Part shown: in pieces, positions 1 to 64,000 of the stretch
Position numbering within the stretch: the first letter of the stretch is position 1
How the letters are laid out: each line of letters begins with the position of its first letter
Position numbers and translations under genes: made by a program
Source: an uncultured Verrucomicrobiota bacterium
GTDB taxonomy: Bacteria > Verrucomicrobiota > Verrucomicrobiia > Palsa-1439
DNA: 64,000 bases
Direction of reading: 5' to 3'
NCBI GenBank assembly: GCA_964541945.1
Contig: CAZISE010000003.1
Span: forward strand, 115,649 to 179,648
The notes under the pieces: model-generated
What the model was told of the DNA's origin: nothing
The model's database searches: none
The model's input: only the letters and a program-made list of their open reading frames with translations

Positions 1-851
1 GTTTCCCCAAAGGATGATTGACGGGGACGAAACGGAATGCCGCGCCCGCGCGGCTGCGGAATGTACTCAACGGTGGGCTGACGCCGCACCGGTTGCGGAT
101 ACAACTCCATCAAATGCAGCATCTCCGGCGGCATCTCCTTGCGCACCGGCAACCCCAACGCCACGGCCCGTTCATAGGTAATCGGATAATCATGCGTCCA
201 CGTCCCGCTGGTCAACAACCGGGCAAGCTCTTCGGCTTTCTCCGCCGGAAACTTCTCCGCCAACAACTCCCGCACCTGCGCGTTCATCTGGTCAATCGCC
301 TTGCGCGCCTGATCGGCCAAAATCAATGTCTGATCCTCGATTTCCATCACCGGCTTCTGCTGTACGGCCGCCAGAATCGAGGCGGCCGGATATTGCCCCA
401 GTTGCGGGTCCACCGGCCCCAATACGGCGTGTTCGCACATGACAATCTCATCGGCCGCCAACGCGATCAACGTCCCGCCGCTCATCGCATAATGCGGCAC
501 GAACACGGTCACCTTGCCCTTGTGCCGTTGCAACGCCCGCGCAATCTGCGTGGACGCCAGCACCAGCCCGCCGGGCGTGTGCAACACAATGTCCAACGGC
601 AATTCGGGATCGGTCAGGTGAATCGCCCGGATGACCTCCTCCGAATCATTCACGTCAATGTACCGAAAAATCGGAAACCCCAGCAGACTCATCGTCTCCT
701 GCCGATGCACCAACAAAATCACCCGCGACTTGCGCTGCATCTCAATCCGCGCCAACAACCGCTGACGACTCGCCTCCAACAGCCGTTGCCGAATCACCGG
801 CTGCAACGCCGTCAACATGAAAAACACCCAAAACAACTGATTCACATCCAT
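1..851 (-). CDS. S49/SDH-family (ClpP-fold) serine peptidase, partial (C-terminus beyond window start)
   Basis: Hand translation of the minus strand from ATG at ~849-851 gives MDVNQLFWVFFMLTALQPVIRQRLLEASRQRLLARIEMQRKSRVILLVHRQETMSLLGFPIFRYIDVNDSEEVIRAIHLTDPELPLDIVLHTPGGLVLASTQIA. The HTPGG motif is typical of the SDH/S49 peptidase family. The listed + ORF 18..1610 is its low-complexity antisense shadow. Confidence 0.5.
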   Translation of the reverse strand, partial: MDVNQLFWVFFMLTALQPVIRQRLLEASRQRLLARIEMQRKSRVILLVHRQETMSLLGFPIFRYIDVNDSEEVIRAIHLTDPELPLDIVLHTPGGLVLASTQIARALQRHKGKVTVFVPHYAMSGGTLIALAADEIVMCEHAVLGPVDPQLGQYPAASILAAVQQKPVMEIEDQTLILADQARKAIDQMNAQVRELLAEKFPAEKAEELARLLTSGTWTHDYPITYERAVALGLPVRKEMPPEMLHLMELYPQPVRRQPTVEYIPQPRGRGIPFRPRQSSFGE

Positions 852-872
852 AACCATCCGCTCCTTTTCCGT

Positions 873-1628
873 TCAATCACGATAATGTCCCCACACCCAC
901 TTGTAACCGTACTCGTCCGGCTCAAATTTCCGATACCGACGCCGACGCGGCCGCCGAAACACCCAACACAACACCGCCCCCGCCACAAACCCACCCACAT
1001 GCGCCCACCACGCAATCCCACCCACATGTCCCGACGCGGCCAACGACAACGTGCCACTGAACAACTGAATCAAAAACCACCACCCCAGATACAGAAATGC
1101 CGAAATCTCAATGAAATACGGCAGGAAAAACAACGGCACCACCATGATGATCCGCGAACGCGGAAACCACAACAAATACGCCCCCATCACCCCGGAAATG
1201 GCGCCCGACGCCCCAATGCACGGCACCGTCGAACTCGGTTGACTGAAAAACTGCACCAGTCCCGCCGCCACACCGCACAACAGATAAAAAATCAGAAACC
1301 GGACCGGCCCCATCCGGTCCTCGACGTTGTCGCCAAAAATCCACAACGTCCACATGTTGCCGAGAAAATGCGTCCAACCGCCGTGCAAAAACTGATGCGT
1401 CAAAAACGGCCAGTAATCATCCACGGGAAACCCGACCCACGCCGCCCAATCGGGATGGGCGTACCGCGCCGGCACGATCCCGAACAAATAAAAAAACTGC
1501 TCCAACGACCGCTCCGACAACGTCAACTCGAAGAAAAACACCACCGCATTGACCAGAATCAGCCCCCGCGTCATCAGCGGCGTGTTCCGACTCGGAATCG
1601 TGTCGTGTAACGGGAACATGGCCGCCAT
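873..1628 (-). CDS. rhomboid family intramembrane serine protease
   Basis: 251 aa multi-TM protein with the catalytic GASGAISGVMGAY (GxSG serine) and AHVGGFVAGA (histidine) motifs of rhomboids (GlpG-like). Confidence 0.85.
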   Translation of the reverse strand: MAAMFPLHDTIPSRNTPLMTRGLILVNAVVFFFELTLSERSLEQFFYLFGIVPARYAHPDWAAWVGFPVDDYWPFLTHQFLHGGWTHFLGNMWTLWIFGDNVEDRMGPVRFLIFYLLCGVAAGLVQFFSQPSSTVPCIGASGAISGVMGAYLLWFPRSRIIMVVPLFFLPYFIEISAFLYLGWWFLIQLFSGTLSLAASGHVGGIAWWAHVGGFVAGAVLCWVFRRPRRRRYRKFEPDEYGYKWVWGHYRD

Positions 1629-1874
1629 TTTTAGCCGTTTTTCCCCCGTCTTTCAACCTCAATTCCACTCATCTGCCCCTTGGAGGAGTTGTTCTTGCCG
1701 CCAACCACCGGCCACCCTAGAATCGCCCGCCATGGCGACTGGAATCAAAACGCGACCACTACGGCGAATGACGCAGGCGGAACTGGACCTGTTCCTCGGA
1801 GAAGTCCCCAAGCTGCCGGTCGAAATCGTTGAGACCCGTGTGACAAAAAGACCTCAATCAGGGATTGATTCAGA

Positions 1875-4800
1875 ATGACCGAGAAACTTTTACGCGAAGG
1901 ACAAATCCTCAAAGGGCCGTTGTTCAACGAACCGGTGCGGGTCGAGACAGTAACGGTCAACGGAACGGATTCGTGGACGATCGGGTGCGTGGGGCTGCAC
2001 TCGGAAAAGTTCCGTCGCGTCACGCTTTCCGGGAATGACCTGAAATCGCTAACAATTCTTCCGGAGATTTTCACCTTCGACGGCAACGGGCGACAATTGC
2101 GGTTGGGCATTCAAGCCTACAGCTTGGGAATCGCCTACGAATTCGATCCGTACTTCGGCCTTTCGATCTCGCGAGTGGATCCGCTGCCACACCAACTGGA
2201 GGCGGTCTATGATTATTTGCTGAAACTGGCGCGTGTGCGTTTCCTGCTGGCCGACGACGCCGGTGCCGGCAAAACCATCATGGCAGGGTTGTTGATCCGC
2301 GAACTGAAACTGCGCGGCCTGGCGGAACGCATCCTGGTCGTTTGCCCGTCCAACCTCACGTTTCAGTGGCAGCGCGAGTTGAAAGAAAAATTCGACGAAA
2401 AGTTTCTCGTCATCAAAGGCGGCGACATCCGCGAACAGTTCGGCGTCAACCAGTGGATGGAACGCAACCAGGCCATTACATCGCTCGACCTCGCCAAACG
2501 CGCCGAAATTCTGCCCGGCCTGCGCCAGACCCACTGGGATTTGGTCATTGTGGACGAAGCGCATCGGATGTCGGCTGCGGATGAAACCCACAAGAGTCTG
2601 CGCTACAAACTGGGCGAATTACTCCGCGACAGCGCGGATCATTTGCTGCTGCTCACCGCCACCCCGCACAAGGGCGACCCGGTCAACTTCACCCTGTTCC
2701 TGCAACTGCTCGACGCCGATGCCTATGCGGATGTGCGATCCATCCGGCAGGCTATGACACAGCAACGCGCGCCGTTTTATTTGCGCCGCACCAAAGAGGC
2801 AATGGTCTATTTCCCCGAGCGGCAGCCGGACGGCAAATGGATGGCGCGGAAAATCTTCACAAAACGAATCACTCGCACGGTCGCTTTCATGCTCGATGGT
2901 CCTGAATTTGACTTGTACCGCGCCGTCACCGGGTTCATCAAGGCGCAGAGCGCAAAAGCCGCCGCCCAAGGCGATGATCTGCGAGCGCGGGCGGTCGGAT
3001 TCTTGATGTCGCTGTACCAACGACGACTGGCATCGAGCACCCATGCGCTCCGTCGTTCGCTGGAAAATCGCGCCAAACGCCTCGCCGACGCCCTGAAAAA
3101 TGCCCAGCAACTGGCCGCGCTGGCACCGCCAGAGGTACCCAGCGAAGAAGAACTCGAAGAAATGGAAGAATCCGAGCGTGAGCGGCTGGAGGAACAACTG
3201 GAAGCCGTCACGCTCGCCGGCAATGCCGAACAGGTGCGCGACGAGATCCATCAATTGAACGAACTGGCCGCCCAAGCCCGCGCCGTCGAGGAGACACTGG
3301 CCGAGGCCAAGCTGGCACGCTTGAAGGAACTGCTGCAGCAGGAAGGCTTCTTTGACCATCCCACCAAACGGTTGCTGATTTTCACCGAGTACAAAGACAC
3401 GCTCGACTATCTGATGGCACGACTCAAGGAGTGGGGGTTTAGCGTCGGATGCATCCACGGCGGCATGAAACCCGGTTCACGGGATGAACCCGGCACGCGC
3501 CTCCATGCCGAGCAACAATTCAAAGACGGCGTGATTCAAATCCTGGTTGCCACCGAGGCGGCTGGCGAGGGCATCAACCTTCAGTGCTGTCACATCCTGT
3601 TCAACTACGATATCCCGTGGAACCCCAACCGACTCGAACAACGCATGGGCCGCATCCACCGCTACGGTCAGCTCCACGACTGCCTCATCTTCAATTTCGT
3701 CGCCAGCAACACCATCGAAGGCCACGTCTTGCGCCGTCTCCTGGAAAAATTGCAGGAAATCCGCAACGCGCTCGACAACGACGCCGTGTTCAACGTCGTC
3801 GGCGAAGTTCTGCCCGCCGCTCACATCGAGCGGGTCTTGCGCGATTACTACGCCGGCAAACTCGGCGATGCCGACCTGGAAGATCGCTTGCTCCGCAATG
3901 TGGACGAGCAACATTTCCGCGCCATCTGCGAAAACGCCCTAGAAGGGCTGGCAGCCAAGAAACTCAACCTGGAAATGCTCATCGAACGCCGCGCACGCGC
4001 CCAGGAACGCCGCGTCGTCCCCGAAACCATCGCCCGTTTCCTGCGAGAAAGCGCCGAAACCGTGGCGCTCACCCTCAAACCCGTCGAGTCGCTACCGCAT
4101 ACTTTCGAAGGCATCAAGACGCCCACCGCGCTCAAGCGCTACGAGACCGACTCGACCTGGAAATTGCCGGTACTGGCCCTCAAATACCCGCGCCTCTCGA
4201 CCGACCGCGAGACCGCTGAAAAACACAATCTCGAATGGGTCACACCCGGTCACCCGTTGTTCGAGGCGTTACGCCGACACGCCCTCGAATCCGCCCGCGA
4301 ACCCTTCAGCAAGGGCGCGTGTTTCTACTCGCTCCAACACGATGCGCCCACCCGGCTCGATTTCTACCGCGCCCGCGTCGTGGACGGACTCGGCCAGGTT
4401 ATCCACGAACGACTGTATGCGGTCGAACTTTCTGAGACGGGCGCGCCCCGGCTGCGCGAGCCGGGCGTGATCGGCGACTTCGTGCCCGCCAACCCGCCGC
4501 CAATGTTGCCGGCGGTTGCCGAACTGCCTGAAGCAACCGCATGGTTCAACACGCAAGTGTTGACTGGTTTCCTCGAAGAAGTCCGCGTCGAACGCATTGC
4601 GGAGTTGGACCGTATCGCCAACCATGTCGAGTTGTCCCTGACCGAGCTGCTTCAGAAAGCCGACGAGGAAATCGGCAGGGCACAGGAGGCCATTGATCGT
4701 GGCGAACAAGGTGCCGAGGGGCGCCTGGCGCAGGCCGAAGAACGACACGACAAGTTACTCCAACGCCGCGAGCAACGCCGCCAGGAACTGCAACAGCAGC

Positions 4801-5300
4801 GCTCCCTGACCTTGCAAAGCGTCGAACGAATCACCTCCGTCCTCATCCTGCCTCACCCGGAACGACAAGCCGCCGATGTGGCTCATCTGCGGCCTAACCC
4901 GCAAACCGAAGCCGCAGCCATGCAAACCGTGATCGCCTACGAACGCAACCACGGCCGACACGTCGAGGACGTGCACGAGAAAAATCTCGGCTACGATTTG
5001 ACCAGCCTCGACCCGCAGTCCGGCGAACTGCGCCTGATTGAGGTCAAGGGACTGGGCGCTGCCAGCGGTCGCGTCCTGCTCACACCCAACGAACGGCGCG
5101 TCGCCGAGGATCGGCGCGATTGTTACTGGCTGTATGTCGTTACCCACTGCGACACCACGCCGCAGTTGCAGGAGCCGATCAAGGACCCGGCTCGGTTCCC
5201 GTGGCACGTGGTCAGCAAGGTTGAGCATTACTGGCTGGAAGTGAAAGCCCTGACCCAACCCATGCAGGTGCGGGAAACGCCCGAAGGCTACCACCCATGA
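1875..5300 (+). CDS. SNF2-family (DEAH) helicase/ATPase with C-terminal DUF3883 domain; first gene of defence-like operon
   Basis: ATG start. Walker A DAGAGKT, DEAH box VIVDEAHRM, motif III LLLTATPHKGD, helicase-C ILVATEAAGEGINLQ and QRMGRIHRYGQ. The C-terminal ~120 aa (VIAYERNHGRHVEDVHEKNLGYDLTSLDPQSGELRLIEVKGLGAASGRVLLTPNERRVAEDRRDCYWLYVVTHC) matches the DUF3883/NO-VEIN C-terminal signature. Confidence 0.85.
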   Translation: MTEKLLREGQILKGPLFNEPVRVETVTVNGTDSWTIGCVGLHSEKFRRVTLSGNDLKSLTILPEIFTFDGNGRQLRLGIQAYSLGIAYEFDPYFGLSISRVDPLPHQLEAVYDYLLKLARVRFLLADDAGAGKTIMAGLLIRELKLRGLAERILVVCPSNLTFQWQRELKEKFDEKFLVIKGGDIREQFGVNQWMERNQAITSLDLAKRAEILPGLRQTHWDLVIVDEAHRMSAADETHKSLRYKLGELLRDSADHLLLLTATPHKGDPVNFTLFLQLLDADAYADVRSIRQAMTQQRAPFYLRRTKEAMVYFPERQPDGKWMARKIFTKRITRTVAFMLDGPEFDLYRAVTGFIKAQSAKAAAQGDDLRARAVGFLMSLYQRRLASSTHALRRSLENRAKRLADALKNAQQLAALAPPEVPSEEELEEMEESERERLEEQLEAVTLAGNAEQVRDEIHQLNELAAQARAVEETLAEAKLARLKELLQQEGFFDHPTKRLLIFTEYKDTLDYLMARLKEWGFSVGCIHGGMKPGSRDEPGTRLHAEQQFKDGVIQILVATEAAGEGINLQCCHILFNYDIPWNPNRLEQRMGRIHRYGQLHDCLIFNFVASNTIEGHVLRRLLEKLQEIRNALDNDAVFNVVGEVLPAAHIERVLRDYYAGKLGDADLEDRLLRNVDEQHFRAICENALEGLAAKKLNLEMLIERRARAQERRVVPETIARFLRESAETVALTLKPVESLPHTFEGIKTPTALKRYETDSTWKLPVLALKYPRLSTDRETAEKHNLEWVTPGHPLFEALRRHALESAREPFSKGACFYSLQHDAPTRLDFYRARVVDGLGQVIHERLYAVELSETGAPRLREPGVIGDFVPANPPPMLPAVAELPEATAWFNTQVLTGFLEEVRVERIAELDRIANHVELSLTELLQKADEEIGRAQEAIDRGEQGAEGRLAQAEERHDKLLQRREQRRQELQQQRSLTLQSVERITSVLILPHPERQAADVAHLRPNPQTEAAAMQTVIAYERNHGRHVEDVHEKNLGYDLTSLDPQSGELRLIEVKGLGAASGRVLLTPNERRVAEDRRDCYWLYVVTHCDTTPQLQEPIKDPARFPWHVVSKVEHYWLEVKALTQPMQVRETPEGYHP

Positions 5301-6118
5301 CATCCGACCGATCAGACCGATCCGACCAATCTGACCGATCACCGCGCAAGCGCCTCCGACCCAGCGGCGGTTACCGCAACACCGCCAGTTTCCAGACCGC
5401 CACGATCATCTACGATGCCACCTACTGGTTCTGCGAAAAGTTCCTCGACCCGCGTTCGCGCACGGTGGACCAGATGGTGCAAGCCGCGCGCAGTGGCCGG
5501 CAAAACATTGCCGAAGCCAGCCGCGCCGCCGCCGCTTCTTCACAGACCGAGCTGCGCCTGCTCAACACCGCCCGCGCCAGCCTCGAGGAGCTGCTGCTGG
5601 ACTACGAAGATTACCTGCGCCACCGCCACCTGCCACAATGGTCGCCCGACAACCCCGAAGCGCGCGCCGTGAGGGACCTGGCGGCGCGAATGCGCCGCCA
5701 ACGCGACCAGTCTGATCAGTCCGATCCGCCTGATCCGCCTGATCAGCAGTACCGCGCGCTCTGGGCGCTCTACGCCCCGTGGCTGGAGCACGCCGACCCG
5801 GCCGTTCGCGCCAACGCGCTGATCTGCCTCATCCACCAAGCCAATTACCTGCTCGACCAGCAAATCAACGCGCTGGAGCAGGCCTTCGTGGAAGACGGCG
5901 GCTACAGCGAGCAACTCGCCGCCGCTCGGCTGGCGCACCGCGCCAAGCGCGATCAGACCGATCAGACCGATCAGGCCGATCCGTCCGATCGCATCCCCCG
6001 TTGCCCCCAATGCGGCAAGCTGATGGCGCTGCGCACCGCCAAAACCGGCAAAAAAGCCGGCAGCCAGTTCTGGGGCTGCACCGGCTACCCCGATTGCAAA
6101 GGAACCGCCCCACTATGA
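5297..6118 (+). CDS. small four-helix-bundle (PF05635-like) protein fused to a topoisomerase-type C4 zinc ribbon; contains three 9-bp repeat arrays
   Basis: The ATG overlaps the helicase stop (ATGA) and the stop overlaps the methylase start (ATGA). The 4HB-like segments are YRNTASFQTATIIYDATYWFCEKF, QMVQAARSGRQNIAEASR and ARASLEELLLDYEDYL. The C-terminal segment CPQCGKLMALRTAKTGKKAGSQFWGCTGYPDCKGT matches zf-C4_Topoisom. SDRSDRS/DQSDQSDPPDPPD/DQTDQTDQADPSD insertions come from the 9-mer arrays. Confidence 0.6.
   Translation: MTSDRSDRSDQSDRSPRKRLRPSGGYRNTASFQTATIIYDATYWFCEKFLDPRSRTVDQMVQAARSGRQNIAEASRAAAASSQTELRLLNTARASLEELLLDYEDYLRHRHLPQWSPDNPEARAVRDLAARMRRQRDQSDQSDPPDPPDQQYRALWALYAPWLEHADPAVRANALICLIHQANYLLDQQINALEQAFVEDGGYSEQLAAARLAHRAKRDQTDQTDQADPSDRIPRCPQCGKLMALRTAKTGKKAGSQFWGCTGYPDCKGTAPL
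5303..5341. repeat. 9-bp GATC-containing tandem repeat array 1 (4 units, consensus TCNGACCGA/GACCGATCN), in-frame, encodes (SDR)n
   Basis: Units tccgaccga / tcagaccga / tccgaccaa / tctgaccga read directly from sequence, at the helicase/small-gene junction. Confidence 0.8.
5705..5746. repeat. 9-bp GATC tandem repeat array 2 (about 4 units), encodes DQSDQSDPPDPPD
   Basis: tctgatcag / tccgatccg / cctgatccg / cctgatcag. Inserted in the middle of the four-helix-bundle domain. Confidence 0.8.
5951..5992. repeat. 9-bp GATC tandem repeat array 3 (4.5 units), encodes DQTDQTDQADPSD
   Basis: gatcagacc / gatcagacc / gatcaggcc / gatccgtcc / gatcgc. Sits between the 4HB domain and the Zn ribbon. Confidence 0.8.
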
Positions 6119-9108
6119 TCCCTCGCAACTGTAAACGACTCGCCGAACTCGATTTCCCCATCGCCACTGTGGGAAAACATGCGATTCGAGAGAAGCCAAT
6201 TGTTCGTAACCATCCACAGTCAATCCAGCAATGGTGGGCACGCCGGCCTCTCGCGGCTTGCCGGGCCGTGCTGCTCGGCCTGCTGTTGCCCGACCCGGCC
6301 GATCCGCTCTGCCCGGCGGAGTTCAAGAGCAAAGCGCGCGAGCTGCTCCGCAAAGTGCCCGGCCGACTCGGCAACACCGACCTCGACCTGCGCAATGCGC
6401 TGCTGAAGTTCATCGGCGATTTCGCCAACTGGGAACTTTCCTCGCACGCCACTTACCTCGAAGTCGGGCGCGGCCTGGTCAAAGCGGCTCACCCGGAAGA
6501 ACCGCCGCTTGTGGTTGACCCGTTTGCCGGCGGCGGCTCGATCCCGCTGGAAGCGTTGCGGCTCGGGTGCGAAGCGTTTGCCTCCGACCTCAACCCCGTT
6601 GCCTGCCTGATCCTGAAGGTGATGCTTGAAGATATTCCCCGGCACGGCCCGCAACTGGCCGAGGAACTGCGGCGTGTCGGCGCGCAAATCAAGGCGGCGG
6701 CCGAACGCGAATTGGCGCAGTATTACCCGGCGGATCCGGATGGGGCGCGGCCGATTGCCTACCTGTGGGCGCGGACGGTGCGGTGCGAATCGCCGCAGTG
6801 CGGCGCCGAAATCCCGCTGGTGCGCTCGTTCTGGCTCTGCAAAAAGACCGACCGCAAACGGGCGCTGCGCCTGGTGCGAGCCGACCGATCCGACCGATCG
6901 GACGGATCCGACCGATCCGTTCGATTCGAGCTGTTCACCCCTGCCCGCGATGACGAGGTGCCGCCCGGCACGGTCTCACGCGCCAATGCAACCTGCCCGT
7001 GTTGCGGTGTGGTGTTGCCGGCGGCGCGGGTGCGGGCGCAACTGGCCGCCCAACGCGGCGGCGCCGATGTGCTCTTTGACGAGCGCGGGCGACGAATCGG
7101 CGGTGCGCGGCTGCTGGCGGTGGTGACACTCAAGGACGGCGAGCCGGGCCGACACTACCGGCTGGCCACCGACCGCGATTACGAACCGGTCTGGCTAGCC
7201 CAACAAGCCGTCGCCCAACTCCCACCCGGCACCGTGCCGGATGAGCCAACGCCCGCCGGTGGCGGGGCAGGAGCAGGCCGCGCCTTCAGTGTCCAACGCT
7301 ACGGCATGCTCCAGTGGGGCGACCTCTTCACCGCCAGACAAAAACTAACTTTGGCTACTCTGGGATCGCTCGTGGGCAGACTGGAAAATGAGATTCATCG
7401 CAAACTTGTGGCATTCGTTCTTTCACGCCTTTCGGATCGACTTGCATCATTGCTCGGCTGGGACGTGGGGGGGGAGAAGTTAGGGCATGTATTTAACAGA
7501 CAAGCGCTCCCAATTGTGTGGGATTACACCGAAGGAGCACCCTTTGCCGACGCGAGCGGGAGCTACCAGAACGTTAAGGAACAAATTGAGGGTGCCGTTG
7601 ACTCTGTTAGTTCCCTCACCCGATCAGGACAAGCCCAAATTGCCGACGCCTGTGCCTCGCCCTTGCCGGATGATGCCTGCAGCGTCTGGTTCACCGATCC
7701 GCCCTACTACGATGCCGTGCCGTATGCCGATCTGTCGGATTTCTTCTTTGTCTGGCTGAAGCGGACATTGCCGGGTCATCCGTTGTTGCGTGACCCGTTC
7801 GACCCGGCCAACCCGCTGACGCCAAAAACACGCGAAGCGGTGCAGGACGAAGTCAAAGAAGCCGACGGTCGCCCGAAGGACAAGGGATGGTTTGAAGAAA
7901 CGATGGCCAAAGCGTTTGCCGAAGGCCGGCGCGTGCTCAAGGACGACGGCATCGGTTGTGTCGTGTTCGCCCACAAAACCACCGAAGGCTGGGAAGCGTT
8001 GTTGTCGGGCATGATCCGCGGCGGCTGGACAATTACCGGTTCGTGGCCGATTGCCACCGAGCGGCCGGGACGGCTGCGCTCGCAAGCGTCCGCTGCACTG
8101 GCGACCAGCGTCCATCTGATTTGCCGGCCGCGCACGGACGACGCGGTGGGCGATTGGAGCGCCGTGTCGCGTGAACTGCCGCAACGTGTGCGGGATTGGA
8201 TGGAGCGGTTGGAGCGTGAAGGCGTGCGCGGTGCTGACCTGGTGTTTGCCTGCATTGGTCCTGCGCTGGAGATTTACAGCCGCTACGCCAAAGTGGTGGA
8301 CGCCGAAGACCGGGAAATCCCGTTGGGCGGCGACTCCGAAGCGCGCGAGCCGCATCGGCGCGGTTTTCTGGCTTACGTCTGGGAAGTGGTCGGCCGCATT
8401 GCGCTGGAGCAGGTGCTCGGCAGCGCCGAAGCACGCGCCACCAACGGCGTTGCCGGCGCGCTGGAAGAAGACGCCCGGTTGACCGCGCTGTTTCTCTGGG
8501 CGCTGCAAACCACTGCCGGCGATCCGCCCGATCTGACCGATCCGACCGATCCGCCCGATCCGTCCGATCAGGAGGAAGAGGAAGCCCCCAAACCTGCGCG
8601 CGGGTTCTCGCTGGTCTTCGACGTGGTGCGCCGGTTCGCCCAGCCGCTGGGGATTCACCTGCCGGACTGGGAAGGGCGGATCATCGCCACCGAGAAAGGC
8701 GTGGTGCGGCTGTTGCCGGTGCATGACCGGGCCGAGCAGTTGTTCGGCAAAGAGGGCGCGCAGGCGATTGCTTCCCGGCTGGAACGGGAAACGCAAGGCG
8801 ACGCGCAGTTGGTGTTGTTCCCCGACCGGCAAGAGGCCGCCGCGCCGCGGGTGCAGGGCCGGCGCCGGCGTAGTCGCGGCGAGGAGGCCGTTGCCACGCA
8901 GCGTGCCGCGACGACGCTGGATCGGGTGCACGCGGCGATGCTGTTGCAGGCCAGCGGCAAGTCGAATGCGTTGCGGGCGATGTTGCAAGCTGAGCGCGAG
9001 CGCGGTCCGGAGTTTCTGCGCTTGGCGAACGCGCTCTCAGCGTTGTATCCTCGCGACAGCGAGGAAAAACGGCTGCTGGACGCCATGCTATTGGCCATGC
9101 CCCGCTAA
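6115..9108 (+). CDS. DUF1156-family Zn-ribbon N6-adenine/N4-cytosine class DNA methyltransferase (DPPY motif)
   Basis: The true start is ATG at 6115 (M I P R N C), overlapping the upstream stop. The listed 5779 start is a frame-overlapping extension. The DUF1156 N-terminus is FPIATVGKHAIREKPIVRNHPQSIQQWWARRPLAACRAVLL. SAM motif I is VVDPFAGGGSIPLEALRLGC and catalytic motif IV is WFTDPPYYDAVPY. The Zn ribbon is CESPQCG...CPCCG. It contains two 9-mer arrays. Confidence 0.8.
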   Translation: MIPRNCKRLAELDFPIATVGKHAIREKPIVRNHPQSIQQWWARRPLAACRAVLLGLLLPDPADPLCPAEFKSKARELLRKVPGRLGNTDLDLRNALLKFIGDFANWELSSHATYLEVGRGLVKAAHPEEPPLVVDPFAGGGSIPLEALRLGCEAFASDLNPVACLILKVMLEDIPRHGPQLAEELRRVGAQIKAAAERELAQYYPADPDGARPIAYLWARTVRCESPQCGAEIPLVRSFWLCKKTDRKRALRLVRADRSDRSDGSDRSVRFELFTPARDDEVPPGTVSRANATCPCCGVVLPAARVRAQLAAQRGGADVLFDERGRRIGGARLLAVVTLKDGEPGRHYRLATDRDYEPVWLAQQAVAQLPPGTVPDEPTPAGGGAGAGRAFSVQRYGMLQWGDLFTARQKLTLATLGSLVGRLENEIHRKLVAFVLSRLSDRLASLLGWDVGGEKLGHVFNRQALPIVWDYTEGAPFADASGSYQNVKEQIEGAVDSVSSLTRSGQAQIADACASPLPDDACSVWFTDPPYYDAVPYADLSDFFFVWLKRTLPGHPLLRDPFDPANPLTPKTREAVQDEVKEADGRPKDKGWFEETMAKAFAEGRRVLKDDGIGCVVFAHKTTEGWEALLSGMIRGGWTITGSWPIATERPGRLRSQASAALATSVHLICRPRTDDAVGDWSAVSRELPQRVRDWMERLEREGVRGADLVFACIGPALEIYSRYAKVVDAEDREIPLGGDSEAREPHRRGFLAYVWEVVGRIALEQVLGSAEARATNGVAGALEEDARLTALFLWALQTTAGDPPDLTDPTDPPDPSDQEEEEAPKPARGFSLVFDVVRRFAQPLGIHLPDWEGRIIATEKGVVRLLPVHDRAEQLFGKEGAQAIASRLERETQGDAQLVLFPDRQEAAAPRVQGRRRRSRGEEAVATQRAATTLDRVHAAMLLQASGKSNALRAMLQAERERGPEFLRLANALSALYPRDSEEKRLLDAMLLAMPR
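6883..6927. repeat. 9-bp GATC tandem repeat array 4 (5 units), encodes DRSDRSDGSDRSVRF inside the methylase Zn-ribbon region
   Basis: gaccgatcc / gaccgatcg / gacggatcc / gaccgatcc / gttcgattc. Confidence 0.8.
8521..8571. repeat. 9-bp GATC tandem repeat array 5 (5.5 units), encodes DPPDLTDPTDPPDPSDQ linker in the methylase
   Basis: gatccgccc / gatctgacc / gatccgacc / gatccgccc / gatccgtcc / gatcag. It uses a different codon phase (DPT) from arrays 1 and 4 (DRS). Confidence 0.8.
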
Positions 9109-9110
9109 AA

Positions 9111-9155
9111 CCGATCCGCCCGATCCGACGGATCCGACTGATAGGACTGATCATG
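9111..9155. repeat. 9-bp GATC tandem repeat array 6 (about 5 units) filling the methylase–ATPase intergenic spacer and running into the ATPase start codon
   Basis: ccgatccgc / ccgatccga / cggatccga / ctgatagga / ctgatcATG. Non-coding except for the last unit. Confidence 0.75.
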
Positions 9156-11906
9156 GAACCCTGGTACAAAATCGTGACGCCGCGCAAAGAAGTCCGGGAG
9201 GGACGATCGTTCAACCCGGACGATTTTGCCATTCATCTGGAACAGGTCGTGGCGGGCAAAGCGCCGGAGGATTACCGGGATGCCCGGCAGTTTTTCGCGC
9301 GGACATGCTGGACGAGCGCCCTGCGCTTGCACGCCGGCATGGTTCTCCGCCGACTGGACGGCAAAACCGAGAACACCTCCCCGGTGATGACGTTGGTGAC
9401 ACAGTTCGGCGGCGGCAAAACCCACACGCTGACGGCGTTGTATCACCTGGCCACAAGCGGCAAAAAAGCCGCCAGCTACCACGGAGTCGAGGACTTGCTC
9501 AAGGAAGCCCGGCTTAGCGAAGTGCCGCAAGCGCGGGTCGCCGTGTTCGTGGGCAACGCCTGGGATCCGCACGAGGGACGCGAGACGCCGTGGATGGATG
9601 TTGCCCGGCAACTGGCGGGCGAGAAGGGCGTAGCATTGCTCGGCAAAGACGCCAAGACCACACCGCCCGGCACCGAGGCGTTGGGCCGGATTTTTGAGGC
9701 GGCCGGCGGGCCGGTGTTGATTCTGTGCGATGAAGTGCTGAATTTCGTCAACCGACATCGCAAACTGGCTGAGCCGTTCCACGCCTTTATCCAGAACCTG
9801 ACGGTCGCCATGACCGGCACGACGCACGGGGCGGCGATGATCAGCCTGCCACGCAGTCAGGTGGAGATGACCGAGTGGGATGCGCAGTGGCAGGACAAGA
9901 TCACCAAGGTCGTTAAACGGGTTGCCAAGGATTTGATTGCCAACGACGAGACGGAAATCAGCGAGGTGGTGCGTCGGCGGTTGTTCGAGGACTTGGGCGA
10001 CGAAAAGATTCTCAAGACGGTGGCCCGAACGTTTGCCCATTGGTGTTTCGAGCGTCGGGCGCAGTTGCCGCCCGAATGGACGGCGGTGGACGTGGCAGCG
10101 ACGGAAGCGAAAGCGAAAGAGTTTTTGCGAAATCGGTTTGAGCGTTGTTATCCGTTTCATCCAGCCACGTTGTCGGTATTTCAGCGCAAATGGCAGACGC
10201 TGCCGCAGTATCAACAGACCCGTGGCACGCTGGCGATGCTGGCGCAGTGGATTTCGTGGGCCTACCGGAACGGGTTCCAACACGCTCGACGCGAGTCGTT
10301 GATCACCATCGGCTCGGCGCCGTTGGATGTGGCGGAGTTCAAGGCGACGGTGTTGGGTCAACTCGGCGAAGCGCGACTGGCGGCGGCGATTGATACCGAT
10401 ATTGCCGGACCGAACTCGCACTGCCGGGCGCTGGATGCCGACACCCGCGGGCCGCTGCGCGACATTCACCGTCGGGTCGGCACAGCGATTCTGTTCGAGT
10501 CGTCAGGCGGCCAGGTCAACCGGGTGGCGCATTTGCCGGAGTTACGGTTTGCCATCGGCGAGCCGGACGTGGAAACAACCTCGGTGGATAACGCGGCGCA
10601 TGCGTTGGAAGCGCGGGCGTTTTTCATCAGCCGGGTCGGCTCGGACGGCTTCCGCATCTATCACAAGGCGACGATCCGAAAGGCGGTGGGCGACCGTCGG
10701 GCGTCGTTGGACGAGGACAGCGAGATCAAACCGGCGATGCGCAAGCTGGTGGAGACGGAGTTTCGGCGGGGAGCAACCGTGCCGCTGGTGCTGTTTCCCG
10801 CGGATGGCAGCGAAGTGCCGGATTCGCCGCGATTGACCGTGGTGGTGCTGGCTCCCGAAACGGAATGGAGCGGGCAGAACCCATTGCGCGCACAGATCGC
10901 CGAGTGGACGAAGCGGCGGGGCAAATCGGATCGGTTGTATCCGGCGGCGTTGGTGTGGTGCGTGAAAAAGCCCGGCCGAGATTTTCGCGAAAAGGTGGAG
11001 TTGTGGCTGGCGTGGAAACGAGTGGCACGGGAAGTGGCCGACGGCACGCTGGGGGCGGATTACGATAAAGCCGACCGGGCAGAGATTGAGGCCAAGGTTC
11101 GAGCTGCCGAAGAGGAAGCCAAAGACGAAGTTTGGGGCAGCTACCGGTATGTGATTGTAGCGGATGGAACGGAAACCGACGGCCTGAAGGTGATTGATCT
11201 CGGTGCCGGTCACGCCAGTAGCCATGAGACGTTGAGTGGACGGGTGATCCTCGCGTTGAAAACGCAAAGCTTGCTCAACGACTCGGTCGGGGCCGGTTAC
11301 CTCGAACGCAACTGGCCGGCGGCGTTGAAGGAGACGGGTGCATGGCCGTTGTCGGGCTTGCGCCAGAGTTTCCTCAACGGATCGCTGACGCGGCTCCTCG
11401 ATCCCGACGCCGTGCTGCGCGGCAAGATTCCCGAATTCGTGGCCCGGGGCGAGTTCGGTCTCGCTTCCGGGCCGAAACCGGACGGCACCTACGAAACCGT
11501 TTGGTTCGAGCAGCCGATTTCAGCGGATGAAGTCATGTTCGAGCCGAATGTGTTCCTGCTGACCAAAACAAAAGCCAGGGCGCTAAAATCCGGTGCGACA
11601 ACGGTGGTGGTTGTCCCACCCGAATCGCCGAAACCTTCGGAACCGCAACCGAAGCCGGAGCCGGGCAAGGAATCAGGCCCGGCGCAACTGGTGATGTTGA
11701 CCCTCAGTGGCAGTGTGCCACCAGAGGTCTGGAATCGGCTCGGCACCAAAATCCTGCCCAAGCTGAAAACCGGCAACAACCTCAAGGTGGACGTCGCTTT
11801 CACCGTAACCGTCAAAGCCGATGTCGCCAAAAGTCTGCGGCCAGACTTGCAGCAGAGTCTCAATGACCTCGGGATCTCCGACAAAGTGCGGATTTCGGAA
11901 AACTGA
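9153..11906 (+). CDS. DUF499-family P-loop ATPase (defence-associated); last gene of the operon
   Basis: 917 aa. The Walker A region is VMTLVTQFGGGKTHTLTALYHL, which I recognise as the DUF499 signature. There is a Walker B-like LILCDEV. The long C-terminal region lacks other recognisable domains. Confidence 0.75.
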   Translation: MEPWYKIVTPRKEVREGRSFNPDDFAIHLEQVVAGKAPEDYRDARQFFARTCWTSALRLHAGMVLRRLDGKTENTSPVMTLVTQFGGGKTHTLTALYHLATSGKKAASYHGVEDLLKEARLSEVPQARVAVFVGNAWDPHEGRETPWMDVARQLAGEKGVALLGKDAKTTPPGTEALGRIFEAAGGPVLILCDEVLNFVNRHRKLAEPFHAFIQNLTVAMTGTTHGAAMISLPRSQVEMTEWDAQWQDKITKVVKRVAKDLIANDETEISEVVRRRLFEDLGDEKILKTVARTFAHWCFERRAQLPPEWTAVDVAATEAKAKEFLRNRFERCYPFHPATLSVFQRKWQTLPQYQQTRGTLAMLAQWISWAYRNGFQHARRESLITIGSAPLDVAEFKATVLGQLGEARLAAAIDTDIAGPNSHCRALDADTRGPLRDIHRRVGTAILFESSGGQVNRVAHLPELRFAIGEPDVETTSVDNAAHALEARAFFISRVGSDGFRIYHKATIRKAVGDRRASLDEDSEIKPAMRKLVETEFRRGATVPLVLFPADGSEVPDSPRLTVVVLAPETEWSGQNPLRAQIAEWTKRRGKSDRLYPAALVWCVKKPGRDFREKVELWLAWKRVAREVADGTLGADYDKADRAEIEAKVRAAEEEAKDEVWGSYRYVIVADGTETDGLKVIDLGAGHASSHETLSGRVILALKTQSLLNDSVGAGYLERNWPAALKETGAWPLSGLRQSFLNGSLTRLLDPDAVLRGKIPEFVARGEFGLASGPKPDGTYETVWFEQPISADEVMFEPNVFLLTKTKARALKSGATTVVVVPPESPKPSEPQPKPEPGKESGPAQLVMLTLSGSVPPEVWNRLGTKILPKLKTGNNLKVDVAFTVTVKADVAKSLRPDLQQSLNDLGISDKVRISEN

Positions 11907-11970
11907 TACTGAGCGCCCCGAGGTATGGGCGGCAGTCTTGAGCATGCAGCGTGTCCGCGATGATCGCACT

Positions 11971-14400
11971 CTACCGGTGGCCGGTCAGCGCCACATGGAG
12001 GACGTCGTCCACGGTTTCGACGGGGATCAGTTTTAGTTTGGCACGGGCGTCGGCAGGGATGTCGGGCAAATCCTTTTCGTTGTGTTTGGGGATGATGACC
12101 GTTTTGATGCCGGCCCGCAACGCCGCCAGGCTCTTCTCTTTCAAGCCGCCAATCGGCAACACCAAGCCGCGCAAGGTGATTTCGCCGGTCATCGCCACGT
12201 CGGCGCGAACCGGCCGATCGCTAAACAGCGACGCAATCGCCGTGAACATCGCCACACCCGCCGACGGGCCATCTTTCGGCACGGCACCGGCCGGGACGTG
12301 GATGTGGAGGTCGGTGTCTTTGAAGGCATCGGGTTCAATGCCGAGTTCTTTGGCGCGGGCTTTGACCAGACTCAAGGCGGCTTGAGCACTTTCTTTCATC
12401 ACGTCGCCAATCTGGCCGGTCAGCAGGATGTTGCCCTTGCCGGGGTAACGAATGGCTTCGATGTGCAGAATGTCGCCGCCGGTCGGTGTCCACGCCAGGC
12501 CGGTGACGACGCCGGGTTTGCTGGTGGCGAGTTTGGTTTCGCGGATGTACTTGGGCGGGCCGAGGATTTTCTCGACTTCCGTCGGGGTGATGGTTGTTTC
12601 GGTGATTTCGTTGCGAGCGACGCGGGCAGCGACGGCGCGGCAGATGGCGGCGATCTGGCGTTCGAGTTCGCGCACGCCGGCTTCGCGGGTGTAATCGTCA
12701 ATGATCCGGCGCAGGGCAGCCGTCTCGAATTTGCACTGGCCGTTTTTGAGTCCGTGTTCTTTGAGCTGGCGTTTGACCAGATAGCGGCGGGCGATTTCGA
12801 GTTTCTCGCGGTCGGTGTAGCCGGGCAATTCGATGACTTCCATGCGGTCGCGGAGCGCGGGCGGGACGGTGTCCATCATGTTGGCGGTGCAGATGAACAT
12901 GACCTGCGACAGATCAAACGGCACATCGAGGTAATGATCGTTGAAGGTGTTGTTCTGGCGCGGGTCGAGCACTTCGAGCAGCGCGCTGGCCGGGTCGCCG
13001 CGGAAATCGGCGCCGACCTTGTCAATTTCGTCGAGCATCAGGACCGGGTTTCGGGAACCGCAACGCCGGATTTCCTGGATGATGCGGCCCGGCATGGAGC
13101 CGATGTAGGTGCGGCGGTGGCCGCGGATTTCGGCTTCGTCATGGACACCGCCGAGCGACATGCGGGCGAACTTGCGGCCGAGGGCGTCGGCGATGGATTG
13201 GCCGAGGGAGGTTTTGCCGACGCCGGGCGGGCCGAGGAAACAGAGGATCGGGCCGTGACCGGTCGGGTTGAGTTTGCGGACGGCGAGGTATTCGATGAGG
13301 CGGCGTTTGACTTTTTCGAGGTCGTAATGGTCGCGGTCGAGGATTTTCTGGGCGCGGTCGAGGTCGAGGTTGTCGGTGGTGAGTTTGTTCCAGGGCAGTT
13401 CGGCGATGGTTTCGACGTAGCTGACGATGACGGCGTATTCGGGGCTGGCCGGATGGAGGTGACCGAGCCGGCGCAATTCGCGTTCGGCCTGTTCCATGAC
13501 GGCGGCGGGCGGGGCGGCTTCTTCGAGTTTTTTGCGAAGATTGGCGATTTGTTCTTCGACGCCGCCTTCGGCTTCGCCGAGTTCTTTTTGGATGGCGCGG
13601 AGTTGTTCGCGCAGGACGACTTTGCGTTGTTGGTCGCCGAGTGAGGAGGAGACATCTTTTTGGATTTTCTGCTGGAGGCGTGCGATTTCGAGCTGGCCGG
13701 TGACGGCGCGGAGCACGCCGCGGACGCGTTTGGGGATGTCGAGTTCTTCCAGCAACGCTTGTTTTTGGGGCACATCGAGGTTGATGCTGCCGGCGAGGAA
13801 ATCGGACAGCGCGCCGGGGTCTTCGATGTTGAGGATGACCATTTTGACCGGCTCGGATTCTTCGAGGGTCAGTTCGACGAGTTTCAGCGCGGAGTCGCGC
13901 AGGCCCTGGACGGCGGCTTCAAATTCCTTGTCGCCGGTGGGGGCGGGTTTGGATTCCAAGGGCTGAACTTCGGCGCGCAAATAGGGTTGGGTGGCCAGCA
14001 CGCGGCGCAGGGCGACCCGTTGGATGGCTTGCACAACCACGACGAGTTGGTCGGGGGATGGCCGCAACAGTTTCAACACCGTGGCGGCCACGCCGACGGG
14101 ATAGATTTCTTCGGGTGTTGGGTCGTCGGTTTTGGGGTCTTTCTGGGCGAAGACGCCGATGATTTTGTTTTGTGGGAGGGTGTCCTCGATCAACTGGCGC
14201 GAGCCGGGCCGGCCGATGGTCAGCGGGGTAACCATGCCGGGGAACAGGACGGTGTTGCGGATGGGCAGGATCGGCAACGCGCGCGGCAACCCGCTGGACG
14301 GTTCGGTTTCGGGCGACGACGGCGCGGCGTTATCGTTCGTCGCGCCGGGCGGCGGCGTGTCGGAGGCGACCGGGAAGGTGAAATACGGGGAGAGGCTCAC
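11971..14400 (-). CDS. lon: ATP-dependent protease Lon
   Basis: Lon N-domain LPILPIRNTVLFPGMVTPL, AAA+ Walker A GPPGVGKTSLGQSIA, protease serine PKDGPSAGVAMFTAIASL. The ORF extends to 14463, but a GTG at 14398-14400 overlaps the upstream Hsp20 stop (GTGA) and sits just before the conserved N-domain. The start is therefore uncertain (14400 or 14463). Confidence 0.85.
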   Translation of the reverse strand: MSLSPYFTFPVASDTPPPGATNDNAAPSSPETEPSSGLPRALPILPIRNTVLFPGMVTPLTIGRPGSRQLIEDTLPQNKIIGVFAQKDPKTDDPTPEEIYPVGVAATVLKLLRPSPDQLVVVVQAIQRVALRRVLATQPYLRAEVQPLESKPAPTGDKEFEAAVQGLRDSALKLVELTLEESEPVKMVILNIEDPGALSDFLAGSINLDVPQKQALLEELDIPKRVRGVLRAVTGQLEIARLQQKIQKDVSSSLGDQQRKVVLREQLRAIQKELGEAEGGVEEQIANLRKKLEEAAPPAAVMEQAERELRRLGHLHPASPEYAVIVSYVETIAELPWNKLTTDNLDLDRAQKILDRDHYDLEKVKRRLIEYLAVRKLNPTGHGPILCFLGPPGVGKTSLGQSIADALGRKFARMSLGGVHDEAEIRGHRRTYIGSMPGRIIQEIRRCGSRNPVLMLDEIDKVGADFRGDPASALLEVLDPRQNNTFNDHYLDVPFDLSQVMFICTANMMDTVPPALRDRMEVIELPGYTDREKLEIARRYLVKRQLKEHGLKNGQCKFETAALRRIIDDYTREAGVRELERQIAAICRAVAARVARNEITETTITPTEVEKILGPPKYIRETKLATSKPGVVTGLAWTPTGGDILHIEAIRYPGKGNILLTGQIGDVMKESAQAALSLVKARAKELGIEPDAFKDTDLHIHVPAGAVPKDGPSAGVAMFTAIASLFSDRPVRADVAMTGEITLRGLVLPIGGLKEKSLAALRAGIKTVIIPKHNEKDLPDIPADARAKLKLIPVETVDDVLHVALTGHR

Positions 14401-14831
14401 GTGGCATGCTCCTGGGCGGGATGAATGGTTTGGGCGGGCCGGGCCAACGGCAGCGTGATCCACAACAGCCCGTCACGATATACCGCCGTCACCCGCTCGG
14501 CGTCCACCGAATGCGGCAGTTCCAGCGCCCGTTCAAACGGGCCGTAATCAATCTCCATCATCAGCAACCGGGCCGCGCGTCCTTCCTGGGGCGGCGGTTC
14601 GGGCGCGGGGCGTGTGCCCGAAACGATCAGGCGCCGCGCCTCGACGCGCACGGAAATGTCTTTGCGATCCATGCCGGCCAGATCGAAACAGATGACAAAT
14701 CGGTCGTGGAGCCGGTAGGCATTGACGGCGGGCCGCCACTGGGCGGTGGCGCTGAACGCGCCGAGCGCGCCGCGGCGTAGTTCCGCGGCCAGGCGGTTCA
14801 TTTCCGCGTGGAGCCGTTCAAATTCATTCAT
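14397..14831 (-). CDS. Hsp20/alpha-crystallin small heat-shock protein
   Basis: This is the C-terminal 145 aa of listed ORF 14397..15539, starting at ATG ~14829-14831 (MNEFERLHAEMNRL...). The alpha-crystallin domain is WRPAVNAYRLHDRFVICFDLAGMDRKDISVRVEARRLIVSG...GLLWITLP. The start overlaps the MarC stop (ATGA). Confidence 0.8.
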   Translation of the reverse strand: MNEFERLHAEMNRLAAELRRGALGAFSATAQWRPAVNAYRLHDRFVICFDLAGMDRKDISVRVEARRLIVSGTRPAPEPPPQEGRAARLLMMEIDYGPFERALELPHSVDAERVTAVYRDGLLWITLPLARPAQTIHPAQEHAT

Positions 14832-15472
14832 GACGCACCTCCTCCGGCGATCAGGCCGAGCGATTGCAGGGCATTGATGGCAAACTGTACCGCCACTGCC
14901 GCCAACAGCAGTCCCATCAGGCGCGTGACCAGCCGCATTGCCAGCGGGCTGAGCTGACGCGCGCCGCGGGCGGCCACCGCCAATATGACATAACTGGCGG
15001 CGGCCACCAACCCGATACTGACAAACAACGCCGCGCGTTGGGCCATGGTTTGGGCCTGGTGCATGAGAATCAACGCGGTCGAAATCGCGCCCGGTCCGGC
15101 CAGCATCGGCACGGCCAGCGGCGTGATCGCGATGTCGTCCTTGGCCGCGCCGGCGTCGCGTTCCTCGTCGGTTTCCCGCGCGGCGGAACGGCGAGCGTAC
15201 AACATGTCCAACGCGATCCGCAGCAACAACAGGCTGCCGGCAATCTGGAAAGCGGGCAACGTGATGCCCAGAAACCGGAAAATCCACGGCCCGGCCAGCG
15301 CGAACACCGCCAGCACGCCCGCCGACACGACGGCAGCCAGCCGCGCCATCCGCAGCCGGTCGGCGGTGGAATCGGTCGGCGTCATGGCCAGAAAAGCCGG
15401 CACGGCCGCGATCGGGTCCACAATCACGAACAGCGAACTGACGGCCAGCAGACTGTACTCGACCAGTGTCAT
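14828..15472 (-). CDS. MarC-family (UPF0056) integral membrane protein
   Basis: 214 aa, six predicted TM segments. Family-typical stretches are LFVIVDPIAAVPAF and AITPLAVPMLAGPGAIST. Confidence 0.75.
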   Translation of the reverse strand: MTLVEYSLLAVSSLFVIVDPIAAVPAFLAMTPTDSTADRLRMARLAAVVSAGVLAVFALAGPWIFRFLGITLPAFQIAGSLLLLRIALDMLYARRSAARETDEERDAGAAKDDIAITPLAVPMLAGPGAISTALILMHQAQTMAQRAALFVSIGLVAAASYVILAVAARGARQLSPLAMRLVTRLMGLLLAAVAVQFAINALQSLGLIAGGGAS

Positions 15473-15653
15473 CCGAATTCCTTTTCGCCGCTCTACCGCT
15501 CTGCCGCGCGGCTCGTTTCTTCCCTCCCATGATTACCAAAAAAACGCCGCGATCACCAACGGTTTTGACCGGCGCGGGACGACCACTCTCGTCGTCCGTT
15601 CATGACCACGGCGAACAAGCAGCCGGTGCGCTCCGCTCTTTTTGTTCCCATCT

Positions 15654-16568
15654 TCATGCCGTTTCATGCGTCATTTCCCAGCGCAACCGCGTTTGCACGG
15701 CGCCGATCAACATTTCCACCTCCTTGCGAGAGCGTTTCAGCAACATCGCCACCTCGTCCGGCTCGAAACCTTCGACAAAATACAACTCAAACACCGCCCG
15801 TTCCTCTGCCGGCCAGTTTTGGGCGGCGTGTTGGAGGTGTTCCAGCCAGTCTTTGCGCGCCGCTGCGGCATCGGGCGCCGTTTCGATCGTCGGTTCCACC
15901 GGCGCCGTCTCGCGGGCGTCCTCGCGCCAGGCGCGGAGACGGCGCTGCAACTCGCGTCGGGCCAGCTCGTACAGCCATACCCGGTAAGTGCGGTCGTCCG
16001 GTTTCTCCCACGGCGCGGCCAGGGCCTGCCGGGCCGTTTCATCCACAACGGCGCGGGCGTCCAGCGCGCCCGGCGGCAGTTCGCCGGTCAGTTCGTGTTG
16101 CCGCAACAGACGCCGAACATGCCGCAACAACGCAGCCTGTTCGCGTTCCAGCCATTGTGCCACCACGTCGCGCGCGGTTTGCGGGCCGCTGCCCGGCGCC
16201 ATCGGTTCGGGCGCAAACCCGGCGCTGAGCGATGGACGGCGTTCCCTGCGTTTCCACTGCGACGCGCCGCGGAGTTTTTCCTTGAGCCTCTCCAACTCGC
16301 GCAGCAGCGTTTTCACCGCTTCACCGAACGCCTCGATAAGGTCGTTGGAGGTCTTTTCACTGCGCAGGATGTTGCTGGGGATGCGCAGGGTCAGCGTGGC
16401 GGTGAACAACGGTTTCCTGGGCGACCGTTTCAGCGCGATGTGCAAGTGGACCGTGTCGGGCGGGAAATGTTTCAGGTGCCGTTCCAGTTTGCCGATTTTC
16501 TGGCGGAGTTTTTTCCGCAGAAAATCGTCCTCGCTGACGTTTTCGGTTACGATGTTCCAACGGATCAT
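15654..16568 (-). CDS. fusion protein: N-terminal HPF/YfiA (ribosome hibernation, S30AE) domain + C-terminal ECF-type sigma-70 regions 2 and 4
   Basis: The likely start is ATG ~16566-16568 (MIRWNIVTENVSEDDFLRKKLRQKIGKLERHLKHF...DLIEAFGEAVKTLLRELERLKEKLR), preceded by GGAGG. This N-domain parallels the standalone HPF at 46241-46573 segment by segment. The C-terminal part has sigma region 2-like (DETARQALAAPW...YRVWLYELARRELQRRLR) and region 4 HTH (AEERAVFELYFVEGFEPDEVAMLLKRSRKEVEMLIGAVQTRLR) segments. The listed ORF extends to 16760 with an Arg/Gly-rich N-extension that is probably not translated. Confidence 0.6.
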   Translation of the reverse strand: MIRWNIVTENVSEDDFLRKKLRQKIGKLERHLKHFPPDTVHLHIALKRSPRKPLFTATLTLRIPSNILRSEKTSNDLIEAFGEAVKTLLRELERLKEKLRGASQWKRRERRPSLSAGFAPEPMAPGSGPQTARDVVAQWLEREQAALLRHVRRLLRQHELTGELPPGALDARAVVDETARQALAAPWEKPDDRTYRVWLYELARRELQRRLRAWREDARETAPVEPTIETAPDAAAARKDWLEHLQHAAQNWPAEERAVFELYFVEGFEPDEVAMLLKRSRKEVEMLIGAVQTRLRWEMTHETA

Positions 16569-17050
16569 ACCGATTCCTCCCTGTTGGCGGGTTGACCCCG
16601 TGACACGTGAGGTTTGAGCGCCTGGAGCAATTCCCGTTGGCCGGCCTTGACCAGATCGCGCGGAATGGTTTTCTCCACCCGGCGTCGGACCGGGGCCGGC
16701 AGCTCGTCGAAGATCGGGCGGCCGATTTCCTTGTGCGCCACCAGCCACACGCCGTCGCAACCGCTCTCCCGCGCCAGCCGGGTCGTGTGGCGGGCGATTT
16801 GTTTGATGAGGCGGCGTCGGAGTTCCAATCGCAGATTATGGTCGTCGGCCATCGGGGCGCCCCATTTGTGTTGGGTGGGCGAGACGTGGCGGCCGGCGAG
16901 ATCGGCCACTTCATCCAGCAACCGGCGATGGGCTTCTTCCAGGCGCACCTGCTCGATCGGCCCCAACCGCGGCGTGCCGCGTGGCGTGGTTTCCAGCCGA
17001 TAGGCTTTCAACAGGCCGAGGTCGGTGACGATTATCAGTTTGTTGTTCAT
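16565..17050 (-). CDS. host-attachment-protein-like (PF10116; bacterial eRF1-like 'baeRF') family protein
   Basis: 161 aa. MNNKLIIVTDLGLLKAYRL...DDHNLRLELRRRLIKQIARHTTRLARESGCDGVWLVAHKEIGRPIFDELPAPVRRRVEKTIPRDL resembles the Host_attach family in layout. The stop overlaps the downstream HPF-sigma start (ATGA). Confidence 0.45.
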   Translation of the reverse strand: MNNKLIIVTDLGLLKAYRLETTPRGTPRLGPIEQVRLEEAHRRLLDEVADLAGRHVSPTQHKWGAPMADDHNLRLELRRRLIKQIARHTTRLARESGCDGVWLVAHKEIGRPIFDELPAPVRRRVEKTIPRDLVKAGQRELLQALKPHVSRGQPANREESV

Positions 17051-17111
17051 GCGATCCCCTCCTTTTTCTCCGTCGGGACGCGATGGGCGCTGATTCGATT
17101 TCCTCGTTTCG

Positions 17112-18695
17112 TTATTTCACGCGCAGCACGACGTAGAGGCTGGCGTCCTTGCGTTTGACGAGCAACAACGCGGTGTCCCTGGAATGGGCCAGCGCCTCAC
17201 GCAACTCGCCGATCGTGGCGACCGGCTGGCGGTTGGCCTCGACGATGAGATCACCGCGCCGCAATTGCGCCGCCTCGGCGGGACTGTCCTCGGCAACGTC
17301 GGTGATGAGCAGTCCCCTGGCGTTTTTGTCGTAACCGAACTCCTCGGCGAGAGCGGGCGTCACAGGTTGGACCGTCAGGCCGAATCGGTCGAGGGTGCCG
17401 CCCTTGCCGGTGTCGGCGGCGGCCATTTTTTCGGGAGTCAGTTCGCCGATGGTGACGGTGAGCGTTTTTTCCCTGCCGTCGCGGCGGATGGTCAGTTCGG
17501 CTTTGGCGCCGGGGGCGGTGGCGGCGACGGCGTTGCGCAACTCGCGGGTGTCGGCCACGGGTTTGTCCTGGTATTTGATGATGACGTCGCCGGGTTTGAT
17601 GCCGGCCTTGTCGGCGGGAGAATCTTTGTTGACCTGGGAGACAAGGGCGCCCTTGGTGTCGGCGAGTTTGAATTGGTCGGCGAGTTCCTCGGTGATGTCC
17701 TGGATGATCACGCCGAGGAAACCGCGTGTGACGGTTTGGCCTTTGAGCAGGGTGGGCATCATGTGTTTGGCCATGTTGATGGGGATGGCGAACCCGACGC
17801 CGGCGAATTGGCCGATGGGCGTGGCGATGGCGGTATTGATGCCGATGACTTCGCCGCGCATGTTCACGAGCGGGCCGCCGGAGTTGCCGGGGTTGATGGC
17901 GGCGTCGGTTTGAATGAAGTCCTCGTAATCGGCAATACCGACATCGGCGCGGCCGACGGCGCTGATGATGCCGGCGGTGACGGTTTGGGCGAGGCCGAAC
18001 GGCGCACCGATGGCCAGGACCCAATCGCCGACTTTCAGCGTGTCGCTGTCGCCGAGCGAGGCCACCGGCAGATCGCGCGGGACGCGGCCTTTGATTTTGA
18101 TGATGGCGACATCGGTTTTCTCGTCGCGGCCAACGATTTCGGCGTCAAAGGTCCGTTTGTCGGCAAGTTGGACCTTGATTTTGTCCACGTCGCGGACAAC
18201 GTGGTTGTTGGTAAGGATGTGGCCGTCTTTGTCCACAATAATGCCGGAGCCTTGACCGCGTTGCGGGATGCGGTACTCGCGGGGTGCAGGCTGCGAGCGA
18301 CGGCGAGGGAGTTCCCGGCCAAAAAACCGCTCAAAGAAGTCCTCGCCAAAAGGAAATTCCCAGTCCCAACTGCGGAAACGGACGGTTTTCTCCGAGTACA
18401 CGCTGACCACGGCTGGTTTGACGTGGGCAGCAACGGCTTCGAAGGCTTTGCTCAGGTCGCGGGCCGGCGCGGTAACCGATTCGTCGAGCGCGGCTTGCGC
18501 GGGCGCGACGAGCAGGCCGATCAGGATCAGGACGCGGATGGCGGACGTTTTGAGCGTGGGATGCGACAGAAAACCGTGAATTCGGTCAGTCGTTCTGCAG
18601 AGTGGAACATCCATTTTGGTTGTCCGTTCGGGCGACGGGCAAGTTGGAAACTTGTCCCACTTTAACTCTGGCAACATGGCGTTGGTGGTTTTCAT
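17112..18695 (-). CDS. HtrA/DegP-family periplasmic serine protease with two PDZ domains
   Basis: Catalytic His region GSGIIVDKDGHILTNNHVV, Asp region and serine GNSGGPLVN. There are two PDZ-like C-terminal segments and an N-terminal signal/TM IRVLILIGLLVAPAQA. A purine-rich RBS lies before the ATG at 18695. An alternative ATG exists at ~18614. Confidence 0.85.
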   Translation of the reverse strand: MKTTNAMLPELKWDKFPTCPSPERTTKMDVPLCRTTDRIHGFLSHPTLKTSAIRVLILIGLLVAPAQAALDESVTAPARDLSKAFEAVAAHVKPAVVSVYSEKTVRFRSWDWEFPFGEDFFERFFGRELPRRRSQPAPREYRIPQRGQGSGIIVDKDGHILTNNHVVRDVDKIKVQLADKRTFDAEIVGRDEKTDVAIIKIKGRVPRDLPVASLGDSDTLKVGDWVLAIGAPFGLAQTVTAGIISAVGRADVGIADYEDFIQTDAAINPGNSGGPLVNMRGEVIGINTAIATPIGQFAGVGFAIPINMAKHMMPTLLKGQTVTRGFLGVIIQDITEELADQFKLADTKGALVSQVNKDSPADKAGIKPGDVIIKYQDKPVADTRELRNAVAATAPGAKAELTIRRDGREKTLTVTIGELTPEKMAAADTGKGGTLDRFGLTVQPVTPALAEEFGYDKNARGLLITDVAEDSPAEAAQLRRGDLIVEANRQPVATIGELREALAHSRDTALLLVKRKDASLYVVLRVK

Positions 18696-19417
18696 GATGC
18701 CTTCCTTTCTCCCGTGGTATGGGTTGAGGGTTGGTTGTTGGCAGCGGCGTGTTCATCGGATTCGAGGGCGCCGACGAGTTTGTCGGTCTCGGCGAGGACC
18801 CGTTCGATATGTTGACGAATGTCCTGGGCCTGGGCGCGGACGGCGTTGATGGCCTCGGCGAGGGTGCGTTTCAGCAGATCGAATTGCTCATCGTAGGCGT
18901 GGTCGGCACGCATGGTTTCGCGGGCCAGAGCCAGGAGCGCGGTGGCTTCGTCGAGCCGTTTTTCGGCGCGCGGCAATTCGCCGGCCTTGGCGTGTCGAAT
19001 GGCCAGGACGGCAGCCGCCTTGGCAAACAACAGCGAGCCGCGGGCCTCGATACGGCGAACGCGGCGACGCAATTCGACCTCGACGCGGTGAGCCGTGGCG
19101 AGGGCGGAGGTGCGGGCGGTTTTCAGTCCTTCCTCCAGGTGTTGTTCGAGGGCGGCGAGTTGTTGGGTGGCGCGGTGGAGTTGTTGCGCCACTTCGTCAA
19201 TGGCCTCGCTCTTGAGCTGCTGCAAGCCCTCGGCGGTTTGCCGCAAGCTCAGGCGGCTTTGCTCGTAGGCGTCCTCCAATAGAAAAAGTAAGGTATCAGT
19301 GAGTTCTTTTTGTTTGGCGCGCACTTGATCGAGGTCGCGTTGGCCGCCGGCGCGCCACCAGGCGAGTGCGGCCACGGCGAGGCTGATCAGGGAAATCAGC
19401 AAAGCAATCCATTCCAT
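18692..19417 (-). CDS. membrane-anchored coiled-coil protein (hypothetical)
   Basis: The likely start is ATG ~19415-19417 (MEWIALLISLISLAVAALAWW), preceded by GGAGGTGAAATCGTG. One N-terminal TM helix is followed by ~200 aa of Ala/Glu/Arg-rich predicted coiled coil. The listed ORF start 19513 is an upstream extension. Confidence 0.4.
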   Translation of the reverse strand: MEWIALLISLISLAVAALAWWRAGGQRDLDQVRAKQKELTDTLLFLLEDAYEQSRLSLRQTAEGLQQLKSEAIDEVAQQLHRATQQLAALEQHLEEGLKTARTSALATAHRVEVELRRRVRRIEARGSLLFAKAAAVLAIRHAKAGELPRAEKRLDEATALLALARETMRADHAYDEQFDLLKRTLAEAINAVRAQAQDIRQHIERVLAETDKLVGALESDEHAAANNQPSTHTTGERKAS

Positions 19418-19500
19418 CACGATTTCACCTCCAGTCGAAAACGCGCGGAAAATTACCTCTTGCCGCCGGTTCCTTCGCGCCGAAGGAAACCGGCGGCACA

Positions 19501-19527
19501 GAAAAGTGGGCACAGGACTCAGCCCAC
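19501..19527 (-). terminator. rho-independent terminator of the Hsp20 gene
   Basis: On the minus strand: GTGGGC-tgagtcctgt-GCCCAC followed by TTTTC. The hairpin overlaps the Hsp20 stop codon. Confidence 0.5.
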
Positions 19528-19974
19528 TTTGACTTCGATCTGTTTGGGTTTGGCTTCTTCGGCCTTGGGTAGTGTGATCTCCAGCACGCCGTCGCGGAAA
19601 TGCGCGTCAATCTTGCCGGCATCCACTGCCACGGGCAGTTGGATGGTACGGGTGAAAGTGCCGGAGACGCGTTCCTGGGCGTAATAGGTGGCATCCTTGG
19701 GCGCGGAGAGCTTGCGCTCGCCTTTGACCGTGAGGACGCCTTCCTGGAGGGTCACACTCACGTCTTCCTTCCGCAACCCTGGGAGATCAAGTTGAACGAC
19801 CAGTTTGTCCTTTTCCTCGTAGAGGTCGCACGGGGCGAGGAATTCGGATTCAAACGCCCGACGGCTGCGACGCAATGAGGTGTCGAACAGCCGGTTCATT
19901 TCCTCCTGGATCTCGGCCAGGGTGCCGAACGGATCCCACAGATCGGTTCTCGGACTCCAACGTACCAATGCCAT
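19519..19974 (-). CDS. Hsp20/alpha-crystallin small heat-shock protein
   Basis: 151 aa. ...LAPCDLYEEKDKLVVQLDLPGLRKEDVSVTLQEGVLTVKGER...GVLEITLPK is a classic alpha-crystallin domain. Confidence 0.85.
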   Translation of the reverse strand: MALVRWSPRTDLWDPFGTLAEIQEEMNRLFDTSLRRSRRAFESEFLAPCDLYEEKDKLVVQLDLPGLRKEDVSVTLQEGVLTVKGERKLSAPKDATYYAQERVSGTFTRTIQLPVAVDAGKIDAHFRDGVLEITLPKAEEAKPKQIEVKVG

Positions 19975-20494
19975 AGATCATCTCCTCCTTTCGATTGCTT
20001 GTTTGTTTCCGAAAACCTCGCTTAGCACCGCCGATGCCAGCGCATCCGATGGTTTTTGTTATTACTTGGCTATAAAGTAGATGCAACAACGCGATCACAA
20101 TTAAGCATTGACGGCGGTGTGCCAGTTTGACCTTTGGTATGCGAGACACTGTTTACGTGTTGTGTCAGCCGTTCACATCTTGAACTTCAGTGTCCCGTTT
20201 CCAACTATTTCTGGCTGAGTAGCGTAGTGTACAAACCGAACCACCATAAGTCAGGTATTGGGGGCTACTCGATTCCACGTAATCGCGTGTTCGGTTTCGC
20301 GTAGATGCGTTTGTGGTCAAAGTCGTATGATGCGGAAAAAGCGTCAGGGCAAGAGCATTGTTAAATCGTCCGCACGATAATTTCGGTGAAGATGCTGTGG
20401 GCATGGGTGACGGTGTTGGTCGTAGCGATGATTGTCGTAACGATCATCGTTCTGAGAACCGTTACCGGTCTGCATAAAAAAACAGAATTTTCTT

Positions 20495-21931
20495 TTGTCC
20501 CCGTTCGTCGCATTAGTGGTTTTAGCCATGAAAGCATTTATTCCTCGACGCACGTTCTTGAAAGGAGTATTCGCGGCCACGGCATTGTCAGCCATGTCGT
20601 CGTTCGCCAAAGCCGCCGTCAGCAAAGTGTCCGCCAATTCCAAAGTCAATCTCGCCTGCGTTGGCATCGGCAACCGAGGCGCGGCTGTGGTGGAAGGCCT
20701 GATGAAAACCGGCCACGCCAATCTCGTTGCCTTGTGCGACGTGGACATGGGCGCTTCGCAGACACAGAAGATTCTCAAGAAGTACCCGGATGTGCCCCGG
20801 TTTCAAGACTTTCGCCGTATGCTTGACAAGATGGGCCGGGAAATTGACGCCGTCAGCGTCGCCACGCCCGACCACAGCCATTTTCCCGTTTGTATGATGG
20901 CGATGGCGCTCGGCAAACACGTGTATGTCGAGAAACCAATGGCGCAGTCGTTTCAAGAAACGGCGTTGCTGATGCAGGCAGAGAAAAAATACAATGTCGC
21001 CACGCAGATGGGCAACCAAGGGCACTCCGGCAAGAATTACTTCCAGTTCAAAGCATGGACCGAGGCCGGTATCATTCGAGACGTTTACAAAATCGTCGCG
21101 TACATGAACAGCCCGCGCCGCTGGCACGGATGGAAGATTACCGGCTATCCGCCCGCCCAACCCATCCCGAACACGCTTGACTGGGATACGTGGCTGGCCG
21201 CCCGACCGTTCGTGGATTACAACAAAGACTTCGTCAACGGCCAGTGGCGCTGCTGGTACGCTTTCGGCAACGGCGCGCTGGGCGACTGGGGCGCGCACAT
21301 CCTCGACACCGCGCACGAGTTTCTGGATTTGGGACTGCCCAGCGAAATCAACGCCGTCTATATGGACGGCCCCAATCCCTTCATCTTCCCGCAAGCTTCT
21401 ACGCTGTCGTTCAAATTCCCGGCGCGCGGCGCGATGCCTCCCGTGGAAATCCTTTGGTACGACGGCGTCAACAATGTGCCGCAACTGCCCGCGGACTTTG
21501 GCGAAGCCATCGGTGGCGACGACGTGCCTCCACCCTCGAGCGGTACGTTGGATGCCAAAATGCCGCCTGGCAAGGTGATTTACAGCAAAGAACTGGTATT
21601 CAAGGGTGGCTCACACGGTTCCGCCCTGCAAATCATTCCGAAAGAAAAAGCCGACGCAATGGCCGGCAAACTGCCCTCCATACCGGGCGGCCAATCCGAC
21701 CATTTCAAAAATTTCCTGCTGGCCTGCAAAGGCGTTGAAAAATGTCGCTCAAACTTCGCTGTGGCCGGGCCATTGTGTCAGGTTTTAATGCTGGGCGTCA
21801 TCGCGCAACGACTCAACACCAAACTACTCTTCGACCGCGCCGCTCAGAAGATCACCAACAACAAACTTGCCAACGATCTGCTTGTCGGTCCCCCACCTCG
21901 AAAAGACTGGGAACAATACTACAAGGTCTGA
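20495..21931 (+). CDS. Gfo/Idh/MocA-family NAD(P)-dependent oxidoreductase with Tat signal peptide
   Basis: Tat motif RRTFLKG (a likely alternative start ATG is ~20528 MKAFIPRRTFLKG). Rossmann segment KVNLACVGIGNRGAAVVEGL. The C-terminal alpha/beta domain is typical of GH109-like/Gfo-Idh-MocA enzymes. Confidence 0.8.
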   Translation: MSPFVALVVLAMKAFIPRRTFLKGVFAATALSAMSSFAKAAVSKVSANSKVNLACVGIGNRGAAVVEGLMKTGHANLVALCDVDMGASQTQKILKKYPDVPRFQDFRRMLDKMGREIDAVSVATPDHSHFPVCMMAMALGKHVYVEKPMAQSFQETALLMQAEKKYNVATQMGNQGHSGKNYFQFKAWTEAGIIRDVYKIVAYMNSPRRWHGWKITGYPPAQPIPNTLDWDTWLAARPFVDYNKDFVNGQWRCWYAFGNGALGDWGAHILDTAHEFLDLGLPSEINAVYMDGPNPFIFPQASTLSFKFPARGAMPPVEILWYDGVNNVPQLPADFGEAIGGDDVPPPSSGTLDAKMPPGKVIYSKELVFKGGSHGSALQIIPKEKADAMAGKLPSIPGGQSDHFKNFLLACKGVEKCRSNFAVAGPLCQVLMLGVIAQRLNTKLLFDRAAQKITNNKLANDLLVGPPPRKDWEQYYKV

Positions 21932-22221
21932 TCCTCTCTTCCCACCTCCAAAGGAAGATGGAGTCGCCCGTCGTAGAAAAAACATTATAAGCCCCCTGAG
22001 AGCGCAACTTTGGCAAAAAAGTGGAGCCTGGAACAGGGCTTGGACCTATACGGCTTTCGCCATACGCCTCTCAAACATAAGTGTCTGCCAATTCCAATAT
22101 CCATGCACGGGCTATGATGGCTCACAACAAAGAGCGAACAGTGCCCGCCAGAAAGTCCAAAGTTTCATCAAGGCACGATTAGTAACGATGATCAAGGTAG
22201 GGTAAATTTTTACGGTGTAGG

Positions 22222-22295
22222 TGGGTGAGCGCAGGCGCTTCCGTTGGTGAACAAACTGGAAACATGTCCTAGATGTTGGGCGCTACCCACCACGG
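22222..22295 (+). promoter_or_regulatory. conserved ~70-bp intergenic element, copy 1 (upstream of the hybrid sensor kinase)
   Basis: gggtgagcgcAGGCGCtTCCGTTGGTGaACAAacTgGAAaCATGTCCTAgAtGtT...GCTaCCCACcacGG is about 80% identical to 49148-49218. It contains the inverted repeat AACAT-N7-ATGTT. Confidence 0.35.
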
Positions 22296-22379
22296 TAATT
22301 TCTCTCCGTTGCAACAACCTTGCACGACGCCATTACCGAAGCAATTCCCCAAACAACGAACGCATAAACCACATTCTCA

Positions 22380-24275
22380 GTGCACCCAGCCGCCGAAAAA
22401 ATGGACGGCCCAAAGATTGCTTCTTTCTATCCAAAACCACGTCTTGCCCGACCAGTTATGTGGTGTGAGCTGGTCATAAGAGGACAAAACGACGAAATCG
22501 TCTCCAACACGAAGCTCATGAAACACGAACGCGATGGGGAAAATGTGGCTCATCAGACTGCATGGCGTGAATCGGCTCGCAAATGTGAGAAAGCCGCTCC
22601 ACAGACACACAATACCCTCTCAAAAGAGGGTCCGACCTGTTTGACCACCACCGAACAGGAGTTCAGAGAGGCACAAGAACACCTGAAACACCGTCAAACG
22701 GAACAGGCGCTGCGCCAGAGCGAGGAGATGTTTCGCGCCCTGAACGCCTGTTCGCCGGTGGGTGTTTTCGTGGCGGACGCAGAGGGTTGCCTTGTGTACG
22801 TGAACCCTCGCTGGCGCGAAATTTTCAAACTGAGCTTCATGCAGGCCGTCGGCGATGGATGGCTGAAGGCCGTGCACCCGGCCGACCGCCAGAAAGTTCT
22901 TTCCTCATGGAAAAACGATCTGACGGCGGGACGTGTGCATGACATGGAGTACCGCCTCCAACATCCCGATGGTGTCATCCGTTGGATCCATGCGCGCGCG
23001 TTACCCCGCCATTCGGAAGACACCACAAACCGCGAATACGTCGGCATCGTCGAGGACATTACCGACCGCAAAAAAACGCTGGAATCATTGCGGGAAACCA
23101 ATGAACAACTGCAAAAGGCGTTGCAAGACCTGAAACAAGCACAGGCAAAGATGCTCGAACAGGAACGGCTCCGCATCGTCGGCCAGATGGCCAGCGGCAT
23201 CGCCCACGACTTCAATAACGCGCTGGCTCCAATCCTCGGTTTTTGTGAATTACTCCGCAACCACGCCGATCTCCGACGAAACGACGCGAAACTGTGTGAG
23301 TTTCTCGACCTGATGTTTGCCGCCGCCAAAGATGCCGCCGAAACGGTCCGGCGATTGCGGGAGCTATACCGCCACCATGACCCCGCCGAACGGACCCTTG
23401 TGAATCTCAACCGACTGGTGCAACAAGCGGTGACACTAACCGAGCCGCGATGGAAACAGGAAGCCGCCGCCAGCGGCATCACCATTGAGTGCGATCTGGA
23501 TTTGCAACCCGTGCCGGACATCCTGGGCAACGAAAGCGCCCTGCGAGAAACGCTGACCAACCTGATCCTCAACGCCGTGGACGCCATGCCGCAGGGCGGA
23601 ACGATCCGGTTGAAAACCCGCGCCGACAATCGCTCCGTTGTTCTCGAAGTCACCGATACCGGCGTCGGGATGTCCGAAGAAACTGTTCGCCGTTGTTTCG
23701 AGCCGTTTTTCACCACCAAAGGAGAAACGGGAACCGGTTTGGGGTTGGCCACTGCCAAAGCCATTGTCCAGAGCCACGGCGGCGAGATCACCGTCGCCAG
23801 CCAACCATCGAAAGGCGCCACATTTACCCTTCGATTCCCACTCCCCACCCACCGCGCGCACGACCGCGACCGACGCGCCGCCGCAATGTTTCCACGCGGC
23901 TTACGCGTGTTACTGGTGGATGACGAGGCGCCAGCCCGTCGGGTGTACACGGAGTTTCTCCAACAGGACGGCCACGAGGTTGTCACCGCGAAAAACGGCC
24001 CGGAAGGACTGGCGGCGGCAGCCCGCCAAGCGTTTGATCTGGTCATTTCGGACATGGCCATGATAGAAATGAGCGGTGAACAGTTTGCCGCTCGTCTTCA
24101 AGAAATTGCGCCGGGCACACCAGTGATCTTGTTGACGGGATTTGGCGACCTCATCAAAGAGCGCAGGCAAAAACCGGATGGAGTCGCCGCCGTTGTCAAC
24201 AAGCCGGCCACCTGGCACAGCCTGCGCGCCGCCGTGCGAGAAGCGCTTGCAAAGGCAGCGGAAGGGAAAAAATGA
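22380..24275 (+). CDS. cytoplasmic PAS-domain hybrid sensor histidine kinase (PAS–HisKA–HATPase_c–REC)
   Basis: PAS segment SPVGVFVADAEGCLVYVNPRW...YRLQHPDGVIRWIHAR. H-box RIVGQMASGIAHDFNN. ATP-lid/G-boxes VTDTGVGM, GTGLGLA. The C-terminal receiver is LRVLLVDDE...DLVISDMAM. The start is uncertain: the listed start is non-canonical with an 80-aa N-extension lacking domains. Confidence 0.75.
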   Translation: MHPAAEKMDGPKIASFYPKPRLARPVMWCELVIRGQNDEIVSNTKLMKHERDGENVAHQTAWRESARKCEKAAPQTHNTLSKEGPTCLTTTEQEFREAQEHLKHRQTEQALRQSEEMFRALNACSPVGVFVADAEGCLVYVNPRWREIFKLSFMQAVGDGWLKAVHPADRQKVLSSWKNDLTAGRVHDMEYRLQHPDGVIRWIHARALPRHSEDTTNREYVGIVEDITDRKKTLESLRETNEQLQKALQDLKQAQAKMLEQERLRIVGQMASGIAHDFNNALAPILGFCELLRNHADLRRNDAKLCEFLDLMFAAAKDAAETVRRLRELYRHHDPAERTLVNLNRLVQQAVTLTEPRWKQEAAASGITIECDLDLQPVPDILGNESALRETLTNLILNAVDAMPQGGTIRLKTRADNRSVVLEVTDTGVGMSEETVRRCFEPFFTTKGETGTGLGLATAKAIVQSHGGEITVASQPSKGATFTLRFPLPTHRAHDRDRRAAAMFPRGLRVLLVDDEAPARRVYTEFLQQDGHEVVTAKNGPEGLAAAARQAFDLVISDMAMIEMSGEQFAARLQEIAPGTPVILLTGFGDLIKERRQKPDGVAAVVNKPATWHSLRAAVREALAKAAEGKK

Positions 24276-24907
24276 CACGACGTATTCTGCTGGTGGATGA
24301 TCACGCGATTTTCCGCGCCGGGCTGCGGCATCTGCTCGCAGCGGAGTTGAAGGAGGCGGAATTCGGCGAAGCCGGCAATGCCAAGGAAGCCGTTGCCCTG
24401 GCATCCACACAGTGTTGGGACCTGGTCATCCTCGACATTGACATGCCGGGACGCAGCGGCTTAGAATTGTTGACGGACTTGAAGGCAATGTCGCCCAAGC
24501 TGCCCGTGTTGCTGCTGAGCATGCATGATGAGGAGGAATTCGCCGTGCGCGCCCTCCGTAGTGGTGCCGACGGGTACCTCTGCAAGGACGGGCCGATGTC
24601 GGAAACCCTGGCCGCGGTGCATAAGTTACTCGACGGCGGCAATTACATCAGCCCGCGGATTGCCGAACAACTCGCTCGCGGTTTGGGGCGTTACTACAAT
24701 GCGCCGCCGCATCTGGAGCTGTCCAATCGCGAGTTTGAGGTACTGCGCCAACTGGCTGCCGGCAAACATCTTCAGGAAATTGCCGATGCCCTGGGCGTGA
24801 GCATCAAAACCATCAGCACCTACCGGATGCGGCTGATGAAAAAACTCGGATTCAACACCAACGCCGATCTCGTCCGCTACGCCATCCAACACCGACTCAT
24901 CACCTAG
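24272..24907 (+). CDS. NarL/FixJ (LuxR-type HTH) family response regulator
   Basis: REC domain ILLVDDHAIFRAGL...DLVILDIDMPGRSGLELL. LuxR HTH LSNREFEVLRQLAAGKHLQEIADALGVSIKTISTYRMRLMKKLG. The ATG overlaps the kinase stop. Confidence 0.85.
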   Translation: MTRRILLVDDHAIFRAGLRHLLAAELKEAEFGEAGNAKEAVALASTQCWDLVILDIDMPGRSGLELLTDLKAMSPKLPVLLLSMHDEEEFAVRALRSGADGYLCKDGPMSETLAAVHKLLDGGNYISPRIAEQLARGLGRYYNAPPHLELSNREFEVLRQLAAGKHLQEIADALGVSIKTISTYRMRLMKKLGFNTNADLVRYAIQHRLIT

Positions 24908-24916
24908 GCGGGCACC

Positions 24917-27900
24917 ATGACCCAGCCTCGCCCACAACCGATTCCGACGGACACCGCTTCCCCGGACAGCCGACGCGACGGCGTTTCTCGTCGAAACGAA
25001 ATCGCGTTGGTGCTGCTGTTTTTGCTGTTGACGGGCCTTATCCTGACAGTCGGGTGGGTATATCTGAAGCATCAACAGAGGACGCTTCGGACAAAAATCC
25101 TGCAAGACTTGGACACCATTGCCACCCTCAAAGCCCAACAAATCATCCACTGGCGAAAAGAACGCCTTCAGGATGCCCGCTTCTTTTCAAATGCCGCTTT
25201 TGTTCGACAGGACGTGGCGGCTTTCCTGGCAAACCCTTCCTCGGAGATCACACGGGACAATCTGGTCAATTGGCTGCATCTGTTGAAGGGAGGCGACCGT
25301 TATGAGCAGGTGGCGCTGTTTGATGCCGACGGCAACGAGCGGTTGGCCCTCGTACCATGGTCACATCCTCCGGATGAGATGATACTGAAGAACTATTTGC
25401 AGTCTTGCTTGCGTTCTTCCGAGATCATCCTGACAGACCTTCACCGGGGCAAAATAGCCGATGACATCCACATTGACATCTTGATACCAGTGCTCGCTCC
25501 TGGCGCCGAGTCGACGCCGCGCCCGATTGGCGTCATTCTGCTGCAAATTGATCCGCGCAAGTTCCTCTATCCGCTCATCCAATCCTGGCCCACCGCCAGT
25601 CGTTCGGCAGAAACATTGCTGGCGCGACGCGAGGGCGAGGAAGTGTTGTTTCTCAACGAGCTGCGCCACCGCACGAACACGGCTCTGCGTCTCCGATTTC
25701 CTCTCACCCAAAAAGAGTTGCCGGCAGCCATGGCCGTTACCGGGCGCACAGGCATTGTCGAAGGCGTTGACTACCGCGGCGTGCCGGTGGTGGCCGTCTT
25801 GCGGTCGGTGCCTGAAACCGCCTGGTTCATGGTGGCCAAAGTGGATCGGGCGGAGATTGATGTCCCGTTGCGGCGTCAGGCGTTGTTGGTGGCCAGCACG
25901 GTTGGCGCATTATTGATGGCGGCGGCATTTGGAGTGGGTTTCCTGTGGCGGCAACGCGACGCGACACTTTTGCGACGAGCACTGAAGCTGAAACGGCAGC
26001 AGGAACAGTTAACCACGCGTTTGGCATTGGTCACCGAACACACCAACGACATGATGTTGATGACCACCGCCGAGGGGCAGATTGTGGAGGCCAACCCACG
26101 CGCGGGGGAAGGTTACGGGTGGCCCCAAGAAGAGTTGCGACGGAAAACCATTACCGATCTCTGTATCCCGACAGAACGCGCTCGCGTCAACGAGCGTTTG
26201 GGAGCGCTTGGCGAGAATGAAAAGGCGGTGTTGGAGACGGTCCACCAACGCAAGGATGGAAGCAGTTTCCCTGCGGAGATGAGCGTTCGCGCCACCCGGA
26301 TTGCCGAGGCTCGTTATCACTTCTTTGTCATCCGCGACATCACCGAGCGCAAGGCGCACGAGCGAGAAATCGAGCGTCTAAACCGGCTGTATGCCACGCT
26401 GAGCCAGGTCAATCAGAGCATTGTACGGGCCGTCTCACAGGAGGAATTGCTCCAACAGGTGTGCGAAACCATGGCCACGGGTGCCCGGTTCAAGGTGGTC
26501 TGGATTGGCCGTCACGATTCCCAGACCCATCAGGTGAGGCCCGTGGCCAGCGCCGGCGCAAAAACGTATCTCGAACATGTTGTCTTTTATGCGGATGACC
26601 GTCCGGAAGGACGCGGCCCTGTTGGTATCTGCCTCCGGGAAGGTAAGCCCGCCATCTTCAATGATTTCCTGAATGCTCCGCAAAGCCTGGCATGGCGCGA
26701 GGCGGCGCAAGCATTTGAATTGCGAGCGGCCGCCGCTTTTCCGATCCGTTTTCAGGGTGTCGTTTGGGGAGCGCTCACGGTGTACGATACGGAAGCGGGC
26801 GTCTTCCAAGACAAGGAAATCGCTCTTCTGGAAGAGGCGGCGCTGGACATTTCTTACGCGCTCGACAACCTGGACAAAGAGGCGAAACGCCGCCAAGCAG
26901 AGGAGGGCCGACTCTTGTTGGCGACCGCCGTGGGACAGGCGGCAGAGACCATTGTCGTCACCGATGTCAACGGCGCCATCCAATATGTCAATCCAACCTT
27001 TGAACGCGTGACCGGCTATTCGTCCGCGGAAGTCATCGGCCAGAACCCGCGCATTCTCAAGAGCGGCCAGCAGGACGAGCGTTTCTACCGCGACCTCTGG
27101 CAGACCATCCTGAGCGGAAACACCTGGCGAGGACGATTCGTCAACCGCCGCAAAGACGGCAGCCTCTACGTGGAAGAAGCCGTCATCTCGCCGGTGCGCG
27201 ATACCGCAGGCCGGATCACGAATTTCGTTGCGGTGAAACACGACGTAACCGAGCGTGAACAGGCCGCCAGAGCGATGCGGGAAAGCGAGGAAAAATATCG
27301 CATCCTGTTTGAAAACTCCCGCGACGCTTTCATGATCCTGGCAACGCCGAGCTGGCAGTTTACCGATGTCAATGCGGCCACCGTGGAAATGTTTCGCGCC
27401 GGCGATAAAACGGCTTTACTGGCGGCAACACCGTGGCAGTTGTCGCCGGAATTTCAACCGGATGGCCGTCGTTCCGAGGAAAAGGCCAGGGAAATCATCG
27501 AGACAGCTCTGAAGAAGGGCTTCCATTTCTTCGAGTGGCAACACAAACGGTTCGACGGGGATGAGTTTCCGGCGACGATTCTGTTGACCCGGTTCGAGCT
27601 GAACGGGGTGACCATGCTTCAGGCCACTCTGCGCGACATCTCGGCGGAAAAGGCTGCCATGAAATCGTTGCGCGAAACCAATGAGCGCTTGGACCGGGCG
27701 CTCAATGAACTGAAACAGGCGCAGGCGAAGGTACTGGAACAGGAACGGCTCCGAATCGTGGGTCAGATGGCCAGTGGCATCGCTCACGACTTCAACAACG
27801 CGCTCGCGCCCATTCTCGGTTTCTGCGAACTGCTCTGCGAAAATACCAACCTGCGAAAGAATGACGAGAAACTGCGGGAGTTTCTTGGCCTGATGCGCGC

Positions 27901-28858
27901 CGCCGCCAAAGACGCCGCGGAAGTGGTCCGACGACTGCGCGAATTGTACCGGAAACGGGAGGACTACACACAGTTCGGCGCCGTCAATCTCACCAAGCTG
28001 GCACAACAGGCGGTGATGCTGACCGAACCGCGCTGGAAAGCGGAAGCGGCCGCCGCCGGGGCGACCATCCGGTTCGATTTGGATTTGCAGCCGGTGCCGG
28101 ACATTCTGGGAAGCGAGAGCGCTTTGCGGGAAATTCTAACCAACCTGATCCTCAACGCCGTGGACGCCATGCCACAGGGAGGAACGATCCGGCTCCGTTG
28201 CTACGCGGATAATCAGCTTGTCACTGTCGAGGTGAGCGATACCGGGATCGGCATGTCCGAGGAGGTCCGCCAACACTGTTTCGACCCATTCTTCACGACC
28301 AAAGGAGAAAAGGGAACCGGTCTGGGGCTGGCAATGGTGGATGCCATCGTCCGCAATCACGGCGGCACCATCCACGTCGTCAGCCAACCCGGCGAAGGCG
28401 CAACGTTCACCCTCCGGTTTCCCGTTGCCAACATCAGCGATATAACGGAGGGAAATGCTACGGGCAAAACCTTGCGGCGCCGTCTGCGGATTTTGTTGGT
28501 GGACGATAAGCCGATGGTCAGCCGCGCCTACAGCGAGTTTCTGCGCCACGAGGGGCACACCGTTTATGAGGCAACCAACGGACAGGAGGGATTGGCGGCA
28601 TTCGCCGCGCAACCCTTTGATGTAGTGGTCACCGACATGGCCATGGCAGGCATGGGCGGCCAACAACTGGCGGAACGCCTCCAACAACAGGCGCCCGGCA
28701 CTCCGGTGGTGTTGCTGACCGGTTTCGGTGATTTGATCAAAACGCAGTCCCAGAAACCGCCGGGCGTGACGGTTGTACTCGGCAAGCCGGCTACGCTGAA
28801 GGAATTGCAGACTGCCATCGAAGAAGCGGTCAAAACGCGGTCAAAAGACACAACCTGA
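24917..28858 (+). CDS. large membrane-anchored multi-PAS/GAF hybrid sensor histidine kinase with C-terminal receiver
   Basis: There is an N-terminal TM (IALVLLFLLLTGLILTVGWVYL) and a periplasmic-like domain with a second TM. Several PAS domains follow (e.g. IVVTDVNGAIQYVNPTFERVTGYS), then a GAF-like region, HisKA RIVGQMASGIAHDFNN, HATPase VSDTGIGM/GTGLGLA and REC LRILLVDDK...DVVVTDMAM. The C-terminal ~370 aa are a close paralogue of the 22380 kinase. Confidence 0.8.
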   Translation: MTQPRPQPIPTDTASPDSRRDGVSRRNEIALVLLFLLLTGLILTVGWVYLKHQQRTLRTKILQDLDTIATLKAQQIIHWRKERLQDARFFSNAAFVRQDVAAFLANPSSEITRDNLVNWLHLLKGGDRYEQVALFDADGNERLALVPWSHPPDEMILKNYLQSCLRSSEIILTDLHRGKIADDIHIDILIPVLAPGAESTPRPIGVILLQIDPRKFLYPLIQSWPTASRSAETLLARREGEEVLFLNELRHRTNTALRLRFPLTQKELPAAMAVTGRTGIVEGVDYRGVPVVAVLRSVPETAWFMVAKVDRAEIDVPLRRQALLVASTVGALLMAAAFGVGFLWRQRDATLLRRALKLKRQQEQLTTRLALVTEHTNDMMLMTTAEGQIVEANPRAGEGYGWPQEELRRKTITDLCIPTERARVNERLGALGENEKAVLETVHQRKDGSSFPAEMSVRATRIAEARYHFFVIRDITERKAHEREIERLNRLYATLSQVNQSIVRAVSQEELLQQVCETMATGARFKVVWIGRHDSQTHQVRPVASAGAKTYLEHVVFYADDRPEGRGPVGICLREGKPAIFNDFLNAPQSLAWREAAQAFELRAAAAFPIRFQGVVWGALTVYDTEAGVFQDKEIALLEEAALDISYALDNLDKEAKRRQAEEGRLLLATAVGQAAETIVVTDVNGAIQYVNPTFERVTGYSSAEVIGQNPRILKSGQQDERFYRDLWQTILSGNTWRGRFVNRRKDGSLYVEEAVISPVRDTAGRITNFVAVKHDVTEREQAARAMRESEEKYRILFENSRDAFMILATPSWQFTDVNAATVEMFRAGDKTALLAATPWQLSPEFQPDGRRSEEKAREIIETALKKGFHFFEWQHKRFDGDEFPATILLTRFELNGVTMLQATLRDISAEKAAMKSLRETNERLDRALNELKQAQAKVLEQERLRIVGQMASGIAHDFNNALAPILGFCELLCENTNLRKNDEKLREFLGLMRAAAKDAAEVVRRLRELYRKREDYTQFGAVNLTKLAQQAVMLTEPRWKAEAAAAGATIRFDLDLQPVPDILGSESALREILTNLILNAVDAMPQGGTIRLRCYADNQLVTVEVSDTGIGMSEEVRQHCFDPFFTTKGEKGTGLGLAMVDAIVRNHGGTIHVVSQPGEGATFTLRFPVANISDITEGNATGKTLRRRLRILLVDDKPMVSRAYSEFLRHEGHTVYEATNGQEGLAAFAAQPFDVVVTDMAMAGMGGQQLAERLQQQAPGTPVVLLTGFGDLIKTQSQKPPGVTVVLGKPATLKELQTAIEEAVKTRSKDTT

Positions 28859-29175
28859 CGCCACGCGGGGTTGGTGTGGTGTTTGTCGGAATTTGCCGAC
28901 GAAAAATTCCGTGGTTTTTACGGGGTAATCGGGAACGATCATGCACCGGTTCTGCTTCGAGGGTATCTCATGAAAAAAGGGGGAACGATTCCGAGTTTTG
29001 AGAATCTCAGGGAAAACTTGTCCTGTGAAACCACCGCAGTTCTCTCATTTGGAAGGAGGCCCTGACATGTTTGGCGAAGGAAACAATCCATATCCGGCAA
29101 CTCCGCAACTCCCTTCGCTGGAACAAAACCATTCACAGTGCGGCGGACTGTGGACCGTCAAGAAAAGGGCGCAGA

Positions 29176-29573
29176 CCATGAAAGTGGCGATTGTGGATGA
29201 TTCCTTATTGATCCGTCGAATGCTGCGTGAGCTTTTGATGATCATCCCGGGCGTGGAAATTACAGGAGAAACGGGAAACGCTGCCGCGGCAGACTCCATG
29301 ATCCGACGCGCGCAACCCGATGTGGTCATTTTGGACATCAACCTGCCCGGCGGCGACGGCATTGAACTGCTCCGCCGTGTTAAGGAAACCCAACCGGGAT
29401 TGAACGTCATCATGTTCACCTCTTACTGTAGCCCGGAACATCGAAAACGGTGCCAGGAAGCAGGCGCCAGTCTTTTTTTTGACAAAACCTGTCAAATCAG
29501 TGTGCTCATGGACGCCATCCGACGGATGGCTGAAACGAAACAACGTTCCAGAGTAAACTGCCCTAATTCGTGA
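29176..29573 (+). CDS. stand-alone receiver-domain (CheY-like) response regulator
   Basis: Internal ATG (M K V A I V D D S). REC signatures are DDSLLIRRML, DVVILDINLPGGDG and IMFTS. The listed ORF starts at 28998 with a non-canonical codon. Confidence 0.7.
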
Positions 29574-29780
29574 CACCGGTTACGTTCTTGCTCGTCTGAT
29601 TTGCCAATCGGTCGGGGCGTCGTTTTTTTCTTTATCCTCACAAGCGTGCGAGCGGGACACTTCCATTGACAATCGTTTTCGCTTCCGCAAGAATCGTCGC
29701 CATGACAGCGTTCATCGTCGAAGCCGTTCGCCGTCCCTACACGCCGCCAACCTCCTCCTAACCCGAAGGAATGCCACATC

Positions 29781-32447
29781 ATGTCACCGCGTCACGCTTT
29801 TTCGTCATCACGCATGTGGGTTTTTATTCTTGCCGTTGCATTGGTCTGTGGGCGGACAACAACCGTCGCCGCACCACTCGAAGAACGTTGGGCGCCATTC
29901 TATTTGCCGTGGGAAGCGCCTGACGGCGCCGTGGGAGACGCCCGTTTCTTGTTGGATGCTCCGGCGGGCAAACACGGTTTTATTCGGGTTCGTGACGGTC
30001 ATTTTTGGTTTCCACAGGCCGGTCGAGCGCGGTTTTGGGGCGTCAATCTTTCCGGTGAAGCGAATTTCCCGCCGCTGGATGTTGCGCCGCGTCTTGCCGA
30101 CCGGCTGGCAAAATTCGGTTTTAATCTCGTGCGGATGCACGGGCTGGATACGCCGTGGGGTAACACATTTTTCGGTTGGAACGCCCCTGATACTCTCCAC
30201 CTGAAACCGGAGCGGTTTGAGAAATTCGATCGTCTCGTCGCCGAACTGATCAAACGCGGCATCTATATCAACCTCAATCTTCATGTTGGCCGCAAGTTCA
30301 CCGCCGCCGATGGTGTTCCACAAGCCGAGTGGCTCGGTTACGGCAAATACTGTGTCATCTTTGACCCGCGAATGATCGAGTTGCAAAAGGAGTACGCCCG
30401 ACAATTGTTAACCCATCGCAATCCCCATACCGGCCGCACTTATGCCGAGGAACCGGCAGTGGTAATCATCGAATTAACCAATGAAGATTCGCTGTTCCTG
30501 GCTTGGACCTCCGGTTTTCTTCGCGGACGACAAACCACCCGTCCCGCCTCCGATTGGTGCGACATCCCTCCGTATTACGCCGAGGAGTTGACACGATTCT
30601 ATAACGAGTGGCTGGCAAAACGCTACCCCACGCGCGCCGACCTTGTCCGCGCCTGGCAACAGGGCGCGCGCCATGCCGGGGCGCCGCTGTTGCAAAACGG
30701 CATGTTCACCGATGGAGCAAAACACTGGGATTTCTGGGCTGCTGAAAAATCCCCCGCCCGCTGGGAGATCACCGGCGACGCTGCCCAGGTCACCATCCAC
30801 GGCGTGGACGGTACACCGTGGCATGTGATGTTGACACAACGAAACCTGAAACTCCAAAAAGGAATGAAATATCGCGTCACGTTCCGCGCCCGCGCTTCCG
30901 CCACGCGAACCGTGAGCGCCGAAGTCTGCCACAACGACCCATGGCGCGGTTATGGCTACGCCCATTGCGATCTCGGCGAACAATGGCAGGATTACCAGTT
31001 TACCTTCACCGCGCCGGATAACGATGATAACGTGCGACTCAGTTTTCAGTTCGGACAAGCCACCGGGACAGTCTGGATCGCCAACGTCAACCTGCACGAA
31101 GCCCCAATCCATGGCCTGCGCGACGACGAAGACCCCGCCCGCGGCACCGTGCGGCGACTCGACCCGTCGGAATTCGACAGCGCCACGGCAGAGCGTTTCC
31201 GCGATGAGGGCCGGTTCTATTTCGAGTTGGAACAACGATACTATGAAACCATGCGACGGTTTCTCCGCGATGAGCTGAAAACGCGTGCGCTCATCGAGGG
31301 CACCAATGAAAACTACGGCCTGCCCAGCCTGCGCGCACAGGCAATGCTGGACCTGATGGATTGCCACGCTTATTGGCAACACCCGCGGTTCCCACGTCAA
31401 GCGTGGTCAAACACCGATTGGGACATCGAAAACACTTCCATGCTCGACACGCCCGCCCGTTGCACCATCAGCGCCATCAGCCGCTCTGCCGTGCTTGGCA
31501 AACCCATGACCGTCAGTGAGTACAATCACCCGTTCCCGAATGATTACGGCTGCGAGATGCCGCTGCTGCTGGCTGCCTACGCCAGCTTGCAGGACTGGGA
31601 TGCCGTGTACAGCTACACCTTTGGCCACAAATGGACCGAGCGTGAACTCAGCGGTAACGTCATTACCGGCTACTTCGACATTTGCAACGAAGCGAGCAAA
31701 CTGGCACAGATGCCCACCGCTTCACTGCTGTTTCAACGCGGCGACGTAAAACCCGCCCGACGCCTTGTGAAACGCTGTTACGACGAACATCGCCTCTACG
31801 ACAGCCTCAAGGAAAAACGTTGGGACCTCATCCAATTTTTCACCGTGGGCGAGCTTTCACCACTGTTACCACTGGTGCATCGTGTCCGCATCGAAGATTT
31901 CACCGCCGATCGTACCACACGCGCTGAAGAAATTGGCTTTAACGCCCCGAACACCCGCATCGCCAGCGATACCGGCGAACTGTTGTGGGAAACCACCGGT
32001 CAGCGCACGGGACGCCTCACCATCAACACCTCACATACCCAAGCCGCCCTCGGCTGGATCGGAAACCAAACCCTGCGCACAAGCGATGTCGAGTTTCGCC
32101 TCAACACGCCGTTTTGCGCCGTCAGCCTGATCGCGCGGGATGGACGCCCGTTGGCAAACTCAAAAAAAATACTGCTCGTGGCTGTCGCCCGTTCCGCCAA
32201 TAGCGGCATGCAGTGGAACGCCAACCGCACCAGCATCGGCAACCACTGGGGCAATCCACCGCTGCTCATCGAACCAGTGACGGGCCGGGTCACGTTGCAG
32301 CGCGCAGATCGTGCGAGCAATCTCTCGCTGGTCCCACTCGACGGCACCGGTCAGCCACAACCTGAAAAAGCCACTCCACTATCACAACAACACGGCACCT
32401 ACATCATTCCCCTGACAGAGCCAACGGTCTGGTATGTTTTGCAATGA
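29781..32447 (+). CDS. secreted glycoside hydrolase (GH5-like TIM barrel) with inserted CBM4/9-like carbohydrate-binding module
   Basis: Signal peptide MWVFILAVALVCG. TIM-barrel hydrolase-like FWGVNLSG...FGFNLVRMHG and IIELTNEDS (NE acid/base-like). The central CBM_4_9-like module is NGMFTDGAKHWDFW...VTFRARASATRTVSAEVCHND...VRLSFQFGQATGTVWIANVNL. The family assignment is tentative. Confidence 0.5.
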   Translation: MSPRHAFSSSRMWVFILAVALVCGRTTTVAAPLEERWAPFYLPWEAPDGAVGDARFLLDAPAGKHGFIRVRDGHFWFPQAGRARFWGVNLSGEANFPPLDVAPRLADRLAKFGFNLVRMHGLDTPWGNTFFGWNAPDTLHLKPERFEKFDRLVAELIKRGIYINLNLHVGRKFTAADGVPQAEWLGYGKYCVIFDPRMIELQKEYARQLLTHRNPHTGRTYAEEPAVVIIELTNEDSLFLAWTSGFLRGRQTTRPASDWCDIPPYYAEELTRFYNEWLAKRYPTRADLVRAWQQGARHAGAPLLQNGMFTDGAKHWDFWAAEKSPARWEITGDAAQVTIHGVDGTPWHVMLTQRNLKLQKGMKYRVTFRARASATRTVSAEVCHNDPWRGYGYAHCDLGEQWQDYQFTFTAPDNDDNVRLSFQFGQATGTVWIANVNLHEAPIHGLRDDEDPARGTVRRLDPSEFDSATAERFRDEGRFYFELEQRYYETMRRFLRDELKTRALIEGTNENYGLPSLRAQAMLDLMDCHAYWQHPRFPRQAWSNTDWDIENTSMLDTPARCTISAISRSAVLGKPMTVSEYNHPFPNDYGCEMPLLLAAYASLQDWDAVYSYTFGHKWTERELSGNVITGYFDICNEASKLAQMPTASLLFQRGDVKPARRLVKRCYDEHRLYDSLKEKRWDLIQFFTVGELSPLLPLVHRVRIEDFTADRTTRAEEIGFNAPNTRIASDTGELLWETTGQRTGRLTINTSHTQAALGWIGNQTLRTSDVEFRLNTPFCAVSLIARDGRPLANSKKILLVAVARSANSGMQWNANRTSIGNHWGNPPLLIEPVTGRVTLQRADRASNLSLVPLDGTGQPQPEKATPLSQQHGTYIIPLTEPTVWYVLQ

Positions 32448-32468
32448 GTCTTGCCGTGCGTGTATGGC

Positions 32469-33692
32469 TCAGCGTTCCCCAATGCAAAAGAGATGTTTCT
32501 CCCCACGAAATAAAAGACGCCCTTCTACCGCCACCGGCGATGCACTGACCTGTTCACCAAGCTCATTCTGCGCAATGACTGACGGCATCTCGCCAAGCTG
32601 AATAACGTAAACGCTGCCGTTCTCGCGAACAATATAGAGCTTGTCATCCGCCAATGTGGGCGAAGCGTAGAAAATGCCAGGCCCTTTCGGGAGAGAGACG
32701 CTCCAGCGCGTTTTGCCAGTCACAATGTCAAGCCCGTCCACACGAGACTTGTCATTAAGAATGCACACACAGTCCTTGTACACGGTCGGCGATGGCGAAT
32801 AGGCGCCGGTATCCTCGCGCAACCAGAGCCGTTGGCCGCCAAGCTTGACTCCATGACACCGCATTCCGCGCCCGTATGGCACTACCACAATGCCGTTGGC
32901 AACCACAGGAGAGGCCACCGGCGGCCAGTTGGCTTTTTTCTCGGGATTAAACTCGCCACAAGACCACAAAAGCTTGCCATCGGCAGCCGAATGCAACGTG
33001 AGATGCTCCGCCCCCCAAACCAGCAATGATTCGATCCCTTGAAAATCCAGTACAATCGGCGTCGTATAACCGTGGTCAGCTTCAAAAGCGACTTCGTAAT
33101 CACGTGACACCTTCCAGTGGAGATTGCCAGTGCGCTTGTCAAAAGCCGCAATATATGAATCGCCGGCCCGCATCATGGCCACCACAACATCTTTCGCAGT
33201 CAATACAGGCGAAGAACCCGTATCCCAAAACAATTTGTCCGGACCGTATCGCTCGATAAGGTTGGTTTGCCAACGAAGTTTTCCATCCATTTCAAGCGCG
33301 GCCAACGTCCCACTCTTGAAATAGGCGAATAACCCGTCACCATCTGTGGTAACCGATGGATTGCAACCTGAACCGGCCTTGTGTTTTCCAAGACGCCCAG
33401 GGCCGAGTTTGGTCTGCCAAAGTAGTTTCCCATTCCAGTCAAATGCCAACACAGCGTCTTGCCCTTCCACGGGTGCGGTCAGGTAGATGCGATGTGCCCA
33501 CACAATTGGGGTTGAACACCCCTTGCCCGGTAGCGGAACTTTCCAGAGCAGATTCGTGTTGGCTGTCCAAACCGAAGGATAGATGCCAGCCGCGGCGGTC
33601 CCATTGTCGCGCGGTCCACGCCAACGTGGCCAGTCTTCTGCCATGACAACGGAACCCAATAAGCACGTCCACAACAGCGTCCAGACTAACAT
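32469..33692 (-). CDS. PQQ-like beta-propeller repeat protein (BamB-like), secreted
   Basis: The probable start is ATG ~33690-33692 (MLVWTLLWTCLLGSVVMA). There are repeated ...LLW/LRW/LHW... W-containing beta-propeller blades (e.g. NLLWKVPL, GKLLWQTKL, GKLRWQTNL, GNLHWKV, GKLLWSCG, KTRWSVSL). Confidence 0.7.
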   Translation of the reverse strand: MLVWTLLWTCLLGSVVMAEDWPRWRGPRDNGTAAAGIYPSVWTANTNLLWKVPLPGKGCSTPIVWAHRIYLTAPVEGQDAVLAFDWNGKLLWQTKLGPGRLGKHKAGSGCNPSVTTDGDGLFAYFKSGTLAALEMDGKLRWQTNLIERYGPDKLFWDTGSSPVLTAKDVVVAMMRAGDSYIAAFDKRTGNLHWKVSRDYEVAFEADHGYTTPIVLDFQGIESLLVWGAEHLTLHSAADGKLLWSCGEFNPEKKANWPPVASPVVANGIVVVPYGRGMRCHGVKLGGQRLWLREDTGAYSPSPTVYKDCVCILNDKSRVDGLDIVTGKTRWSVSLPKGPGIFYASPTLADDKLYIVRENGSVYVIQLGEMPSVIAQNELGEQVSASPVAVEGRLLFRGEKHLFCIGER

Positions 33693-33821
33693 ACGTGGAG
33701 AATCACATGCCCCCTTTGATAGCGCAATCACAAAAACATTGCGGTACGGTGTTGGCGCAGTGTCACGTGGCGCTGTTTTTGGTCCACTTCAGCCTTTTCG
33801 TCCTCCCTTAATCTTGGAATT

Positions 33822-33895
33822 TGGCTGCCTCGCTAGGACTCGAACCTAGACAAACTGATCCAGAGTCAGTTGTGCTACCATTACACCACGAGGCA
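33822..33895 (-). tRNA. tRNA-Gln (anticodon CTG)
   Basis: Minus-strand sequence TGCCTCGTGGTGTAATGGTAGCACAACTGACTCTGGATCAGTTTGTCTAGGTTCGAGTCCTAGCGAGGCAGCCA folds as a cloverleaf. The acceptor is 7 bp with the U1–A72 pair typical of bacterial tRNA-Gln. The anticodon stem is ACTGA/TCAGT, the loop is CTCTGGA and the T-arm is CTAGG-TTCGAGT-CCTAG. CCA is encoded. Confidence 0.8.
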
Positions 33896-33956
33896 GTCGT
33901 GGGAACTCAAGTACTTTATGGCTGGTTTTTCTCTTCCGTCAAGCCTCGCACGATTT

Positions 33957-35057
33957 TTAGTTCAATCGCATGGGCATAATAACGTAGAGGAACGGGGCGT
34001 TGACTTTCAAGACCCCAGGGCTTAGTTCGTCGGTCAACTCCAAAGTAACTTCGTCGGCGTCCAAATTCCTCAGCGGGTCCATGAGGTACAAAGGGTTGAA
34101 CGCAATGGTTAGTTCTTTTCCTTTGTAATTGATGGCCAGTGTCTCTTTCGCTTCGCCGACTTCCGGTGTGGTGGCGGTGATGGTCAGGGTGTTTTTTTCG
34201 AAGTTAAGTTTTACCGACTGGGTTTTCTCGCTCGCAAAGATCGAGGCTCGATGAAGTGCTCCCAAGAAAGCTTCTCTTTCGAGTGTGACCCGTTCCTTTG
34301 CTTCCGTCGGAATAACTTGGCGGAAATTGGGGTATGTGCCTTCGATTAACTTTGACACGAGCACTGTATCCCCCATTTCGATGATGACTTGGTTTTCCCC
34401 CACGGACAGCTTTGCCTCGCCTTTTTCGCCAAGGAGTCTTTGGAGTTCGGTAACCGCTTTGGTGGGCAGAATAAATTCGGTTTCGTTACCTTTGGGTATG
34501 GTCACATCGGATTCTGCCAAGGCTAATCGGCGACCGTCGGTTGCCACAACGGTGAGTTTTTCACCCTTAAAACTCATGAAAACACCATTGAGGACAAACC
34601 GGGTCTCATCGGTAGAAACCGCATAGGCTGTTTTCCTGAGCACATCTCGGAGAACCGATTGGTCTATGGTCAATGCCCGATCACTTGTAGGTTTTGGAAA
34701 CCGTGGAAATTCTTCCTCTGGCAATCCCATCATTTTGTAAAACGAGGAACCACATCGCAAAGAGGCCAGGTTCTTATCATCCACGTCCAAATCAATGTCT
34801 GTTCCAACCACCTCTCGAAGAATGGAAAACAACTTTCTCGCTGGAAGTGTTGTGGCACCAGGCTTCGTGATATCGGCGGGAATTTTGCATCGCACGCCGA
34901 CATCCAAATCAGTGGTGGTCAAGGAGAGTGAGTCTTTATCTGCTTGTACCAAGACATTCGAGAGAATGGGAAGAGTGGTCTTGGTACTGACGACGTTTTG
35001 AACTCGTTGGAGTCCCTCCAATATTTTCTCTTTTGTGATGTGCAGTTTTATTGCCAT
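33957..35057 (-). CDS. dnaN: DNA polymerase III beta subunit (sliding clamp)
   Basis: 366 aa. MAIKLHITKEKILEGLQRVQNVV...TLPILSNVLVQADKDSLSLTTTDLDVGVRC has the typical DnaN N-terminus and three-domain length. Confidence 0.9.
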   Translation of the reverse strand: MAIKLHITKEKILEGLQRVQNVVSTKTTLPILSNVLVQADKDSLSLTTTDLDVGVRCKIPADITKPGATTLPARKLFSILREVVGTDIDLDVDDKNLASLRCGSSFYKMMGLPEEEFPRFPKPTSDRALTIDQSVLRDVLRKTAYAVSTDETRFVLNGVFMSFKGEKLTVVATDGRRLALAESDVTIPKGNETEFILPTKAVTELQRLLGEKGEAKLSVGENQVIIEMGDTVLVSKLIEGTYPNFRQVIPTEAKERVTLEREAFLGALHRASIFASEKTQSVKLNFEKNTLTITATTPEVGEAKETLAINYKGKELTIAFNPLYLMDPLRNLDADEVTLELTDELSPGVLKVNAPFLYVIMPMRLN

Positions 35058-35255
35058 GGGTATGTACCTAGGATTAGTTGATTATCCAAAAGAACCGTCG
35101 TCTTCTTTCGGCTGTGAATATCGGAAACAACTTCTGTTGTCAAGGGAACAGCAAGGACTTGGACACAAGAAAACTTGGAGAAGAACCCGGACAAAAAATG
35201 GGAAACAAAGGAGGAAAAAGAGAAATTCAACATCATGGGATGTTATTCACATGAT

Positions 35256-36629
35256 TTACACACGTTGTTCTCGAAGAAGCGCTTCTTTCAAGTACGAGAT
35301 TGATTGACGCAGTCGCTGGTCTTTTTCCAGTCGTGCGCTAATAAGTCGGCAGGCATGTAGTACGGTGCCGTGATCACGTCCCCCAAAAGACTCTCCAATA
35401 TCTACAAGAGAGCGATCCGTGAGATCTCGACTGAGAAACATGGCTACTTGACGAGGGAAAGCTACATTTTGAGGCCGCCGCCGGCTGGTCATATCGGCCA
35501 AACGAATGTCAAAATGCTCTGCCACACGCCGTTGAATGGCCTCAATTGTTACAGTGCGTTTGGCCTCCTCGTGCAGGAGGTCCCGCAACAGAGACTCCAC
35601 GGAGTCGAGAGCAATTTCTTTGCTCGTAAAGGAGGCATAGGAAGCCACCCGTACCAAAGCGCCTTCCAGACGGCGGATATTGGTTTTAATTCGCTCAGCC
35701 AGGAATTGTAACACTGCGTCGGGCAGGGTCACCTGTAAAGCAGCTGCCTTTTTTCTCAGGATGGCGATCCTGGTTTCCAGGGCGGGCGGTTGCAAATCAG
35801 AAACCAAGCCCCACTCAAAACGGGAAACTAATCGAGCTTCGAGATTGGCAATTTCAGCCGCCGGACGATCGCTGGAGAGCACGATTTGTTTGTGCGCGTC
35901 AAACAGAGAGTTGAATGTGTGAAAAAACTCCTCCTGCATCCGTTCTTTACCGGCCAGAAACTGGATGTCATCTATCAACAACACATCCATCTGGCGGTAT
36001 TTCTTTCGGAACTTGGTCATGGTGCTGTTTTGAACCGCTTGGATGAAATCATTGGTGAACACCTCGCTGGTGACATAGCATACCCGGCGATTCTTGCCGT
36101 GACTAATGGCATAATGCCCAATGGCCTGCATGAGATGGGTTTTTCCGAGGCCGACTCCTCCGTAGAGAAACAACGGATTGTACGCTTTGCCTGGCGCCTG
36201 CGCGACGGCGAGGGCCGCAGCATGGGCATGATGGTTGTTGGGGCCGACGACAAAGGAGTCAAAGGTGTAGCGGGGATTCAACCGCATGTCTGCGCTTGAT
36301 CCTGACGAAACAACCTCGGCGGTAATCGGTGTGCGCTTTTCAGAAGGAGATGCCGATTCGGTTGGAGCGGAACCAAACGCGTCCGATGCCACAATAAACT
36401 TCACCTGCATTGGTTCCTTGGCCGCCTTGGAAACAGATTCCCGGACCAACGGTAGAAAATTATCCTGTAACCAGATGCGTGAGAAATCGTTAGCAACCGC
36501 CAGGAACAAGGTTCCATCACGCACTTCCAGCGGTTTGATGGGGGCGAACCATCGGTTGAACATCTCCGTGCTCAACATGGCCCGCAGTTCGTCACACGCC
36601 TCTTTCCAAAGTTTGTTATGTATGTGCAT
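35256..36629 (-). CDS. dnaA: chromosomal replication initiator protein DnaA
   Basis: 457 aa. N-terminal domain WKEACDELRAML. AAA+ Walker A GGVGLGKTHLMQAIGHY. Walker B LLIDDIQF. The C-terminal DnaA-box-binding domain is VAMFLSRDLTDRSLVDIGESFGGRDHGTVLHACRLI. Confidence 0.9.
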   Translation of the reverse strand: MHIHNKLWKEACDELRAMLSTEMFNRWFAPIKPLEVRDGTLFLAVANDFSRIWLQDNFLPLVRESVSKAAKEPMQVKFIVASDAFGSAPTESASPSEKRTPITAEVVSSGSSADMRLNPRYTFDSFVVGPNNHHAHAAALAVAQAPGKAYNPLFLYGGVGLGKTHLMQAIGHYAISHGKNRRVCYVTSEVFTNDFIQAVQNSTMTKFRKKYRQMDVLLIDDIQFLAGKERMQEEFFHTFNSLFDAHKQIVLSSDRPAAEIANLEARLVSRFEWGLVSDLQPPALETRIAILRKKAAALQVTLPDAVLQFLAERIKTNIRRLEGALVRVASYASFTSKEIALDSVESLLRDLLHEEAKRTVTIEAIQRRVAEHFDIRLADMTSRRRPQNVAFPRQVAMFLSRDLTDRSLVDIGESFGGRDHGTVLHACRLISARLEKDQRLRQSISYLKEALLREQRV

Positions 36630-37097
36630 TGTGCCTCCATTGCCAAGTTATTCACAGGCTGTTCACAAACAGCCTGACTGGGTCCTTGGCACCCCGGCCA
36701 GAGGCAGAAACGAAATCACAGACGCCCAACACGCGGTGTAACAAACTTTGCAGCCAAACAACACAACTTCCAACACATACTTTTTCGGTGATTACCTCGC
36801 AAATCTCGCATTGTTCCGGTCATTACACCGGATTGGCAACCACACAAACCTCATCGCGTGTTCAACGAACAAAAAGGCTGTTTTTTCCTGTCAAATCGTT
36901 ACCTTGAGCCACCGTATGGATCGCCGGTTTCACCCGGATTCAGGCTCAAGTTATACACAACTTATTCACAGCCTTCTTTTGCTCTCGCCTTTGCCTTTGG
37001 CGCGCGCAGCATAGCGAGCGAGAAAGAGTGCGACAAGAAAAATTTTTTTGCTCCGCGAAATCTTCCACACCGGCGCGGCGAATCGCGCAAAAAAAGT
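36630..37097. promoter_or_regulatory. candidate oriC/dnaA promoter region (dnaA-upstream intergenic with degenerate DnaA boxes and A/T tracts)
   Basis: 8/9 matches to TTATCCACA at ~36647 (TTATTCACA), ~36949 (TTATACACA) and ~36960 (TTATTCACA). There is one more in the dnaA–dnaN spacer (~35081 TTATCCAAA). An A/T tract gaaaaatttttttg lies at ~37040. The hairpin caggctgtt-caca-aacagcctg (36656-36677) abuts the dnaA start. Confidence 0.4.
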
Positions 37098-37127
37098 TGG
37101 GGCACGTCGCGGAACGTGCCCCAACCG
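37098..37127 (-). terminator. rho-independent terminator of glnA
   Basis: On the minus strand: GGGGCACGTTCCGCGACGTGCCCC (perfect 9-bp stem) followed by AACTTTTTTTGCG. It lies 20-50 nt downstream of the glnA stop. Confidence 0.6.
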
Positions 37128-37149
37128 GGAGAAGCAACGTGGGTGTGTG

Positions 37150-38559
37150 TTAGCAGTCGTAGTACATGTGGAACTCGTACGGATGAGGACGCAGCCGCAC
37201 TTGATCCTGTTCTTTGCGCTTCATTTCGATCCACTGGCTGATGACGTCCTCAGTGAAGACGTCGCCCTTGAGGAGGAATTCATGATCCTTCTCCAGGTTG
37301 TCGCACGCTTCCGCAAGGCTGCCCGGCATCGAGGGAACTTTCTTCAATTCTTCCGGCGGCAGCTCGTAGATGTTTTTATCGAGCGGCTCGCCCGGATCGA
37401 TTCGGTTTTGGATGCCGTCCAGACCGGCCATGAGCATGGCGGCCAGGGCAAGGTAGATATTGGCGGACGGATCAGGGGGCCGGTACTCAAGGCGTTTGGC
37501 CTTGGGGCTGGGCGAGTAGGTCGGGATACGAATGGCGGCGCTACGGTTACGGCTGGAATAGGCGAGGTTGACGGGTGCCTCGTAGCCGGGGGTCAGGCGT
37601 TTGTAGCTGTTCACGGTGGGATTGGTGATGGCCGCGATGGAACGGGCGTGTTTCAGGATGCCGCCGATGTAGTACAGCGCCAGTTCACTCAACCCGCCGT
37701 ATTTGTTGCCGGCGAAGAGGGGTTTGCCTTTTTTCCAGAGCGATTGGTGGACGTGCATGCCACTGCCGTTGTCGCCGAACAGGGGTTTGGGCATGAAGGT
37801 GACGGTTTTGTTGTGTCGTTTGGCAACATTCTTGACGATGTACTTGAACAACATAATGTCGTCGCCCATGGACGCGAGCGAGTTGAAACGGAGGTCAATT
37901 TCGGCTTGCCCGGCGGTGGCGACTTCGTGATGTTCCTTTTCGACTTTGAGGCCGCAATCACGCATTACGTTGATCATCTCATTGCGGATGTCCACCTGCG
38001 TGTCAGCGGGCGGTACGGGGAAGTAACCTTCTTTGTGGCGGATTTTGTTGCCGAGGTTGGGAAACTCTTCGCGACCGCTGTTCCAGATACCTTCGTTGGA
38101 GTCAATGTAGTAGAAACTGCTGCGGCAATCGCTGCCGTAGCGGATGTCATCGAAGATGAAGAATTCAGCTTCGGGGCCAAAGTAGGCGGTATCAGCGATG
38201 CCAGTGCTTTTGAGGTAGGTTTCGGCTTTCTTGGCGACGTTGCGTGGATCGCGGCTGTACGGTTCGCGGGTGATGGGGTCCACGGCGTCCGCTACCAGGC
38301 TGAGTGTTGGCGTTTGAGGGAACGGATCCACAATGGCCGTGTTGGGGTCGAGCAACAAAATCATGTCGCTGGCCTCGATGCCTTTCCAACCCCGGATGGA
38401 GGACCCGTCAAAACCGATGCCGGCTTCAAAGACATCTTCATTCAGTTCTGCGACCGGCAGGCAGAAGTGTTGCCAGGTGCCAAGGAAATCGCAAAACTTG
38501 ACGTCCACGAGTTGAAGGTTCTTGCTCTTGCATAATGCTAGGACTTCTTTGGGTGTCAT
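37150..38559 (-). CDS. glnA: glutamine synthetase type I
   Basis: 469 aa. [31 protein letters not shown] is the beta-grasp N-domain. There are catalytic-domain motifs and the adenylylation-loop region. The length and sequence are typical of GSI. Confidence 0.9.
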
Positions 38560-38595
38560 ATTGTCTCCTGATGGTGCGGCGGGTTTCGAGATCGT

Positions 38596-38961
<366 letters not shown>

Positions 38962-39059
38962 CTAGAGAACGGCGATAGGCACTGCAAACAGAAAAGCTTC
39001 CGTTTGCCTGTTCCTGTTACATCCACTATGGAAAAGCTCAGGGTCACGCCAAACTCCTT

Positions 39060-39077
39060 AGCAAGGGGGGTGCCAGC
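39060..39077 (-). promoter_or_regulatory. sigma-54 (-24/-12) promoter upstream of glnB–glnA
   Basis: The minus strand reads GCTGGCACCCCCCTTGCT, which is TGGCAC-N5-TTGC with canonical GG-N10-GC spacing. It is ~125 nt upstream of the glnB ATG. An NtrC-family sigma-54 activator is encoded at 53515-54909. Confidence 0.45.
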
Positions 39078-39261
39078 GCAATAAAAAAGAGGGAACAGAC
39101 TACAGCTAACCTATTGAAAGTAAGGAAATTACCGACATCTCATGAATCCACAACAAGAGAGGGATGCCATATAATGCTTGTTGTGTTTTATCCACTCTGG
39201 CCAGTCTCTGCCCAGCCGTTGGGACGCCATTTGACAGAGGTGCTATGATAAACGTATCGGA

Positions 39262-39951
39262 ATGAAACCGGCAAAAAAGAAGAGGGTCTTTATTGTGGAT
39301 GATCACCCATTTGTCCGGGAGGGGTTAAAACAAATTATAGATCAGCAACCTGATCTTGTCGTCTGCGGAGAAGCTGCCACGGCGGCCGAGACGCTTGACA
39401 ACCTCAAAACAACCCAGGCGGATATTGTAATCTTGGACCTCGCGCTGGAAGATCGCAGCGGTTTGGAACTCATCAAAGAGATCCGACAATGGTCTTCCAC
39501 CCTCCCCATCCTGGTGTTGTCCATGTACGATGAAAATCTTCATGCGGAACGAGTGTTGCGAATTGGGGCCAACGGCTACGTCATGAAACGCGAATCCCCA
39601 CCCACATTGCTTGCTGCCATCCACAAGGTGCTCGGCGGTCAGTGTTATCTCAGCCATACTGTTTCCGCACGCCTGTTGGGCCGGAGCATGGGACGTCGAA
39701 TCACAGGTAGCGCCGATCCAATGGAACGACTGAGCGATCGCGAGCTTGAGGTATTTGAACTCCTTGGCCAAGGAGAACGACGCGGCACCATTGCCAAACG
39801 GTTGAATCTCAGTGTGAAAACCGTCGAGTCCCATTGCCACCGGATCAAACAAAAACTCGGTCTCCACAACGCCGAAGAATTGCGACAACGCGCCTACCTC
39901 TGGATCCGCGAAGACCGCCCGCAGCAGCCCGCAACAGGGCTGAGAGGATAG
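39262..39951 (+). CDS. NarL/FixJ (LuxR-type HTH) family response regulator
   Basis: REC domain VFIVDDHPFVREGL...DIVILDLALEDRSGLELI...LVLSMYDE. LuxR HTH LSDRELEVFELLGQGERRGTIAKRLNLSVKTVESHCHRIKQKLG. Confidence 0.8.
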   Translation: MKPAKKKRVFIVDDHPFVREGLKQIIDQQPDLVVCGEAATAAETLDNLKTTQADIVILDLALEDRSGLELIKEIRQWSSTLPILVLSMYDENLHAERVLRIGANGYVMKRESPPTLLAAIHKVLGGQCYLSHTVSARLLGRSMGRRITGSADPMERLSDRELEVFELLGQGERRGTIAKRLNLSVKTVESHCHRIKQKLGLHNAEELRQRAYLWIREDRPQQPATGLRG

Positions 39952-40001
39952 GGAGTCTCCCTACACAAAAATCAGCATTTGCCCGATTGAGTCCCGAACG
40001 A

Positions 40002-40445
40002 ATGACAGTTATGTTGCTTGCCGGGGTGGGAAAGGGAGGCGTGATGTGGAAAGCGGCGCAAAAGACCGAGTTGATTGTTCAGTTGGGTGTGGACAATACA
40101 GCCAGCCGGTCCATTTTAAGTGATCTCGGTGCCCGGGGAATTCGCATCATCGCGCACAACATTTGCCCCGGCCGAACCGGGAACGCATTGCTGCTGGTGG
40201 CCGATGACCTTGACAAAGCAGGACACACCTTGCGCGACGCCGGTTACCATTACAAGACCGACGAGGTTGTTCTCATCGAAACGGACCCACTGCCTGCTTG
40301 TGCGGCGCGGGTAGGACTGCGTCTGCGCCAGCAAGGGATTGGCGTGCTGTATTCCTATGAGACGACAGCCGGTGGAAATTCCCGTTGCGCGGTCTTCAAA
40401 ACCACAGACAATGCGCGCGCCCTCCACGCCCTGATCTCATCATGA
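40002..40445 (+). CDS. hypothetical protein with two ACT-like repeats
   Basis: Internal ATG (MTVMLLAG...). The listed ORF 39834 start overlaps the preceding gene. The two halves are ELIVQLGVDNTASRSILSDLGARGIRIIAH and EVVLIETDPLPACAARVGLRLRQQGIGVLYSY. The assignment is weak. Confidence 0.35.
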   Translation: MTVMLLAGVGKGGVMWKAAQKTELIVQLGVDNTASRSILSDLGARGIRIIAHNICPGRTGNALLLVADDLDKAGHTLRDAGYHYKTDEVVLIETDPLPACAARVGLRLRQQGIGVLYSYETTAGGNSRCAVFKTTDNARALHALISS

Positions 40446-40716
40446 TGGAGGTGGCCACTATGGAGAGCAAAGCCGTCGAGTTTTCCATACAAATGCCGTT
40501 CGCGAAAGAGGTGGGTGTTGCCGGCAACTTTAATCACTGGAACCCCGCCTCCACTCCACTAAAAAAGGATCGAACCGGCCTGTGGAAGGGCACCATCAAC
40601 CTGCCGCCAGGACGGTATGAATATCATTTCGTCGCTGACGGACAGTGGATCAAGGACAACAGCGTCCCCAACACCGAGCCGAGCCAGTACGGCCCCACCA
40701 ACACGGTTCTCCGAGT

Positions 40717-40720
<4 letters not shown>
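40442..40720 (+). CDS. stand-alone CBM48/E-set (glycogen-binding, isoamylase-N-like) domain protein
   Basis: [61 protein letters not shown] is a clear AMPK-beta/CBM48-type signature. The start ATG ~40442 overlaps the preceding stop (ATGA). An alternative ATG exists at 40460. Confidence 0.5.
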
Positions 40721-43877
<3,157 letters not shown>

Positions 43878-43881
<4 letters not shown>

Positions 43882-44834
43882 TGGATCCGTTGCCCGTCGG
43901 TGAGGTCGCCCTCGGCGCCGACAATGAGTTGTTCGCCGGCGGCCACGCCGGAAAGCAGTTCCACTTTGCCGTCAAACGGTCGCCCGGTCTTGACCAGGCG
44001 CATCCGAACGCGGCCCTCCTGGGCGACGTACACAAAGGTGAGTTGTCCGCGCTGATGGATCGCCGGGGCTGGCGCAAACAGACCGGTTCGTTCGCCCACC
44101 ACAATCTGGGCGCGCCCAAACAATCCGGACTTCAACGGCTTGCGACGATGGAGGTCCACCTTGATGAGAAAACTGCGGCTGGACGGATCGCTGGCGGGAA
44201 TCACCTCGCCTACAACCGCATCGCATTCGCCACCGACCGCCTCGACGATGACATGCACTTTGGTGCCGACGCTGACGGTGTTGACAAAGCGATCCGGCAC
44301 GGGCGCTTCGAGGCGGAAATCGCTCGGTTGTTCCACCGTAAACAGCGTTTTACCGGGCACCGCCAGATCGCCGACATCGCAGAACTTCTCAGCCACAATC
44401 CCGTCAAACGGCGCGGTGATCGTGGCGTAACTCAGCGCCGCGCGTGCGACGCGAAAGCGTTCCTCCACGGCCTGAAACTCCGCCGTGGTGGCCGAACCTT
44501 GTTCGTGGAGTTTTTTGTAGCGATCGTAGTCGGCCTGTGCCCGCTCAAACGCGGCCCGCATCTCGCGGTCGTCGAGTTGCGCGAGCACGTCGCCCGCCTT
44601 GATCGTGTCGCCGGGTTTGACGGGGATGGCGAGGATGGTGGCCATCACCTTGGCGGCCACCGTGGCGCTGACCTTGGCGCGGACAGTGCCGATGACCTCG
44701 TAAATTTCCGGCACTTTTTGTGGTTCGAGTGTCACGGTTTGGACCTTGATTGGCGGCGGTTCCGGAGCCGGTTTGGACGGCGGATGGCCGCAGCCGATGG
44801 CGAACAACAGGGTGATGAGCATCATGGGTTTCAT
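43878..44834 (-). CDS. efflux RND transporter periplasmic adaptor (membrane fusion protein)
   Basis: 318 aa with a lipoprotein-like N-terminus LLFAIGCG and biotinyl/lipoyl-like and beta-barrel segments ([38 protein letters not shown]). Confidence 0.8.
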
Positions 44835-44837
44835 CGG

Positions 44838-46184
44838 TTATTCCTTCCCGATTTTTCCGAGCGCCTTTTCCAGGGCGGCACGGGCGATCAACACGTCGGT
44901 CTCCGCTGCTGCGCGACGTTGGTGGGCGGCGGTCAGGGCCGTTTCGGCGTCGAGCAGTTGGGTCAGAAGCGCCAGGCCGCCGGCGTAACGTTCTTTGGTG
45001 AGTTGGACGCTTTCCTCAGCCTGTGCGACGGCCTGTGCGGTGGTTTCCAATCGTTGTTCGGCCTCGCGGAGGTTGAGTTGGGCCTGTTTGGCTTCCAATT
45101 CGAGGGCGAGCTGGACTTTACGCAATTGTTCGCGGGCGGCGGTGAGATTGGCGCGGGCTTCGGCGACCTTGTTTTTGGTGAGGAATCCGTCGAACACGTT
45201 GAGTTCGACGCTGACGCCCGCCAGCCAACTGCCGGCGTAACGGGTGGCGTTGCCGCTGTCGAGGTCGTAGCTGGCAAAGACATTGGCGCGGGGCCGATAG
45301 CCGCTTTGGGCGACACGCACCTGTTGTTCGGCGGCTTCGACGGCTTTTTGCGCGGCAGCCAGTTCGGGTCGGGCGGAAAGGTCCAGGGCGGCCTCGTCGG
45401 AGGCGAGGGTGACGGTCTTGGCGGAGGCCGTTTCCGTCTCGGCGGCGGTGAGGTTTTCCTTTTGGCCGATGCCGAGGGCGCTGCGGAAATAGACTTCAGC
45501 CAGCGATAGGGCGTTGTGGGCGCGGACGAGGTTTTCTTTGGCTTCGGCAAGGCGGACCTCGGCGTCGAGCACGTCGCTTTTGAGGGCGTTGCCTTGTTGG
45601 AAGCGGTTGCGGGCGAGGGTGAGGTTGGATTCCATGCTGGTAACGGCGGCGGTGGCGGTGCGGAGGAATTGTCGCGCTTTGCCGATGGTGTAGAAGGCGC
45701 GGGTGACCTCGAAAATGAGGTCGTTACGGACGGCCTGGCGGGATTGTTCCTGGGCCTGTGTGCCGGCGCGGGCGGCCTGGCGCAGGGCGGTGTCGCGCCC
45801 GCCGTTGTAGAGTGGGTATTGAGCGAGGATTTTGGCGTTGAGATTATCGGTGGTGTCGGGGTGATTGAAGTCGCCGCCAAGACTGAAGGCGCGCTGGTTG
45901 AGGTTCATCATGAATGCCTGAACCGGGTTGTCACTGCCAGTGTAGGCGCCGCTGAGGCGGACCTGGGGCCAGAAAGCGGCCTCAACCTGCTGCAATGCGG
46001 CGCGGGCGGCGGCGACGCGTTGTTCGGCGATGGCGAGATCGGGGCTTTTGTCCAGCGCGAGGCGGATGGCTTCTTGCAGGGACAATGTTCGTTGTGGTTC
46101 CGCCGCTTGCACGGCGACGGCAACCCCGATCAGCAACATCATCGAGACACGGCAACACCATTGGATTGTTTGCGCGAACTTCAT
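44838..46184 (-). CDS. TolC-family outer membrane efflux protein
   Basis: 448 aa with a signal peptide and duplicated TolC repeat structure (LSLQEAIRLALDKSPDLAIAEQRVAAARAALQQVEAAFWPQV...). Confidence 0.8.
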   Translation of the reverse strand: MKFAQTIQWCCRVSMMLLIGVAVAVQAAEPQRTLSLQEAIRLALDKSPDLAIAEQRVAAARAALQQVEAAFWPQVRLSGAYTGSDNPVQAFMMNLNQRAFSLGGDFNHPDTTDNLNAKILAQYPLYNGGRDTALRQAARAGTQAQEQSRQAVRNDLIFEVTRAFYTIGKARQFLRTATAAVTSMESNLTLARNRFQQGNALKSDVLDAEVRLAEAKENLVRAHNALSLAEVYFRSALGIGQKENLTAAETETASAKTVTLASDEAALDLSARPELAAAQKAVEAAEQQVRVAQSGYRPRANVFASYDLDSGNATRYAGSWLAGVSVELNVFDGFLTKNKVAEARANLTAAREQLRKVQLALELEAKQAQLNLREAEQRLETTAQAVAQAEESVQLTKERYAGGLALLTQLLDAETALTAAHQRRAAAETDVLIARAALEKALGKIGKE

Positions 46185-46240
46185 TTCTCCCTTTCAGACC
46201 CGCCAGCGCGCGCAAGGTTACAGCCCGGTGGCTCGTCGGG

Positions 46241-46573
46241 TCAGTCTTTATTGCGGCCGTTGGAACGGGTGCGTTTGGAAAGACGATCGGTCTTGCGTTT
46301 ACGGAGACGGCGCTCAATCTTGGCCGTCACGATGTCCAGCGCGCTGGCGACGTCGGGGCCGCATTCTTCCGCCGAGATGTCCGCGCCGCGCACTTCGCAG
46401 AGCACGCGGACGGAGTATTGGCGGCTTGAGGCATGGGCGCTGTCTTTGTGGACAAACACACGCGCCCGCAAAATCGTCGGGCCGTAATGCTCGGCTCGAG
46501 CGATTTTTTCTTCGATCAAGGCTTCTTCCGCCTTCGTCAACTTCAGTCCAGATGTGCGAATCACAATATCCAT
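46241..46573 (-). CDS. hpf: ribosome hibernation promoting factor / RaiA (short form)
   Basis: 110 aa. MDIVIRTSGLKLTKAEEALIEEKIARAEHYGPTILRARVFVHKDSAHASSRQYSVRVLCEVRGADISAEECGPDVASALDIVTAKIERRLRKRK is a classic S30AE fold sequence. A GGAGG RBS sits in the 12-nt gap after the cydB stop. Confidence 0.75.
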   Translation of the reverse strand: MDIVIRTSGLKLTKAEEALIEEKIARAEHYGPTILRARVFVHKDSAHASSRQYSVRVLCEVRGADISAEECGPDVASALDIVTAKIERRLRKRKTDRLSKRTRSNGRNKD

Positions 46574-46585
46574 GCGAGCCTCCTG

Positions 46586-47602
46586 TTAGTAGCTGAACTT
46601 GCTCACTTCGACTTTACCACGGAACACCCGGTAAATCACGCACGTATAAATCAAAACCAACGGCATCCCGCTCAGGGCAATGACGGCCATAATCCCCAGC
46701 GTCCTGGCCGAGGAGGCGGCGTTGTAGATGGTGAGGCTCCATTCGGGGTTCAACGACGAATGGACCAACTCCGGAAACAGCGCCGCGCCCAGCAGCCCCA
46801 CCAAACCGAGCAGGGTAAGACTGGAGGAGACAAACGCTTGCCCCCAACGTCCCGCGCGAAGGGCACGCCCGATGTTGAGAATGGCCAGCACGCAAACCAC
46901 CGGCAATACCCACAGCCACGGATGCGCGCCAAAATTCCGCAACGCCAGCCGTGTACCCGCCAGCGTGTACACCGTTGTGGCCCCGTACAGGACCAGAAAC
47001 ACCAGATAGGCGCGTCCTGCCCAGCGGCGCACCTGTTGCTGGAGGCTGCCGTCGGTTTTCATCCCAAGATACAGCGCGCCATGCAGCGCAAAGAGCGCGA
47101 CCGTAAACAAACCCGTCAACACCGCGTACGGATGCAACAGACGAATCAACCGCCATTGCAACTCCATGTCGGGCCGAACCGGGAACCCGCGCATCGCGTT
47201 GCCCACCGCCACACCAAACAACAAGCTCGCCAGCAGACTGCCCACGCAGAAAACCGTGTCCCACAGATTCCGCCAGCGGGGCGACTCGCGTTTGCTGCGA
47301 AACTCAATCGCCACCGCCCGCAGAATCAGCATCAACAACACCAGCATCAATGCCGTGTACAACCCCGAAAACACCGTCGCATACGCATGTGGAAACGCCG
47401 CAAACAACGCCCCGCCAAAGGTCAACAGCCACACCTCGTTGCCGTCCCAAACCGGGCCGATGGCATTGAGCAAAACGCGGCGATCCTCGTCCTTGCGCGC
47501 GCCCAGATGCAAAATCCCGACTCCCAGATCGAACCCGTCCAAAATGGCATATCCGGCCAACAACACACCCAACAGTAAAAACCAGAGCACATTCAGGTTC
47601 AT
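46586..47602 (-). CDS. cydB: cytochrome bd ubiquinol oxidase subunit II
   Basis: Start ATG ~47600-47602 ([33 protein letters not shown]) overlaps the cydA stop (ATGA). The listed ORF start 47872 is an Arg/Gly-rich extension. Confidence 0.8.
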
Positions 47603-48939
47603 GACAAACCTCCCTTCACCGGTTCCGGTCCTTGTCGAATCTTGTCCAGTAAAATGTACAACCACAGCCCGAACAACAGCGCGTACAACACGGTAAACAT
47701 CACGATGGACCCCAACAATTGATTCGCCACCACCGTCTTCGAAATCGCGTCGCTGGTCCGCAACAAGCCGTACACCACCCACGGCTGACGCCCCACCTCG
47801 GCGGCCACCCACCCAAGCTGATTGGCCGCGTACGGCAACGGCACCGCCGCCACAAACACCCACAACAACCATCGTTTCTCAAACAACGTCCCGCGCCACC
47901 CCAACACCACCGCCACCAGCGTCAGCGCCACAAACAAAAAACCCAGCCCCACCATCAGGCGAAACGTCACAAAAGTCAGCGCCACCGGCGGCCAGTCCGA
48001 GCGCGGCGCCCGATCCAGCCCCGGCACCGGCGTTTTCCCGTCATGATGCACCAGCAAACTCACCCCCGCCGGAATGGCCACGCCCATCCGCACCTGGCGG
48101 GCCTGCTCGTCAGGAATCCCGAACAGATACAACGGTGTCGGCTCGTTTCTGGTTTCAAAAACGGCCTCCATCGCCGCCAGTTTCACCGGTTGAGTCCGTG
48201 CCACCTGACGCCCGTGCGCGTCGCCCGATCCTGCGGCGGCCAGCGACGCGAGCAGGCCCGTCACCGCGGCGATGATGAAACAGCGTTTCGCAAAATCCAG
48301 ATGTCGTCCGCGCAAAAGATACCAGGCCGACACGCCCATCACGAAAAACGCCGCCAACACATACGCTCCAATCACCGCGTGCGTCAGTCGGATCACGCTG
48401 GACGGATTGAACACCATTGCCCAGAAATCGGTGATCTCCGCCCGCGCCTTCAATCCCTCGCCCACAATATGAAATCCTGCCGGCGTTTGTTGCCAGGAAT
48501 TGGCCACCACGATCCAGGCGGCCGACAACGTGGCGCCCAACGCCACCATGCAGGTCGCCAGGAAATGCATCCGCGGCGACAACCGGTCCCAGCCAAACAC
48601 CAGCAGACCGAGAAAACTCGATTCCAGAAAGAACGCAAACACCCCCTCCGCCGCCAGCGGCGAGCCGAACACATCGCCCACATAACGCGAGTACGTTGCC
48701 CAATTGGTGCCGAACTGGAACTCCATCACAATGCCCGACGCCACACCGAGCGCGAAGTTGAGGCTGAAAATCTTTGTCCAGAACTTCGCCATCGCCAGAT
48801 ACTGCGGGTCGCGGGTCTTCAGATGCAATGCCTCCATCACGACCAAAATCCCGCCCAACCCAATGGTCAGCGGCGGAAACAGATAATGAAACATCACCGT
48901 CAGCGCGAACTGGGCACGCGCCAGCATCTCGACATTCAT
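47599..48939 (-). CDS. cydA: cytochrome bd ubiquinol oxidase subunit I
   Basis: Probable start ATG ~48937-48939 ([29 protein letters not shown]). The heme-binding His/Q-loop layout is typical of CydA. Confidence 0.85.
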
Positions 48940-49147
48940 CTCCAAAGCCTCCGTTTCGTGTGAAAACTGGTAGCCCACAAATTCCCAAAACGCAACCCGC
49001 TCCTGCGTTGTGCGAGAAAAAAGAATGAGACAAGTCTCCTCCTTGTCCCGTGTTGCTCACCCCCGGTCGGTGTCCGACCGCGGATGGGTGTGATCCGAAA
49101 TAAGGTCAAGGTGGGGTAAGCTTCCAGCTTGACCCAATTCGTGCTAT

Positions 49148-49218
49148 GGGAGTGACGGAGGCGCGTCCGTTGGTGGACAATTTTGAAGCATGTCCTACAA
49201 GATACACGCTGCCCACGG
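49148..49218 (+). promoter_or_regulatory. conserved ~70-bp intergenic element, copy 2 (between cydA start and the DUF2892 gene)
   Basis: gggagtgacggAGGCGCgTCCGTTGGTGgACAAttTtGAAgCATGTCCTAcAaGaT...GCTgCCCACGG is about 80% identical to 22222-22295. Confidence 0.35.
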
Positions 49219-49288
49219 CTTTTGATCACATTCTCGTCATGCCCGAGGGCAAAGAGTTCGGTGCGATTACGAAAAAGGCGCGCGCCAC

Positions 49289-49534
49289 CTAATGGCCGCA
49301 GCCGCAGGAGGGTTTGGGGGCGCCAGATGAGGAACCGGTGCAACTAGAGGTGCCGATGCCGAGTTTTTTGAGGATGTCTTCCATGAGGCACCAGTTGGTG
49401 ATGCCGGATTGGAGAAGATTGGCTCCGACAAACAGGGTGAACCAGAGCCATCGTTTGTCCACAAAATACCCCAGCAACGCGCTGGCCAGCACAAACGCGC
49501 CGGCAATAATCCGAATGTAACGTTCGATTGTCAT
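49289..49534 (-). CDS. DUF2892 (YgaP-like) small membrane protein with Cys-rich C-terminus
   Basis: Start at internal ATG (MTIERYIRIIAGAFVLASALLGYFVDKRWLWFTLFVGANLLQSGITNWCLMEDILKKLGIG). The C-terminus is SCTGSSSGAPKPSCGCGH. Confidence 0.6.
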   Translation of the reverse strand: MTIERYIRIIAGAFVLASALLGYFVDKRWLWFTLFVGANLLQSGITNWCLMEDILKKLGIGTSSCTGSSSGAPKPSCGCGH

Positions 49535-49547
49535 GACGGGGTTCTCC

Positions 49548-49718
49548 TCAAAATGAACCGGAAACAAGGGCACCGAGCAGGGCGCCGTAAAGGGTGCTGA
49601 TCCACGGGTTGCTCGTCAACGGACAGGCGCCCGTGGAACAGCCTACCAGACGATAGTAGGCAAAACCGAGCAGACCGCCGATGACTACGCCGAGCAAGAG
49701 CTTGACTGCGGCATTCAT
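49548..49718 (-). CDS. small membrane protein with CxxxC motif (hypothetical)
   Basis: MNAAVKLLLGVVIGGLLGFAYYRLVGCSTGACPLTSNPWISTLYGALLGALVSGSF has two TM helices flanking CSTGAC. Confidence 0.35.
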   Translation of the reverse strand: MNAAVKLLLGVVIGGLLGFAYYRLVGCSTGACPLTSNPWISTLYGALLGALVSGSF

Positions 49719-49719
49719 C

Positions 49720-50049
49720 TCACAAGCCCTCCTGCGCGAGTCGGTGATAACTTTGCCGCAGCGACCGGGCGTCATAGCCGTGGCGTTTCAGGATTCTGGC
49801 GGCAATAACGGATCGGAACCCCGATTGGCAATGCAGGTAGATGGGTTTGTCCGTGGGCAGGATCGAGGTCGGGCCGGTTTCTTGGAGGCGGCTGAGCGGA
49901 ACAAGCCGGGCGTGTTTCAAATGGCCGTTGTCCCATTCTTCCGGTTCGCGCACGTCCACCAACAGGGCACGACCCTCGGCCACAGCGTTTCGTACCGCCG
50001 TCAGCGTTTCGGTTCCGCCGCCCCATAAGGTTGTCAGCAACTTCATCAT
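49720..50049 (-). CDS. rhodanese-like domain protein (sulfurtransferase)
   Basis: 109 aa. LLVDVREPEEWDNGHLKHARLVP...IYLHCQSGFRSVIAARIL has the active-site Cys loop CQSGFRS. Confidence 0.8.
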   Translation of the reverse strand: MMKLLTTLWGGGTETLTAVRNAVAEGRALLVDVREPEEWDNGHLKHARLVPLSRLQETGPTSILPTDKPIYLHCQSGFRSVIAARILKRHGYDARSLRQSYHRLAQEGL

Positions 50050-50127
50050 GGTGTTCCTTTTGACGAAGACTGAGCCGCGGGATGGCGAAAGGTTACAGCG
50101 GGTTGATTTGTGCCAACGGCGCGGTGG

Positions 50128-51969
50128 TTACTGGTAGTAGGCTTTGAGGACGTATTGGAGGATCATGCGCTGGGTGTTGAAGAAAGAGCCGTTCAGGGCA
50201 ATGGCATGGCGCATGACGTCGAGGTAACGGTCGCGCTGGCGGTAAAAGAGGGGCAGGACGACCGTTTCCAATTTGTCGTAGAGTGAAGCGGCGTCGTGCG
50301 GGGTGCGGTCGCCCGTAGTGGGGGCGGTGGAATCAATGGCCCAGCCGGTTACGCCTTCGATGCAGCCTTCAATCCACCAGCCATCGAGGATGCTGAGGCT
50401 GGGAACGGCATTGATAGCGGCTTTCATGCCGCTGGTGCCGCTGGCTTCCATGGGAGGCAACGGCGTGTTCAGCCAGACATCCACGCCGGCGGTCAACAAT
50501 CGGGCCAGCGTCCAATCGTAGTTGGGCAGGTAGGCGATCTTGATGTCGCGGCGCAGGGCGTCGCGGGCGGCGAAGATGTGTTGGATGAGCTCTTTGCCGC
50601 CGCGGTCTTGCGGGTGCGCCTTGCCGGCGTAGAGAATCTGGAAACGACCGGCGTTGCGGGCAATGGCCCGGAGCCGATCAACGTCGTGAAACAGAAGCTC
50701 GGCGCGTTTGTAGGCGGCGGCGCGTCGGGCAAACCCAATGGTGAAATCGCGCGTGTCAAAGCCGGCGTTGGTCTCGTGATTAACGAATTCGATGAGCCGT
50801 CGTTTGGAGGTTTCGTGGGCGGCCCAGACTTCGGCTGGCGGGATACTGAGGGCGTAGCGGAGGCTGAAACTGTCCTCGCGCCAGCCGGGGATGTGTTTGT
50901 CGAACAGTTCCTGGAACGCGGGCGCGGCCCAGGTGGGGACGTGGACGCCGTTGGTAATGGCGTCCACCTGGTACTCGGCAAACATGTGGCGGCTGACTTC
51001 GGCATGTTTTTTGGCGACACCGTTGACGTAGTGGCTGAGGTTGAGCGCCAGGAAAGTCATGTTGAGCACGGTGTCGGTGCAGAACAACGCTTTCATGTCC
51101 TGCCCGCCGGGAGGCTGTTGGAGGATTTTGGCGGCGAAATTGATGCAAAACTGGTCCTGCATCCGGGCAAAAACCTCCGGCATCCCCAACACACGATGAA
51201 CCATTTCCATCGGAAACTGGTCATGTCCCGCCGGCACGGGTGTGTGTGTGGTGAAAATACATTTCTGGCGGACGGCTTCGACGTCTTCGGGGGTGACAGC
51301 GTCGTGCCGGGCGTGGCCGACCTGTTCGAGGAGCAACTCCACCGTCAACAACGCCGCGTGCCCCTCGTTCATGTGAAAACGTTGGAGCGAATCCAGACCG
51401 AGCGCCCGCAAGAGGCGGACACCGCCCAGACCCAGAATCGCCTCCTGACAGAGCCGGTAACGGTTGTCGCCGCCATAGAGGTAATGCGTCAACGCGCGGT
51501 CGGCCTCGGTGTTTTCCGGCAGGTCCGTGTCGAGCAGATAAACAGGAACAACACCGCCACCGATGCCGGTGACGTTGTATTGCCAGGCCCGGACCTGCAC
51601 GGGGCGGCCCTCGATGGTGACGGTGACACGCGGAGGCAGTTCGGTGAGGAAATCCTCGATCACCCATTCGGCGGGTTCCTCCGTCTGCCAGCCACTGGCA
51701 TCGAGCCGCTGATAGAAATAACCTTTCCGATGCAACAGCGAGACGGCCACCATCGGCACATTCCGATCGGCAGCGGCGCGGATGGTGTCGCCCGCCAGGA
51801 TGCCCAGACCGCCGCTGTAGGTGGGGATGGACGGTTCCAGCGCAATCTCCATCGAGAAATAGGCAATCAAGGGCTTGGTCACACGCCCATGATGGGTTGA
51901 AGCCCGTGAGAAGTCAACGCCAGAGGCGCGCGTTGACAAGCCGCCGCGGGGTTCGTAGGCTGACAACAC
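50128..51969 (-). CDS. alpha-glucan (glycogen/maltodextrin) phosphorylase, GT35 family (short archaeal/bacterial type)
   Basis: 613 aa. [27 protein letters not shown] is the GlgP N-terminal signature. The length fits the ~550-700 aa alpha-glucan phosphorylase subgroup. The start codon is uncertain. Confidence 0.8.
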
Positions 51970-51971
51970 TC

Positions 51972-53531
51972 ATGGCAGCACTCTCCAAACGCGAACAACG
52001 GCTCCGATTCGCCGGCATCGGCGACCGCGAGGCCGCCCTGTTGCGGACGCTGCGCCCGCTGGTGGAACAACACTGCGACGCGCTGGCGGAAAACTGGTGC
52101 GCCCTGTTGGAGACGCTGCCGGAAACCGCCGAGATGTTGCGGACGCGAACCACCAAGGACCGCCTGAAAGCCGTCTATCGCGAGTATCTGCTGCGAATCA
52201 CCGACGGCCGGTTCGACGAGGATTATTTTGCCGAACGCCAACGACTGGGCCACATGCACGAGCGCATCGGATTGCAACCACGCTGGTACCTGCTGGGATA
52301 CGGCTCGTTGCTGGGCGCGCTCACTCCGCTGGTTCGACGCCACTGCCCGGACACGGCGGACGAAACGCTCGTCGCCCTCCAAAAAGTTTTCTTGCTCGAT
52401 GCCTCGCTGGCCGTGGACGCCTACATCGCCAGCGACCGCTATCGTCGGATGCAGGAGCTGGAAAGCATTATCAACGATTCGGCCGATGCCATTTTTACGG
52501 TGGATGCCGAGAAACGATTCCGCTCCTGGAACCGCGCCGCCGCCGAGCTTTTTGGTTGGAAGGCGGAGGAGATTATCGGCAAACCGGTCCGGTTCCTGGT
52601 ACCGCCCGATCTGCTGGAAGCGGGAGAACTCGAACACATTGACCGACAGGTGGACGCCGAGGGACACATCCATCTTGAAACCGTCCGCCTCGCCAAAAAC
52701 GGACAGCGCGTGCCCGTGGAGTTGAGCGTGTCCGTCGTGCGCGACCCGCAGGGCGACCCGATCGGCCGCTGCGCCATCCTGCGCGACATCACCGAACGAA
52801 AACGCCTCGAAGAAGCCAAACTTCAGGCCGAACGTCTCGCCGTCATCGGCGCCATGTCCGCCAAACTCGCCCACGAAATCCGCAACCCGCTCAGTTCCAT
52901 TACCCTCAACCTCGCCCTCGTCGGTGACGAAGCCGCCGTTCTGGCGGAAGCCGAGCCGTCCGCTACCGCCGAAATGCGGACCCTGCTCAGCGCCATTGAC
53001 GCCGAGGTACGTCGCATCCAGCGCGTGACCGAAGACTACCTCCAGTTTGCCCGAATGCCCAAACCGCGCCGTGACCTGGTCTCGCTCAACGACCTGCTCA
53101 CCCAGGGACTTTCCTTCCTTCAAAGCACCTTCGACGCCGCCGGCGTAACCGTCGTGCGACGGCTCGATCCCTCGCTGCCCGCCGTCTGCGGCGACGAAGC
53201 CCAACTCTGGCAGGCCATCCTCAACCTCATCCGCAACGCCCTCGAAGCCATGCCCGACGGCGGCACCCTCACGCTGGCCACCGCCCACAACGATACCCGC
53301 GCCCTGCTGCGCGTCACCGACACCGGCAAGGGCATGGACGCCGCCACGCAACAGAACCTTTTCAAACCGTTCTTCAGCACCAAATCCAGCGGCACCGGCC
53401 TCGGCCTGCCACTGACCCGCCAGGTTGTCGCCGAACACGGCGGACGAATCAGTTGCGAAAGCGCGCCCGACCGTGGTACGAGTTTCCTGATCGAACTGCC
53501 GATCCCCGACAATCATGCCCAGGAAAGCTGA
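51972..53531 (+). CDS. globin-coupled-sensor (protoglobin-like) – PAS – histidine kinase
   Basis: Start at ATG ~51972 (MAALSKREQRL...). The N-terminal ~170 aa have the globin-coupled sensor signature YFAERQRLGHMHERIGLQPRWYLLGYGSLLGAL. A PAS domain (SADAIFTVDAEKRFRSWNRAAAELFGW...) is followed by HisKA AVIGAMSAKLAHEIRNPL and HATPase VTDTGKGM/GTGLGLPL. Confidence 0.65.
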   Translation: MAALSKREQRLRFAGIGDREAALLRTLRPLVEQHCDALAENWCALLETLPETAEMLRTRTTKDRLKAVYREYLLRITDGRFDEDYFAERQRLGHMHERIGLQPRWYLLGYGSLLGALTPLVRRHCPDTADETLVALQKVFLLDASLAVDAYIASDRYRRMQELESIINDSADAIFTVDAEKRFRSWNRAAAELFGWKAEEIIGKPVRFLVPPDLLEAGELEHIDRQVDAEGHIHLETVRLAKNGQRVPVELSVSVVRDPQGDPIGRCAILRDITERKRLEEAKLQAERLAVIGAMSAKLAHEIRNPLSSITLNLALVGDEAAVLAEAEPSATAEMRTLLSAIDAEVRRIQRVTEDYLQFARMPKPRRDLVSLNDLLTQGLSFLQSTFDAAGVTVVRRLDPSLPAVCGDEAQLWQAILNLIRNALEAMPDGGTLTLATAHNDTRALLRVTDTGKGMDAATQQNLFKPFFSTKSSGTGLGLPLTRQVVAEHGGRISCESAPDRGTSFLIELPIPDNHAQES

Positions 53532-54909
53532 CATCCTGCTGGTGGACGACGAGGAAGCGCTTTGCACGGCGGCGGAGAAAATCCTCGCCAAGGAAGGCTA
53601 CGCCGTCACCTGCGTCCACACCGCCGCCGACGGGCTTGCCCGCTTCGAGCAGGCCGGTGCCGATCTCATTATCACCGACCTCGCTCTGCCCGATCAGGAC
53701 GGACTTGCCGTGTTGCGCCGTGCCAAACAACTGTCCCCCGCCGTCGAAGTCATCGTCATCACCGGCCACGGCACCGTCGAGAAAGCCGTCGAAGGCATGC
53801 GGCTCGGCGCGTACGATTTCATCGAAAAACCGCTTGACCGCAGCGCGCTGCTGAAAGCCGTTGCCAAAGCGCTCGAAAAACAGCGGCTCACCGCCGAAAA
53901 CCTTCGCCTGCGCGACGCCCTCCAACAAGCCCGCGGCGAGGAAGCCCTCATCGGCAACAGCCCCCCGATGTTGGCCGTCAAAAAACTCATCCGCCAGATT
54001 GCCCCGACCGATGTCAGTGTCCTCATCCAGGGTGAAAGCGGCACCGGCAAGGAAGTGGTAGCCGACGTGATTCACACGCTCAGCCACCGCCGCAACGCGC
54101 CGATGGTGAAAATCAGTTGCGCCGCTATCCCCGAAACACTGCTGGAAAGCGAACTGTTCGGCTACGAGCGCGGCGCGTTCACCGGCGCCGCCAACACCAA
54201 GGCCGGCAAACTCGAACTGGCCGACAGCGGCACGCTTTTCCTGGACGAAATTGCCGAGATGAGTCCCCCGTTGCAGGCGAAACTGCTGCGCGTGTTGCAG
54301 GATGGCCGATTCCAACGACTCGGTTCCACCCGCGACATCCAAATTGACATCCGCATCATCAGCGCCTCCCACGTGGACATCCCGCAGTCCATCGCCGAAA
54401 AACGATTCCGCGAAGACCTCTACTACCGGCTCAACGTCGTCCACATCCAACTTCCCCCCCTGCGCGACCGGCCCGAAGACATCCCGCTGCTGGCCAGTTT
54501 CTTCCTCAACAAATACGCCGCCCGCATGCACAAAAACATCCGCGCCATCGCCCCCGCCGCCCTCGACCAACTCCTCGCTCACCCCTGGCCCGGCAACGTC
54601 CGCGAACTGGAAAACGCCATCCAACGCGCCATCGCTGTCGCCAGCGACGACACCATTTCCTCCTTCATCCTCTGCGCCCCGCTGGCCGGCGGCCCCGCCA
54701 TTGCCGCCACCGCCGCGGCGGCCGTGCCCGTTCCGACACGCGGCCCCGGCGCCGGTATCACCATTCCAGTGGGAACAACGCTGGAAAAAGCCGAACAACG
54801 CCTCATTGCCGAGACCCTCTCCCAATGCGGTGGCGACAAGGAGAAGGCTGCCCGCATCCTCGGCGTCAGTTCCCGTACCTTGTATCGGCGCCTCAAAGCC
54901 CCAGAGTGA
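53515..54909 (+). CDS. sigma-54-dependent Fis-family (NtrC-type) response regulator
   Basis: REC domain ILLVDDEEAL...DLIITDLALPDQDG. AAA+ sigma-54 interaction domain GESGTGKE and ESELFGYERGAFTGA (GAFTGA). C-terminal Fis HTH RILGVSSRTLYRRLK. Confidence 0.85.
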   Translation: MPRKADILLVDDEEALCTAAEKILAKEGYAVTCVHTAADGLARFEQAGADLIITDLALPDQDGLAVLRRAKQLSPAVEVIVITGHGTVEKAVEGMRLGAYDFIEKPLDRSALLKAVAKALEKQRLTAENLRLRDALQQARGEEALIGNSPPMLAVKKLIRQIAPTDVSVLIQGESGTGKEVVADVIHTLSHRRNAPMVKISCAAIPETLLESELFGYERGAFTGAANTKAGKLELADSGTLFLDEIAEMSPPLQAKLLRVLQDGRFQRLGSTRDIQIDIRIISASHVDIPQSIAEKRFREDLYYRLNVVHIQLPPLRDRPEDIPLLASFFLNKYAARMHKNIRAIAPAALDQLLAHPWPGNVRELENAIQRAIAVASDDTISSFILCAPLAGGPAIAATAAAAVPVPTRGPGAGITIPVGTTLEKAEQRLIAETLSQCGGDKEKAARILGVSSRTLYRRLKAPE

Positions 54910-56230
54910 CCTGGACGTACACGAAATCCGCGTCGTCGTGCGCCCCGGTCCGGCTCACAAAACTGCCGCAAAAGAAACGTGAGTAACCAGCCAGCAGTTT
55001 CAGGTGCTTGTTGACGGTGTAGCTGGCGGTCAGATCCATCTCCGAGCCGACAAAACGGCCCGCCGCGCCGCTGAGACTGCGGCGAACCGCGGTCTGACTC
55101 GCCCGGTACCAGGCATCCTCCTTCTGGGCCAGCCAGAACAAATGACCGTCGAGCTGGAGCTTGAGATTTTTCAGCGGCGTCACCGCAAACAGGGCGTGCG
55201 GGTTGTGGACATTTTTCCAGGCGAAAAAGTCTTCAAACCCGTAGAACTTGTGGTTGGTCGGGAAAAGATTGTCGAACGTTTCGTTGACGCCGTCGTTCGG
55301 GTTGCGGTCGCCGCTGGCGTAGTTGTATTCGAGCGCCAGACGCGGTTTCCAGTCGTGCGAGAAGGTGTAACCGGCGCCAATGGTGCCGGCAAAGGCGCGT
55401 TGGACCGCCGCGGTGGTGTTGGTTTCGCCAAAGTAACTGCCGCCGCCGCCCTGGATGTGGCCGAATTGCCCGGCGAACTCCACGTAGTAATCCCACGGCG
55501 CCAGTTTTTCCGTGGAAGCGAGACGAGCGCCGAGCGTGTAGATGCGGCGGGCAGGGCCTTGGTAGGCGGCGTCGGTTTTGTTTCGCAACAGCGCGTACAG
55601 TTCCCACACATGTTTATCCATGGCCCGGCACTGGCCGTACAAACCGAAAAAGTCGTCGGCCCAGTCCGCCCGGTCGTCGAAGGTACCGTCACGGCTGCTG
55701 GTGACGTTGTTGTTGACGACATTGGCGCCGAAGGCGTCCACCCACCATTTGTCGGCCTGCCAGCGGAGTTTGGCGGCATCGAACACCCGTCCGATGTTGT
55801 TCCAATCAAAGGCGCCGATGAGGCGTTCCTCGCCGTAGCCGAGCGTTTGGCGGCCGACTTTGAGGAGGAGAGGGAAATCGTTTCCGTTGCCCACCTCGAT
55901 CCAACCCTGTCGCCAGTCGAGGCGGTCTTCTTCCAGATCGGTGTTCAGCGGGTAACGGGTGGAGCCGATTTCTCGGGAATCCTGCAGTTCACCGTAAAGT
56001 TTGAGCCAGTCCAGCGGTTTTACGCCAAGCCCCGCCCGCAGACGCTGGAGCAGCCAGACATCGGTATCCTGGCGGATGTCGTTGTTGAAGGCAATGTTGT
56101 TGGCCCGGTACTCGACGCGGGCGCGTTCTTCCGCCGTGGCCCAAAGTTTGCCGTTGGCAAACTCAAACTGGCCATAAACCGCCATCGGCGCCGCGGCCGT
56201 GATGGCGGCCAGCCACAAGATTGGTTTCAT
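54893..56230 (-). CDS. alginate-export-family-like outer-membrane beta-barrel protein
   Basis: Start ATG ~56228-56230 (MKPILWLAAITAAAPMAVYG), preceded by GGAGG. It is aromatic-rich with alternating beta-strand patterns. The family assignment is tentative. Confidence 0.5.
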   Translation of the reverse strand: MKPILWLAAITAAAPMAVYGQFEFANGKLWATAEERARVEYRANNIAFNNDIRQDTDVWLLQRLRAGLGVKPLDWLKLYGELQDSREIGSTRYPLNTDLEEDRLDWRQGWIEVGNGNDFPLLLKVGRQTLGYGEERLIGAFDWNNIGRVFDAAKLRWQADKWWVDAFGANVVNNNVTSSRDGTFDDRADWADDFFGLYGQCRAMDKHVWELYALLRNKTDAAYQGPARRIYTLGARLASTEKLAPWDYYVEFAGQFGHIQGGGGSYFGETNTTAAVQRAFAGTIGAGYTFSHDWKPRLALEYNYASGDRNPNDGVNETFDNLFPTNHKFYGFEDFFAWKNVHNPHALFAVTPLKNLKLQLDGHLFWLAQKEDAWYRASQTAVRRSLSGAAGRFVGSEMDLTASYTVNKHLKLLAGYSRFFCGSFVSRTGAHDDADFVYVQVTLGL

Positions 56231-56306
56231 GGTCATTCCTCCGTTGCAGTGGGGCATTTCTGCCACCGGCAAGCCCGGAAGGAATTGACGCGGGTCAACC
56301 TGTCCG

Positions 56307-56582
56307 TTACTTCGCGGCTTTGCCGTCGCGGATGGATTCCAGATACTGGATCATGGCGGCGGCTTGATCGGCGGTGAGCTTACCTTTTTTCTCGATGTGC
56401 CCCTTCATCTTCTCCAGCGACTTGCCTTTCAGGCCGTCGGCGGTGAGGGGATGCTTGTTATTTTTGTGGCACATGTTGCAGGTGGTCTGGAGTTTTTGTG
56501 CCGGGTCGAAGTTCTCGGATTTGGCCGCGTCGGTGTGAGCGGCGCCGAGCATGACGGCGAGAGCGAGTGTGGGGATGATCAT
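56307..56582 (-). CDS. small mono-heme c-type cytochrome
   Basis: 91 aa with a signal peptide MIIPTLALAVMLGAAHTDAA, a single CNMCH heme-binding motif and a downstream Met (KMKGH) as candidate distal ligand. Confidence 0.7.
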   Translation of the reverse strand: MIIPTLALAVMLGAAHTDAAKSENFDPAQKLQTTCNMCHKNNKHPLTADGLKGKSLEKMKGHIEKKGKLTADQAAAMIQYLESIRDGKAAK

Positions 56583-56642
56583 GGATGCTTCCTTTGTTGG
56601 GCGCGTAGTACTTCAGGTCAGGCACCAAATCAAGAACAATCA

Positions 56643-58079
56643 CTATCGGCGGGGCACCGCCAACTGGCCTTGTCGGGCGTAGTCAATGGCCTCGCCGAGG
56701 ATGCGGGCGGCTTCCTGCGGGGCATGGAAGCCCATCGAGTTTTCGGCGTTGACGAAGTCCACGCGCCACTGGGCCTTGCGCTGGAGGGCGCGGGCGGCGG
56801 CCAGTTGTTCATCGGTCGCACCCGCTTTCATGGCGGCAGCAATGTCCTCGATGAGGGCGACGGTGGCGTCTTCGGCCCGCAACAGCAGCGCGAAATTGCG
56901 GTCTTGGATGGTGGTGACCCGCGCTTTCATTTCGTCCTCGGAAAAATGGTGGCAGACCTGACAGGCGTTGTTGACGTTGAGCAGGGGGCTGCGGACCCAG
57001 TGGTCACTGATTTTGATGGCGCCCTCGCGTTTGTAGGGCATGTGACAGTCGGCGCAGGCCACGCCGCTGCGGGCGTGGATGCCCTGGCTCCACATCTCGA
57101 ATTCGGGATGCTGCGCCTTGAGGACTTCCGCGCCGGTGTCGGCGTGTTTCCAGTCGAAGAATCGCTTGCCGTCGGGGAAAAAGTAGTGGTCGTAGTATTC
57201 CTCGATCTGTTCGATTTTCAGGCCGTTGTTCCACGGGAAAAACAACGTTGTTTTGGGGCCGCAGTAATATTCGACATGGCATTGAGCGCAGACCATGGAG
57301 CGCATTTCCTGGCGGGTGGCAAGTTGATTGGCGTCATAGGGTGTCTGGCGATCGCCTTTGCGCCATTTCTCAATGGAGGGCAGGTGCGGCAGCGGTGCGG
57401 CGGAAGCAGCCAGAGCGCGAATCCCGTTGATAAACGCGGGTCGGGTGACGCGCAACTGCATTGTTTGCGGGTCGTGACAGTCAATGCAGGCGACGGGATG
57501 TTCGACGAGTCGGGTGGCGTTGCTGTAGGCCATGGCGCTGATTTTCTCGAAACCAAGCTGGAGCTGGGCATAGCCGGTCGGACTGGTCAACGGGTCAGCG
57601 AGTTTACCGGGCGCGCCGGCTTCAAGACCGGCCTTGCGGTAGGCGACCGTGACCGCCGCGTGGCAATGCAGACAGGAGCCGGTCTGAGGACGCTGGGTGA
57701 CCCGCTTGGTCGTGCGCTGGTCTTCCAACATGTAGGCATGACCGCGCCGGGCGCGGTAATCAATGGCGAAGGCATAGCCGTTGAAAATCTTCAACAGACG
57801 TGGGTCTGCCTTGAGTTTGTCAGTCGCAATGGCGTCGGAACCGCCGCCACCGTATTTGGTGACAGTGCGCTCGGAGGTGCGTTGGTAACCGTCGAACTGG
57901 CGCGGGAAGTTTCTTCCCCATTGGGCAGGGTCCACGGTGGTCTCGTCGAGATTGACCAGTTGGAACACAATTTGTCGCGCCTCCCTTTGACGGGTGGCAA
58001 TGTTTTCGTACAGCCACATCACGCCGACGGTCGCTCCCGCGACAATCAGCGCCAGCAAAACATAACCGATTTTTTTCAT
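56643..58079 (-). CDS. nrfA: pentaheme cytochrome c nitrite reductase NrfA (CxxCH heme-1 variant)
   Basis: Start ATG ~58077-58079 (MKKIGYVLLALIVAGATVGV), preceded by AGGAG. Five CxxCH motifs in NrfA order: CLHCH, CIDCH, CAQCH, CADCH, CQVCH. No CxxCK is present. Confidence 0.8.
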   Translation of the reverse strand: MKKIGYVLLALIVAGATVGVMWLYENIATRQREARQIVFQLVNLDETTVDPAQWGRNFPRQFDGYQRTSERTVTKYGGGGSDAIATDKLKADPRLLKIFNGYAFAIDYRARRGHAYMLEDQRTTKRVTQRPQTGSCLHCHAAVTVAYRKAGLEAGAPGKLADPLTSPTGYAQLQLGFEKISAMAYSNATRLVEHPVACIDCHDPQTMQLRVTRPAFINGIRALAASAAPLPHLPSIEKWRKGDRQTPYDANQLATRQEMRSMVCAQCHVEYYCGPKTTLFFPWNNGLKIEQIEEYYDHYFFPDGKRFFDWKHADTGAEVLKAQHPEFEMWSQGIHARSGVACADCHMPYKREGAIKISDHWVRSPLLNVNNACQVCHHFSEDEMKARVTTIQDRNFALLLRAEDATVALIEDIAAAMKAGATDEQLAAARALQRKAQWRVDFVNAENSMGFHAPQEAARILGEAIDYARQGQLAVPRR

Positions 58080-58090
58080 GGGCAATTCTC

Positions 58091-58534
58091 CTACTGACGG
58101 GCACCGTGTCCGACACCGGCGTGGCAACGGGCACAATACAGGTCCTCATCCTTTCCCACGCGGTGCGCGATGATTTCACGCACGTAATCCTTGTGACAAT
58201 ACAGACAATTCGCATTGAGTACGGCGGCATTGCCGGGTTTGATGCGAATCGGCTCGTGAAAATTCTGGAGGGTAAACGCCTCCGAATGATGCCAGCCGTT
58301 GGCGGCCTTGATCAGCCATTTGCCGACAAAATCATGAGGCACATGACAGTCGTTGCAGGTGGCCTGCGCATGATGACTCGCCTTCTGCCAACTGTCATAC
58401 TGCTCCCGCATGATATGACAATTCACACACGCCTTCGGGTCGTTGGAAAAATACGACAGCCCGCGCGCATAGAAAAATGTGTACCCGCCGGCGCCCAGCA
58501 GCGCGCCCAATAAAATTGCCAGAACCGCCTTCAT
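58091..58534 (-). CDS. nrfH: NapC/NirT-family tetraheme cytochrome c NrfH
   Basis: 147 aa starting MKAVLAILLGALLGAGGYTFFY (TM anchor). Four CxxCH motifs: CVNCH, CNDCH, CLYCH, CARCH. The listed ORF 58091..59095 is an upstream extension. Confidence 0.8.
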   Translation of the reverse strand: MKAVLAILLGALLGAGGYTFFYARGLSYFSNDPKACVNCHIMREQYDSWQKASHHAQATCNDCHVPHDFVGKWLIKAANGWHHSEAFTLQNFHEPIRIKPGNAAVLNANCLYCHKDYVREIIAHRVGKDEDLYCARCHAGVGHGARQ

Positions 58535-59253
58535 TACCGCAACGCTGCCACCAGCAACACGCCAAACAAAACTGAAAACCCCACCTCCGACCAGCCGAGA
58601 ACCTTGATGCGAAGCGGCCACGCGAGTCGCCCCACCCCAACCGCGGCTCGTGTCACCGCCGGCGCAAACGCCAGCAACAAGCGGTAAGAAAACACATTTG
58701 CCATGACCAACGCAAGCACGAACAGCGACAATCCCGCAAAAAATCCCAACACCGGCCACCGCTGCCCGCGCCGCGCCGTCACCGGCGCCAATCGCATCCG
58801 CACGTACAACAATCCGCCAACAAAATAAAGCCCGTTCCACAACCACAGCCAAAACGCCGTGGCATCCAACCGCCCCGTCGCGGTGTACCACGCTGCCGGC
58901 GCCGTCAACACGAGACCGACCGTTGCGGTCAGTTGCATCAACAAATGACGCCGGGTCGGTTGTGCCGCCAACACGGCAGCCACCCCGCTGAACGCGACCA
59001 GCCACCAGAGCTTCCACACAACAAACAACGGCAGCGCCGCCGCCAGGCTCGCCGCCAACAGCAGCGCCGTCCAACTCCATTGTCGTTTCAGCCAACTGGC
59101 GCGGGCCACATAGAAGAACAAGGTGCTTGCCAGCAGCAACGCGGTTTTCAAGTCAAACACACCCGCCACGCCGAGCGCCGTGCCAAACGGCACCAACAAC
59201 ATACCCCACGCGCCGTGTTCGCGCGGTACCGATGGTCGTTCAATCATCGTCAT
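58534..59253 (-). CDS. YwiC-like family polytopic membrane protein
   Basis: 239 aa with ~7 predicted TM helices. The N-terminus PREHGAWGMLLVPFGTALG resembles the YwiC-like family start. The stop abuts the nrfH start. Confidence 0.4.
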   Translation of the reverse strand: MTMIERPSVPREHGAWGMLLVPFGTALGVAGVFDLKTALLLASTLFFYVARASWLKRQWSWTALLLAASLAAALPLFVVWKLWWLVAFSGVAAVLAAQPTRRHLLMQLTATVGLVLTAPAAWYTATGRLDATAFWLWLWNGLYFVGGLLYVRMRLAPVTARRGQRWPVLGFFAGLSLFVLALVMANVFSYRLLLAFAPAVTRAAVGVGRLAWPLRIKVLGWSEVGFSVLFGVLLVAALR

Positions 59254-59303
59254 GGGAAGACGTTTACAACGACCCCGGAACGACCGAGTTGACGCCGGTC
59301 AAC

Positions 59304-59855
59304 TCAGAGCCGCGCCAACACGCCTTGGTTGACCTCAAGAGCCTTTTCCCGCCCGCAGAGGAGTTCCACCAGCTTGAAGGCGAATTCCATGGCGGTGCCC
59401 GCCGCTCGGCTGGTGATGACATGGCCATCCACCACCACGCGATCCTCGGAAAAACGAGCGCGTGCGGCGACCTCCTCACGAACTGCCGGATGCGACGTGG
59501 CGGCGTGACCGTCCAGCGTTCCCTGTGCCGCCAGAATAACGGGCGCCGCGCAAATGGCGGCCAACCAGCGATGGTTTCGATGGAAACTTTCCACGAGACG
59601 CTGGATGCGGGGATCGGCGCGAAGATTGTTCACGCCGGGTTGTCCTCCCGGTAGAATGAGCATGTCAAAATCGGCCTCTTTTACATCATCAAGGACGCAA
59701 TCCGGTAAATGTTTCGTCTTGCGCGAGGCTTCGATCGGCCCCGGTTGGGTTCCCGCGGTAATCACCTCCACGCCGGCGCGCCGCAGAATGTCAATCACCG
59801 TAATGGCTTCGATCTCCTCAAAACCGGGAGCGAGAGGTATCAAAACTTTCTTCAT
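59304..59855 (-). CDS. DJ-1/PfpI (ThiJ/YajL) family protein
   Basis: 183 aa. VLIPLAPGFEEIEAITVIDILRRAGVEV...AICAAPVILA has the nucleophile-elbow Cys. Confidence 0.8.
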   Translation of the reverse strand: MKKVLIPLAPGFEEIEAITVIDILRRAGVEVITAGTQPGPIEASRKTKHLPDCVLDDVKEADFDMLILPGGQPGVNNLRADPRIQRLVESFHRNHRWLAAICAAPVILAAQGTLDGHAATSHPAVREEVAARARFSEDRVVVDGHVITSRAAGTAMEFAFKLVELLCGREKALEVNQGVLARL

Positions 59856-60205
59856 GGCGGCGTTAGTGGCGGAAGCGCTGCCGTGTTGGTGTCCACTTTG
59901 ATGCGGACAACCTCCAGGCGATTGCTGGCGGCGCTGAGAATGCGGAGTTTGAGATAATCACCGGGCTGTAACTTGTCGGCGGTGATCTTTTCTTGGCCGC
60001 GGAAAATGTAGGTTTTGGGGGTGAGAAAAAAAGACTGTTCCCCAGAAGAAGTTTTGAGCCGCAGTTCTCCCGATTTGGCGTGGAGTTGGAGGAGAACGCC
60101 GCGCACAAACGGATAGCCAGCAGGAAACGACTGGGATTGCTGCGCGTGAACGGTGGAAATCCAGGCGCAAAATAGAATGACAATGAACCGCCACGCGATC
60201 ATCAT
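59852..60205 (-). CDS. secreted hypothetical protein
   Basis: Start at internal ATG pair (MMIAWRFIVILFCAWISTVHAQQ signal peptide). It has 4-nt overlaps with the flanking genes. Confidence 0.35.
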   Translation of the reverse strand: MMIAWRFIVILFCAWISTVHAQQSQSFPAGYPFVRGVLLQLHAKSGELRLKTSSGEQSFFLTPKTYIFRGQEKITADKLQPGDYLKLRILSAASNRLEVVRIKVDTNTAALPPLTPP

Positions 60206-60591
60206 AACGGCTGTCTGGTTGGCGTAATTACGCCGGGAAGACGGGAAGCAGTCGGCGCTGTTTCCGCTGGTGAGCAATGGCGAAGCACGGCATGGCCATT
60301 TGTCGGGTCCAACTCGAAAATCAACGTCGTGTTGCCGACCTGGATGCGATCGCCCGACACCAGGGGGCATTGAAACACCCTAGCTCCGTTACGGTAGGTT
60401 CCATTGGTGGAACCAAGGTCTTTGAGGTGAAACTGATGATTGTAGTAGGCAATGCCGCAATGAACACGAGAAAGAAAAGAATCGTGGACCTGTATCTCCG
60501 ATTCCGGCAAACGACCAATAATCAACGGCTTATCGCCGGCTTCAAAGATTTTCTCCGTGCCATCAGGTTTCTTGTGAACGAGCGCCGCCAT
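60202..60591 (-). CDS. FHA-domain protein
   Basis: 129 aa. LIIGRLPESEIQVHDSFLSRVHCGIAYYNHQFHLKDLGSTNGTYRNGARV is a canonical FHA core (GR...S.H..., NGT). Confidence 0.75.
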   Translation of the reverse strand: MAALVHKKPDGTEKIFEAGDKPLIIGRLPESEIQVHDSFLSRVHCGIAYYNHQFHLKDLGSTNGTYRNGARVFQCPLVSGDRIQVGNTTLIFELDPTNGHAVLRHCSPAETAPTASRLPGVITPTRQPL

Positions 60592-60717
60592 ACGTGAATT
60601 CAGCCAGAAGATTTATAGCGGATTTTGCCCGGACTGTCCATTGCAAGTTAGCGACTTGACATGGGGAAGGCAAAGGGTTAGATACACCGCACACGACAAC
60701 CCAGAAAGGATTACTCA

Positions 60718-61113
60718 ATGAAACATGGTTGGATAGCAGTCAAAAGCGCCGTTTTGGCGTCTCTGTTGGTAGGCACCGTGGCCGTTGTCTCTTGCGCACA
60801 GGCCCCGCAGACACCCCCGCCTGCGCCGCAAGCGCCGCAACTCACAGCGGCCGATAATGGTAGGTTCCAAGTGGTGGTGAAACCAGAAGCCCAAGGCAAC
60901 TCGATTCTGTTCCTCGTGGACACCCGAACGGGTGACACTTGGATCTATCGCCCCCCCCAACCGCCGACTTTCAACGGCTACTGGAGCGACATCCCGCGCA
61001 TGACATATCCGCCGCAGGTGTGGCAACAAGCTTTCCAAATCTTGTTCCAGCCGCCCAGCACCAATGCCCCCGCTGGGAGCACCAACGCACCTGCTGCCAC
61101 GCCGCATAGATAA
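60718..61113 (+). CDS. putative lipoprotein (hypothetical), Pro/Gln-rich
   Basis: Signal peptide with lipobox-like AVVSC. Candidate sigma-70 promoter TTGACA-N17-TAGATA at ~60656-60684. Confidence 0.45.
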   Translation: MKHGWIAVKSAVLASLLVGTVAVVSCAQAPQTPPPAPQAPQLTAADNGRFQVVVKPEAQGNSILFLVDTRTGDTWIYRPPQPPTFNGYWSDIPRMTYPPQVWQQAFQILFQPPSTNAPAGSTNAPAATPHR

Positions 61114-61139
61114 GCTGGAAAGATCCGTCTAATCTGACA

Positions 61140-61181
61140 AGCCACGGTTCTTCTCTGAGGAACCGTGGCTTTGTTTTTCTC
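61140..61181 (+). terminator. rho-independent terminator
   Basis: AGCCACGGTTC-ttctctgag-GAACCGTGGCT (11-bp perfect stem) followed by TTGTTTTTCTC, 27 nt after the lipoprotein stop. Confidence 0.6.
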
Positions 61182-61417
61182 AAAAAAAGACAACAAACGC
61201 CACCACATACCAGTAAAACGGTGGCTACCACAAGAAAAGCAGAACGCAAACGTCAGCTTGCGGCTGCTGAAGCGGACGACTCGGAAACGGATTTGTTTTG
61301 TTTCGAACGTTGTTTGAGGCGTTCCAAGTAACGACGACGACGTTTGCGTTTGATCACTTTGTTATATTGCTGGCTCATGATGCAAATTCTTCTACAGAAA
61401 AACAGAAAATATTTCAA

Positions 61418-61942
61418 CTACAACACGAAAAGACCGCGTTGCCAAAACTCATCAAAAACCCGGTGAAACGACGGCGCCCATTTCTCAGGAGAGTCCATTA
61501 ATTGCCGTGCCACCTCCGTTACGGGCCAGTATGATCCAGATTCGATTTCAACGGGATTGATGATCGGATGGTAATCGCCCTGGACGCTATACACCCAAAC
61601 GAATTCCCAGCCTGTCTCACTGCAGGCCGCGATCTGGAAATGTTGGCGCAACAACTTTTTCGTCAGAACCAGCCCCAGCTCCTCTTCCATTTCCCGCCGG
61701 GCGCAGTCGTCATACGATTCGCCACTGTTCACATGGCCCGAAGCACTGGAATCATAGCAAAGCGGAAAAGTATCTTTTGTAACAGCGCGTTTCTGAATGA
61801 ACAATTCTCCTCGCGGGTTAAAAAGGAAAATATGAACTGCCCGATGCCAAAGCTTGTAAATGTGAACAGCCGACCTTGTCGCCTGTCCAACAACTCGGTT
61901 TTGGGCATCCACTATATCCAGAATTTCCTCTTGCACAGACAC
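61418..61942 (-). CDS. NUDIX hydrolase
   Basis: Nudix box GHVNSGESYDDCARREMEEELGL (GX5EX7REUXEEXGU). Confidence 0.8.
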   Translation of the reverse strand: MSVQEEILDIVDAQNRVVGQATRSAVHIYKLWHRAVHIFLFNPRGELFIQKRAVTKDTFPLCYDSSASGHVNSGESYDDCARREMEEELGLVLTKKLLRQHFQIAACSETGWEFVWVYSVQGDYHPIINPVEIESGSYWPVTEVARQLMDSPEKWAPSFHRVFDEFWQRGLFVL

Positions 61943-62005
61943 TTGGAAAAAAGAACCCCCCGAATCATCGGGGGGTTCTCTGTGTTGAAGATCTAACCGT
62001 TCAGA

Positions 62006-63355
62006 TTAGAACTTGACGTTGACTTCACCACGGATCATGTGCGCAACAGCGTCGAATCCGTAGTAGGTGGTATAGGCGCGATCCGGAATGAATGCAGCGT
62101 ACACGAGCTGGAAGCGGACGTCCTTGCTGTAGTCGTAACCACAGATAGCGTCGAGTTCCCAACCGAGTTCGCGCTTGTCGGCATTATACCAATCCAGACC
62201 ACCAAACTCCTGTTGCCAGTAATCACTACCGGCCCAGCTGTTAGCGTCATCCTTCAGGTAGTAGTAAGCCTGAACTGCGAGAGTGACATTCTTGGCAGGC
62301 TTGACCGAAGCACCCACGTTGAAGATGTGGATGTTACGGAGCGCCGGAGCAAACAGGTAACCGTTATATCCGGCAAACGACGGGAAGAACGGCAGGTAGC
62401 CAGCGCTGTAGCCGGACGCGTAGATGTAGTTCGCATTGATGCAAGGCTCCATCTTGACGTCCTTGAAGCAATACTTGGCACCAACGTTGGCCAACCAAGC
62501 TTCCACTTCACCACCGTAACCATAGGTGCCGCCTTCATAGGCGCCTTCCAACCACACGCTCAAGCCCTTGATGGGGGCGAGGTCCGCACGGAGACCAACG
62601 GTCCACGGGGACGAACGATAGGACGGAGTGGTCGGCCAATATTCGGGCGGATAAGCACCACCAGCAGAGGCAGCAGAAACCCAACCAAAGTAGGCTTCCA
62701 CAGCCTTGATGATGGAATCCTTCATCTCATAACGGCCATTGATGAAGAGCAGGTTGTTGCCACCATGGTGTGAATCAGCATCAAACCAGTAGGTGTTGGC
62801 GGTTTCATCCGAGAGACGGGCGCCAACGATGTCAATCGTGAGAGGATAGAAATCCAACACGAGACGACCGGCATCGAAGTTGTAGGTCTCATTGGCACTG
62901 CTCAGGACGAATCCTTTGCCGTAGTTCAGGTATTGACGACCGAGCTTCAGGGTCGCCGGAGTGAAGAACATCTCGCTGAACTGGACATAGGCTTCGCTGA
63001 TACCGACTTTCCAGCCGCGGTCACCGTTGTAATAGCCATTACCTTCGCTGTAATGACCGTAGGCAGGGTAACCGACGCCGTCAGCCTGGCCCCAGAGACC
63101 TTCGGCCTTGAGGGTGATCACCACGAGCACGTGATCTTCGAGATCCGCTTCGCACGTGATGCGAGTGCGCTGCATAATGAACGCGTTGTCTCCATTCCCG
63201 GCAGTCCCATAATACTGCTCCTTGCCTGCGCCGTTCAGATAATAACCGCGGATGCGGACATCGCCGCTGAGGCGGATATTCTGAACATCAGCGAAAACGC
63301 TGGTGGCCATCGTGCCAATGGCAGCCAACGCTGCTACTAACCATACTTTTTTCAC
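62006..63355 (-). CDS. outer-membrane beta-barrel porin (alginate-export-like), paralogous in type to 54893-56230
   Basis: Signal peptide MKKVWLVAALAAIGTMATSVFA. Gly/Tyr-rich alternating strands and a C-terminal aromatic residue (…VNVKF). Confidence 0.5.
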   Translation of the reverse strand: MKKVWLVAALAAIGTMATSVFADVQNIRLSGDVRIRGYYLNGAGKEQYYGTAGNGDNAFIMQRTRITCEADLEDHVLVVITLKAEGLWGQADGVGYPAYGHYSEGNGYYNGDRGWKVGISEAYVQFSEMFFTPATLKLGRQYLNYGKGFVLSSANETYNFDAGRLVLDFYPLTIDIVGARLSDETANTYWFDADSHHGGNNLLFINGRYEMKDSIIKAVEAYFGWVSAASAGGAYPPEYWPTTPSYRSSPWTVGLRADLAPIKGLSVWLEGAYEGGTYGYGGEVEAWLANVGAKYCFKDVKMEPCINANYIYASGYSAGYLPFFPSFAGYNGYLFAPALRNIHIFNVGASVKPAKNVTLAVQAYYYLKDDANSWAGSDYWQQEFGGLDWYNADKRELGWELDAICGYDYSKDVRFQLVYAAFIPDRAYTTYYGFDAVAHMIRGEVNVKF

Positions 63356-63667
63356 TGTGTCCTCCTGTTGTTGTTGTTTGCGTTTCCTTCTCTACTTCTG
63401 CCTTGGGAACCTTACAGCTTCCCAAGACCGCTCAGCTGCTCGTTGTCATACTGTTTCCGGTCGTATGAACCATTGTGATGTTGTCTTATCGTCAACATCT
63501 CTTTTGGTTCAAAACAACCTTCAACAGTCCGCTGAGAAGTCGCCTGACCCACGACTTCTCAACCGACAATACTCCTAGCAACTGGCACCATTATATGAAT
63601 TGTCCTTGAACTGTCAAGCGTCTCGACAAATTATTTCACGGGACAAACCTGTTTCTCCTCCAAAGGC

Positions 63668-64000
63668 TTACGGAGCTTTTGGAGGCTGCACAGTCCCCGG
63701 AGAAGCGGATGGCTGTGCCAATTGACGCCCCAAAACCGTCCACCGGAAAAAAGCTTCTCCCTGCCAGATACCGCTCTGATCCGATGCCATTACCTCGTTA
63801 TAAAGCTGGCGCGCTTCGTTTACTTGACCGAGCAACTCCGTGCACCGGGCCATACCCAGTTTGGCAGCGGCCTGCGCGTATGTGTTTGGATTGGCAGTGA
63901 CCAACTGGGAATACAAAGAACGGGCGGCTTCAAAGTTCCCCGCCGCTTCCTGAACAGCAGCCAAGCCGAGTCGGGCGGCATCGGCCAGAAAGCTTTTGGG
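63668..64000 (-). CDS. tetratricopeptide-repeat protein, partial (N-terminus beyond window end)
   Basis: TPR-like helical repeats (EAARSLYSQLVTANPNTYAQAAAKLGMARCTELLGQVNEARQLYNEVM). The reading frame continues upstream to the window edge without a stop. Confidence 0.5.
   Translation of the reverse strand, partial: PKSFLADAARLGLAAVQEAAGNFEAARSLYSQLVTANPNTYAQAAAKLGMARCTELLGQVNEARQLYNEVMASDQSGIWQGEAFFRWTVLGRQLAQPSASPGTVQPPKAP

Follow-up and report, generated by a model that had tools for sequence, protein, structure and literature searches.

The trio of an SNF2 helicase with a NOV_C domain, a DUF1156 methylase and a DUF499 protein is known as the Hma system (Payne et al. 2021, PMC8565338). In January 2026, it was re-described as a Type-1 DUF499-centred BREX-related system, with a model that combines a target-recognition insert and an ORC-like ATPase (NAR 2026, PMC12839542). 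Anti-phage activity has been demonstrated only for Halomonas HmaA against T4: HmaA alone protected E. coli, which required the nickase activity of its NOV_C/PD-(D/E)xK domain (PMC11232893). For the Halomonas proteins, over-expression of HmaB left T4 sensitivity to HmaA unchanged, and HmaA acted alone in an Abi-like manner (PMC11232893); therefore, a self/non-self restriction-modification (R-M) model is not established even for the family. Published surveys report extra genes between the hma genes in 63-66% of loci, and the hmaA-hmaB junction is a known embedding hot spot. Most of the Hma-embedded cassettes tested in published work are autonomous defences that are also common outside Hma.

The operon and its Hma core

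The window analysed here, a single stretch of 64,000 nucleotides, carries four co-directional genes in the order A-X-B-C, which span 1875-11906 on the plus strand (Table 1). Direct reading of the sequence places ATGA overlaps at the hmaA/X (5297-5300) and X/hmaB (6115-6118) junctions, and a 44-nt spacer (9109-9152) separates hmaB from hmaC. The operon is flanked by a rhomboid gene (873-1628) and lon (11971-14463), both on the minus strand. This is the layout given in the preliminary description of this DNA, both for the coupling of the four genes and for the two flanking genes. The same description placed the operon in a defence island, a label that we drop: the surrounding genes serve proteostasis and housekeeping, and a scan of ten large ORFs between 17 and 64 kb turned up no defence gene. 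Related Verrucomicrobia have a Lon/HSP20/rhomboid cluster without Hma, in a rearranged order, and a clean empty site for the operon was not found among them. Promoter and terminator scans gave site numbers in the region that were not above shuffled expectation. Rfam and ARAGORN detected no known RNA family or tRNA within the operon; the sole match in the window is a tRNA-Gln at 33822-33895.

Table 1. Features of the operon, with positions in the window
Feature	Position	Strand	Remarks
Sigma-70-like promoter match	1695-1723	+	Upstream of hmaA; consensus only, 9/12 positions; weak evidence
hmaA	1875-5300	+	1141 aa; SNF2/DEAH translocase with C-terminal NOV_C; PADLOC HmaA E = 5.4e-175, residues 9-1091
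hmaA GAGKT motif	2262-2276	+	GAGKT130
hmaA DEAH motif	2553-2564	+	DEAH227
hmaA Helicase_C	3309-3668	+	Pfam 1.4e-25
hmaA NOV_C (formerly DUF3883)	4908-5168	+	PD-(D/E)xK nuclease domain; Pfam 2.3e-21
hmaA nuclease-domain motifs	4995-5012; 5037-5051	+	D-L-T-S-L-D; I-E-V-K-G
Gene X	5297-6118	+	273 aa; between hmaA and hmaB; Avd-like bundle, suffix domain and zinc ribbon
Array 1	5302-5341	+	Unit GATCNGACC; reads SDRSDRSDQSDRS at N-terminus of X; Tandem Repeats Finder
X Avd-like four-helix bundle	5384-5710	+	R-S-G-R-Q-N-I-A-E at 5489-5515
Array 2, 9-nt	5704-5747	+	Reads DQSDQSDPPDPPD; linker of X between four-helix bundle and suffix domain; Tandem Repeats Finder span 5704-5744
X three-helix "suffix" domain	5738-5965	+	
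Array 3, 9-nt	5946-5990	+	Reads DQTDQTDQADPSD; linker of X between suffix domain and zinc ribbon; Tandem Repeats Finder span 5950-5990
X C4 zinc ribbon	5999-6112	+	Top1/Top3/GRF kind
hmaB	6115-9108	+	997 aa, ATG at 6115; N6-adenine methyltransferase; PADLOC HmaB E = 1.2e-101
hmaB DUF1156 N-terminus	6154-6324	+	Pfam 2.4e-16
hmaB motif I	6523-6537	+	FAGGG137
hmaB zinc ribbon motifs	6784-6801; 6994-7005	+	CESPQC; CPCC
Array 4, 9-nt, inside hmaB	6877-6919	+	Reads DRSDRSDGSDRS; replaces hairpin loop of HmaB zinc ribbon
hmaB hypervariable segment	7198-7698	+	aa 362-528, between motif I and motif IV; putative target-recognition domain
hmaB motif IV	7696-7707	+	DPPY528
Array 5, 9-nt, inside hmaB	8520-8569	+	Reads DPPDLTDPTDPPDPSD; replaces part of acidic linker before C-terminal helical region
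Array 6, 9-nt, non-coding	9110-9142	+	In the spacer from hmaB stop to hmaC start
hmaC	9153-11906	+	917 aa; DUF499 AAA+ (ORC/Cdc6-like) ATPase; PADLOC HmaC E = 7.6e-98, residues 1-787
hmaC Walker A	9405-9425	+	FGGGKTH, residues 85-91
hmaC Walker B-like	9717-9734	+	LILCDE

By sequence, genes 1, 3 and 4 are HmaA, HmaB and HmaC of the Hma system. Their catalytic motifs are intact, and Pfam and NCBIfam agree with the identities assigned by PADLOC, with additional Pfam matches of HmaA to SNF2-rel_dom (8.5e-17) and of HmaC to DUF499 (3.7e-13). The domain calls made earlier for all four genes (SNF2/DUF3883, 4HB/Zn-ribbon, DUF1156 and DUF499) hold, and the three large proteins match both their expected domains, DUF3883 (NOV_C), DUF1156 and DUF499, and the Hma models. 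The view that no characterised system has this composition, and that its biochemistry is lacking, gives way to the finding that the trio is Hma (PADLOC 5e-175, 1e-101 and 8e-98) and that T4 defence by HmaA is published. The predicted R-M-like module, in which the methylase marks self and the helicase-nuclease is the effector, agrees with current literature. The core operon adds nothing new and is one more Hma system.

From family knowledge, HmaB would mark self DNA by methylating adenine, with its variable domain (aa 362-528) reading the target motif. HmaC, as an ORC/Cdc6-like AAA+ ATPase, would scan or sense DNA and assemble the complex, and HmaA would translocate on DNA and nick unmodified invader DNA via its C-terminal PD-(D/E)xK domain. 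At the present locus, we infer methylation, restriction and any role of X. The variable segment is the most divergent part of the alignment among HmaB homologues. At hmaB 7200-7700, nucleotide identity to strain L001 is only 50-74% compared to a background of 90-100%; because the two strains are ~95% identical overall, this suggests an active, diversifying specificity domain. Such an apparent swap of the target-recognition domain between strains is useful evidence and suggests that HmaB is a sequence-specific, diversifying methylase.

Gene X and its distribution

The product of gene X matches Zn_ribbon_Top1 (1.7e-9) and, below the Pfam cut-off, the 23S_rRNA_IVP four-helix bundle (2.5e-5). It also matches the two NCBIfam models for four-helix-bundle suffix-domain proteins, TIGR04258 and TIGR02436, both above their curated cut-offs. 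The linkers between its domains are encoded by repeats. Beyond the helical bundle and zinc ribbon, X has no recognisable effector domain; searches for a transposase, integrase or nuclease domain in X were negative, and neither terminal inverted repeats nor target duplications were seen at the gene. PADLOC has no family that matches X at E <= 0.01, and neither "PF05635" nor "four helix" occurs in the searched supplements of both Hma surveys (published HEC-01 to HEC-09 candidates). A literature search on the X family turned up only a paper on diversity-generating retroelements (DGR), which names PF05635 Avd-like. X is probably an oligomeric nucleic-acid-binding protein, in which an Avd-like bundle would carry flexible arms that end in zinc ribbons of the single-strand-DNA type. 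Like Avd, it would be expected to form a pentamer.

The X family is widespread: public data contain thousands of copies, which keep 60-90% identity over ten phyla or more, and the family is under strong purifying selection. Its members form >7,990 clusters at 90% identity vs only 294 clusters at 50% identity with E <= 1e-30. About one-quarter of 80 sampled copies adjoin defence genes, most often with a helicase/restriction gene on one side and a methylase gene on the other, based on annotation of immediate same-strand neighbours only. Hma accounts for only ~5 of the 80 genome loci holding X; the remaining contexts include HsdR-X-HsdMS, PLD-SNF2-X-Eco57I-like methylase, type III CRISPR-Cas (one copy) and housekeeping genes, and many copies have no defence partner. 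A plasmid search found one distant solitary copy on a Prevotella replicon. We also considered X as a phage anti-defence gene and rejected this, as tblastn against 50,697 phage records matches only topoisomerase zinc ribbons.

Within Hma, an A-X-B-(variable genes)-C layout is also found in Limisphaera and Nitrospira (65-80% amino-acid identity). A further 80 Hma loci from the same clade all lack X. In X-free loci, the A-B junction is either tight (9/40) or holds other inserts (31/40); here, X is translationally coupled to both hmaA and hmaB. X-bearing loci are scattered over the HmaA and HmaC trees (neighbour-joining, without support values). On these trees, X-bearing Hma operons are polyphyletic, in a small sample of 4-5 independent loci. 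The nearest relatives of X-bearing HmaB sequences are X-free sequences for the first 191 residues and for three other segments, and only the array-bearing segment groups the X-bearing sequences together. These segment relationships do not support X and 5' hmaB as a co-moving module that gained its arrays once. We therefore treat X as a putative "rider" and not as a core Hma subunit: it would have entered the hmaA-hmaB junction several times. Loci of Type I R-M, PLD-SNF2/methylase and type III CRISPR-Cas systems also carry X, and some copies stand alone.

The 9-nt GATC arrays

Tandem Repeats Finder detected no GATCNGACC-unit arrays in the 64 kb beyond the six in the operon. The pattern GATC-N5-GATC-N5-GATC has 12 matches, all within 5714-9134, vs 0.00 expected from shuffles. 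The arrays noted in the preliminary description are thus real and far beyond chance, and it was borne out in setting them and the small gene outside the usual description of the cassette. It did not recognise that small gene and arrays go together, as a single phenomenon that extends far outside Hma.

The link to X is seen in several comparisons. Three GATC in a row at 9-nt spacing are found at 61 of 85 X-bearing loci vs 0 of 81 X-free loci. Array density per kb is 1.12 in X, 0.41 within 0.5 kb and 0.006 at 5-10 kb, and it is zero in 849 kb of X-free Hma loci. HmaB contains D-x-S/T runs in all four X-bearing sequences vs 0/36 X-free sequences, and the arrays overwrite the same two loops, the zinc-ribbon hairpin and the acidic linker. 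Other X-partner proteins have arrays as well, at the HsdM-S junction and in Cas10, RAMP and Csx proteins.

Reading frames bear on whether the repeat acts as DNA or as peptide. One array unit is read in two frames, as DPT and as SDR, and non-coding arrays lie beside X in any frame and also after the hmaB stop. Where arrays are coding, the frame is always D-x-S/T, as is compatible with both a DNA-level and a peptide-level model. Of 497 repeats, 94% have P, R, L or Q as the x residue, precisely the set that CNG codons specify; GAT is preferred ahead of codons starting with C, and codon bias for CGA-TCN is only mild. In two divergent X lineages (L080 and L085), 9-nt arrays without GATC still encode D-R-S, which points to some constraint on the peptide. 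As a general rule, GATC is thus rejected as the sole constraint. Altogether, the 9-bp arrays are probably a primarily DNA-level feature that travels with X, sits in and beside it and seeds into nearby DNA; within genes, they would persist only where the loop is disordered and the frame yields harmless D-x-S/T peptides.

Two further roles were considered for the arrays. No change in array length was seen between the window and L001, and we rejected array copy number as a contingency locus on this ground. Arrays as borders of the swapped hmaB segment are not supported either; the divergent block is unflanked by arrays in the window.

Interpretation and comparison with known systems

We consider it likely that the window holds an Hma operon of a Limisphaera-related Verrucomicrobiota, with an embedded rider X and DNA-level arrays that travel with X. 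More tentatively, and with somewhat less than an even chance, X and its 9-bp GATC arrays may be an undescribed element that colonises loci of Hma, Type I R-M, PLD-SNF2/methylase and type III CRISPR-Cas systems and that writes its repeat, or spreads it, into linkers of the defence genes nearby. X would then be either a common accessory factor, with the arrays as DNA/RNA cis sites or peptide tags, or a new selfish passenger of immune operons. Our preferred reading, which is a guess, is that X uses the arrays as cis sites, either on DNA or on the transcript.

A selfish element that parasitises defence loci without contributing to Hma, with arrays as recombination or insertion sites or as a by-product of spread, would account for a family this abundant and tight (60-78% identity across phyla, and the cluster counts above), for polyphyletic gain, and for arrays that flank X and decay with distance. 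Relatives of its bundle domain sit in 23S rRNA intervening sequences, which have been described as selfish elements (PMC4990558). Yet X has none of the mobility domains or terminal sequence signatures sought, its strong purifying selection and precise translational coupling point the other way, and the arrays do not border the swapped hmaB segment; we regard such an element as somewhat unlikely. X could also be an independent single-gene defence or abortive-infection module that uses the Hma hot spot, like Septu or the HEC candidates, with the arrays as incidental low-complexity linkers. This would match the autonomy of most tested Hma-embedded cassettes and their frequency outside Hma; X itself is mostly found outside Hma, adjoins defence genes in about one-quarter of copies and is absent from phage genomes. 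We find it unlikely, as X has neither a recognisable effector domain nor a PADLOC match, and such a module leaves unexplained why neighbour genes have arrays only when X is present and why these decay with distance.

If the arrays were instead selected at the protein level, X may serve ATP-dependent restriction-type complexes as a dedicated adaptor or regulator, binding D-x-S/T tags on HmaB, HsdMS, Cas10 and X itself. In partner proteins, every array keeps the reading frame and falls in a surface loop or a domain linker, GATC-free lineages keep D-R-S, and X is coupled to both neighbours. However, the predominant x residues are chemically mixed and equal those of CNG codons, arrays are present in non-coding DNA in any frame, and many X copies lack a defence partner, so that an adaptor is doubtful to about the same degree as an autonomous module. 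Far less probable, to the point that we give it hardly any weight, is that the operon is really a BREX or DISARM system filed under the wrong name. HmaA matches DrmD and BrxH models at 1e-120 to 1e-98, HmaB matches PglX weakly, and the 2026 survey makes a case for shared ancestry with Type-3 BREX (PMC12839542). Against this, the Hma-specific models score far higher, the score of HmaA with the DISARM DrmD NCBIfam model (354.7 bits) is below the 610-bit cut-off, and none of PglZ, BrxA, BrxB, BrxL, DrmA, DrmB and DrmC is in or beside the operon.

The value of this locus is the rider X, a widespread protein of ~270 residues that nests between restriction-type and modification-type genes, together with the DNA repeat that accompanies it and invades the defence proteins next to it. 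Should X act through the arrays, unrelated immune systems would have a regulatory or accessory layer in common; should it be selfish, it would represent a passenger of a new type, one that exploits the embedding hot spots of defence operons. Either way, X would extend the "guilt-by-embedding" catalogue.

Compared to described Hma systems, this operon encodes the same trio of proteins, with gene order and orientation unchanged and end-to-end matches to family-specific HMMs, and it has an embedded gene at the hmaA-hmaB junction, as ~2/3 of Hma loci have embedded genes. It differs in that the embedded gene encodes a four-helix-bundle/zinc-ribbon protein, which is outside the PADLOC models and the searched supplements of the two surveys; in that HmaB carries 9-nt arrays, unlike X-free relatives; and in that HmaC lacks the N-terminal HEPN domain reported in more than half of Type-1 systems (PMC12839542). 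Type-3 BREX (BrxC, PglXI and BrxHII) shares a homologous ATPase, adenine methylase and SNF2 helicase and the same methylation-based logic of self-marking, but our operon lacks its PglZ, BrxA and BrxB, and the helicase here has an active-looking PD-(D/E)xK nuclease. For BREX of any type, PglZ and BrxA/BrxB are unmatched by the four operon proteins or the flanking genes, and the likeness to DISARM is limited to the sub-cut-off DrmD-like similarity of HmaA, with DrmA, DrmB and DrmC absent. In contrast to the Avd/S23p/23S rRNA-IVS bundle family, X possesses two additional parts, a "suffix" helical domain and a zinc ribbon, and sits in defence operons. It also differs from the Avd of DGRs, as the operon and flanks have no RT domain and no template/variable repeat pair adjoins X.

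In-frame tandem repeats occur in R-M specificity genes, such as the 12-bp repeat of EcoR124I hsdS, and in-frame repeat elements are also known as Rickettsia palindromic elements and cyanobacterial STRR heptamers. Like these, the arrays are short DNA repeats that are tolerated in coding linkers or loops and would be propagated at the DNA level. Unlike these, they are tied to one neighbour gene across phyla, have GATC at a 9-bp period, and are found in several unrelated defence proteins.

Operon identity and genomic setting

The operon comprises four same-strand genes (see table), and the translational coupling proposed in the preliminary description is confirmed by the open reading frames, the ATGA start/stop overlaps at 5297-5300 (hmaA/X) and 6115-6118 (X/hmaB), and the 44-nt spacer between hmaB and hmaC (9109-9152), all read from the sequence. 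Its domain calls (DUF3883, four-helix bundle/Zn ribbon, DUF1156, and DUF499) were all upheld by Pfam: gene 1 matched SNF2-rel_dom, Helicase_C, and NOV_C (the current name of DUF3883); gene 2, here called X, a 23S-rRNA-IVS-type four-helix bundle and a Top1-type zinc ribbon; gene 3, DUF1156, with weak methylase matches; and gene 4, DUF499. Motifs were found in gene 1 (GAGKT and DEAH), gene 3 (FAGGG and DPPY), and gene 4 (FGGGKTH). The PADLOC profiles HmaA (5.4e-175), HmaB (1.2e-101), and HmaC (7.6e-98) matched genes 1, 3, and 4, respectively, with alignments of near full length. By profile and motif, these three genes encode Hma proteins with intact motifs, and the operon adds a member to the known Hma system.

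Hma (helicase, methylase, ATPase) was defined as a three-gene candidate system that is widespread, occurring in 26 phyla (Payne et al. 2021, PMC8565338). Halomonas HmaA guards E. coli from T4, and this protection requires the metal-dependent nickase activity of its NOV_C PD-(D/E)xK domain (Liu et al. 2024, PMC11232893). A January 2026 survey renamed the trio the “Type-1 DUF499-centred BREX-related system,” describing an ORC/Cdc6-like ATPase, a methylase with a target-recognition insert, and a helicase-nuclease effector (PMC12839542). Because Hma has been defined, HmaA tested, and the trio renamed, the earlier statement that nothing of this composition had been characterised is outdated. The preliminary interpretation is partly supported overall, while the novelty it gave the cassette is wrong, since the operon belongs to a known system.

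The label “defence island” does not hold either: the operon's neighbours are heat-shock and proteostasis genes, and the ten large ORFs scanned at 17-64 kb are all housekeeping, dnaA among them. Hma has been published as usually not near other defences, and this isolated setting agrees. The surrounding proteostasis cluster (window 1-20000) encodes rhomboid, Lon, HSP20, MarC, S30AE, and an HtrA-like protease. The host is an uncultured Verrucomicrobiota bacterium, whose Lon shares 74-78% identity with Lon of Limisphaera species. No clean empty site for the operon was found among related Verrucomicrobia (L167-L170), which carry the cluster without Hma in rearranged order. Farther along are two large hybrid histidine kinases with PAS/GAF and receiver domains (22380-28858; 631 and 1313 aa), unrelated to the operon, and dnaA (35256-36629, minus strand) with the adjacent region 36630-37047, where short tandem repeats lie just upstream of the gene (36759-36970). 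The dnaA region, ~24 kb from the operon, is probably the replication origin region.

Features of the operon, its immediate neighbours, and the 9-nt arrays
Feature	Position	Strand	Description
rhomboid gene	873-1628		divergent to operon
hmaA	1875-5300	+	ORF, 1141 aa
X	5297-6118	+	ORF, 273 aa
array 1	5302-5341		reads SDRSDRSDQSDRS, X N-terminus
array 2	5704-5747		reads DQSDQSDPPDPPD, between X domains
array 3	5946-5990		reads DQTDQTDQADPSD, between X domains
hmaB	6115-9108	+	ORF, 997 aa from ATG at 6115
array 4	6877-6919		reads DRSDRSDGSDRS, within HmaB
variable hmaB segment	7198-7698		HmaB aa 362-528, between motif I (FAGGG137) and motif IV (DPPY528)
array 5	8520-8569		reads DPPDLTDPTDPPDPSD, within HmaB
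array 6	9110-9142		non-coding, past hmaB stop codon
hmaC	9153-11906	+	ORF, 917 aa
lon	11971-14463		convergent to operon

Gene X and its distribution

In NCBIfam, X hits the models TIGR04258 (“four helix bundle suffix domain,” 73.7 bits) and TIGR02436. Its AlphaFold model (pLDDT 76) places a four-helix bundle at 30-138, three more helices at 148-223, and a zinc ribbon at 235-270, connected by low-confidence linkers. The ribbon resembles those of Top3-alpha and Top1 and the GRF fingers of APE2/NEIL3, which are single-strand-DNA-binding modules. At 90% identity, X has matches in more than 7,990 clusters; at 50% identity, the number matching with E <= 1e-30 is just 294. Family members in Verrucomicrobiota, Nitrospirota, Acidobacteriota, Gammaproteobacteria, and other groups share 73-92% identity with the window's X. 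Sequence analysis establishes the fold and family of X, which had no match among PADLOC models and was not found in the searched supplements of two Hma/BREX surveys.

Operons of Limisphaera ngatamarikiensis and Nitrospira MAGs share the window's order of hmaA, X, hmaB, and hmaC, with variable genes embedded before hmaC; X overlaps both neighbours, and the four proteins are 65-80% identical to the window's. At the hmaB-hmaC junction, PDDEXK_3, DUF2283, and DUF8426 are embedded in Limisphaera (L004 13902-15788) and a nucleotidyltransferase/HEPN pair in Nitrospira (L005 13957-14695), whereas in the window this junction consists solely of the 44-nt spacer and its array. X was found in 0 of 80 further metagenomic Hma loci recovered with an HmaB profile, many of which belong to the same clade, with HmaA 66-77% identical. 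The hmaA-hmaB junction, a published embedding hot spot, was tight in 9 of 40 X-free loci and held other inserts of 0.3-7.3 kb in the remaining 31. X-bearing operons are interspersed with X-free ones in the neighbour-joining trees built from HmaA and HmaC; therefore, X has been gained, or lost, repeatedly.

Conversely, only ~5 of the 80 genome loci recovered with an X profile were Hma. At least seven have Type I HsdR immediately upstream of X and a fused HsdM-S immediately downstream; others have PLD-SNF2 helicases upstream and Eco57I-like methylases downstream. The remaining neighbours include one type III CRISPR-Cas locus and many ordinary housekeeping genes, and X was absent from phage records. 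X thus strongly prefers the junction of a restriction-type and a modification-type gene, and its presence in few Hma loci and in other contexts suggests that it is a rider rather than a core Hma subunit.

Arrays linked to X

The GATC repeat arrays noted in the preliminary description are real. Tandem Repeats Finder, run over the 64 kb, listed six 9-nt arrays between 5302 and 9142 (unit GATCNGACC) and none of this unit elsewhere. The pattern GATC-N5-GATC-N5-GATC occurs 12 times, always within 5714-9134, vs 0.00 expected. Beyond the TAA stop, 9106-9142 would encode NRSARSDGSD in the hmaB frame before the next stop, and this spacer array looks like a C-terminal repeat tail severed by the hmaB stop codon.

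Across all fetched loci, the triple-GATC pattern is present in 61 of 85 with X vs 0 of 81 without. Arrays are densest inside X, at 1.12 per kb, drop to 0.41 per kb in the nearest 500 nt, and thin out further to 0.061, 0.025, 0.017, and finally 0.006 per kb at distances up to 10 kb; the X-free Hma loci, 849 kb in all, have none. Runs of at least three D-x-S/T occur in HmaB of all four independent X-bearing operons vs 0 of 36 X-free ones, and in HmaA or HmaC of none of the operons compared. In alignment, the arrays substitute for the HmaB zinc-ribbon hairpin loop and part of the acidic linker at about equal length; two Nitrospira operons have two additional arrays. Transfer of X and hmaB as a single module could have produced this association; however, segment by segment, the closest HmaB relatives of X-bearing sequences are X-free, save for the array-carrying segment, so a single co-transfer does not account for the association. 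Other genes near X also carry arrays: fused Type I methylases at the M-S junction and, in the type III CRISPR-Cas locus of a Verrucomicrobiaceae MAG (L008 2483-15061), Cas10/Cmr2 (aa 833), a RAMP protein (aa 256), and a Cas_NE0113/Csx protein (aa 198), with DPSDPSD-type arrays. On these comparisons, the arrays are linked to X.

Several features point to constraint at the DNA level. Two reading frames of the unit are used (GAT-CNG-ACC and TCN-GAC-CGA), and arrays immediately before or after X are non-coding, in any frame. In a Planctomyces MAG, the 9-nt unit forms a non-coding array 254 nt long that contains 28 GATC (L059 9682-9935) and lies 72 nt upstream of X, cut off from it by stop codons in the X reading frame. 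Of 497 x residues in the D-x-S/T runs of 120 X homologues, 466 are P, R, L, or Q; these four differ in chemistry but are exactly the residues that CNG codons specify. GATC density in X is twice that of the flanks, and GAT is favoured before C-starting codons. Two observations speak against a pure DNA model: the 9-nt arrays of two divergent X lineages lack GATC (GACAGGTCA) yet still encode D-R-S, and every coding array is in a D-x-S/T frame. Our reading is that the repeat spread and was homogenised at the DNA level near X and, within genes, was filtered to permissive loops and frames giving harmless peptides.

In these two lineages (X 46-48% identical), long 9-nt arrays flank X (L080 1-1221 and 3330-3361; L085 3584-3622 and 6820-6846), with GATC-free units of GACAGGTCA or GACCCGTCA giving D-R-S or D-P-S; one array falls within the kinase-receiver linker of a neighbouring sensor protein.

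The hmaB segment, a proposed mechanism, and known systems

A ~95% nucleotide-identical strain (L001) has contigs with the same operon at the same place. Between the two strains, HmaA and HmaC share 97% identity, vs only 86.5% for HmaB, whose divergence is concentrated at 7200-7700 (50-74% nucleotide identity). The variable segment lies where methylases of this class carry their target-recognition insert (PMC12839542), and the difference looks like a swap of the specificity domain. This supports, but does not prove, sequence-specific self-marking and suggests that the window's Hma system is live and diversifying.

In the mechanism we propose, HmaB would mark self DNA, HmaC would sense DNA and assemble the complex, and HmaA would translocate and nick unmodified DNA. 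X would be an oligomeric nucleic-acid binder riding in such loci, with the arrays as its cis sites. For HmaA, the literature shows nicking and T4 defence in a homologue (PMC11232893); the repeated gain or loss of X and the variable hmaB segment come from sequence comparison. In Halomonas, HmaB over-expression left T4 sensitivity unaltered and HmaA alone acted Abi-like (PMC11232893); therefore, the R-M logic of the Hma family is only putative.

The operon is neither BREX proper, as no PglZ or BrxA/B gene is present, nor DISARM proper, as there is no DrmA/B/C gene and the DrmD-like score of HmaA falls under the curated cut-off. X and its arrays, undescribed as far as the searched literature shows and a lead of real interest, set the operon apart as a variant of Hma.

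Follow-up and report, generated by a model that had tools for sequence, protein, structure and literature searches.

Open reading frames of the PF05635 family were first met in 23S rRNA intervening sequences, and few 'hypothetical' passengers of restriction-modification (R-M) and defence operons are commoner than PF05635 proteins; to our knowledge, a function is known for Avd alone, the accessory protein of diversity-generating retroelements (DGRs). A classical example of a gene embedded in an R-M system is prrC, from type Ic. In the anti-phage Hma systems, the junction between hmaA and hmaB is an insertion hotspot (bioRxiv 10.1101/2024.01.29.577857), and 63–66% of the operons carry embedded genes, which come from hundreds of families and include genes shown to have a defence function (bioRxiv 10.1101/2024.01.29.577857; PMC11232893).

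The window, that is, the whole 64,000-nt stretch of DNA that was analysed, contains an hma operon with a gene for a 273-aa protein, here called FHB, at this junction (Table 1). As first proposed from the sequence, the gene overlaps both of its neighbours and is embedded in a defence module, between PADLOC HmaA and HmaB, with HmaC following: its ATG and the hmaA stop codon share the tetranucleotide ATGA (5297–5300), and its TGA shares a second ATGA with the ATG of hmaB (6115–6118), a start that is backed by a 100% identical 997-aa database protein (P0121). FHB is a real gene, with strong purifying selection across the entire protein (dN/dS of 0.08–0.25 against nine homologues, at dS 0.8–2.6, and of 0.18 against a syntenic relative), and is probably co-transcribed with hmaA and hmaB and translationally chained to them through the overlaps. 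Neither an above-chance promoter or terminator signal inside the operon nor a known RNA family was found there.

Table 1. Features of the hma operon and its embedded gene, in window coordinates.
Feature	Position	Strand	Remarks
hmaA, upstream neighbour of FHB	1875..5300	+	SNF2 helicase with C-terminal NOV_C/DUF3883 nuclease domain; PADLOC HmaA 582 bits; Pfam SNF2-rel_dom, Helicase_C, NOV_C
FHB (four-helix bundle, suffix and Topo-type zinc ribbon)	5297..6118	+	273 aa; embedded cargo gene
N-terminal FHB array	5301..5340		4-5 GATCNGWCN units, read as DRSDRSDQSDRS
Four-helix bundle core (TIGR02436/PF05635)	5411..5596	+	aa 39-100; TIGR02436 27.2 bits (cut-off 24); contains invariant RSGRQNIAE-SR motif
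Middle FHB array (GATCNGWCN)	5705..5744		Read as DQSDQSDPPDPPDQ; between model helices 120-139 and 148-163
'Four helix bundle suffix' domain (TIGR04258)	5801..5944	+	aa 169-216; 73.7 bits (cut-off 40)
Linker FHB array (GATCNGWCN)	5951..5990		Read as DQTDQTDQADPSD; tethers zinc ribbon
C4 zinc ribbon, topoisomerase type (PF01396 Zn_ribbon_Top1)	5999..6112	+	aa 235-272; 37.7 bits (gathering cut-off 32); C236, C239, C261, C267
hmaB, downstream neighbour of FHB	6115..9108	+	DUF1156 DNA methyltransferase; PADLOC HmaB 339 bits
hmaB array (GATCNGWCN)	6878..6922		DRSDRSDGSDRS; in indel-prone loop
hmaB array (GATCNGWCN)	8521..8569		DPPDLTDPTDPPDPSDQ; in acidic loop
hmaB-hmaC spacer array (GATCNGWCN)	9113..9152		Fills whole spacer, up to hmaC ATG
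hmaC	9153..11906	+	DUF499 ATPase; PADLOC HmaC 327 bits

The topoisomerase-type zinc ribbon that the earlier note had recognised is borne out by a profile above its cut-off (Table 1), and the four-helix bundle by TIGR02436, although PF05635 stays below its own; also above cut-off is a 'suffix' domain between them, which in the homologue from another Hma operon (L082) likewise scores above cut-off and lies C-terminal to the bundle. The four ribbon cysteines are invariant among 51 homologues. In the predicted model, the bundle is of the up-down type and superposable on solved PF05635-type structures, and the ribbon is three-stranded. A direct sequence search of the PDB with the bundle half gave no significant match, and matches came from the fold search alone, by which the bundle adopts the Avd fold; a profile search of the PDB with the ribbon recovered the ribbon of Topo III-alpha (E 6.6e-6) and, more weakly, the GRF fingers of NEIL3 and APE2. 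The bundle core and ribbon are basic (pI 9.7 and 9.6) and the linkers acidic (pI 4.1). Profile searches detected no recombinase, transposase or nuclease domain in FHB, nor was any effector domain, such as a nuclease, ATPase or HEPN domain, recognisable.

Topoisomerase C4 ribbons and GRF zinc fingers bind single-stranded DNA. FHB matches the PF01396 profile of type IA topoisomerase ribbons above threshold, but differs from topoisomerases in that its single ribbon is joined by a flexible tether to a helical bundle and a catalytic domain is lacking. Compared with the 23S rRNA intervening-sequence proteins of PF05635/TIGR02436 (2GSC XCC0516 and 2RLD BT_0352), FHB is about twice as large, adding a helical hairpin, the TIGR04258 suffix helix, a zinc ribbon at the C-terminus and three linkers that are encoded by repeats, and the PF05635 profile gives it (aa 31–99) only 24.9 bits, under the gathering cut-off of 33.8. 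Its identity to Avd (4DWL, 8UB7) is 10–11%; Avd lacks a zinc ribbon, and a DGR accessory protein would be expected beside a reverse transcriptase and a template/variable repeat pair, whereas the operon of FHB has no reverse transcriptase, its neighbours there being HmaA, HmaB and HmaC alone. FHB is a direct member of the NCBIfam TIGR04258 family, some members of which, such as a 229-aa protein of Prevotella nigrescens (35% identity), instead have a coiled-coil tail, no ribbon and no nonamer arrays. By analogy with the homo-pentameric barrels of Avd and of 2GSC, which was deposited with five chains, we infer that FHB would be an oligomer, probably a pentamer. In this Avd-like assembly, the basic helical bundle would carry zinc ribbons, basic as well, on tethers that are flexible and acidic, and would bind single-stranded or damaged DNA, or RNA; nucleic-acid binding of this kind, which the earlier note had suggested, is plausible from the kinship of the ribbon and the Avd fold of the bundle.

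The family of FHB is large and already annotated, though unassigned in function, and its database homologues are named 'four helix bundle suffix domain-containing protein', a family name unused in the literature library that was searched. In 90%-identity clusters, 7,990 homologues were matched at E ≤ 1e-3, the best 120 of which are full-length at 69–92% identity, and one-genome-per-species contigs gave at least 558 matches in more than 10 phyla; across clusters and genomes, the full architecture is found at 57–92% identity. Contrary to what had been supposed, the fusion is thus not unusual and has a dedicated NCBIfam model, and membership in so large a family argues against a rare system-specific subunit. 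Hma is the context of only 2 of 80 genome loci of the family. Other hosts are type-I-like operons (HsdR-FHB-HsdM/S), FHB-HsdR pairs and PLD-helicase systems (PLD-SNF2 helicase-FHB-Eco57I-like methyltransferase), and family members also lie beside type III CRISPR genes (with RAMP and Cas1 neighbours) and amid housekeeping genes; the slot between a helicase/nuclease gene and a methylase gene recurs in three types of system. A literature search for PF05635 in R-M returned nothing specific.

Proteins 57–92% identical to FHB occur across more than 10 phyla, both in housekeeping surroundings and in four or more unrelated contexts of R-M-like or CRISPR type, so FHB is most likely autonomous, with a generic ligand. 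Our preferred reading, held with about even confidence, is that FHB is an autonomous embedded cargo gene encoding a candidate Avd-like nucleic-acid binder, and that it is no part of Hma, whether as a core component, a specificity subunit or an adapter. The gene is nested between core genes and is also found outside Hma, and through such 'guilt by embedding' we infer that it may have an accessory or second-line defence-related role, an argument that is weakened by the non-defence nature of about 60% of its same-strand neighbours. If FHB were a defence accessory, it would be a very widespread addition to the embedded immune genes. Its subfamily is unusually tractable, combining extreme cross-phylum conservation, a nucleic-acid-binding-type module, a sequence-defined DNA repeat and, in unrelated systems, a recurrent site with the nuclease/helicase gene on one side and the methylase gene on the other.

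Within Hma, the presence of FHB is optional. It occupies the hmaA–hmaB slot in five operons (the window, L002, L081, L082 and L285), one of them a syntenic relative, whereas four of the seven other operons inspected have unrelated genes in the same place, including SLFN_AlbA_2 and NYN genes and genes for uncharacterised 318- and 360-aa proteins; co-occurrence with hmaABC is thus not obligate. The slot content appears, from sequence comparison, to have been swapped by recombination between L081, which has FHB, and L084, which does not (HmaA 91% and HmaC 87% identical). FHB would therefore be placed by its position among the many alternative cargo genes of the hotspot. It shares that position with the Hma-embedded candidates (HEC/PDC; bioRxiv 10.1101/2024.01.29.577857) and, in line with the embedding criteria, recurs both in other R-M-like operons, type-I-like ones included, and away from any such operon. 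Unlike those families, it has no recognisable effector domain, is absent from PADLOC-DB v2 (no family at E ≤ 0.1, against 327–582 bits for its three neighbours) and is not listed, PF05635/four-helix proteins being missing from the embedded-gene supplements of that study. The earlier note had also proposed a regulator or a specificity or adapter subunit of the module. Such a dedicated role in Hma would agree with the tight ATGA chaining to hmaA and hmaB, the retention of the same slot in five operons and the closer relationship of the Hma-context copies to one another than to other homologues, but the distribution of FHB rules out an Hma-specific subunit, and we consider a dedicated regulator, specificity subunit or adapter highly improbable. 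In each of the six operons whose genes were examined singly, the cargo gene directly upstream of hmaB ends in the same 4-nt overlap, which thus belongs to the slot rather than to FHB, published Hma systems defend without an FHB-like gene (PMC11232893), and the embedded genes of published operons are varied. What stands of the earlier reading is the domains, the embedding in a defence module and a plausible binding of nucleic acid, but not the unusual fusion or the module subunit, and FHB is better annotated as embedded cargo than as a fourth Hma subunit.

Contexts as diverse as these, housekeeping included, would also suit a selfish hitch-hiker, in which FHB and its flanking GATCNGWCN arrays form a self-propagating passenger of little or no benefit to the host, spreading by homologous recombination with the arrays or the conserved operon flanks as portable homology, in the manner of the PF05635 ORFs of 23S rRNA intervening sequences. 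In L081, HmaB is mosaic, its divergence from the L084 protein setting in near array sites. Of 83 family loci, 15 have arrays in the 150 nt upstream of the gene and 25 in the 150 nt downstream, up to 28 units lie upstream in L074, and the GC content of the operon (62.4%) exceeds that of the rest of the window (58.3%). We nevertheless regard a hitch-hiker as unlikely, given the purifying selection and the want of recombinase, transposase and nuclease domains described above. In addition, arrays are absent from 12 of the 83 members, and no plasmid or phage copy was found: tblastn against PLSDB and INPHARED and a scan of IMG/VR gave zinc-ribbon matches and a single distant homologue, on a secondary replicon of Prevotella, and BFVD and PHROGs gave ribbon matches alone. 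FHB homologues also group by host context, Hma with Hma and type I with type I, which points to long residence and low mobility; together with the recurrent helicase–methylase slot, this grouping would fit functional integration with R-M-like machines as well.

The arrays are a 9-base repeat that is constrained at the DNA level, with the motif preserved at synonymous positions despite saturated dS. The repeat-encoded acidic insert reported earlier is real, but there are three such inserts rather than one, and they reflect a DNA repeat, not a protein feature. The three in-frame arrays of FHB coincide with low-confidence linkers of the model (residues 1–20, about 136–149 and 218–232; pLDDT below 50 for residues 1–20 and about 48–65 for the ribbon linker); homologues without the N-terminal array begin M-x-K-L-R-P-S-G-G-Y, and the middle site is also occupied in homologues from other phyla. 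Accounts of the arrays as a selected acidic peptide, as hairpins or cruciforms, or as five units matching a pentamer were set aside on codon analysis, on folding z-scores of -2.0 to +0.9 (no signal) and on unit counts of 3–5 with a mode of 4, respectively. With the autonomous-cargo reading, the three acidic tethers would be by-products of in-frame nonamer arrays that mark the FHB family and the DNA close around it. In neighbouring proteins, the 'DRSDRSD / DPTDPTD' stretches of low complexity should likewise be annotated as DNA-repeat insertions. Literature searches for the repeat peptides and nonamers gave nothing specific.

Arrays number about 20 per 10 kb within FHB-family genes and 2–4 per 10 kb within 1 kb of them, biased toward the downstream side, and are nearly absent beyond 4 kb; their density in and beside these genes is about 100 times that found 4 kb away. 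In HmaB, arrays occur in 3 of 120 homologues, all three adjoining FHB, and in none of four FHB-less operons; the array at 6878..6922 is missing from the other 117, which further argues against FHB as an Hma subunit. This proximity, together with the complete filling of the hmaB–hmaC spacer and the synonymous-site conservation, would be expected if FHB recognised the arrays, as DNA or mRNA, in and around its own gene and so regulated, insulated or marked its host operon, for instance by coupling or timing methylase and ATPase expression. A cis-acting role of this kind is distinctly unlikely, however, because the arrays are not exclusive to the family (108 of 120, about 90%, of the array-bearing metagenome stretches sampled and all 52 viral ones have no member nearby), some Mu-like prophage genes contain clusters of 5–10 arrays although FHB is absent, some members are array-free, no unit number is favoured, and common ancestry can account for the sites shared among HmaB proteins. 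Very unlikely, in our judgement, is the wider proposal that FHB and the GATCNGWCN arrays are an undescribed protein-repeat pair, in which an Avd-like oligomer with tethered ribbons would recognise the arrays and either seed or maintain them in and around the locus or use them to control or mobilise the host operon. Array binding by FHB would constitute a new protein-repeat system, and the pair, if true, would offer a first functional handle on the 30-year-old enigma of the PF05635 '23S rRNA IVS protein' and explain in-frame DNA repeats of a class that is widespread but unreported. In the hmaB–hmaC spacer, the final degenerate array unit, GATAGGACT, supplies an AGGA 9 nt upstream of the hmaC ATG.

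The 273-aa open reading frame between the helicase and methylase genes (FHB) overlaps both of its neighbors, as the earlier note had read from the sequence; an ATGA at 5297-5300 joins its start to the stop codon of the 1141-aa gene before it, and a second ATGA at 6115-6118 joins its stop to the start of the downstream gene, which was confirmed at 6115 by a 100% identical 997-aa database protein (P0121). No sigma-70-like promoters or intrinsic terminators above shuffled expectation were found inside 1875-11906, and a single promoter-like site precedes the first gene, at 1695-1723; together with the overlaps, this indicates that the four genes are read as one operon. The low dN/dS of FHB, 0.08-0.25 at dS 0.8-2.6 against nine homologs (Nei-Gojobori) and 0.18 against a close relative with synteny, shows that the gene is real and constrained. 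The flanking genes matched the PADLOC models for HmaA (582 bits), HmaB (339 bits), and HmaC (327 bits), the components of the described anti-phage system Hma (helicase, methylase, ATPase), and FHB matched none of the PADLOC models. The GC content of the operon (62.4% vs 58.3% in the rest of the window) and its setting, between genes for a rhomboid protease and the Lon protease that are oriented convergently or divergently relative to it, are consistent with a horizontally acquired island.

Table. Coordinates of the operon genes, FHB domains, and GATCNGWCN arrays.
Feature	Position	Strand	Detail
hmaA	1875-5300	+	helicase
FHB ORF	5297-6118	+	273 aa
hmaB	6115-9108	+	methylase
hmaC	9153-11906	+	ATPase
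PF05635	FHB residues 31-99		24.9 bits, below threshold 33.8
TIGR02436, four helix bundle protein	FHB residues 39-100		27.2 bits, cut-off 24
TIGR04258, four helix bundle suffix	FHB residues 169-216		73.7 bits, cut-off 40
PF01396, Zn_ribbon_Top1	FHB residues 235-272		37.7 bits, cut-off 32
Arrays in FHB ORF	5301-5340, 5705-5744, 5951-5990
Arrays in hmaB	6878-6922, 8521-8569
Array filling the whole hmaB-hmaC spacer (9109-9152)	9113-9152

Domain searches and fold prediction confirmed the sequence description in the earlier note. The C-terminal topoisomerase-type zinc ribbon was recovered by PF01396, and the FHB family profile matched the zinc ribbon of Topo III-alpha (E 6.6e-6), with weak matches to the NEIL3 and APE2 GRF fingers; the N-terminal part was assigned to the four-helix bundles by TIGR02436, but not by PF05635. 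An AlphaFold2 model (51 homologs as input; mean pLDDT 78.8, pTM 0.70) places seven helices before a three-stranded ribbon, and its low-confidence parts are limited to residues 1-20, about 136-149, and 218-232. The bundle core (pI 9.7) and ribbon (pI 9.6) are basic and the repeat-encoded tethers acidic, and about 80 positions are invariant in FHB alignments, including the four cysteines and an RSGRQNIAE-SR stretch. FHB is predicted to be an Avd-like basic bundle, probably oligomeric, that would hold its zinc ribbon on the tethers, with nucleic acid as the most likely ligand.

The domain fusion, previously considered unusual, proved to be common. Among 5.8 billion proteins there were 7,990 matches to FHB, the best 120 of which all covered FHB end to end, with 69-92% identity and the identical Pfam pair, and many of these already carry the database name "four helix bundle suffix domain-containing protein." The family shrank to 294 representatives (E<=1e-30) in a library with 50% identity clustering, as a very large but highly conserved family would. 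At least 558 encoded relatives turned up when one genome per species was scanned; those among the matches listed span Verrucomicrobiota, Kiritimatiellia, Planctomycetota, Nitrospirota, Desulfobacterota, Chlorobiaceae, Acidobacteriota, Chloroflexota, Hydrogenedentota, KSB1, Fermentibacteria, and methanotrophic Gammaproteobacteria. Searches of 72,556 plasmids, 50,697 phage records, and 2.9 million viral contigs yielded no FHB copy, but ribbon-only matches and one distant Prevotella homolog with a coiled-coil tail where FHB has its zinc ribbon. A literature search returned no paper using the family name and none discussing PF05635 in R-M operons. FHB is a new member of an annotated, functionally uncharacterized family, located in a known insertion hotspot.

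Extra genes are nested among the hma genes in 63-66% of Hma operons; they represent hundreds of families, many of them defense systems, and the hmaA-hmaB junction is a hotspot for their insertion (bioRxiv 10.1101/2024.01.29.577857; PMC11232893). Hma neighbors were found at only two (L002 and L006) of the 80 best genome loci of the FHB family, drawn from the at least 558. FHB occupied the hmaA-hmaB slot in three of seven further Hma operons (L002, L081, and L082). Six of the seven, L081-L086, were examined one gene at a time; the slot held MNT/HEPN pairs and a Schlafen-AlbA ATPase in L083, an NYN nuclease in L086, and unknown proteins of 360 aa in L084 and 318 aa in L085. In all six, the last cargo gene overlapped the hmaB ATG (locus position 7001, except 6444 in L082) by 4 nt, which suggests that cassettes are exchanged with exact boundaries and that translational coupling of hmaB is obligatory. 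The genes directly 5′ of hmaB with this overlap encode FHB, the Schlafen-AlbA ATPase, NYN, and unknown proteins, and in L082 such overlaps chain four consecutive genes.

Operons L081 (with FHB) and L084 (without) encode HmaA 91% and HmaC 87% identical; the slot content was thus swapped by recombination between operons that are closely related elsewhere. A relative with synteny to the window (rhomboid - hmaA - FHB - hmaB - hmaC - lon) has kept FHB, and FHB homologs group by host context, which implies long-lived residence in a given system; some functional integration with the host system is possible. FHB behaves as optional embedded cargo, neither a defining nor a specificity subunit of Hma. 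The earlier proposal of a DNA-binding regulator or specificity/adapter subunit of the module is therefore only partly retained: predicted nucleic-acid binding is plausible, but FHB is neither rare nor Hma-specific, and the scarcity of Hma loci in the family and the other cargo found in the same slot speak against an Hma-specific regulator or adapter, which is unlikely.

Clustering and Pfam scans of neighbors at the 80 best genome loci revealed varied contexts. An HsdR-like gene lay upstream of FHB at about ten loci, and an N6_Mtase and HsdS fusion downstream at eight, six of which also had the HsdR-like gene upstream; a PLD-SNF2 helicase was upstream at four loci (two with an Eco57I-like methylase downstream), and HsdR was downstream at four. 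RAMP (type III CRISPR) and Cas1 neighbors were also found, as were many housekeeping neighbors, including NiFe hydrogenase (Chlorobiaceae), sulfatase, SelO, and ribonucleotide reductase. FHB is best supported as an autonomous embedded cargo gene, and because it recurs between nuclease/helicase and methylase genes, and given what has been published on embedded genes, a candidate defense-related accessory role is plausible. At L003 (about 7800-10820) and L008, FHB directly follows RAMP-family (type III CRISPR-Cas) genes that share its strand, and these upstream genes also contain nonamer arrays; "23S rRNA IVP" is among the CRISPR-associated domains of a published survey (PMC10910872). Four Chlorobiaceae copies (L025, L032, L046, and L047) adjoin NiFe-hydrogenase genes of opposite strand and group together by sequence, which looks like vertical inheritance in a non-defense context.

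The repeat-encoded acidic insert noticed earlier in FHB was borne out as arrays of the nonamer GATCNGWCN at three sites, and these intragenic sites are also occupied by arrays in homologs from other phyla. Six arrays were identified in the window by Tandem Repeats Finder and pattern search, every one within the hma operon; 26 of 29 pattern matches fall in 5301-9152, with 1.25 expected for the entire window. The last, degenerate unit of the spacer array (GATAGGACT) provides an AGGA 9 nt 5′ of the hmaC ATG, so this array may be the source of the hmaC ribosome-binding site. In a codon test independent of the nonamer pattern, Asp codons in (D-x-x)n runs of 83 FHB family genes were GAT 367 and GAC 37, vs GAT 511 and GAC 572 elsewhere in the same genes; the second-codon wobble was G in 80% vs 31% overall, and the second residue was R, P, Q, or L nearly equally, as encoded by CNG with free N. 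This bias indicates that the constraint acts on DNA, and since synonymous sites are saturated between these genes, the motif must be kept either by nucleic-acid selection or by constant renewal. With GATC and GWC both palindromic, the periodic motif has reverse-complement symmetry; the arrays showed no unusual hairpin stability and comprise 3-5 units in family genes, with no preferred number.

Across 83 loci, 128 arrays lay inside the FHB gene (about 20 per 10 kb), 15 within 150 nt upstream, and 25 within 150 nt downstream; density was 2-4 per 10 kb within 1 kb, about 1 per 10 kb at 1-3 kb downstream, and essentially 0 beyond 4 kb, and 12 of the 83 family genes were array-free. Only 3 of 120 HmaB homologs had arrays, all adjoining an FHB family member, and none occurred in four Hma operons without FHB; the HmaB arrays occupy indel-prone loops at partly shared positions, which shared ancestry would fit as well as repeated seeding. 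Arrays exclusive to the family were ruled out by 52 viral-contig stretches with exact arrays of at least 3.4 units, including Mu-like portal and protease genes, none with a family member, and by metagenome stretches with arrays of at least 4.4 units, only 12 of 120 having one. The nonamer interrupts, in frame, many unrelated genes carried by environmental bacteria and prophages (window 5301-9152; L001-L083, L112-L283), its hosts including HmaB loops, type I R-M genes, NRPS linkers, MutL, ScpB, and Mu-like portal genes, with 3-33 units per array. A 28-unit array lies directly upstream of an FHB family member in a Planctomyces MAG (L074, about 9684-9933; -317 to -68 relative to the gene), and arrays of 25 and 33 units stand on either side of the family gene at metagenome locus L247. 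A literature search on the repeat found nothing, which, with the hosts outside the family, points to a broader, apparently undescribed repeat. Arrays are nevertheless strongly concentrated in and around the FHB family, any mechanistic tie to the protein being putative; besides the unlikely Hma-specific regulator or adapter, two alternatives to an embedded cargo gene remain, namely a selfish hitch-hiker whose arrays serve as portable homology and a cis-acting array binder regulating its own operon. Extreme cross-phylum conservation coupled with DNA-level arrays is what makes FHB notable, and the arrays merit their own study.

HmaB is only 77% identical between the Nitrospira operons L081 and L084 and is mosaic; the N-terminus of L081 HmaB resembles L084, and past array site 1 it resembles the FHB-carrying L002 and L082. 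Divergence starts near two array sites, making recombination breakpoints at arrays possible. Between the window and its syntenic relative L285, rhomboid is 98.7%, hmaA and hmaC 95-96%, and hmaB only 85.7% identical, with three divergence peaks where identity drops to 59-73%, at window positions 6100-6299, 7300-7699, and 8500-8699. These peaks correspond to the N-terminal DUF1156 region, a central segment, and the array-bearing acidic loop, a pattern that would be expected for a target-recognition region swap.

Follow-up and report, generated by a model that had tools for sequence, protein, structure and literature searches.

The 64-kb window analysed here (by which we mean the whole stretch of DNA) contains a defence operon with six short arrays of a 9-bp, GATC-centred tandem repeat, five of them translated, in two different phases, and one not translated at all. 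This raises the question of what maintains such a sequence, whether the peptides that it encodes, the DNA methylase beside it or some property of the DNA itself, and of whether the repeat belongs to this operon in particular. The six arrays prove to be copies of a widespread repeat, whose skeleton is kept regardless of reading frame or translation.

Six arrays in an Hma operon

The operon is encoded on the forward strand and begins with hmaA (1875..5300), a SNF2 helicase with a NOV_C nuclease domain (PADLOC HmaA PDLC00659, E=5e-175; Pfam SNF2-rel_dom, Helicase_C and NOV_C). A small accessory gene (5297..6118) follows, which encodes a 4HB/Zn-ribbon protein of 273 aa and shares an overlapping ATGA with each of its neighbours, hmaA upstream and hmaB downstream; hmaB (6115..9108) encodes a DUF1156 amino-methyltransferase with a DPPY motif (PADLOC HmaB, E=1e-101; Pfam DUF1156), and hmaC (9153..11906) a DUF499 ATPase (PADLOC HmaC, E=8e-98; Pfam DUF499). 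The locus thus has the composition of an Hma system, with a SNF2 and NOV_C HmaA, and a DUF1156 HmaB and a DUF499 HmaC in one operon; HmaB and HmaC score below the equivalog cut-offs of the NCBIfam models for anti-phage DUF1156 and DUF499. P0121 is 100% identical to the hmaB product. Anti-phage activity has been shown only for Halomonas HmaA, against T4, and an RM-like role in methylation was not found for Halomonas HmaB (PMC11232893). Genes inserted between hmaA, hmaB and hmaC, as seen here, are reported for about two thirds (~66.5%) of hma operons (PADLOC; PMC11232893). Unlike the inserts reported, however, the one in the window is a 4HB-suffix/Zn-ribbon protein that represents no known defence system and brings repeat arrays with it.

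The six period-9 arrays first described were confirmed by TRF and lie in the genes to which they had been assigned. Array 1 (5301..5341, ~4.4 units; TRF 5302-5341) starts straight after the hmaA stop codon, two codons past the ATGA stop/start overlap, just as previously noted, and encodes the N-terminus of the accessory protein (M-T-SDR-SDR-SDQ-SDR-S, phase 1). Array 2 (5705..5746; TRF 5704-5744) forms the linker from the 4HB to the suffix helices (DQS-DQS-DPP-DPP-DQQ, phase 0), and array 3 (5951..5992; TRF 5950-5990) that from the suffix module to the Zn ribbon (DQT-DQT-DQA-DPS-D, phase 0). Two further arrays are hosted by hmaB: array 4 (6878..6927; TRF 6877-6919; DRS-DRS-DGS-DRS-V, phase 1) stands in place of a short hairpin loop, and array 5 (8521..8571; TRF 8520-8569; DPP-DLT-DPT-DPP-DPS-DQ, phase 0) lies within a hypervariable acidic linker. 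The non-coding array 6 (9111..9152; TRF 9110-9142) occupies the 44-nt spacer between hmaB and hmaC, its last units decaying into a Shine-Dalgarno sequence (AGGA) and abutting the hmaC ATG. All six are on the forward strand; hmaA and hmaC are array-free. Arrays 1 and 4 are read as S-D-R or D-R-S, with GATC starting at codon position 2, and arrays 2, 3 and 5 as D-x-S/T/P, with GAT as a codon, so that the two phases stand as originally described.

No other period-9 array of at least 3.5 copies was found by TRF in the 64 kb, and 12 runs of three GATC sites spaced by 9 bp were counted, every one of them in 5714-9134, compared with 0.00 predicted by 100 shuffles; runs of this kind are thus confined to 5.3-9.2 kb. 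GATC as such is not enriched over the whole window (285 observed, 265 expected). The 9-bp register that had been claimed for about 28 GATC sites also holds, although the in-register sites within arrays number 26 and the pitch is not strict throughout: a degenerate unit in array 1 (AATC) and another in array 6 (GATA) introduce one 18-bp step each. An Rfam scan of the window returned a tRNA and nothing else, and its GC-skew profile offered nothing usable on replication polarity.

A skeleton conserved at the DNA level

The unit has the strand-symmetric skeleton GATC-N-G-W-C-N, in which the composition of position 7 (82% A/T) is not forced by the search, and units of both orientations are intermixed inside arrays. 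In the arrays, Asp is encoded by GAT in 67 of 69 cases and by GAC in 2, compared with 356 GAT and 615 GAC codons outside (37% GAT; p = 2e-25); all 24 Arg codons are of the form NGA (19 CGA and 5 AGA), compared with ~11% outside (p = 4e-16 for CGA), and Ser is encoded by TCN without exception. Between the window and L123, whose lineages are ~5% apart, the skeleton has diverged at 8 of 192 positions (4%) and the free positions at 23 of 90 (26%), with 349 of 3018 third codon positions changed. Among 120 homologues of the accessory gene, the residue sets are exactly those that GAT-CNG-WCN and NGA-TCN-GNC can encode, and one repeat position holds the chemically unrelated residues P, R, Q and L, whose codons all have the form CNG. 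Untranslated copies are furnished by array 6, a 5' UTR (in L129) and phage spacers. The sequence-only reading, in which selection acts on the DNA and not on the peptide, is strongly supported by these four lines of evidence, and peptide-level selection is rejected on the codon test together with the untranslated copies.

An unbiased TRF search of 204 kb, retrieved via protein identity, returned 31 period-9 arrays, all of the GATC nonamer type and with 3.1-6.2 units; arrays measure 27-56 bp, are nearly stop-free in all six frames and, where translated elsewhere, are read in three phases. Adjacent units are identical in 35% of cases, arrays are ~70-85% identical to one another owing to the free positions, and those of the same locus resemble each other (permutation p = 0.0007). 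Concerted evolution within arrays could mimic the contrast between skeleton and free positions without selection, and would then tell against the explanation favoured below.

Other properties of the repeat narrow the range of possible roles. Complementary pairs of free positions were depleted and showed no co-variation, and RNA folding of the arrays gave inconsistent z-scores (-3.5 to +0.8); RNA hairpins, terminators and cruciforms are rejected on these grounds. A uniform polarity relative to transcription is likewise ruled out, with 28 arrays in one orientation and 26 in the other, uniformity being confined to single loci. Variation at positions 5, 7 and 9 is not restricted to adenines, and the A within GATC never varies; since the operon also lacks a reverse transcriptase, diversification of the DGR type, with the 4HB protein as an Avd-type accessory, is rejected as well.

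The accessory gene and its homologues

The accessory protein combines a four-helix bundle (TIGR02436, 27.2 bits, cut-off 24), a 4-helix suffix (TIGR04258, 73.7 bits, cut-off 40) and a Top1-type Zn ribbon (Pfam Zn_ribbon_Top1, 37.7 bits, cut-off 32); with Pfam 23S_rRNA_IVP it scored 24.9 bits, under the cut-off of 33.8. It has at least 7,989 homologues, the nearest named relatives being from Kiritimatiellae and Verrucomicrobiota MAGs. An AF2 model (mean pLDDT 82, helices 30-109) matched 2gsc and 2rld as its best PDB folds, with probabilities of 0.99-1.0 and weak E-values, and the predicted fold is that of a four-helix bundle like the S23/IVS proteins. In this model the segments encoded by arrays 1 (residues 1-16) and 3 (residues 222-230) have pLDDT <50, and array 2 encodes a loop (140-147) with pLDDT 65-72.

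Comparison of 120 homologues identified arrays 1-3, with both of their phases, as hallmark linkers of the 4HB-suffix/Zn-ribbon family. The use of two phases is therefore no local feature but a conserved trait of the gene family. The position and phase of array 1 recur in most of these homologues, and unit numbers range from 2 to 6 among distant ones. In L129 the counterpart of array 1 is the untranslated copy in the 5' UTR, and in L052 a stand-alone Zn-ribbon ORF is accompanied by an array.

Among closely related strains, in contrast to distant homologues, copy number is constant. Two assemblies (L121 and L122) match the window without a difference, and in three that are ~5% diverged (L123-L125) none of the six arrays differs in its number of units. 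The length of array 6 is unchanged in L123-L125 and L187, and its divergence of 4.4% is below the operon average; array 5 is the most diverged of the arrays between strains, exclusively at free positions. No copy-number variants came up when exact proteins were looked up or metagenomes scanned with variable gaps, and an exact look-up of the HmaC protein returned no match. A 9-bp unit makes changes of copy number frame-neutral, and it had been proposed that slippage tunes linker lengths in this manner; on short timescales this finds no support, copy number being equal in every available assembly at 0-5% divergence. A phase-variable contingency locus is not indicated, as there is no frame switching, no array in a promoter spacer and no copy-number polymorphism between close strains.

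Arrays, accessory gene and methylase across operons

In the Hma operons examined, arrays accompany the accessory gene and do not track the methylase. Counterparts of arrays 4-6 are present in 5 of 5 Hma operons with the accessory gene and in 0 of 3 without it, a small sample of 5 versus 3 operons in which a shared donor gene pool is possible, which weighs against the explanation favoured below. The three operons without the 4HB gene (L132, L133 and L188) possess the methylase but no arrays, and in L188 the 40-nt spacer equivalent to array 6 is ordinary sequence. Conversely, arrays were found beside 4HB genes without a methylase, in a cmr operon and at a stand-alone gene, and arrays lie in the neighbours of all 4HB genes retrieved via protein identity. 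The link to the adjacent methylase that had been suggested is contradicted on both sides, by array-less methylase operons and by arrays without a methylase.

Within HmaB the arrays occupy permissive sites. Array-less homologues have KVVRPKGETPRVEFEIF at the site of array 4, which also takes insertions of ~190 aa and is hence permissive; arrays are found at this site in L127 and L128, and at the site of array 5 in L127, L128 and L134. Among roughly 8,000 HmaB homologues, array-bearing proteins make up only 3 of the 120 closest and are scattered in an NJ tree. Arrays 1-3 are thus family-typical linkers, arrays 4 and 5 insertions at permissive HmaB sites, and array 6 a spacer.

Distribution among genomes and phages

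Arrays of the GATC nonamer occupy more than 120 genomic loci, both within unrelated housekeeping genes and between genes, and span many bacterial phyla (at least eight) as well as phages. When 72 host ORFs and 105 neighbours were scanned with Pfam, the families identified were unrelated and of the housekeeping kind, and a specific association with defence is rejected; uniqueness of the repeat to the defence operon is not supported, given these loci scattered in other genomes and the structural operons of phages. Typical sites are ORF ends, disordered loops and positions 2-50 nt away from a stop codon, with an excess of arrays between convergent genes. In head and tail operons of phages they fill the intercistronic spacers, and in two phages (L186 and L181) nearly every spacer contains one in a fixed stop-array-SD layout; array 6 has the stop-array-SD-ATG layout in common with phage spacers. 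Isolates with arrays include Limisphaera ngatamarikiensis (GCA_011044775.1; operon L127) and Oligosphaera ethanolica DSM 24202 (L070 and L089).

The 4HB-suffix gene is absent from the retrieved stretch at 114 of the 120 genomic loci and from all 52 viral stretches, and neither the family HMM nor the NIAEG signature picked up a generic 4HB gene near other arrays beyond the six known loci. The 4HB-suffix protein is therefore not the universal ligand or source of the repeat, because most arrays elsewhere, including the phage clusters, occur without its gene. Phage operons with equally dense clusters and no 4HB-suffix gene also speak against the explanation favoured below. In a non-exhaustive search, neither a transposase family recurring in host or neighbouring ORFs nor an array interrupted by an element was seen. 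No published description of the GATC nonamer was found in the literature, and the repeat is apparently undescribed.

Discussion

Our best guess is that these arrays serve for the recognition of double-stranded DNA at cistron boundaries. Tandem duplication would have grown them to a narrow size of ~3-6 units, and copying or gene conversion would account for their local spread and homogenisation. The skeleton may then persist because a two-fold-symmetric, sequence-specific factor recognises the duplex, the most likely ligand in this operon being, putatively, the oligomeric 4HB-suffix/Zn-ribbon protein itself. Binding by this protein, one of the roles first proposed, would be compatible with the strict co-occurrence of arrays and accessory gene. 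The outcome could be a stoperator-like control in cis at the boundaries of the accessory gene, hmaB and hmaC, and the translation of some arrays would be incidental to nearly stop-free sequences that landed where disorder is tolerated. To this explanation as a whole, which joins a widespread repeat to recognition by a symmetric factor with the 4HB-suffix/Zn-ribbon protein as candidate ligand, we would give an even chance. The 9-bp step, which keeps successive sites off one face of B-DNA, counts against it. More speculatively, the arrays may be an element that marks gene boundaries in phages and defence islands across phyla, acting either as docking platforms of ~5 units for a pentameric Avd/IVS-type 4HB protein or as a universal short homology for the in-register exchange of cassettes, an extension that we consider unlikely.

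A functionless repeat could account for much of the same evidence. Arrays might be selfish or neutral minisatellites drawn from an array-rich mobile pool of phages and defence islands, settled at tolerated sites and homogenised by concerted evolution, their link with the 4HB gene reflecting shared ancestry. Their occurrence near stops, between convergent genes, at ORF ends, in loops and in unrelated genes is what one expects of insertional DNA that is tolerated; neighbouring units frequently match exactly, arrays of one locus are alike, and dense phage clusters do without the 4HB gene. This view is possible, and yet we hold it to be rather unlikely, as the six skeleton positions have been retained whatever the phylum or frame and throughout thousands of homologues, where neutral drift should have fixed variants in some lineages. 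Nor does it readily explain the narrow array length of 3-6 units, the compact late operons of phages with an array of fixed layout in nearly every spacer, or the conservation of array 6 beyond the operon average. An origin of the arrays as enzymatic footprints, namely 9-bp target-site duplications or fill-in scars left by repeated action of a transposase or nuclease cutting GA^TC on opposite strands 9 bp apart, accords with the strict 9-bp period, with tandem growth, local clustering and presence in mobile DNA, and with the base-centred, two-fold symmetric consensus TCNGWCNGA. The target consensus sequences of Tn10 and Tn5 are likewise two-fold symmetric and centred on a base. However, no recurrent transposase lies near the arrays and no interrupted array was seen, in bacteria the donor is seldom resealed with the two duplications in place after cut-and-paste excision, the stop-array-SD layout and narrow lengths look selected, and copy number is stable over 5% divergence, all of which renders footprints highly improbable.

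Three functional alternatives place the selected property elsewhere. As portable homology linkers, arrays would supply boundary homologies of 36-54 bp for the in-register insertion, deletion or swapping of cistrons and modules in phages and defence operons. The minimal homology of phage recombinases is close to this length, arrays lie exactly at cistron and module boundaries, and stop-free spacers of this kind could explain how 4HB, suffix and Zn ribbon were fused into one ORF; the stand-alone Zn-ribbon ORF with an array in L052, the scattering of array-bearing HmaBs in the tree and the frequency of inserted genes in hma operons (~66.5%; PMC11232893) are also in keeping with it. Arrays are nevertheless merely ~70-85% identical to each other, those in housekeeping genes are not obviously at points of exchange, and selection for evolvability is a weak force, so that we judge this role quite unlikely. 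The methylase, in turn, would find in the arrays a dense cluster of GATC targets, for HmaB or a Dam-like enzyme, with self-marking or regulation of an epigenetic kind as the putative function. In favour of this, no part of the unit varies less than GATC, the canonical Dam site, and HmaB has the DPPY motif of amino-methyltransferases. Against this stand the three array-less HmaB operons and the arrays in cmr, stand-alone 4HB, phage and housekeeping contexts, the conservation of G6 and C8, which equals that of GATC and is left unexplained, the neither enriched nor depleted GATC elsewhere in the window, and the failure to find an RM-like role for Halomonas HmaB (PMC11232893); adenine methylation as the basis of the arrays is thus very unlikely. 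That the arrays are kept as acidic, Ser/Thr-rich flexible linkers, or as phase-variable contingency repeats of slippage-tuned length, is hardly credible: coding arrays do map to disordered linkers with 2-6 units among distant homologues, but synonymous positions are fixed and non-synonymous ones free, P, R, Q and L share CNG at one position, three phases and non-coding copies occur, copy number is identical at 0-5% divergence, and a 9-bp unit is unable to switch frame.

If the skeleton is a recognition element, it would constitute an unrecognised cis-signal of phage late operons, defence operons and housekeeping genes in at least eight phyla, and would provide a ligand hypothesis for the very large family of 4HB-suffix or 23S-rRNA-IVS proteins. 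The docking or cassette reading, if true, would supply a first function for the "23S rRNA IVS protein" superfamily and explain the embedding of accessory genes in Hma and CRISPR operons. Even as a selfish sequence, the repeat would represent a DNA element that is harmless in six frames and able to turn spacers into linkers and to fuse cistrons. On the practical side, such arrays can be recognised as a cause of the low-complexity "DPS/RSD" segments met in predicted proteins, and they mark Hma and cmr operons with the accessory gene.

The nonamer can be compared with several known classes of repeat. The STRR heptamers of heterocystous cyanobacteria are fixed units arranged head to tail at many loci, mostly just outside ORFs, and are conserved at the DNA level, all of which applies to the nonamer; its unit, in contrast, is frame-neutral at 9 bp, has a reverse-palindromic skeleton with GATC and is often translated, in three phases, and the repeat spans many phyla and phages and is tied to one accessory gene family. 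With REP, BIME and REPIN elements the arrays share dispersal, location after stops and between convergent genes, and tolerance in operon spacers, and with RPEs a selfish appearance and translated, in-frame positions at surfaces or permissive sites of genes. They depart from the former in being tandem, in occurring also inside ORFs and in lacking stem-loops and an association with RAYT, and from the latter, which are palindromic single-copy inserts of 100-150 bp, as tandem arrays of 27-56 bp without hairpin potential; the dispersal at tolerated sites common to REP, BIME and RPE is therefore found here, and their stem-loop is not. Neither a flanked element nor a nearby transposase, as would mark 9-bp target-site duplications, accompanies the arrays. 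Dam-site clusters, as in oriC, pap, agn43 and Mu mom, resemble the arrays in their local concentration of GATC and possible epigenetic role, whereas the arrays have a strict 9-bp pitch, the additional conserved G6 and C8 and no link to the adjoining methylase, and occur in phyla without established Dam and SeqA. The closest functional analogy is offered by the stoperators of cluster-A mycobacteriophages, which in phage L5 are bound by the repressor and stop elongation. Stoperators are single, asymmetric 13-bp sites in one orientation to transcription, while those of the nonamer are tandem, symmetric 9-mers, putative as binding sites and present in bacterial housekeeping genes as well; the two have in common the many copies of a motif at gene boundaries, represented here by arrays 1 and 6 and by nearly all spacers of the two phages L186 and L181.

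Six arrays in the hma operon

Tandem-repeat searches with TRF located six period-9 arrays, at 5302-5341, 5704-5744, 5950-5990, 6877-6919, 8520-8569 and 9110-9142; the 64-kb window contains no other that reaches 3.5 copies. The pattern GATC-N5-GATC-N5-GATC has 12 matches in the window, all within 5714-9134, with 0.00 expected from shuffles; GATC overall is not enriched (285 observed vs 265 expected). These results confirm the six arrays described in the sequence-only reading, and the reading phases are those it gave; in-register GATC sites are likewise present, although they number 26 and not about 28, and arrays 1 and 6 each contain one degenerate unit. Arrays 1-3 lie in an accessory ORF of 273 aa (5297-6118), which scores above cut-off for TIGR02436 (four-helix bundle, 4HB), TIGR04258 (4-helix suffix) and Zn_ribbon_Top1, and which separates hmaA (1875-5300; SNF2 helicase with a NOV_C domain) from hmaB (6115-9108; DUF1156 methyltransferase). 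Arrays 4 and 5 are in hmaB, and array 6 occupies the spacer before hmaC (9153-11906; DUF499 ATPase). In the Halomonas study that characterised Hma, HmaA on its own gave protection against T4 and HmaB showed no RM-like role; inserted genes are present in about two thirds of hma loci (PMC11232893). Upstream of hmaA, a 13-bp tandem repeat, CCCACCCACATGT, is present in about 3.2 copies at 990-1032, where ORF 18-1610(+) overlaps a rhomboid-like gene, ORF 873-1628(-).

A dispersed repeat that clusters in mobile gene sets

The arrays represent a dispersed, nucleotide-constrained, reverse-palindromic nonamer repeat. A scan of one genome per species for four GATC at 9-bp pitch with G and C at unit positions 6 and 8 (22 specified bases; an estimated 0.07 chance matches) returned at least 120 stretches with arrays, which are thus not confined to the defence operon in the way that had been proposed. 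The matches listed are mostly from Planctomycetota, Verrucomicrobiota, Lentisphaerota and Hydrogenedentota, with others from Acidobacteriota, Myxococcota, Desulfobacterota and further groups, and several genomes contributed many separate array-bearing contigs. The 134 arrays among them share the unit GATC-N-G-W-C-N, position 7 being A or T in 82% of units without this being demanded by the search pattern. Both orientations (CGACC and GGTCG) are intermingled inside arrays, and the skeleton of fixed positions is thus its own reverse complement.

The repeat favours DNA following stop codons, intercistronic DNA and insertion-tolerant protein segments, and it concentrates in horizontally mobile gene sets. 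Among the matches listed, 74 arrays fall in confident ORFs, using all three phases (39/16/19), about half of them in the terminal 10% at either end of the ORF; 60 more lie outside any confident ORF. Host ORFs encode NRPS modules, tRNA synthetases, DXP synthase, isocitrate lyase, PhoH, transporters and the like, and only one of 72 is a DNA methylase. Arrays in intergenic DNA sit 2-50 nt from a stop codon, with an excess between convergent genes; unrelated housekeeping genes flank them, and no transposase, methylase or 4HB gene recurs among these neighbours. Unusually long arrays, of 13 to 20 or more units (usually 3-6), occur at L002:6923-7052, L070:2042-2171, L101:4273-4384, L151:948-1068 and L178:12581-12755 in other stretches compared, mostly in apparently non-coding DNA or low-GC3 ORFs.

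Viral contigs yielded 52 stretches with arrays. In a Mu-like phage head operon (L186:100-6050) and a phage tail operon (L181:1130-4340), a single array constitutes nearly every intercistronic spacer, in the order stop, 1-3 nt, 4-6 units, GATC, about 6 nt, AAGGAG, about 6 nt, ATG, and array 6 of the window has the same layout. All arrays of these two phage operons are G-rich on the sense strand.

Constraint at the nucleotide level

The proposal that selection acts on the DNA rather than on the peptide is confirmed and extended by codon usage, by the residue sets of homologues and by strain divergence. Codons were examined only in loci fetched by protein identity, which carry no bias from the DNA search pattern. 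In phase-0 arrays (GAT read as a codon) Asp is encoded by GAT 67 times and by GAC twice, vs 356 GAT and 615 GAC in the rest of the same genes (p = 2e-25); in phase-1 arrays (GATC starting at codon position 2) Arg is CGA 19 times and AGA five times, two codons that jointly account for about 11% of Arg in other positions (p = 4e-16 for CGA), and Ser is TCN without exception. For the accessory protein, the 120 closest homologues have (R/G)-S-(D/V/A/G) as N-terminal repeat and D-(P/R/Q/L)-(S/T) in both internal linkers, matching exactly the coding capacity of NGA-TCN-GNC and GAT-CNG-WCN. In syntenic relatives about 5% diverged (L123-L125), the number of units and the position of all six arrays are unchanged; differences affect 8/192 skeleton positions, 23/90 free positions and 349/3018 third codon positions of the operon (p = 8e-4 and 4e-4 for the two contrasts), which is supportive of selection and not proof of it, since conversion within arrays could contribute.

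Neighbouring units are identical in 35% of cases, palindromic co-variation of free positions was not found, and RNA folding gives inconsistent results across the six arrays. Together these observations rule out hairpins and argue that the arrays extend through tandem duplication. All 31 period-9 arrays in 204 kb of pattern-independent sequence are of the GATC nonamer type, with 3.1-6.2 units.

Association with the accessory gene

In Hma operons the repeat goes together with the 4HB-suffix/Zn-ribbon gene. Five lineages have that gene inserted between hmaA and hmaB (the window and L123; L126; L127, Limisphaera; L128, Nitrospira; L134), and all five carry arrays, vs none of three operons lacking it (L132, L133, L188; Fisher p about 0.018). 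The closest relative of the array-bearing Nitrospira HmaB, L188, has an hmaB-hmaC spacer of 40 nt of ordinary sequence. An operon- and methylase-specific interpretation is not supported. At every locus fetched by the accessory protein, the adjacent genes or spacers hold further arrays, and the remainder of the 20-kb stretch has none. In a Verrucomicrobia MAG (L131:1599-15969) the gene sits inside a type III-B CRISPR cmr operon, which it overlaps by ATGA, with arrays in a 173-aa ORF and in Cmr3; the 23S rRNA IVS protein family has been named among CRISPR-associated genes (PMC10910872). In L129 it stands alone, adjoining ars and thioredoxin genes. The association is one-directional: most arrays elsewhere, dense phage clusters included, have no accessory gene in the stretch examined. 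Within one locus, arrays of the accessory gene resemble those outside it in free-position composition, including A vs T at position 7 (permutation p = 0.0007), which indicates local copying or conversion among them. Other small inserts among hmaA, hmaB and hmaC (L127:13902-15788, L128:13957-14695, L132:3516-6946) encode PDDEXK_3, DUF2283, MNT/HEPN pairs and SLFN_AlbA_2, which fits the hotspot for insertions already reported in hma loci.

At E < 1e-10 there are at least 7,989 homologues of the 273-aa protein, with identities of 70-92% across Verrucomicrobiota, Kiritimatiellae, Nitrospira, Acidobacteriota and one gammaproteobacterium; the protein is encoded in six of 120 listed loci fetched by DNA pattern alone. 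Its three array positions and phases are traits of the family, as judged from the 120 closest homologues. In the AlphaFold model, which among PDB folds best matches the S23/IVS four-helix bundles 2gsc and 2rld, the array segments (residues 1-16, about 140-147 and 222-230) are the only low-confidence, non-helical parts. Most members translate the 5' array in phase 1, and L104 does so in phase 0; in L129 it is intact and untranslated upstream of a strong SD, and in others it is decayed or missing, a variation which suggests that an intercistronic array turns into coding sequence through use of an upstream ATGA start. A stand-alone 88-aa ORF (L052:1414-1677), a Top1-type Zn ribbon followed by a GATC array, suggests that modules of the protein can occur as separate cistrons.

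In HmaB, arrays occur near window residues 260 (window, L127, L128), 320 (L128, L134), 365 (L128) and 805 (window, L127, L128, L134); homologues without arrays have, at these sites, a short hairpin loop, which also takes insertions of about 190 aa, and a hypervariable acidic linker. Of the 120 closest homologues of HmaB, only three have arrays and the nearest neighbours of these three have none; in a rough NJ tree, 84 of 122 sequences are needed to make up the smallest clade with all array-bearing HmaBs. This scatter argues for repeated gain or exchange. The homologues P0144 and P0164 have an in-frame insertion of about 190 aa at window HmaB residues of about 255-268, the loop of array 4; P0164 has a precomputed Pfam match to Y1_Tnp (PF01797, IS200/RAYT-like), a domain that the insertion in P0144 also seems to be. 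Elsewhere in HmaB, the block at 7327-7660 (residues about 405-515) is 42-54% identical in protein to L123, vs 96-98% for the rest, has a GC content of 0.53 vs 0.65 for hmaB, and begins where two independent Logan assemblies, identical to the window, both stop (7326). The block resembles an exchanged or hypervariable module, lies immediately before the DPPY motif and may determine specificity. A second block, at 6100-6300 (the hmaB 5' end, DUF1156 region), diverges from L123 by 26-28% in nucleotides vs about 6% operon-wide.

Possible roles and relation to known repeats

Since the symmetric skeleton is kept on both strands, in all frames and in non-coding DNA, it is most simply read as a putative double-stranded-DNA recognition element, and the narrow array size and position at boundaries suggest a cis role comparable to that of stoperators. 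In the window operon the obvious candidate ligand would be the co-occurring protein, of nucleic-acid-binding type (an Avd/IVS-like bundle with a Top1 Zn ribbon). The main rival holds that the arrays are a selfish or neutral minisatellite belonging to a pool of mobile genes. A lower probability attaches to recombination linkers, Dam-type methylation clusters and 9-bp footprints, and the results effectively exclude peptide-level linkers and phase variation.

Searches with the repeat, its peptides and the family models found no published description of such arrays, within a journal coverage that is incomplete, so that absence is not proof. The repeat is associated with a large uncharacterised protein family. 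Its nearest known counterparts among dispersed short repeats are STRR, REP and RPE, and beside these its own properties are unusual.

Follow-up and report, generated by a model that had tools for sequence, protein, structure and literature searches.

The window, the 64,000 nt stretch of DNA that was analysed, carries a real, conserved gene (Table 1) whose product combines a ribosome-hibernation domain with a diverged sigma-factor-like domain and which lies within a stress operon. An earlier note had taken such a fusion to be undescribed, which is now out of date: HPF chimeras fused to 'SigE', which occur beside Balon genes and alongside a canonical HPF, are mentioned in a November 2025 preprint (bioRxiv 10.1101/2025.11.04.686544), in a single sentence that cites one example (E. 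coli plasmid pEc78) and leaves the sigma part, promoters and operons unanalysed. That chimera and the fusion described here share an HPF N-terminal domain that lacks the dimerisation domain and is joined to a sigma-E-like domain, and in both cases a canonical HPF coexists (here 46241-46573) and a Balon-type gene adjoins (here 16565-17050). To this already mentioned class the present analysis adds the heat-shock/proteostasis context, the sigma-54-type promoters and the divergence of the sigma clade. A Cupriavidus sigma-factor paper and the ECF reclassification paper are silent on an HPF-sigma fusion, and the latter makes no mention of a ribosomal or HPF extension.

Architecture and conservation of the fusion gene

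The ORF runs from the ATG at 16568-16566 to the stop at 15654-15656 with zero internal stops, which bears out the start, the GGAGG ribosome-binding site and the uninterrupted frame between the two domains that the earlier note had reported. It had also advised a check for a frameshift artefact and a search for homologues of the same architecture; more than 150 full-length homologues were found, covering 96-100 % of the query, and because these exist, and the 304-residue product is identical on two independent assemblies, an artefact is excluded. That misassembly or a sequencing frameshift merged separate hpf and sigma genes, an idea for which no supporting point was found, is thus vanishingly improbable, since the conserved architecture extends to Betaproteobacteria and invariant residues lie within the linker itself, and sequence comparison may be said to have refuted it already.

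Most of the homologues are from Verrucomicrobiota, cultured Limisphaera strains among them, with distant ones on Burkholderiaceae megaplasmids; those of Betaproteobacteria (Paraburkholderia) share the full-length architecture. A tblastn search of the PLSDB plasmids with the fusion protein of the window gave zero matches at E<=1e-3, and a more typical family member (P0012) was needed as query to reach the Burkholderiaceae homologues. No E. coli plasmid is among the matches listed for P0012 at E<=1, and the pEc78 chimera is likened to the verrucomicrobial fusion by its described architecture.

The N-terminal domain is a genuine HPF domain, as two profiles agree: Ribosomal_S30AE (PF02482) matches residues 5-100 with 47.4 bits (cut-off 23.7) and TIGR00741 (yfiA) matches with 43.6 bits (cut-off 40.9). 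AlphaFold2 predicts a beta-alpha-beta-beta-beta-alpha fold for residues 3-101 that is superposable on ribosome-bound HPF/RaiA, with Foldseek TM scores of 0.8-0.89 to solved HPF/RaiA structures. Sequence family and fold are thus those of canonical HPF/RaiA (YfiA); the N-terminal domain of Listeria HPF is 31-32 % identical to the fusion model (Foldseek) and is matched by the fusion family profile at 41 bits. This half is also the most conserved domain of the family. The 'feature-for-feature' correspondence that had been claimed with the stand-alone short HPF of the same genome holds at the level of fold and profile only, where both proteins pass the HPF model, since BLASTP gives no alignment between them. 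The fusion departs from canonical HPF/RaiA beyond this domain: there is no Ribosom_S30AE_C-type match to the long-HPF C-terminal dimerisation domain, which is replaced by a sigma2-sigma4 module, the RaiA-type tail is absent too, and the locus is a heat-shock operon rather than the rpoN/hpf locus.

The two halves are joined by a linker of about 30 residues, and not some 40 as first estimated. It contains a conserved basic motif (W105 K106 R107 .. R110 R111 .. L114) and the Gly/Pro-rich residues F118, P122, G126 and G128-P129-Q130; of these, W105, R107, R110, R111 and L114 are invariant, Paraburkholderia homologues included (alignments A1-A3). After this low-confidence segment (102-131), AlphaFold2 predicts a three-helix domain (132-220) and a four-helix one (232-302), to which Foldseek matches the ECF sigma factors SigH, SigL, CnrH, EcfG, AlgU and sigmaE. 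The proposal of one polypeptide with HPF and sigma2/sigma4-fold modules is borne out by the ORF, the HPF profiles and the predicted structure.

Table 1. Coordinates of the fusion gene, its parts and neighbouring features in the window
Feature	Position	Strand	Basis or remarks
Inverted repeat TGACAC-N12-GTGTC	20145..20167	-	Some 105 nt 5' of the -24 element; possible site for an enhancer-binding protein
Sigma-54-type promoter TGGCATCGGCGGTGCT (GG-N10-GC)	20024..20039	-	About 50 nt 5' of the hsp20 ATG
Hsp20, first gene of the operon	19519..19974	-	PF00011, 88.7 bits
Predicted membrane-anchored coiled-coil protein	18692..19417	-	ORF; no significant Pfam match
HtrA/DegP-type serine protease, two PDZ domains	17112..18695	-	Pfam Trypsin_2, PDZ
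Host_attach/baeRF family 12 gene (core-only aeRF1/Balon-like, 161 aa)	16565..17050	-	Upstream of the fusion
Ribosome-binding site GGAGG of the fusion	16576..16580	-	7 nt 5' of the ATG; read from sequence
HPF-sigma-like fusion CDS	15654..16568	-	ORF and translation; 304 aa plus stop
HPF/YfiA (S30AE) domain, aa 3-101	16266..16562	-	
Basic motif and Gly/Pro-rich linker, aa 102-131	16176..16265	-	Alignments A1-A3; low pLDDT (AlphaFold2)
Sigma2-like three-helix domain, aa 132-220	15909..16175	-	
Short sigma2-sigma4 linker, aa 221-231	15876..15908	-	Alignment A1
Sigma4-like four-helix HTH domain, aa 232-302	15663..15875	-	Profiles, segment conservation, hhalign to sigmaE
Terminator-like: two hairpins and T-run 3' of the fusion stop	15538..15597	-	Sequence; terminator-scan match 15561-15545
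MarC-family membrane protein	14828..15472	-	PF01914, 179 bits
Second Hsp20, 4-nt overlap with marC	14397..14831	-	PF00011, 63.6 bits; gene calls of identical locus L001
Lon protease, 4-nt overlap with hsp20	11971..14400	-	Lon_C, LON_substr_bdg, AAA; start from L001
Stand-alone canonical short HPF, 110 aa, same genome	46241..46573	-	ORF; TIGR00741, 53.8 bits (cut-off 40.9)

Operon context and promoters

The genes are arranged in the order hsp20, coiled-coil, htrA, baeRF12 and fusion, followed by marC-hsp20-lon, and Pfam confirms the Hsp20-Lon-HtrA cluster that had been recognized around the fusion. The baeRF12 gene, whose TGA overlaps the fusion ATG (ATGA), encodes a product that matches PF10116 (47.7 bits, cut-off 26.7) and PF18856 (29.2 bits, cut-off 27.7), together with weak NCBIfam matches to mycobacterial hibernation-factor (RHF) families; that to the MSMEG_1130 family is confined to the central part, with a score of 18 bits against 480. 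The 161-residue product corresponds to the aeRF1-superfamily core domain alone and not to the full three-domain Balon architecture. Balon/baeRF-1 genes are known to neighbour HPF/RaiA in stress operons (PMC10901736; PMC6514570), and a description of Balon stress operons containing Hsp20, MarC, RaiA and sigma factors dates from 2024. As in those operons, in which Hsp20, MarC, DnaJ/DnaK and alternative sigma factors are typical neighbours, an aeRF1-family gene here lies by an HPF/RaiA gene, although the aeRF1-like protein is the core-only form and HPF and sigma are one polypeptide.

This setting recurs in the family, which sits in heat-shock/proteostasis operons of two phyla. Hsp20, HtrA, Lon, MarC or baeRF12 genes are on the strand of the fusion in 25 of the 34 related loci, the Pfam-annotated neighbourhoods also include FtsH, DnaJ, GrpE, MerR-family (HspR-like) and ClpB genes, and the Paraburkholderia homologues are flanked by hsp20 genes and groES-groEL-dnaK. 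A 141-aa protein encoded upstream of the fusion in locus L003 was considered as a Host_attach relative and rejected on BLASTP.

The fusion operons of Verrucomicrobiota are headed by sigma-54-type promoters. The pattern has two matches in the window, the second of which precedes glnB-glnA, and 9 of the 11 strict matches at related loci are located 54-186 nt upstream of the hsp20 start. The inverted repeat further upstream has a single match in the window, which alone is not significant; loci L005, L008 and L049 have similar TGACAC/GTGTCA repeats 5' of hsp20. A search for a linked enhancer-binding protein by its GAFTGA motif succeeded only for L022 and for the window, where it lies 35 kb away. 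A scan for consensus sigma-70 promoters between 11800 and 20600 found nothing. Enumeration of bipartite motifs (5-mer plus 4-mer, spacer 13-20), a crude search within +/-6 kb, revealed no ECF-type promoter motif in 220 predicted intergenic regions; the sole standout was GGCAT-N6-TGC, which is of sigma-54 type, and over whole loci the enumeration returned GC-rich noise only. Local promoters are sigma-54- or sigma-32-like.

Divergence of the sigma-like half

The C-terminal half had been described as an ECF-type sigma-70 factor, a designation of which the fold stands, whereas the curated profile cut-offs were failed, the -35 contacts are absent and no ECF-type promoter was found. The fusion has the two-domain organization of ECF (group 4) sigma factors, sigma2 and sigma4 only, joined by a linker with no sigma3. 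Its profile matches all fall below the cut-offs: TIGR02937 (sigma70-ECF) matches residues 147-287 with 30.1 bits (E 3e-7, cut-off 42.9), Sigma70_r4_2 scores 18.5 bits (cut-off 25.7) and PhyR_sigma-like 21.8 bits (cut-off 27). The profile check suggested for this half thus gave sub-threshold matches to Sigma70_r4_2 and TIGR02937 but none to Sigma70_r2, which is matched by one of the 28 family members; PhyR_sigma-like matches 24 of the 28 (best E 1e-7). The Paraburkholderia homologue in locus L047 exceeds the Sigma70_r4_2 cut-off, some verrucomicrobial relatives have precomputed or sub-threshold matches to that profile, and NCBI or JGI records label some members as sigma factors. Alignment with sigmaE by hhalign has an E-value of 3.8e-5. 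A set of 1.84 billion representative proteins contains only 243 relatives of the sigma half at E<=1e-3. The sigma module forms a small clade, deeply diverged, in which the recognition helix is relaxed.

Most homologues carry an additional acidic insert of about 45 residues at the sigma2-sigma4 linker (alignment A1). Its WhiG/FliA profile matches led to its being considered as a degenerate sigma3, which was rejected, the insert of P0012 being predicted by AlphaFold2 to be disordered. The conserved Trp of region 2.3 and the beginning of region 4 are 55 residues apart in the fusion and 66 in sigmaE.

Conservation within this half is uneven. Region 2.2, region 4.1 and the first HTH helix have entropies of 0.77-0.88 bits, and the invariant positions include motifs of working sigma factors, V-V-D-E in region 2.2, W198 and Y200 in region 2.3, and E-R-E-x-F-x-L...G....E-x-A in regions 4.1/4.2. 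The helices at 252-277 are nearly invariant, whereas the recognition helix (281-293) is the least conserved structured segment, with an entropy of 2.31 bits, 0 of 13 positions at >=90 % and a variability equal to that of the disordered linker. The sigmaE residues R171/S172/R173, which contact the -35 element, correspond by hhalign to E285/M286/L287 in the fusion, although the Paraburkholderia members retain an R-x-R-L pattern in this helix. By eye, Q/R and R apparently stand where region 2.4 canonically has N and D (alignment A1).

Possible roles of the fusion protein

What was observed is the architecture of the protein, its conservation across the family, the genomic context, the type of promoter and the pattern of conservation; from these we infer that it binds ribosomes and also RNA polymerase or some other partner, and in which direction regulation runs. 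We tentatively favour a chimeric, stress-induced ribosome-hibernation factor whose sigma-derived half would be a module that docks RNA polymerase or some other partner. The N-terminal domain would be an intact 30S-binding domain of HPF/RaiA type, with the diverged ECF-like sigma2-sigma4 module in place of the long-HPF dimerisation domain. The protein would be expressed within the proteotoxic-stress operon from the putative sigma-54-type promoter at its head, with probable translational coupling to the Balon-like gene, and in stressed cells the HPF domain, probably acting with the Balon-like partner, would occupy the decoding region of the ribosome and silence it. The sigma fold and the helices that contact core or anti-sigma appear to be under strong selection and the DNA-reading residues do not, which argues that the sigma half would dock a protein (RNA polymerase core or a sigma antagonist) and would not act as a promoter-specific ECF sigma factor. 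Such docking would connect translational shutdown to the transcription machinery.

Contact of the sigma half with RNA polymerase would make the fusion a direct protein link from ribosome hibernation to transcription; to our knowledge, no such link has been characterized. A physical bridge, with the HPF domain in the decoding site of an idle ribosome and the sigma half on the polymerase core, is an unlikely but specific form of this idea, and if true the state of the ribosome pool in proteotoxic stress would be read out directly in transcription. The bridge might be a sigma factor freed by the ribosome from a closed, auto-inhibited form, or a competitor of sigma by which polymerase is parked on ribosomes in hibernation. 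Because cultured Limisphaera strains carry homologues, these hypotheses are open to experiment.

Three observations sit uneasily with a docking module. Some sigma-like relatives stand alone with no HPF domain, one of them beside hsp20, and the sigma module would thus have a function of its own, more naturally a transcriptional one; the invariant motifs of regions 2.2, 2.3 and 4.1/4.2 are typical of working sigma factors; and Paraburkholderia members pass the Sigma70_r4_2 cut-off with R-x-R-L in the recognition helix. A serious, if less likely, rival is that the protein is a true alternative sigma factor, its availability gated by the HPF domain, which would direct a second-tier stress regulon downstream of sigma-54 under the control of ribosome occupancy. 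Idle ribosomes might sequester the fusion, or ribosome binding might free an auto-inhibited closed form. The TIGR02937 and sigmaE alignments, the invariant motifs, the stand-alone relatives and the sigma-factor annotations are consistent with such a gated sigma factor, as is the fact that 'alternative sigma70 factors' are listed as usual Balon-gene neighbours; in the AlphaFold2 model of the long-linker homologue P0012, moreover, the sigma2/sigma4 arrangement resembles that of anti-sigma-bound ECFs (TM 0.6-0.67) and not the holoenzyme forms (0.30-0.35). The variable recognition helix and the lost -35 contacts speak against it, as do the apparent region 2.4 replacements, the scores below curated sigma thresholds and local promoters of sigma-54 or sigma-32 type. 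ECF sigma factors differ in these respects, and neither an ECF-type autoregulated promoter nor an evident anti-sigma gene or family was found, the latter in the Pfam-annotated neighbourhoods of related loci.

Degenerate DNA-reading residues are also to be expected of a sigma mimic, and PhyR, like the fusion, couples a sigma2/sigma4-fold module of this kind to another input domain. That the fusion titrates a NepR-type anti-sigma factor, and so frees another stress sigma factor, is nevertheless improbable. The PhyR_sigma-like matches, widespread as they are in the family, are limited to the sigma4 part and fall below the cut-off in the window protein; the receiver (Response_reg) domain is absent, its place as input being taken by an HPF domain in the reverse, N-terminal, order; and no NepR-like or EcfG-like gene was seen within +/-6-10 kb in the annotated neighbourhoods.

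The chances are slighter still that the HPF-like domain has lost ribosome binding and only extends the sigma module, as a cis-inhibitory (anti-sigma-like) or nucleic-acid-binding segment. Regulatory extensions of ECF sigma factors are known, C-terminal in ECF41/42 and N-terminal and inhibitory in, for example, SigC and BldN (PMC7826278), and the P0012 model is compact (pTM 0.73), with extra helices at residues 110-124 after the HPF domain; the N-terminal domain is, however, canonical HPF by sequence and fold and the best-conserved part of the protein, and the adjoining Balon-like gene points to ribosomes. The compact sigma2/sigma4 form of the same model lends weak support to both ideas of the earlier note, that ribosome state is coupled to transcription and that the HPF domain acts as a cis anti-sigma module. 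An HPF/RaiA domain has also been found fused to CBS in archaeal HibA/Hib (PMC13324472), which differ from the fusion in the partner domain and belong to another domain of life.

The fusion gene and its family

The fusion gene is the single stop-free ORF that the earlier note had read, with GGAGG seven bases ahead of its ATG; the ATG shares bases with the TGA of the upstream gene, and this ATGA overlap suggests translational coupling. The claim of an N-terminal HPF domain is confirmed, since residues 5-100 score above the cut-offs of both Ribosomal_S30AE (47.4 bits; cut-off 23.7) and TIGR00741 yfiA (43.6 bits; cut-off 40.9). Its proposed feature-for-feature likeness to the stand-alone HPF of this genome (46241-46573, corrected here to the minus strand) holds in that both pass the HPF model, but blastp aligns nothing between the two. 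Assignment of the C-terminal half to the ECF-type sigma-70 factors stands by fold but not by profile: Sigma70_r4_2 (18.5 bits; cut-off 25.7), PhyR_sigma-like (21.8 bits; cut-off 27) and TIGR02937 sigma70-ECF (30.1 bits; cut-off 42.9; residues 147-287, E 3e-7) all remain sub-threshold, and Sigma70_r2 has no match in the protein. An AlphaFold2 model (mean pLDDT 79) has four parts, and Foldseek matches its N-domain to ribosome-bound HPF/RaiA structures (TM 0.8-0.89) and its C-terminal half to the ECF sigmas SigH, SigL, CnrH, EcfG, AlgU and sigmaE.

Features of the fusion gene, its product and its surroundings (entropy in bits across 120 sequences)
Feature	Position	Strand	Remarks
hsp20	19519-19974	-	first in minus-strand order
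membrane coiled-coil protein, predicted	18692-19417	-	N-terminal membrane helix and long coiled coil; between hsp20 and htrA
htrA	17112-18695	-	
Host_attach/baeRF12	16565-17050	-	directly before fusion
fusion CDS	15654-16568	-	304 codons, no internal stop
sigma-54-type promoter, putative	20024-20039		50 nt before hsp20 ATG; pattern match
canonical sigma-54 promoter TGGCACCCCCCTTGCT, predicted	39060-39075	-	before glnB 38596-38934 (-) and glnA 37150-38559 (-)
beta-alpha-beta-beta-beta-alpha	residues 3-101		AlphaFold2
low-confidence linker	residues 102-131		AlphaFold2
three-helix domain	residues 132-220		AlphaFold2
four-helix domain	residues 232-302		AlphaFold2
HPF domain			1.05 bits
region 2.2			0.88 bits
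disordered linker	residues 214-231		2.12 bits
region 4.1			0.84 bits
first HTH helix			0.77 bits
recognition helix	residues 281-293		2.31 bits; 0/13 positions at least 90 % conserved

A frameshift or misassembly, the artefact against which the earlier note had warned, is excluded by an identical protein in two independent assemblies and by a conserved family of at least 154 homologues in a collection of 5.8 billion proteins. The 120 homologues listed (300-390 aa, 90-100 % query coverage) come mostly from Verrucomicrobiota MAGs and are named at source 'HPF/RaiA family' or 'sigma-70 family sigma factor', and 36 loci were found in GTDB species genomes, including those of two cultured Limisphaera strains. 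Distant homologues (28-29 % identity, 83-90 % coverage), annotated as 'sigma-28' or 'sigma factor-like HTH', are carried by megaplasmids of Paraburkholderia, Caballeronia and Cupriavidus. That of Paraburkholderia phenoliruptrix exceeds the cut-offs of both S30AE (24.7 bits; cut-off 23.7) and Sigma70_r4_2 (28.8 bits; cut-off 25.7) and aligns with the fusion over its whole length, the post-HPF motif W..R..RR..L included; the fusion is therefore old and spans two phyla.

The earlier note was not aware of a described fusion, but a November 2025 preprint (10.1101/2025.11.04.686544) names some 'long HPFs' without a dimerisation domain that are fused instead to Csp, SigE or CBS, and reports such chimeras alongside canonical HPF, often adjoining Balon genes. 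The architecture is therefore already on record; the ECF reclassification paper mentions no HPF extension.

Heat-shock neighbourhood and promoters

The gene order of the window bears out the reported Hsp20-Lon-HtrA cluster; 3′ of the fusion a hairpin-rich gap of 180 nt is followed on the minus strand by marC, hsp20 and lon with 4-nt overlaps. The fusion stop is followed, at 15538-15597 (-), by two hairpins, one of them perfect (7 bp, GGACGAC...GTCGTCC) and the other accompanied by a T-run; they suggest a terminator or attenuator before marC-hsp20-lon. Of 34 non-redundant related loci, 25 have one or more of Hsp20, HtrA, Lon, MarC and baeRF12 no more than 6 kb away, on the same strand in nearly every case; Pfam-annotated neighbourhoods also contain FtsH, DnaJ, GrpE, a MerR-family (HspR-like) regulator, ClpB, rhomboid, M50-CBS protease, YfdX and thioredoxin. 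The coiled-coil protein has no family match, and small unannotated ORFs fill the same slot in related loci (L043 5653-5826 and 7531-7776). Burroughs and Aravind (PMC6514570) described a conserved neighbourhood of HPF with baeRF-1 families, core-only ones included, and proposed joint translational shutdown; co-binding of ribosomes by Balon and RaiA has been shown, and typical Balon neighbours are Hsp20, DnaK/DnaJ, MarC, RaiA and alternative sigma70 factors (PMC10901736).

The Paraburkholderia homologue lies between three hsp20 genes and groES-groEL-dnaK; this 383-aa protein belongs to a plasmid-borne paralogous chaperone island (L047, P. phenoliruptrix pSYMBR3459, 2622-12310; also L046). Carbonic anhydrase and PTS_EIIA_2 (PtsN-like) genes follow the fusion in one lineage (L003 9056-10121; P0099, also in a >1-Mb contig), recalling the proteobacterial rpoN-hpf-ptsN order. 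In one metagenomic locus (L045 11913-13148) a phage-type integrase and toxin-like genes directly follow an hsp20-dnaJ-Host_attach-fusion cluster, which hints that such clusters may be mobile.

Two sites in the 64-kb window fit the sigma-54 pattern TGGCAY-N6-TGCW (GG-N10-GC). The only exact match besides that at hsp20 precedes the genes for PII (glnB) and glutamine synthetase (glnA); as this pair is a classical sigma-54 target, the hsp20 call gains in credibility. Strict matches number 11 in the related loci, where chance would give 2.4, and in nine cases an hsp20 start lies 54-186 nt downstream. An NtrC-type sigma-54 activator (53491-54909 (+); receiver, Sigma54_activat and HTH_8) demonstrates sigma-54 use by this genome but is located 35 kb from the heat-shock cluster, to which activators are not linked. 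When bipartite motifs were crudely enumerated over 220 intergenic regions, this sigma-54 motif emerged and no ECF-like one did; the Paraburkholderia cluster has a sigma-32-like CTTGAAA-N14-CCTATCAT (L047 ~4643-4672). The fusion thus looks like a heat-shock regulon member driven by resident systems rather than an autoregulated sigma. In several lineages TGACAC/GTGTCA repeats precede the sigma-54-type hsp20 promoters by about 100 nt (window 20145-20167 (-), L005, L008, L049 400-440) and may be enhancer-binding-protein sites; the stand-alone sigma-like relative of L049 follows an hsp20 with the same sigma-54-like promoter and repeats.

The sigma-derived half and the role of the protein

Searched alone against 1.84 billion representatives, the sigma part (residues 132-304) found only 243 proteins at E<=1e-3; far more would be expected for a typical ECF sigma. 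About 60 of the best 150 matches are 300-400-aa fusions (match beginning near residue 135-150). A few complete sigma-like proteins without an HPF domain also exist (P0127, P0129, P0133, P0168). The segment entropies make the recognition helix the least conserved structured segment. hhalign pairs the family profile with residues 47-174 of Escherichia coli sigmaE (probability 71 %, E 3.8e-5), placing T169-V170-R171-S172-R173-I174 opposite E283-V284-E285-M286-L287-I288 of the fusion. R171, S172, F175 and R176 reportedly contact DNA in the 2006 sigmaE4/-35 structure of Lane and Darst, and their equivalents in the fusion are not conserved.

By every computable mark the HPF half, where constraint is strongest, is predicted to be a working ribosome binder. 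In the sigma half the fold and the generic sigma motifs are retained, but the DNA-reading residues are not conserved, and no anti-sigma partner or cognate promoter was detected for it. These features lead us to favour, tentatively, a hibernation factor that would be induced by stress, its HPF half serving hibernation through predicted binding to ribosomes and its sigma-derived half perhaps docking, again by prediction, on RNA polymerase core or another partner. A serious but somewhat less probable alternative is a ribosome-gated true sigma: stand-alone sigma-like relatives beside hsp20 (as after it at L049 648-2022), the invariant motifs of regions 2.2, 2.3 and 4.1 and a closed, anti-sigma-bound-like model speak for it, whereas the unconserved DNA-reading residues, and the failure to find an anti-sigma partner or cognate promoter, speak against it. 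The earlier observation is confirmed, and its interpretation is borne out in part. A PhyR-like mimic is improbable, and a purely cis-inhibitory HPF-like domain still more so.

The closed arrangement is that of long member P0012 (pTM 0.73), whose sigma2/sigma4 pair superposes on anti-sigma-bound CnrH/CnrY (TM 0.67) and SigW/RsiW (TM 0.62-0.67) and not on holoenzyme-bound forms (TM 0.30-0.35). Between sigma2 and sigma4 most family members have a ~45-aa acidic insert with a conserved G-Y-D-x-E-Q-P-L-D(-I) motif; it is disordered in the P0012 model, which rules out a sigma3 domain. The window subclade (P0001-P0009, 303-315 aa) has mostly or wholly lost this insert, at 15876-15908 (-) (columns ~252-295 of family alignment A1).
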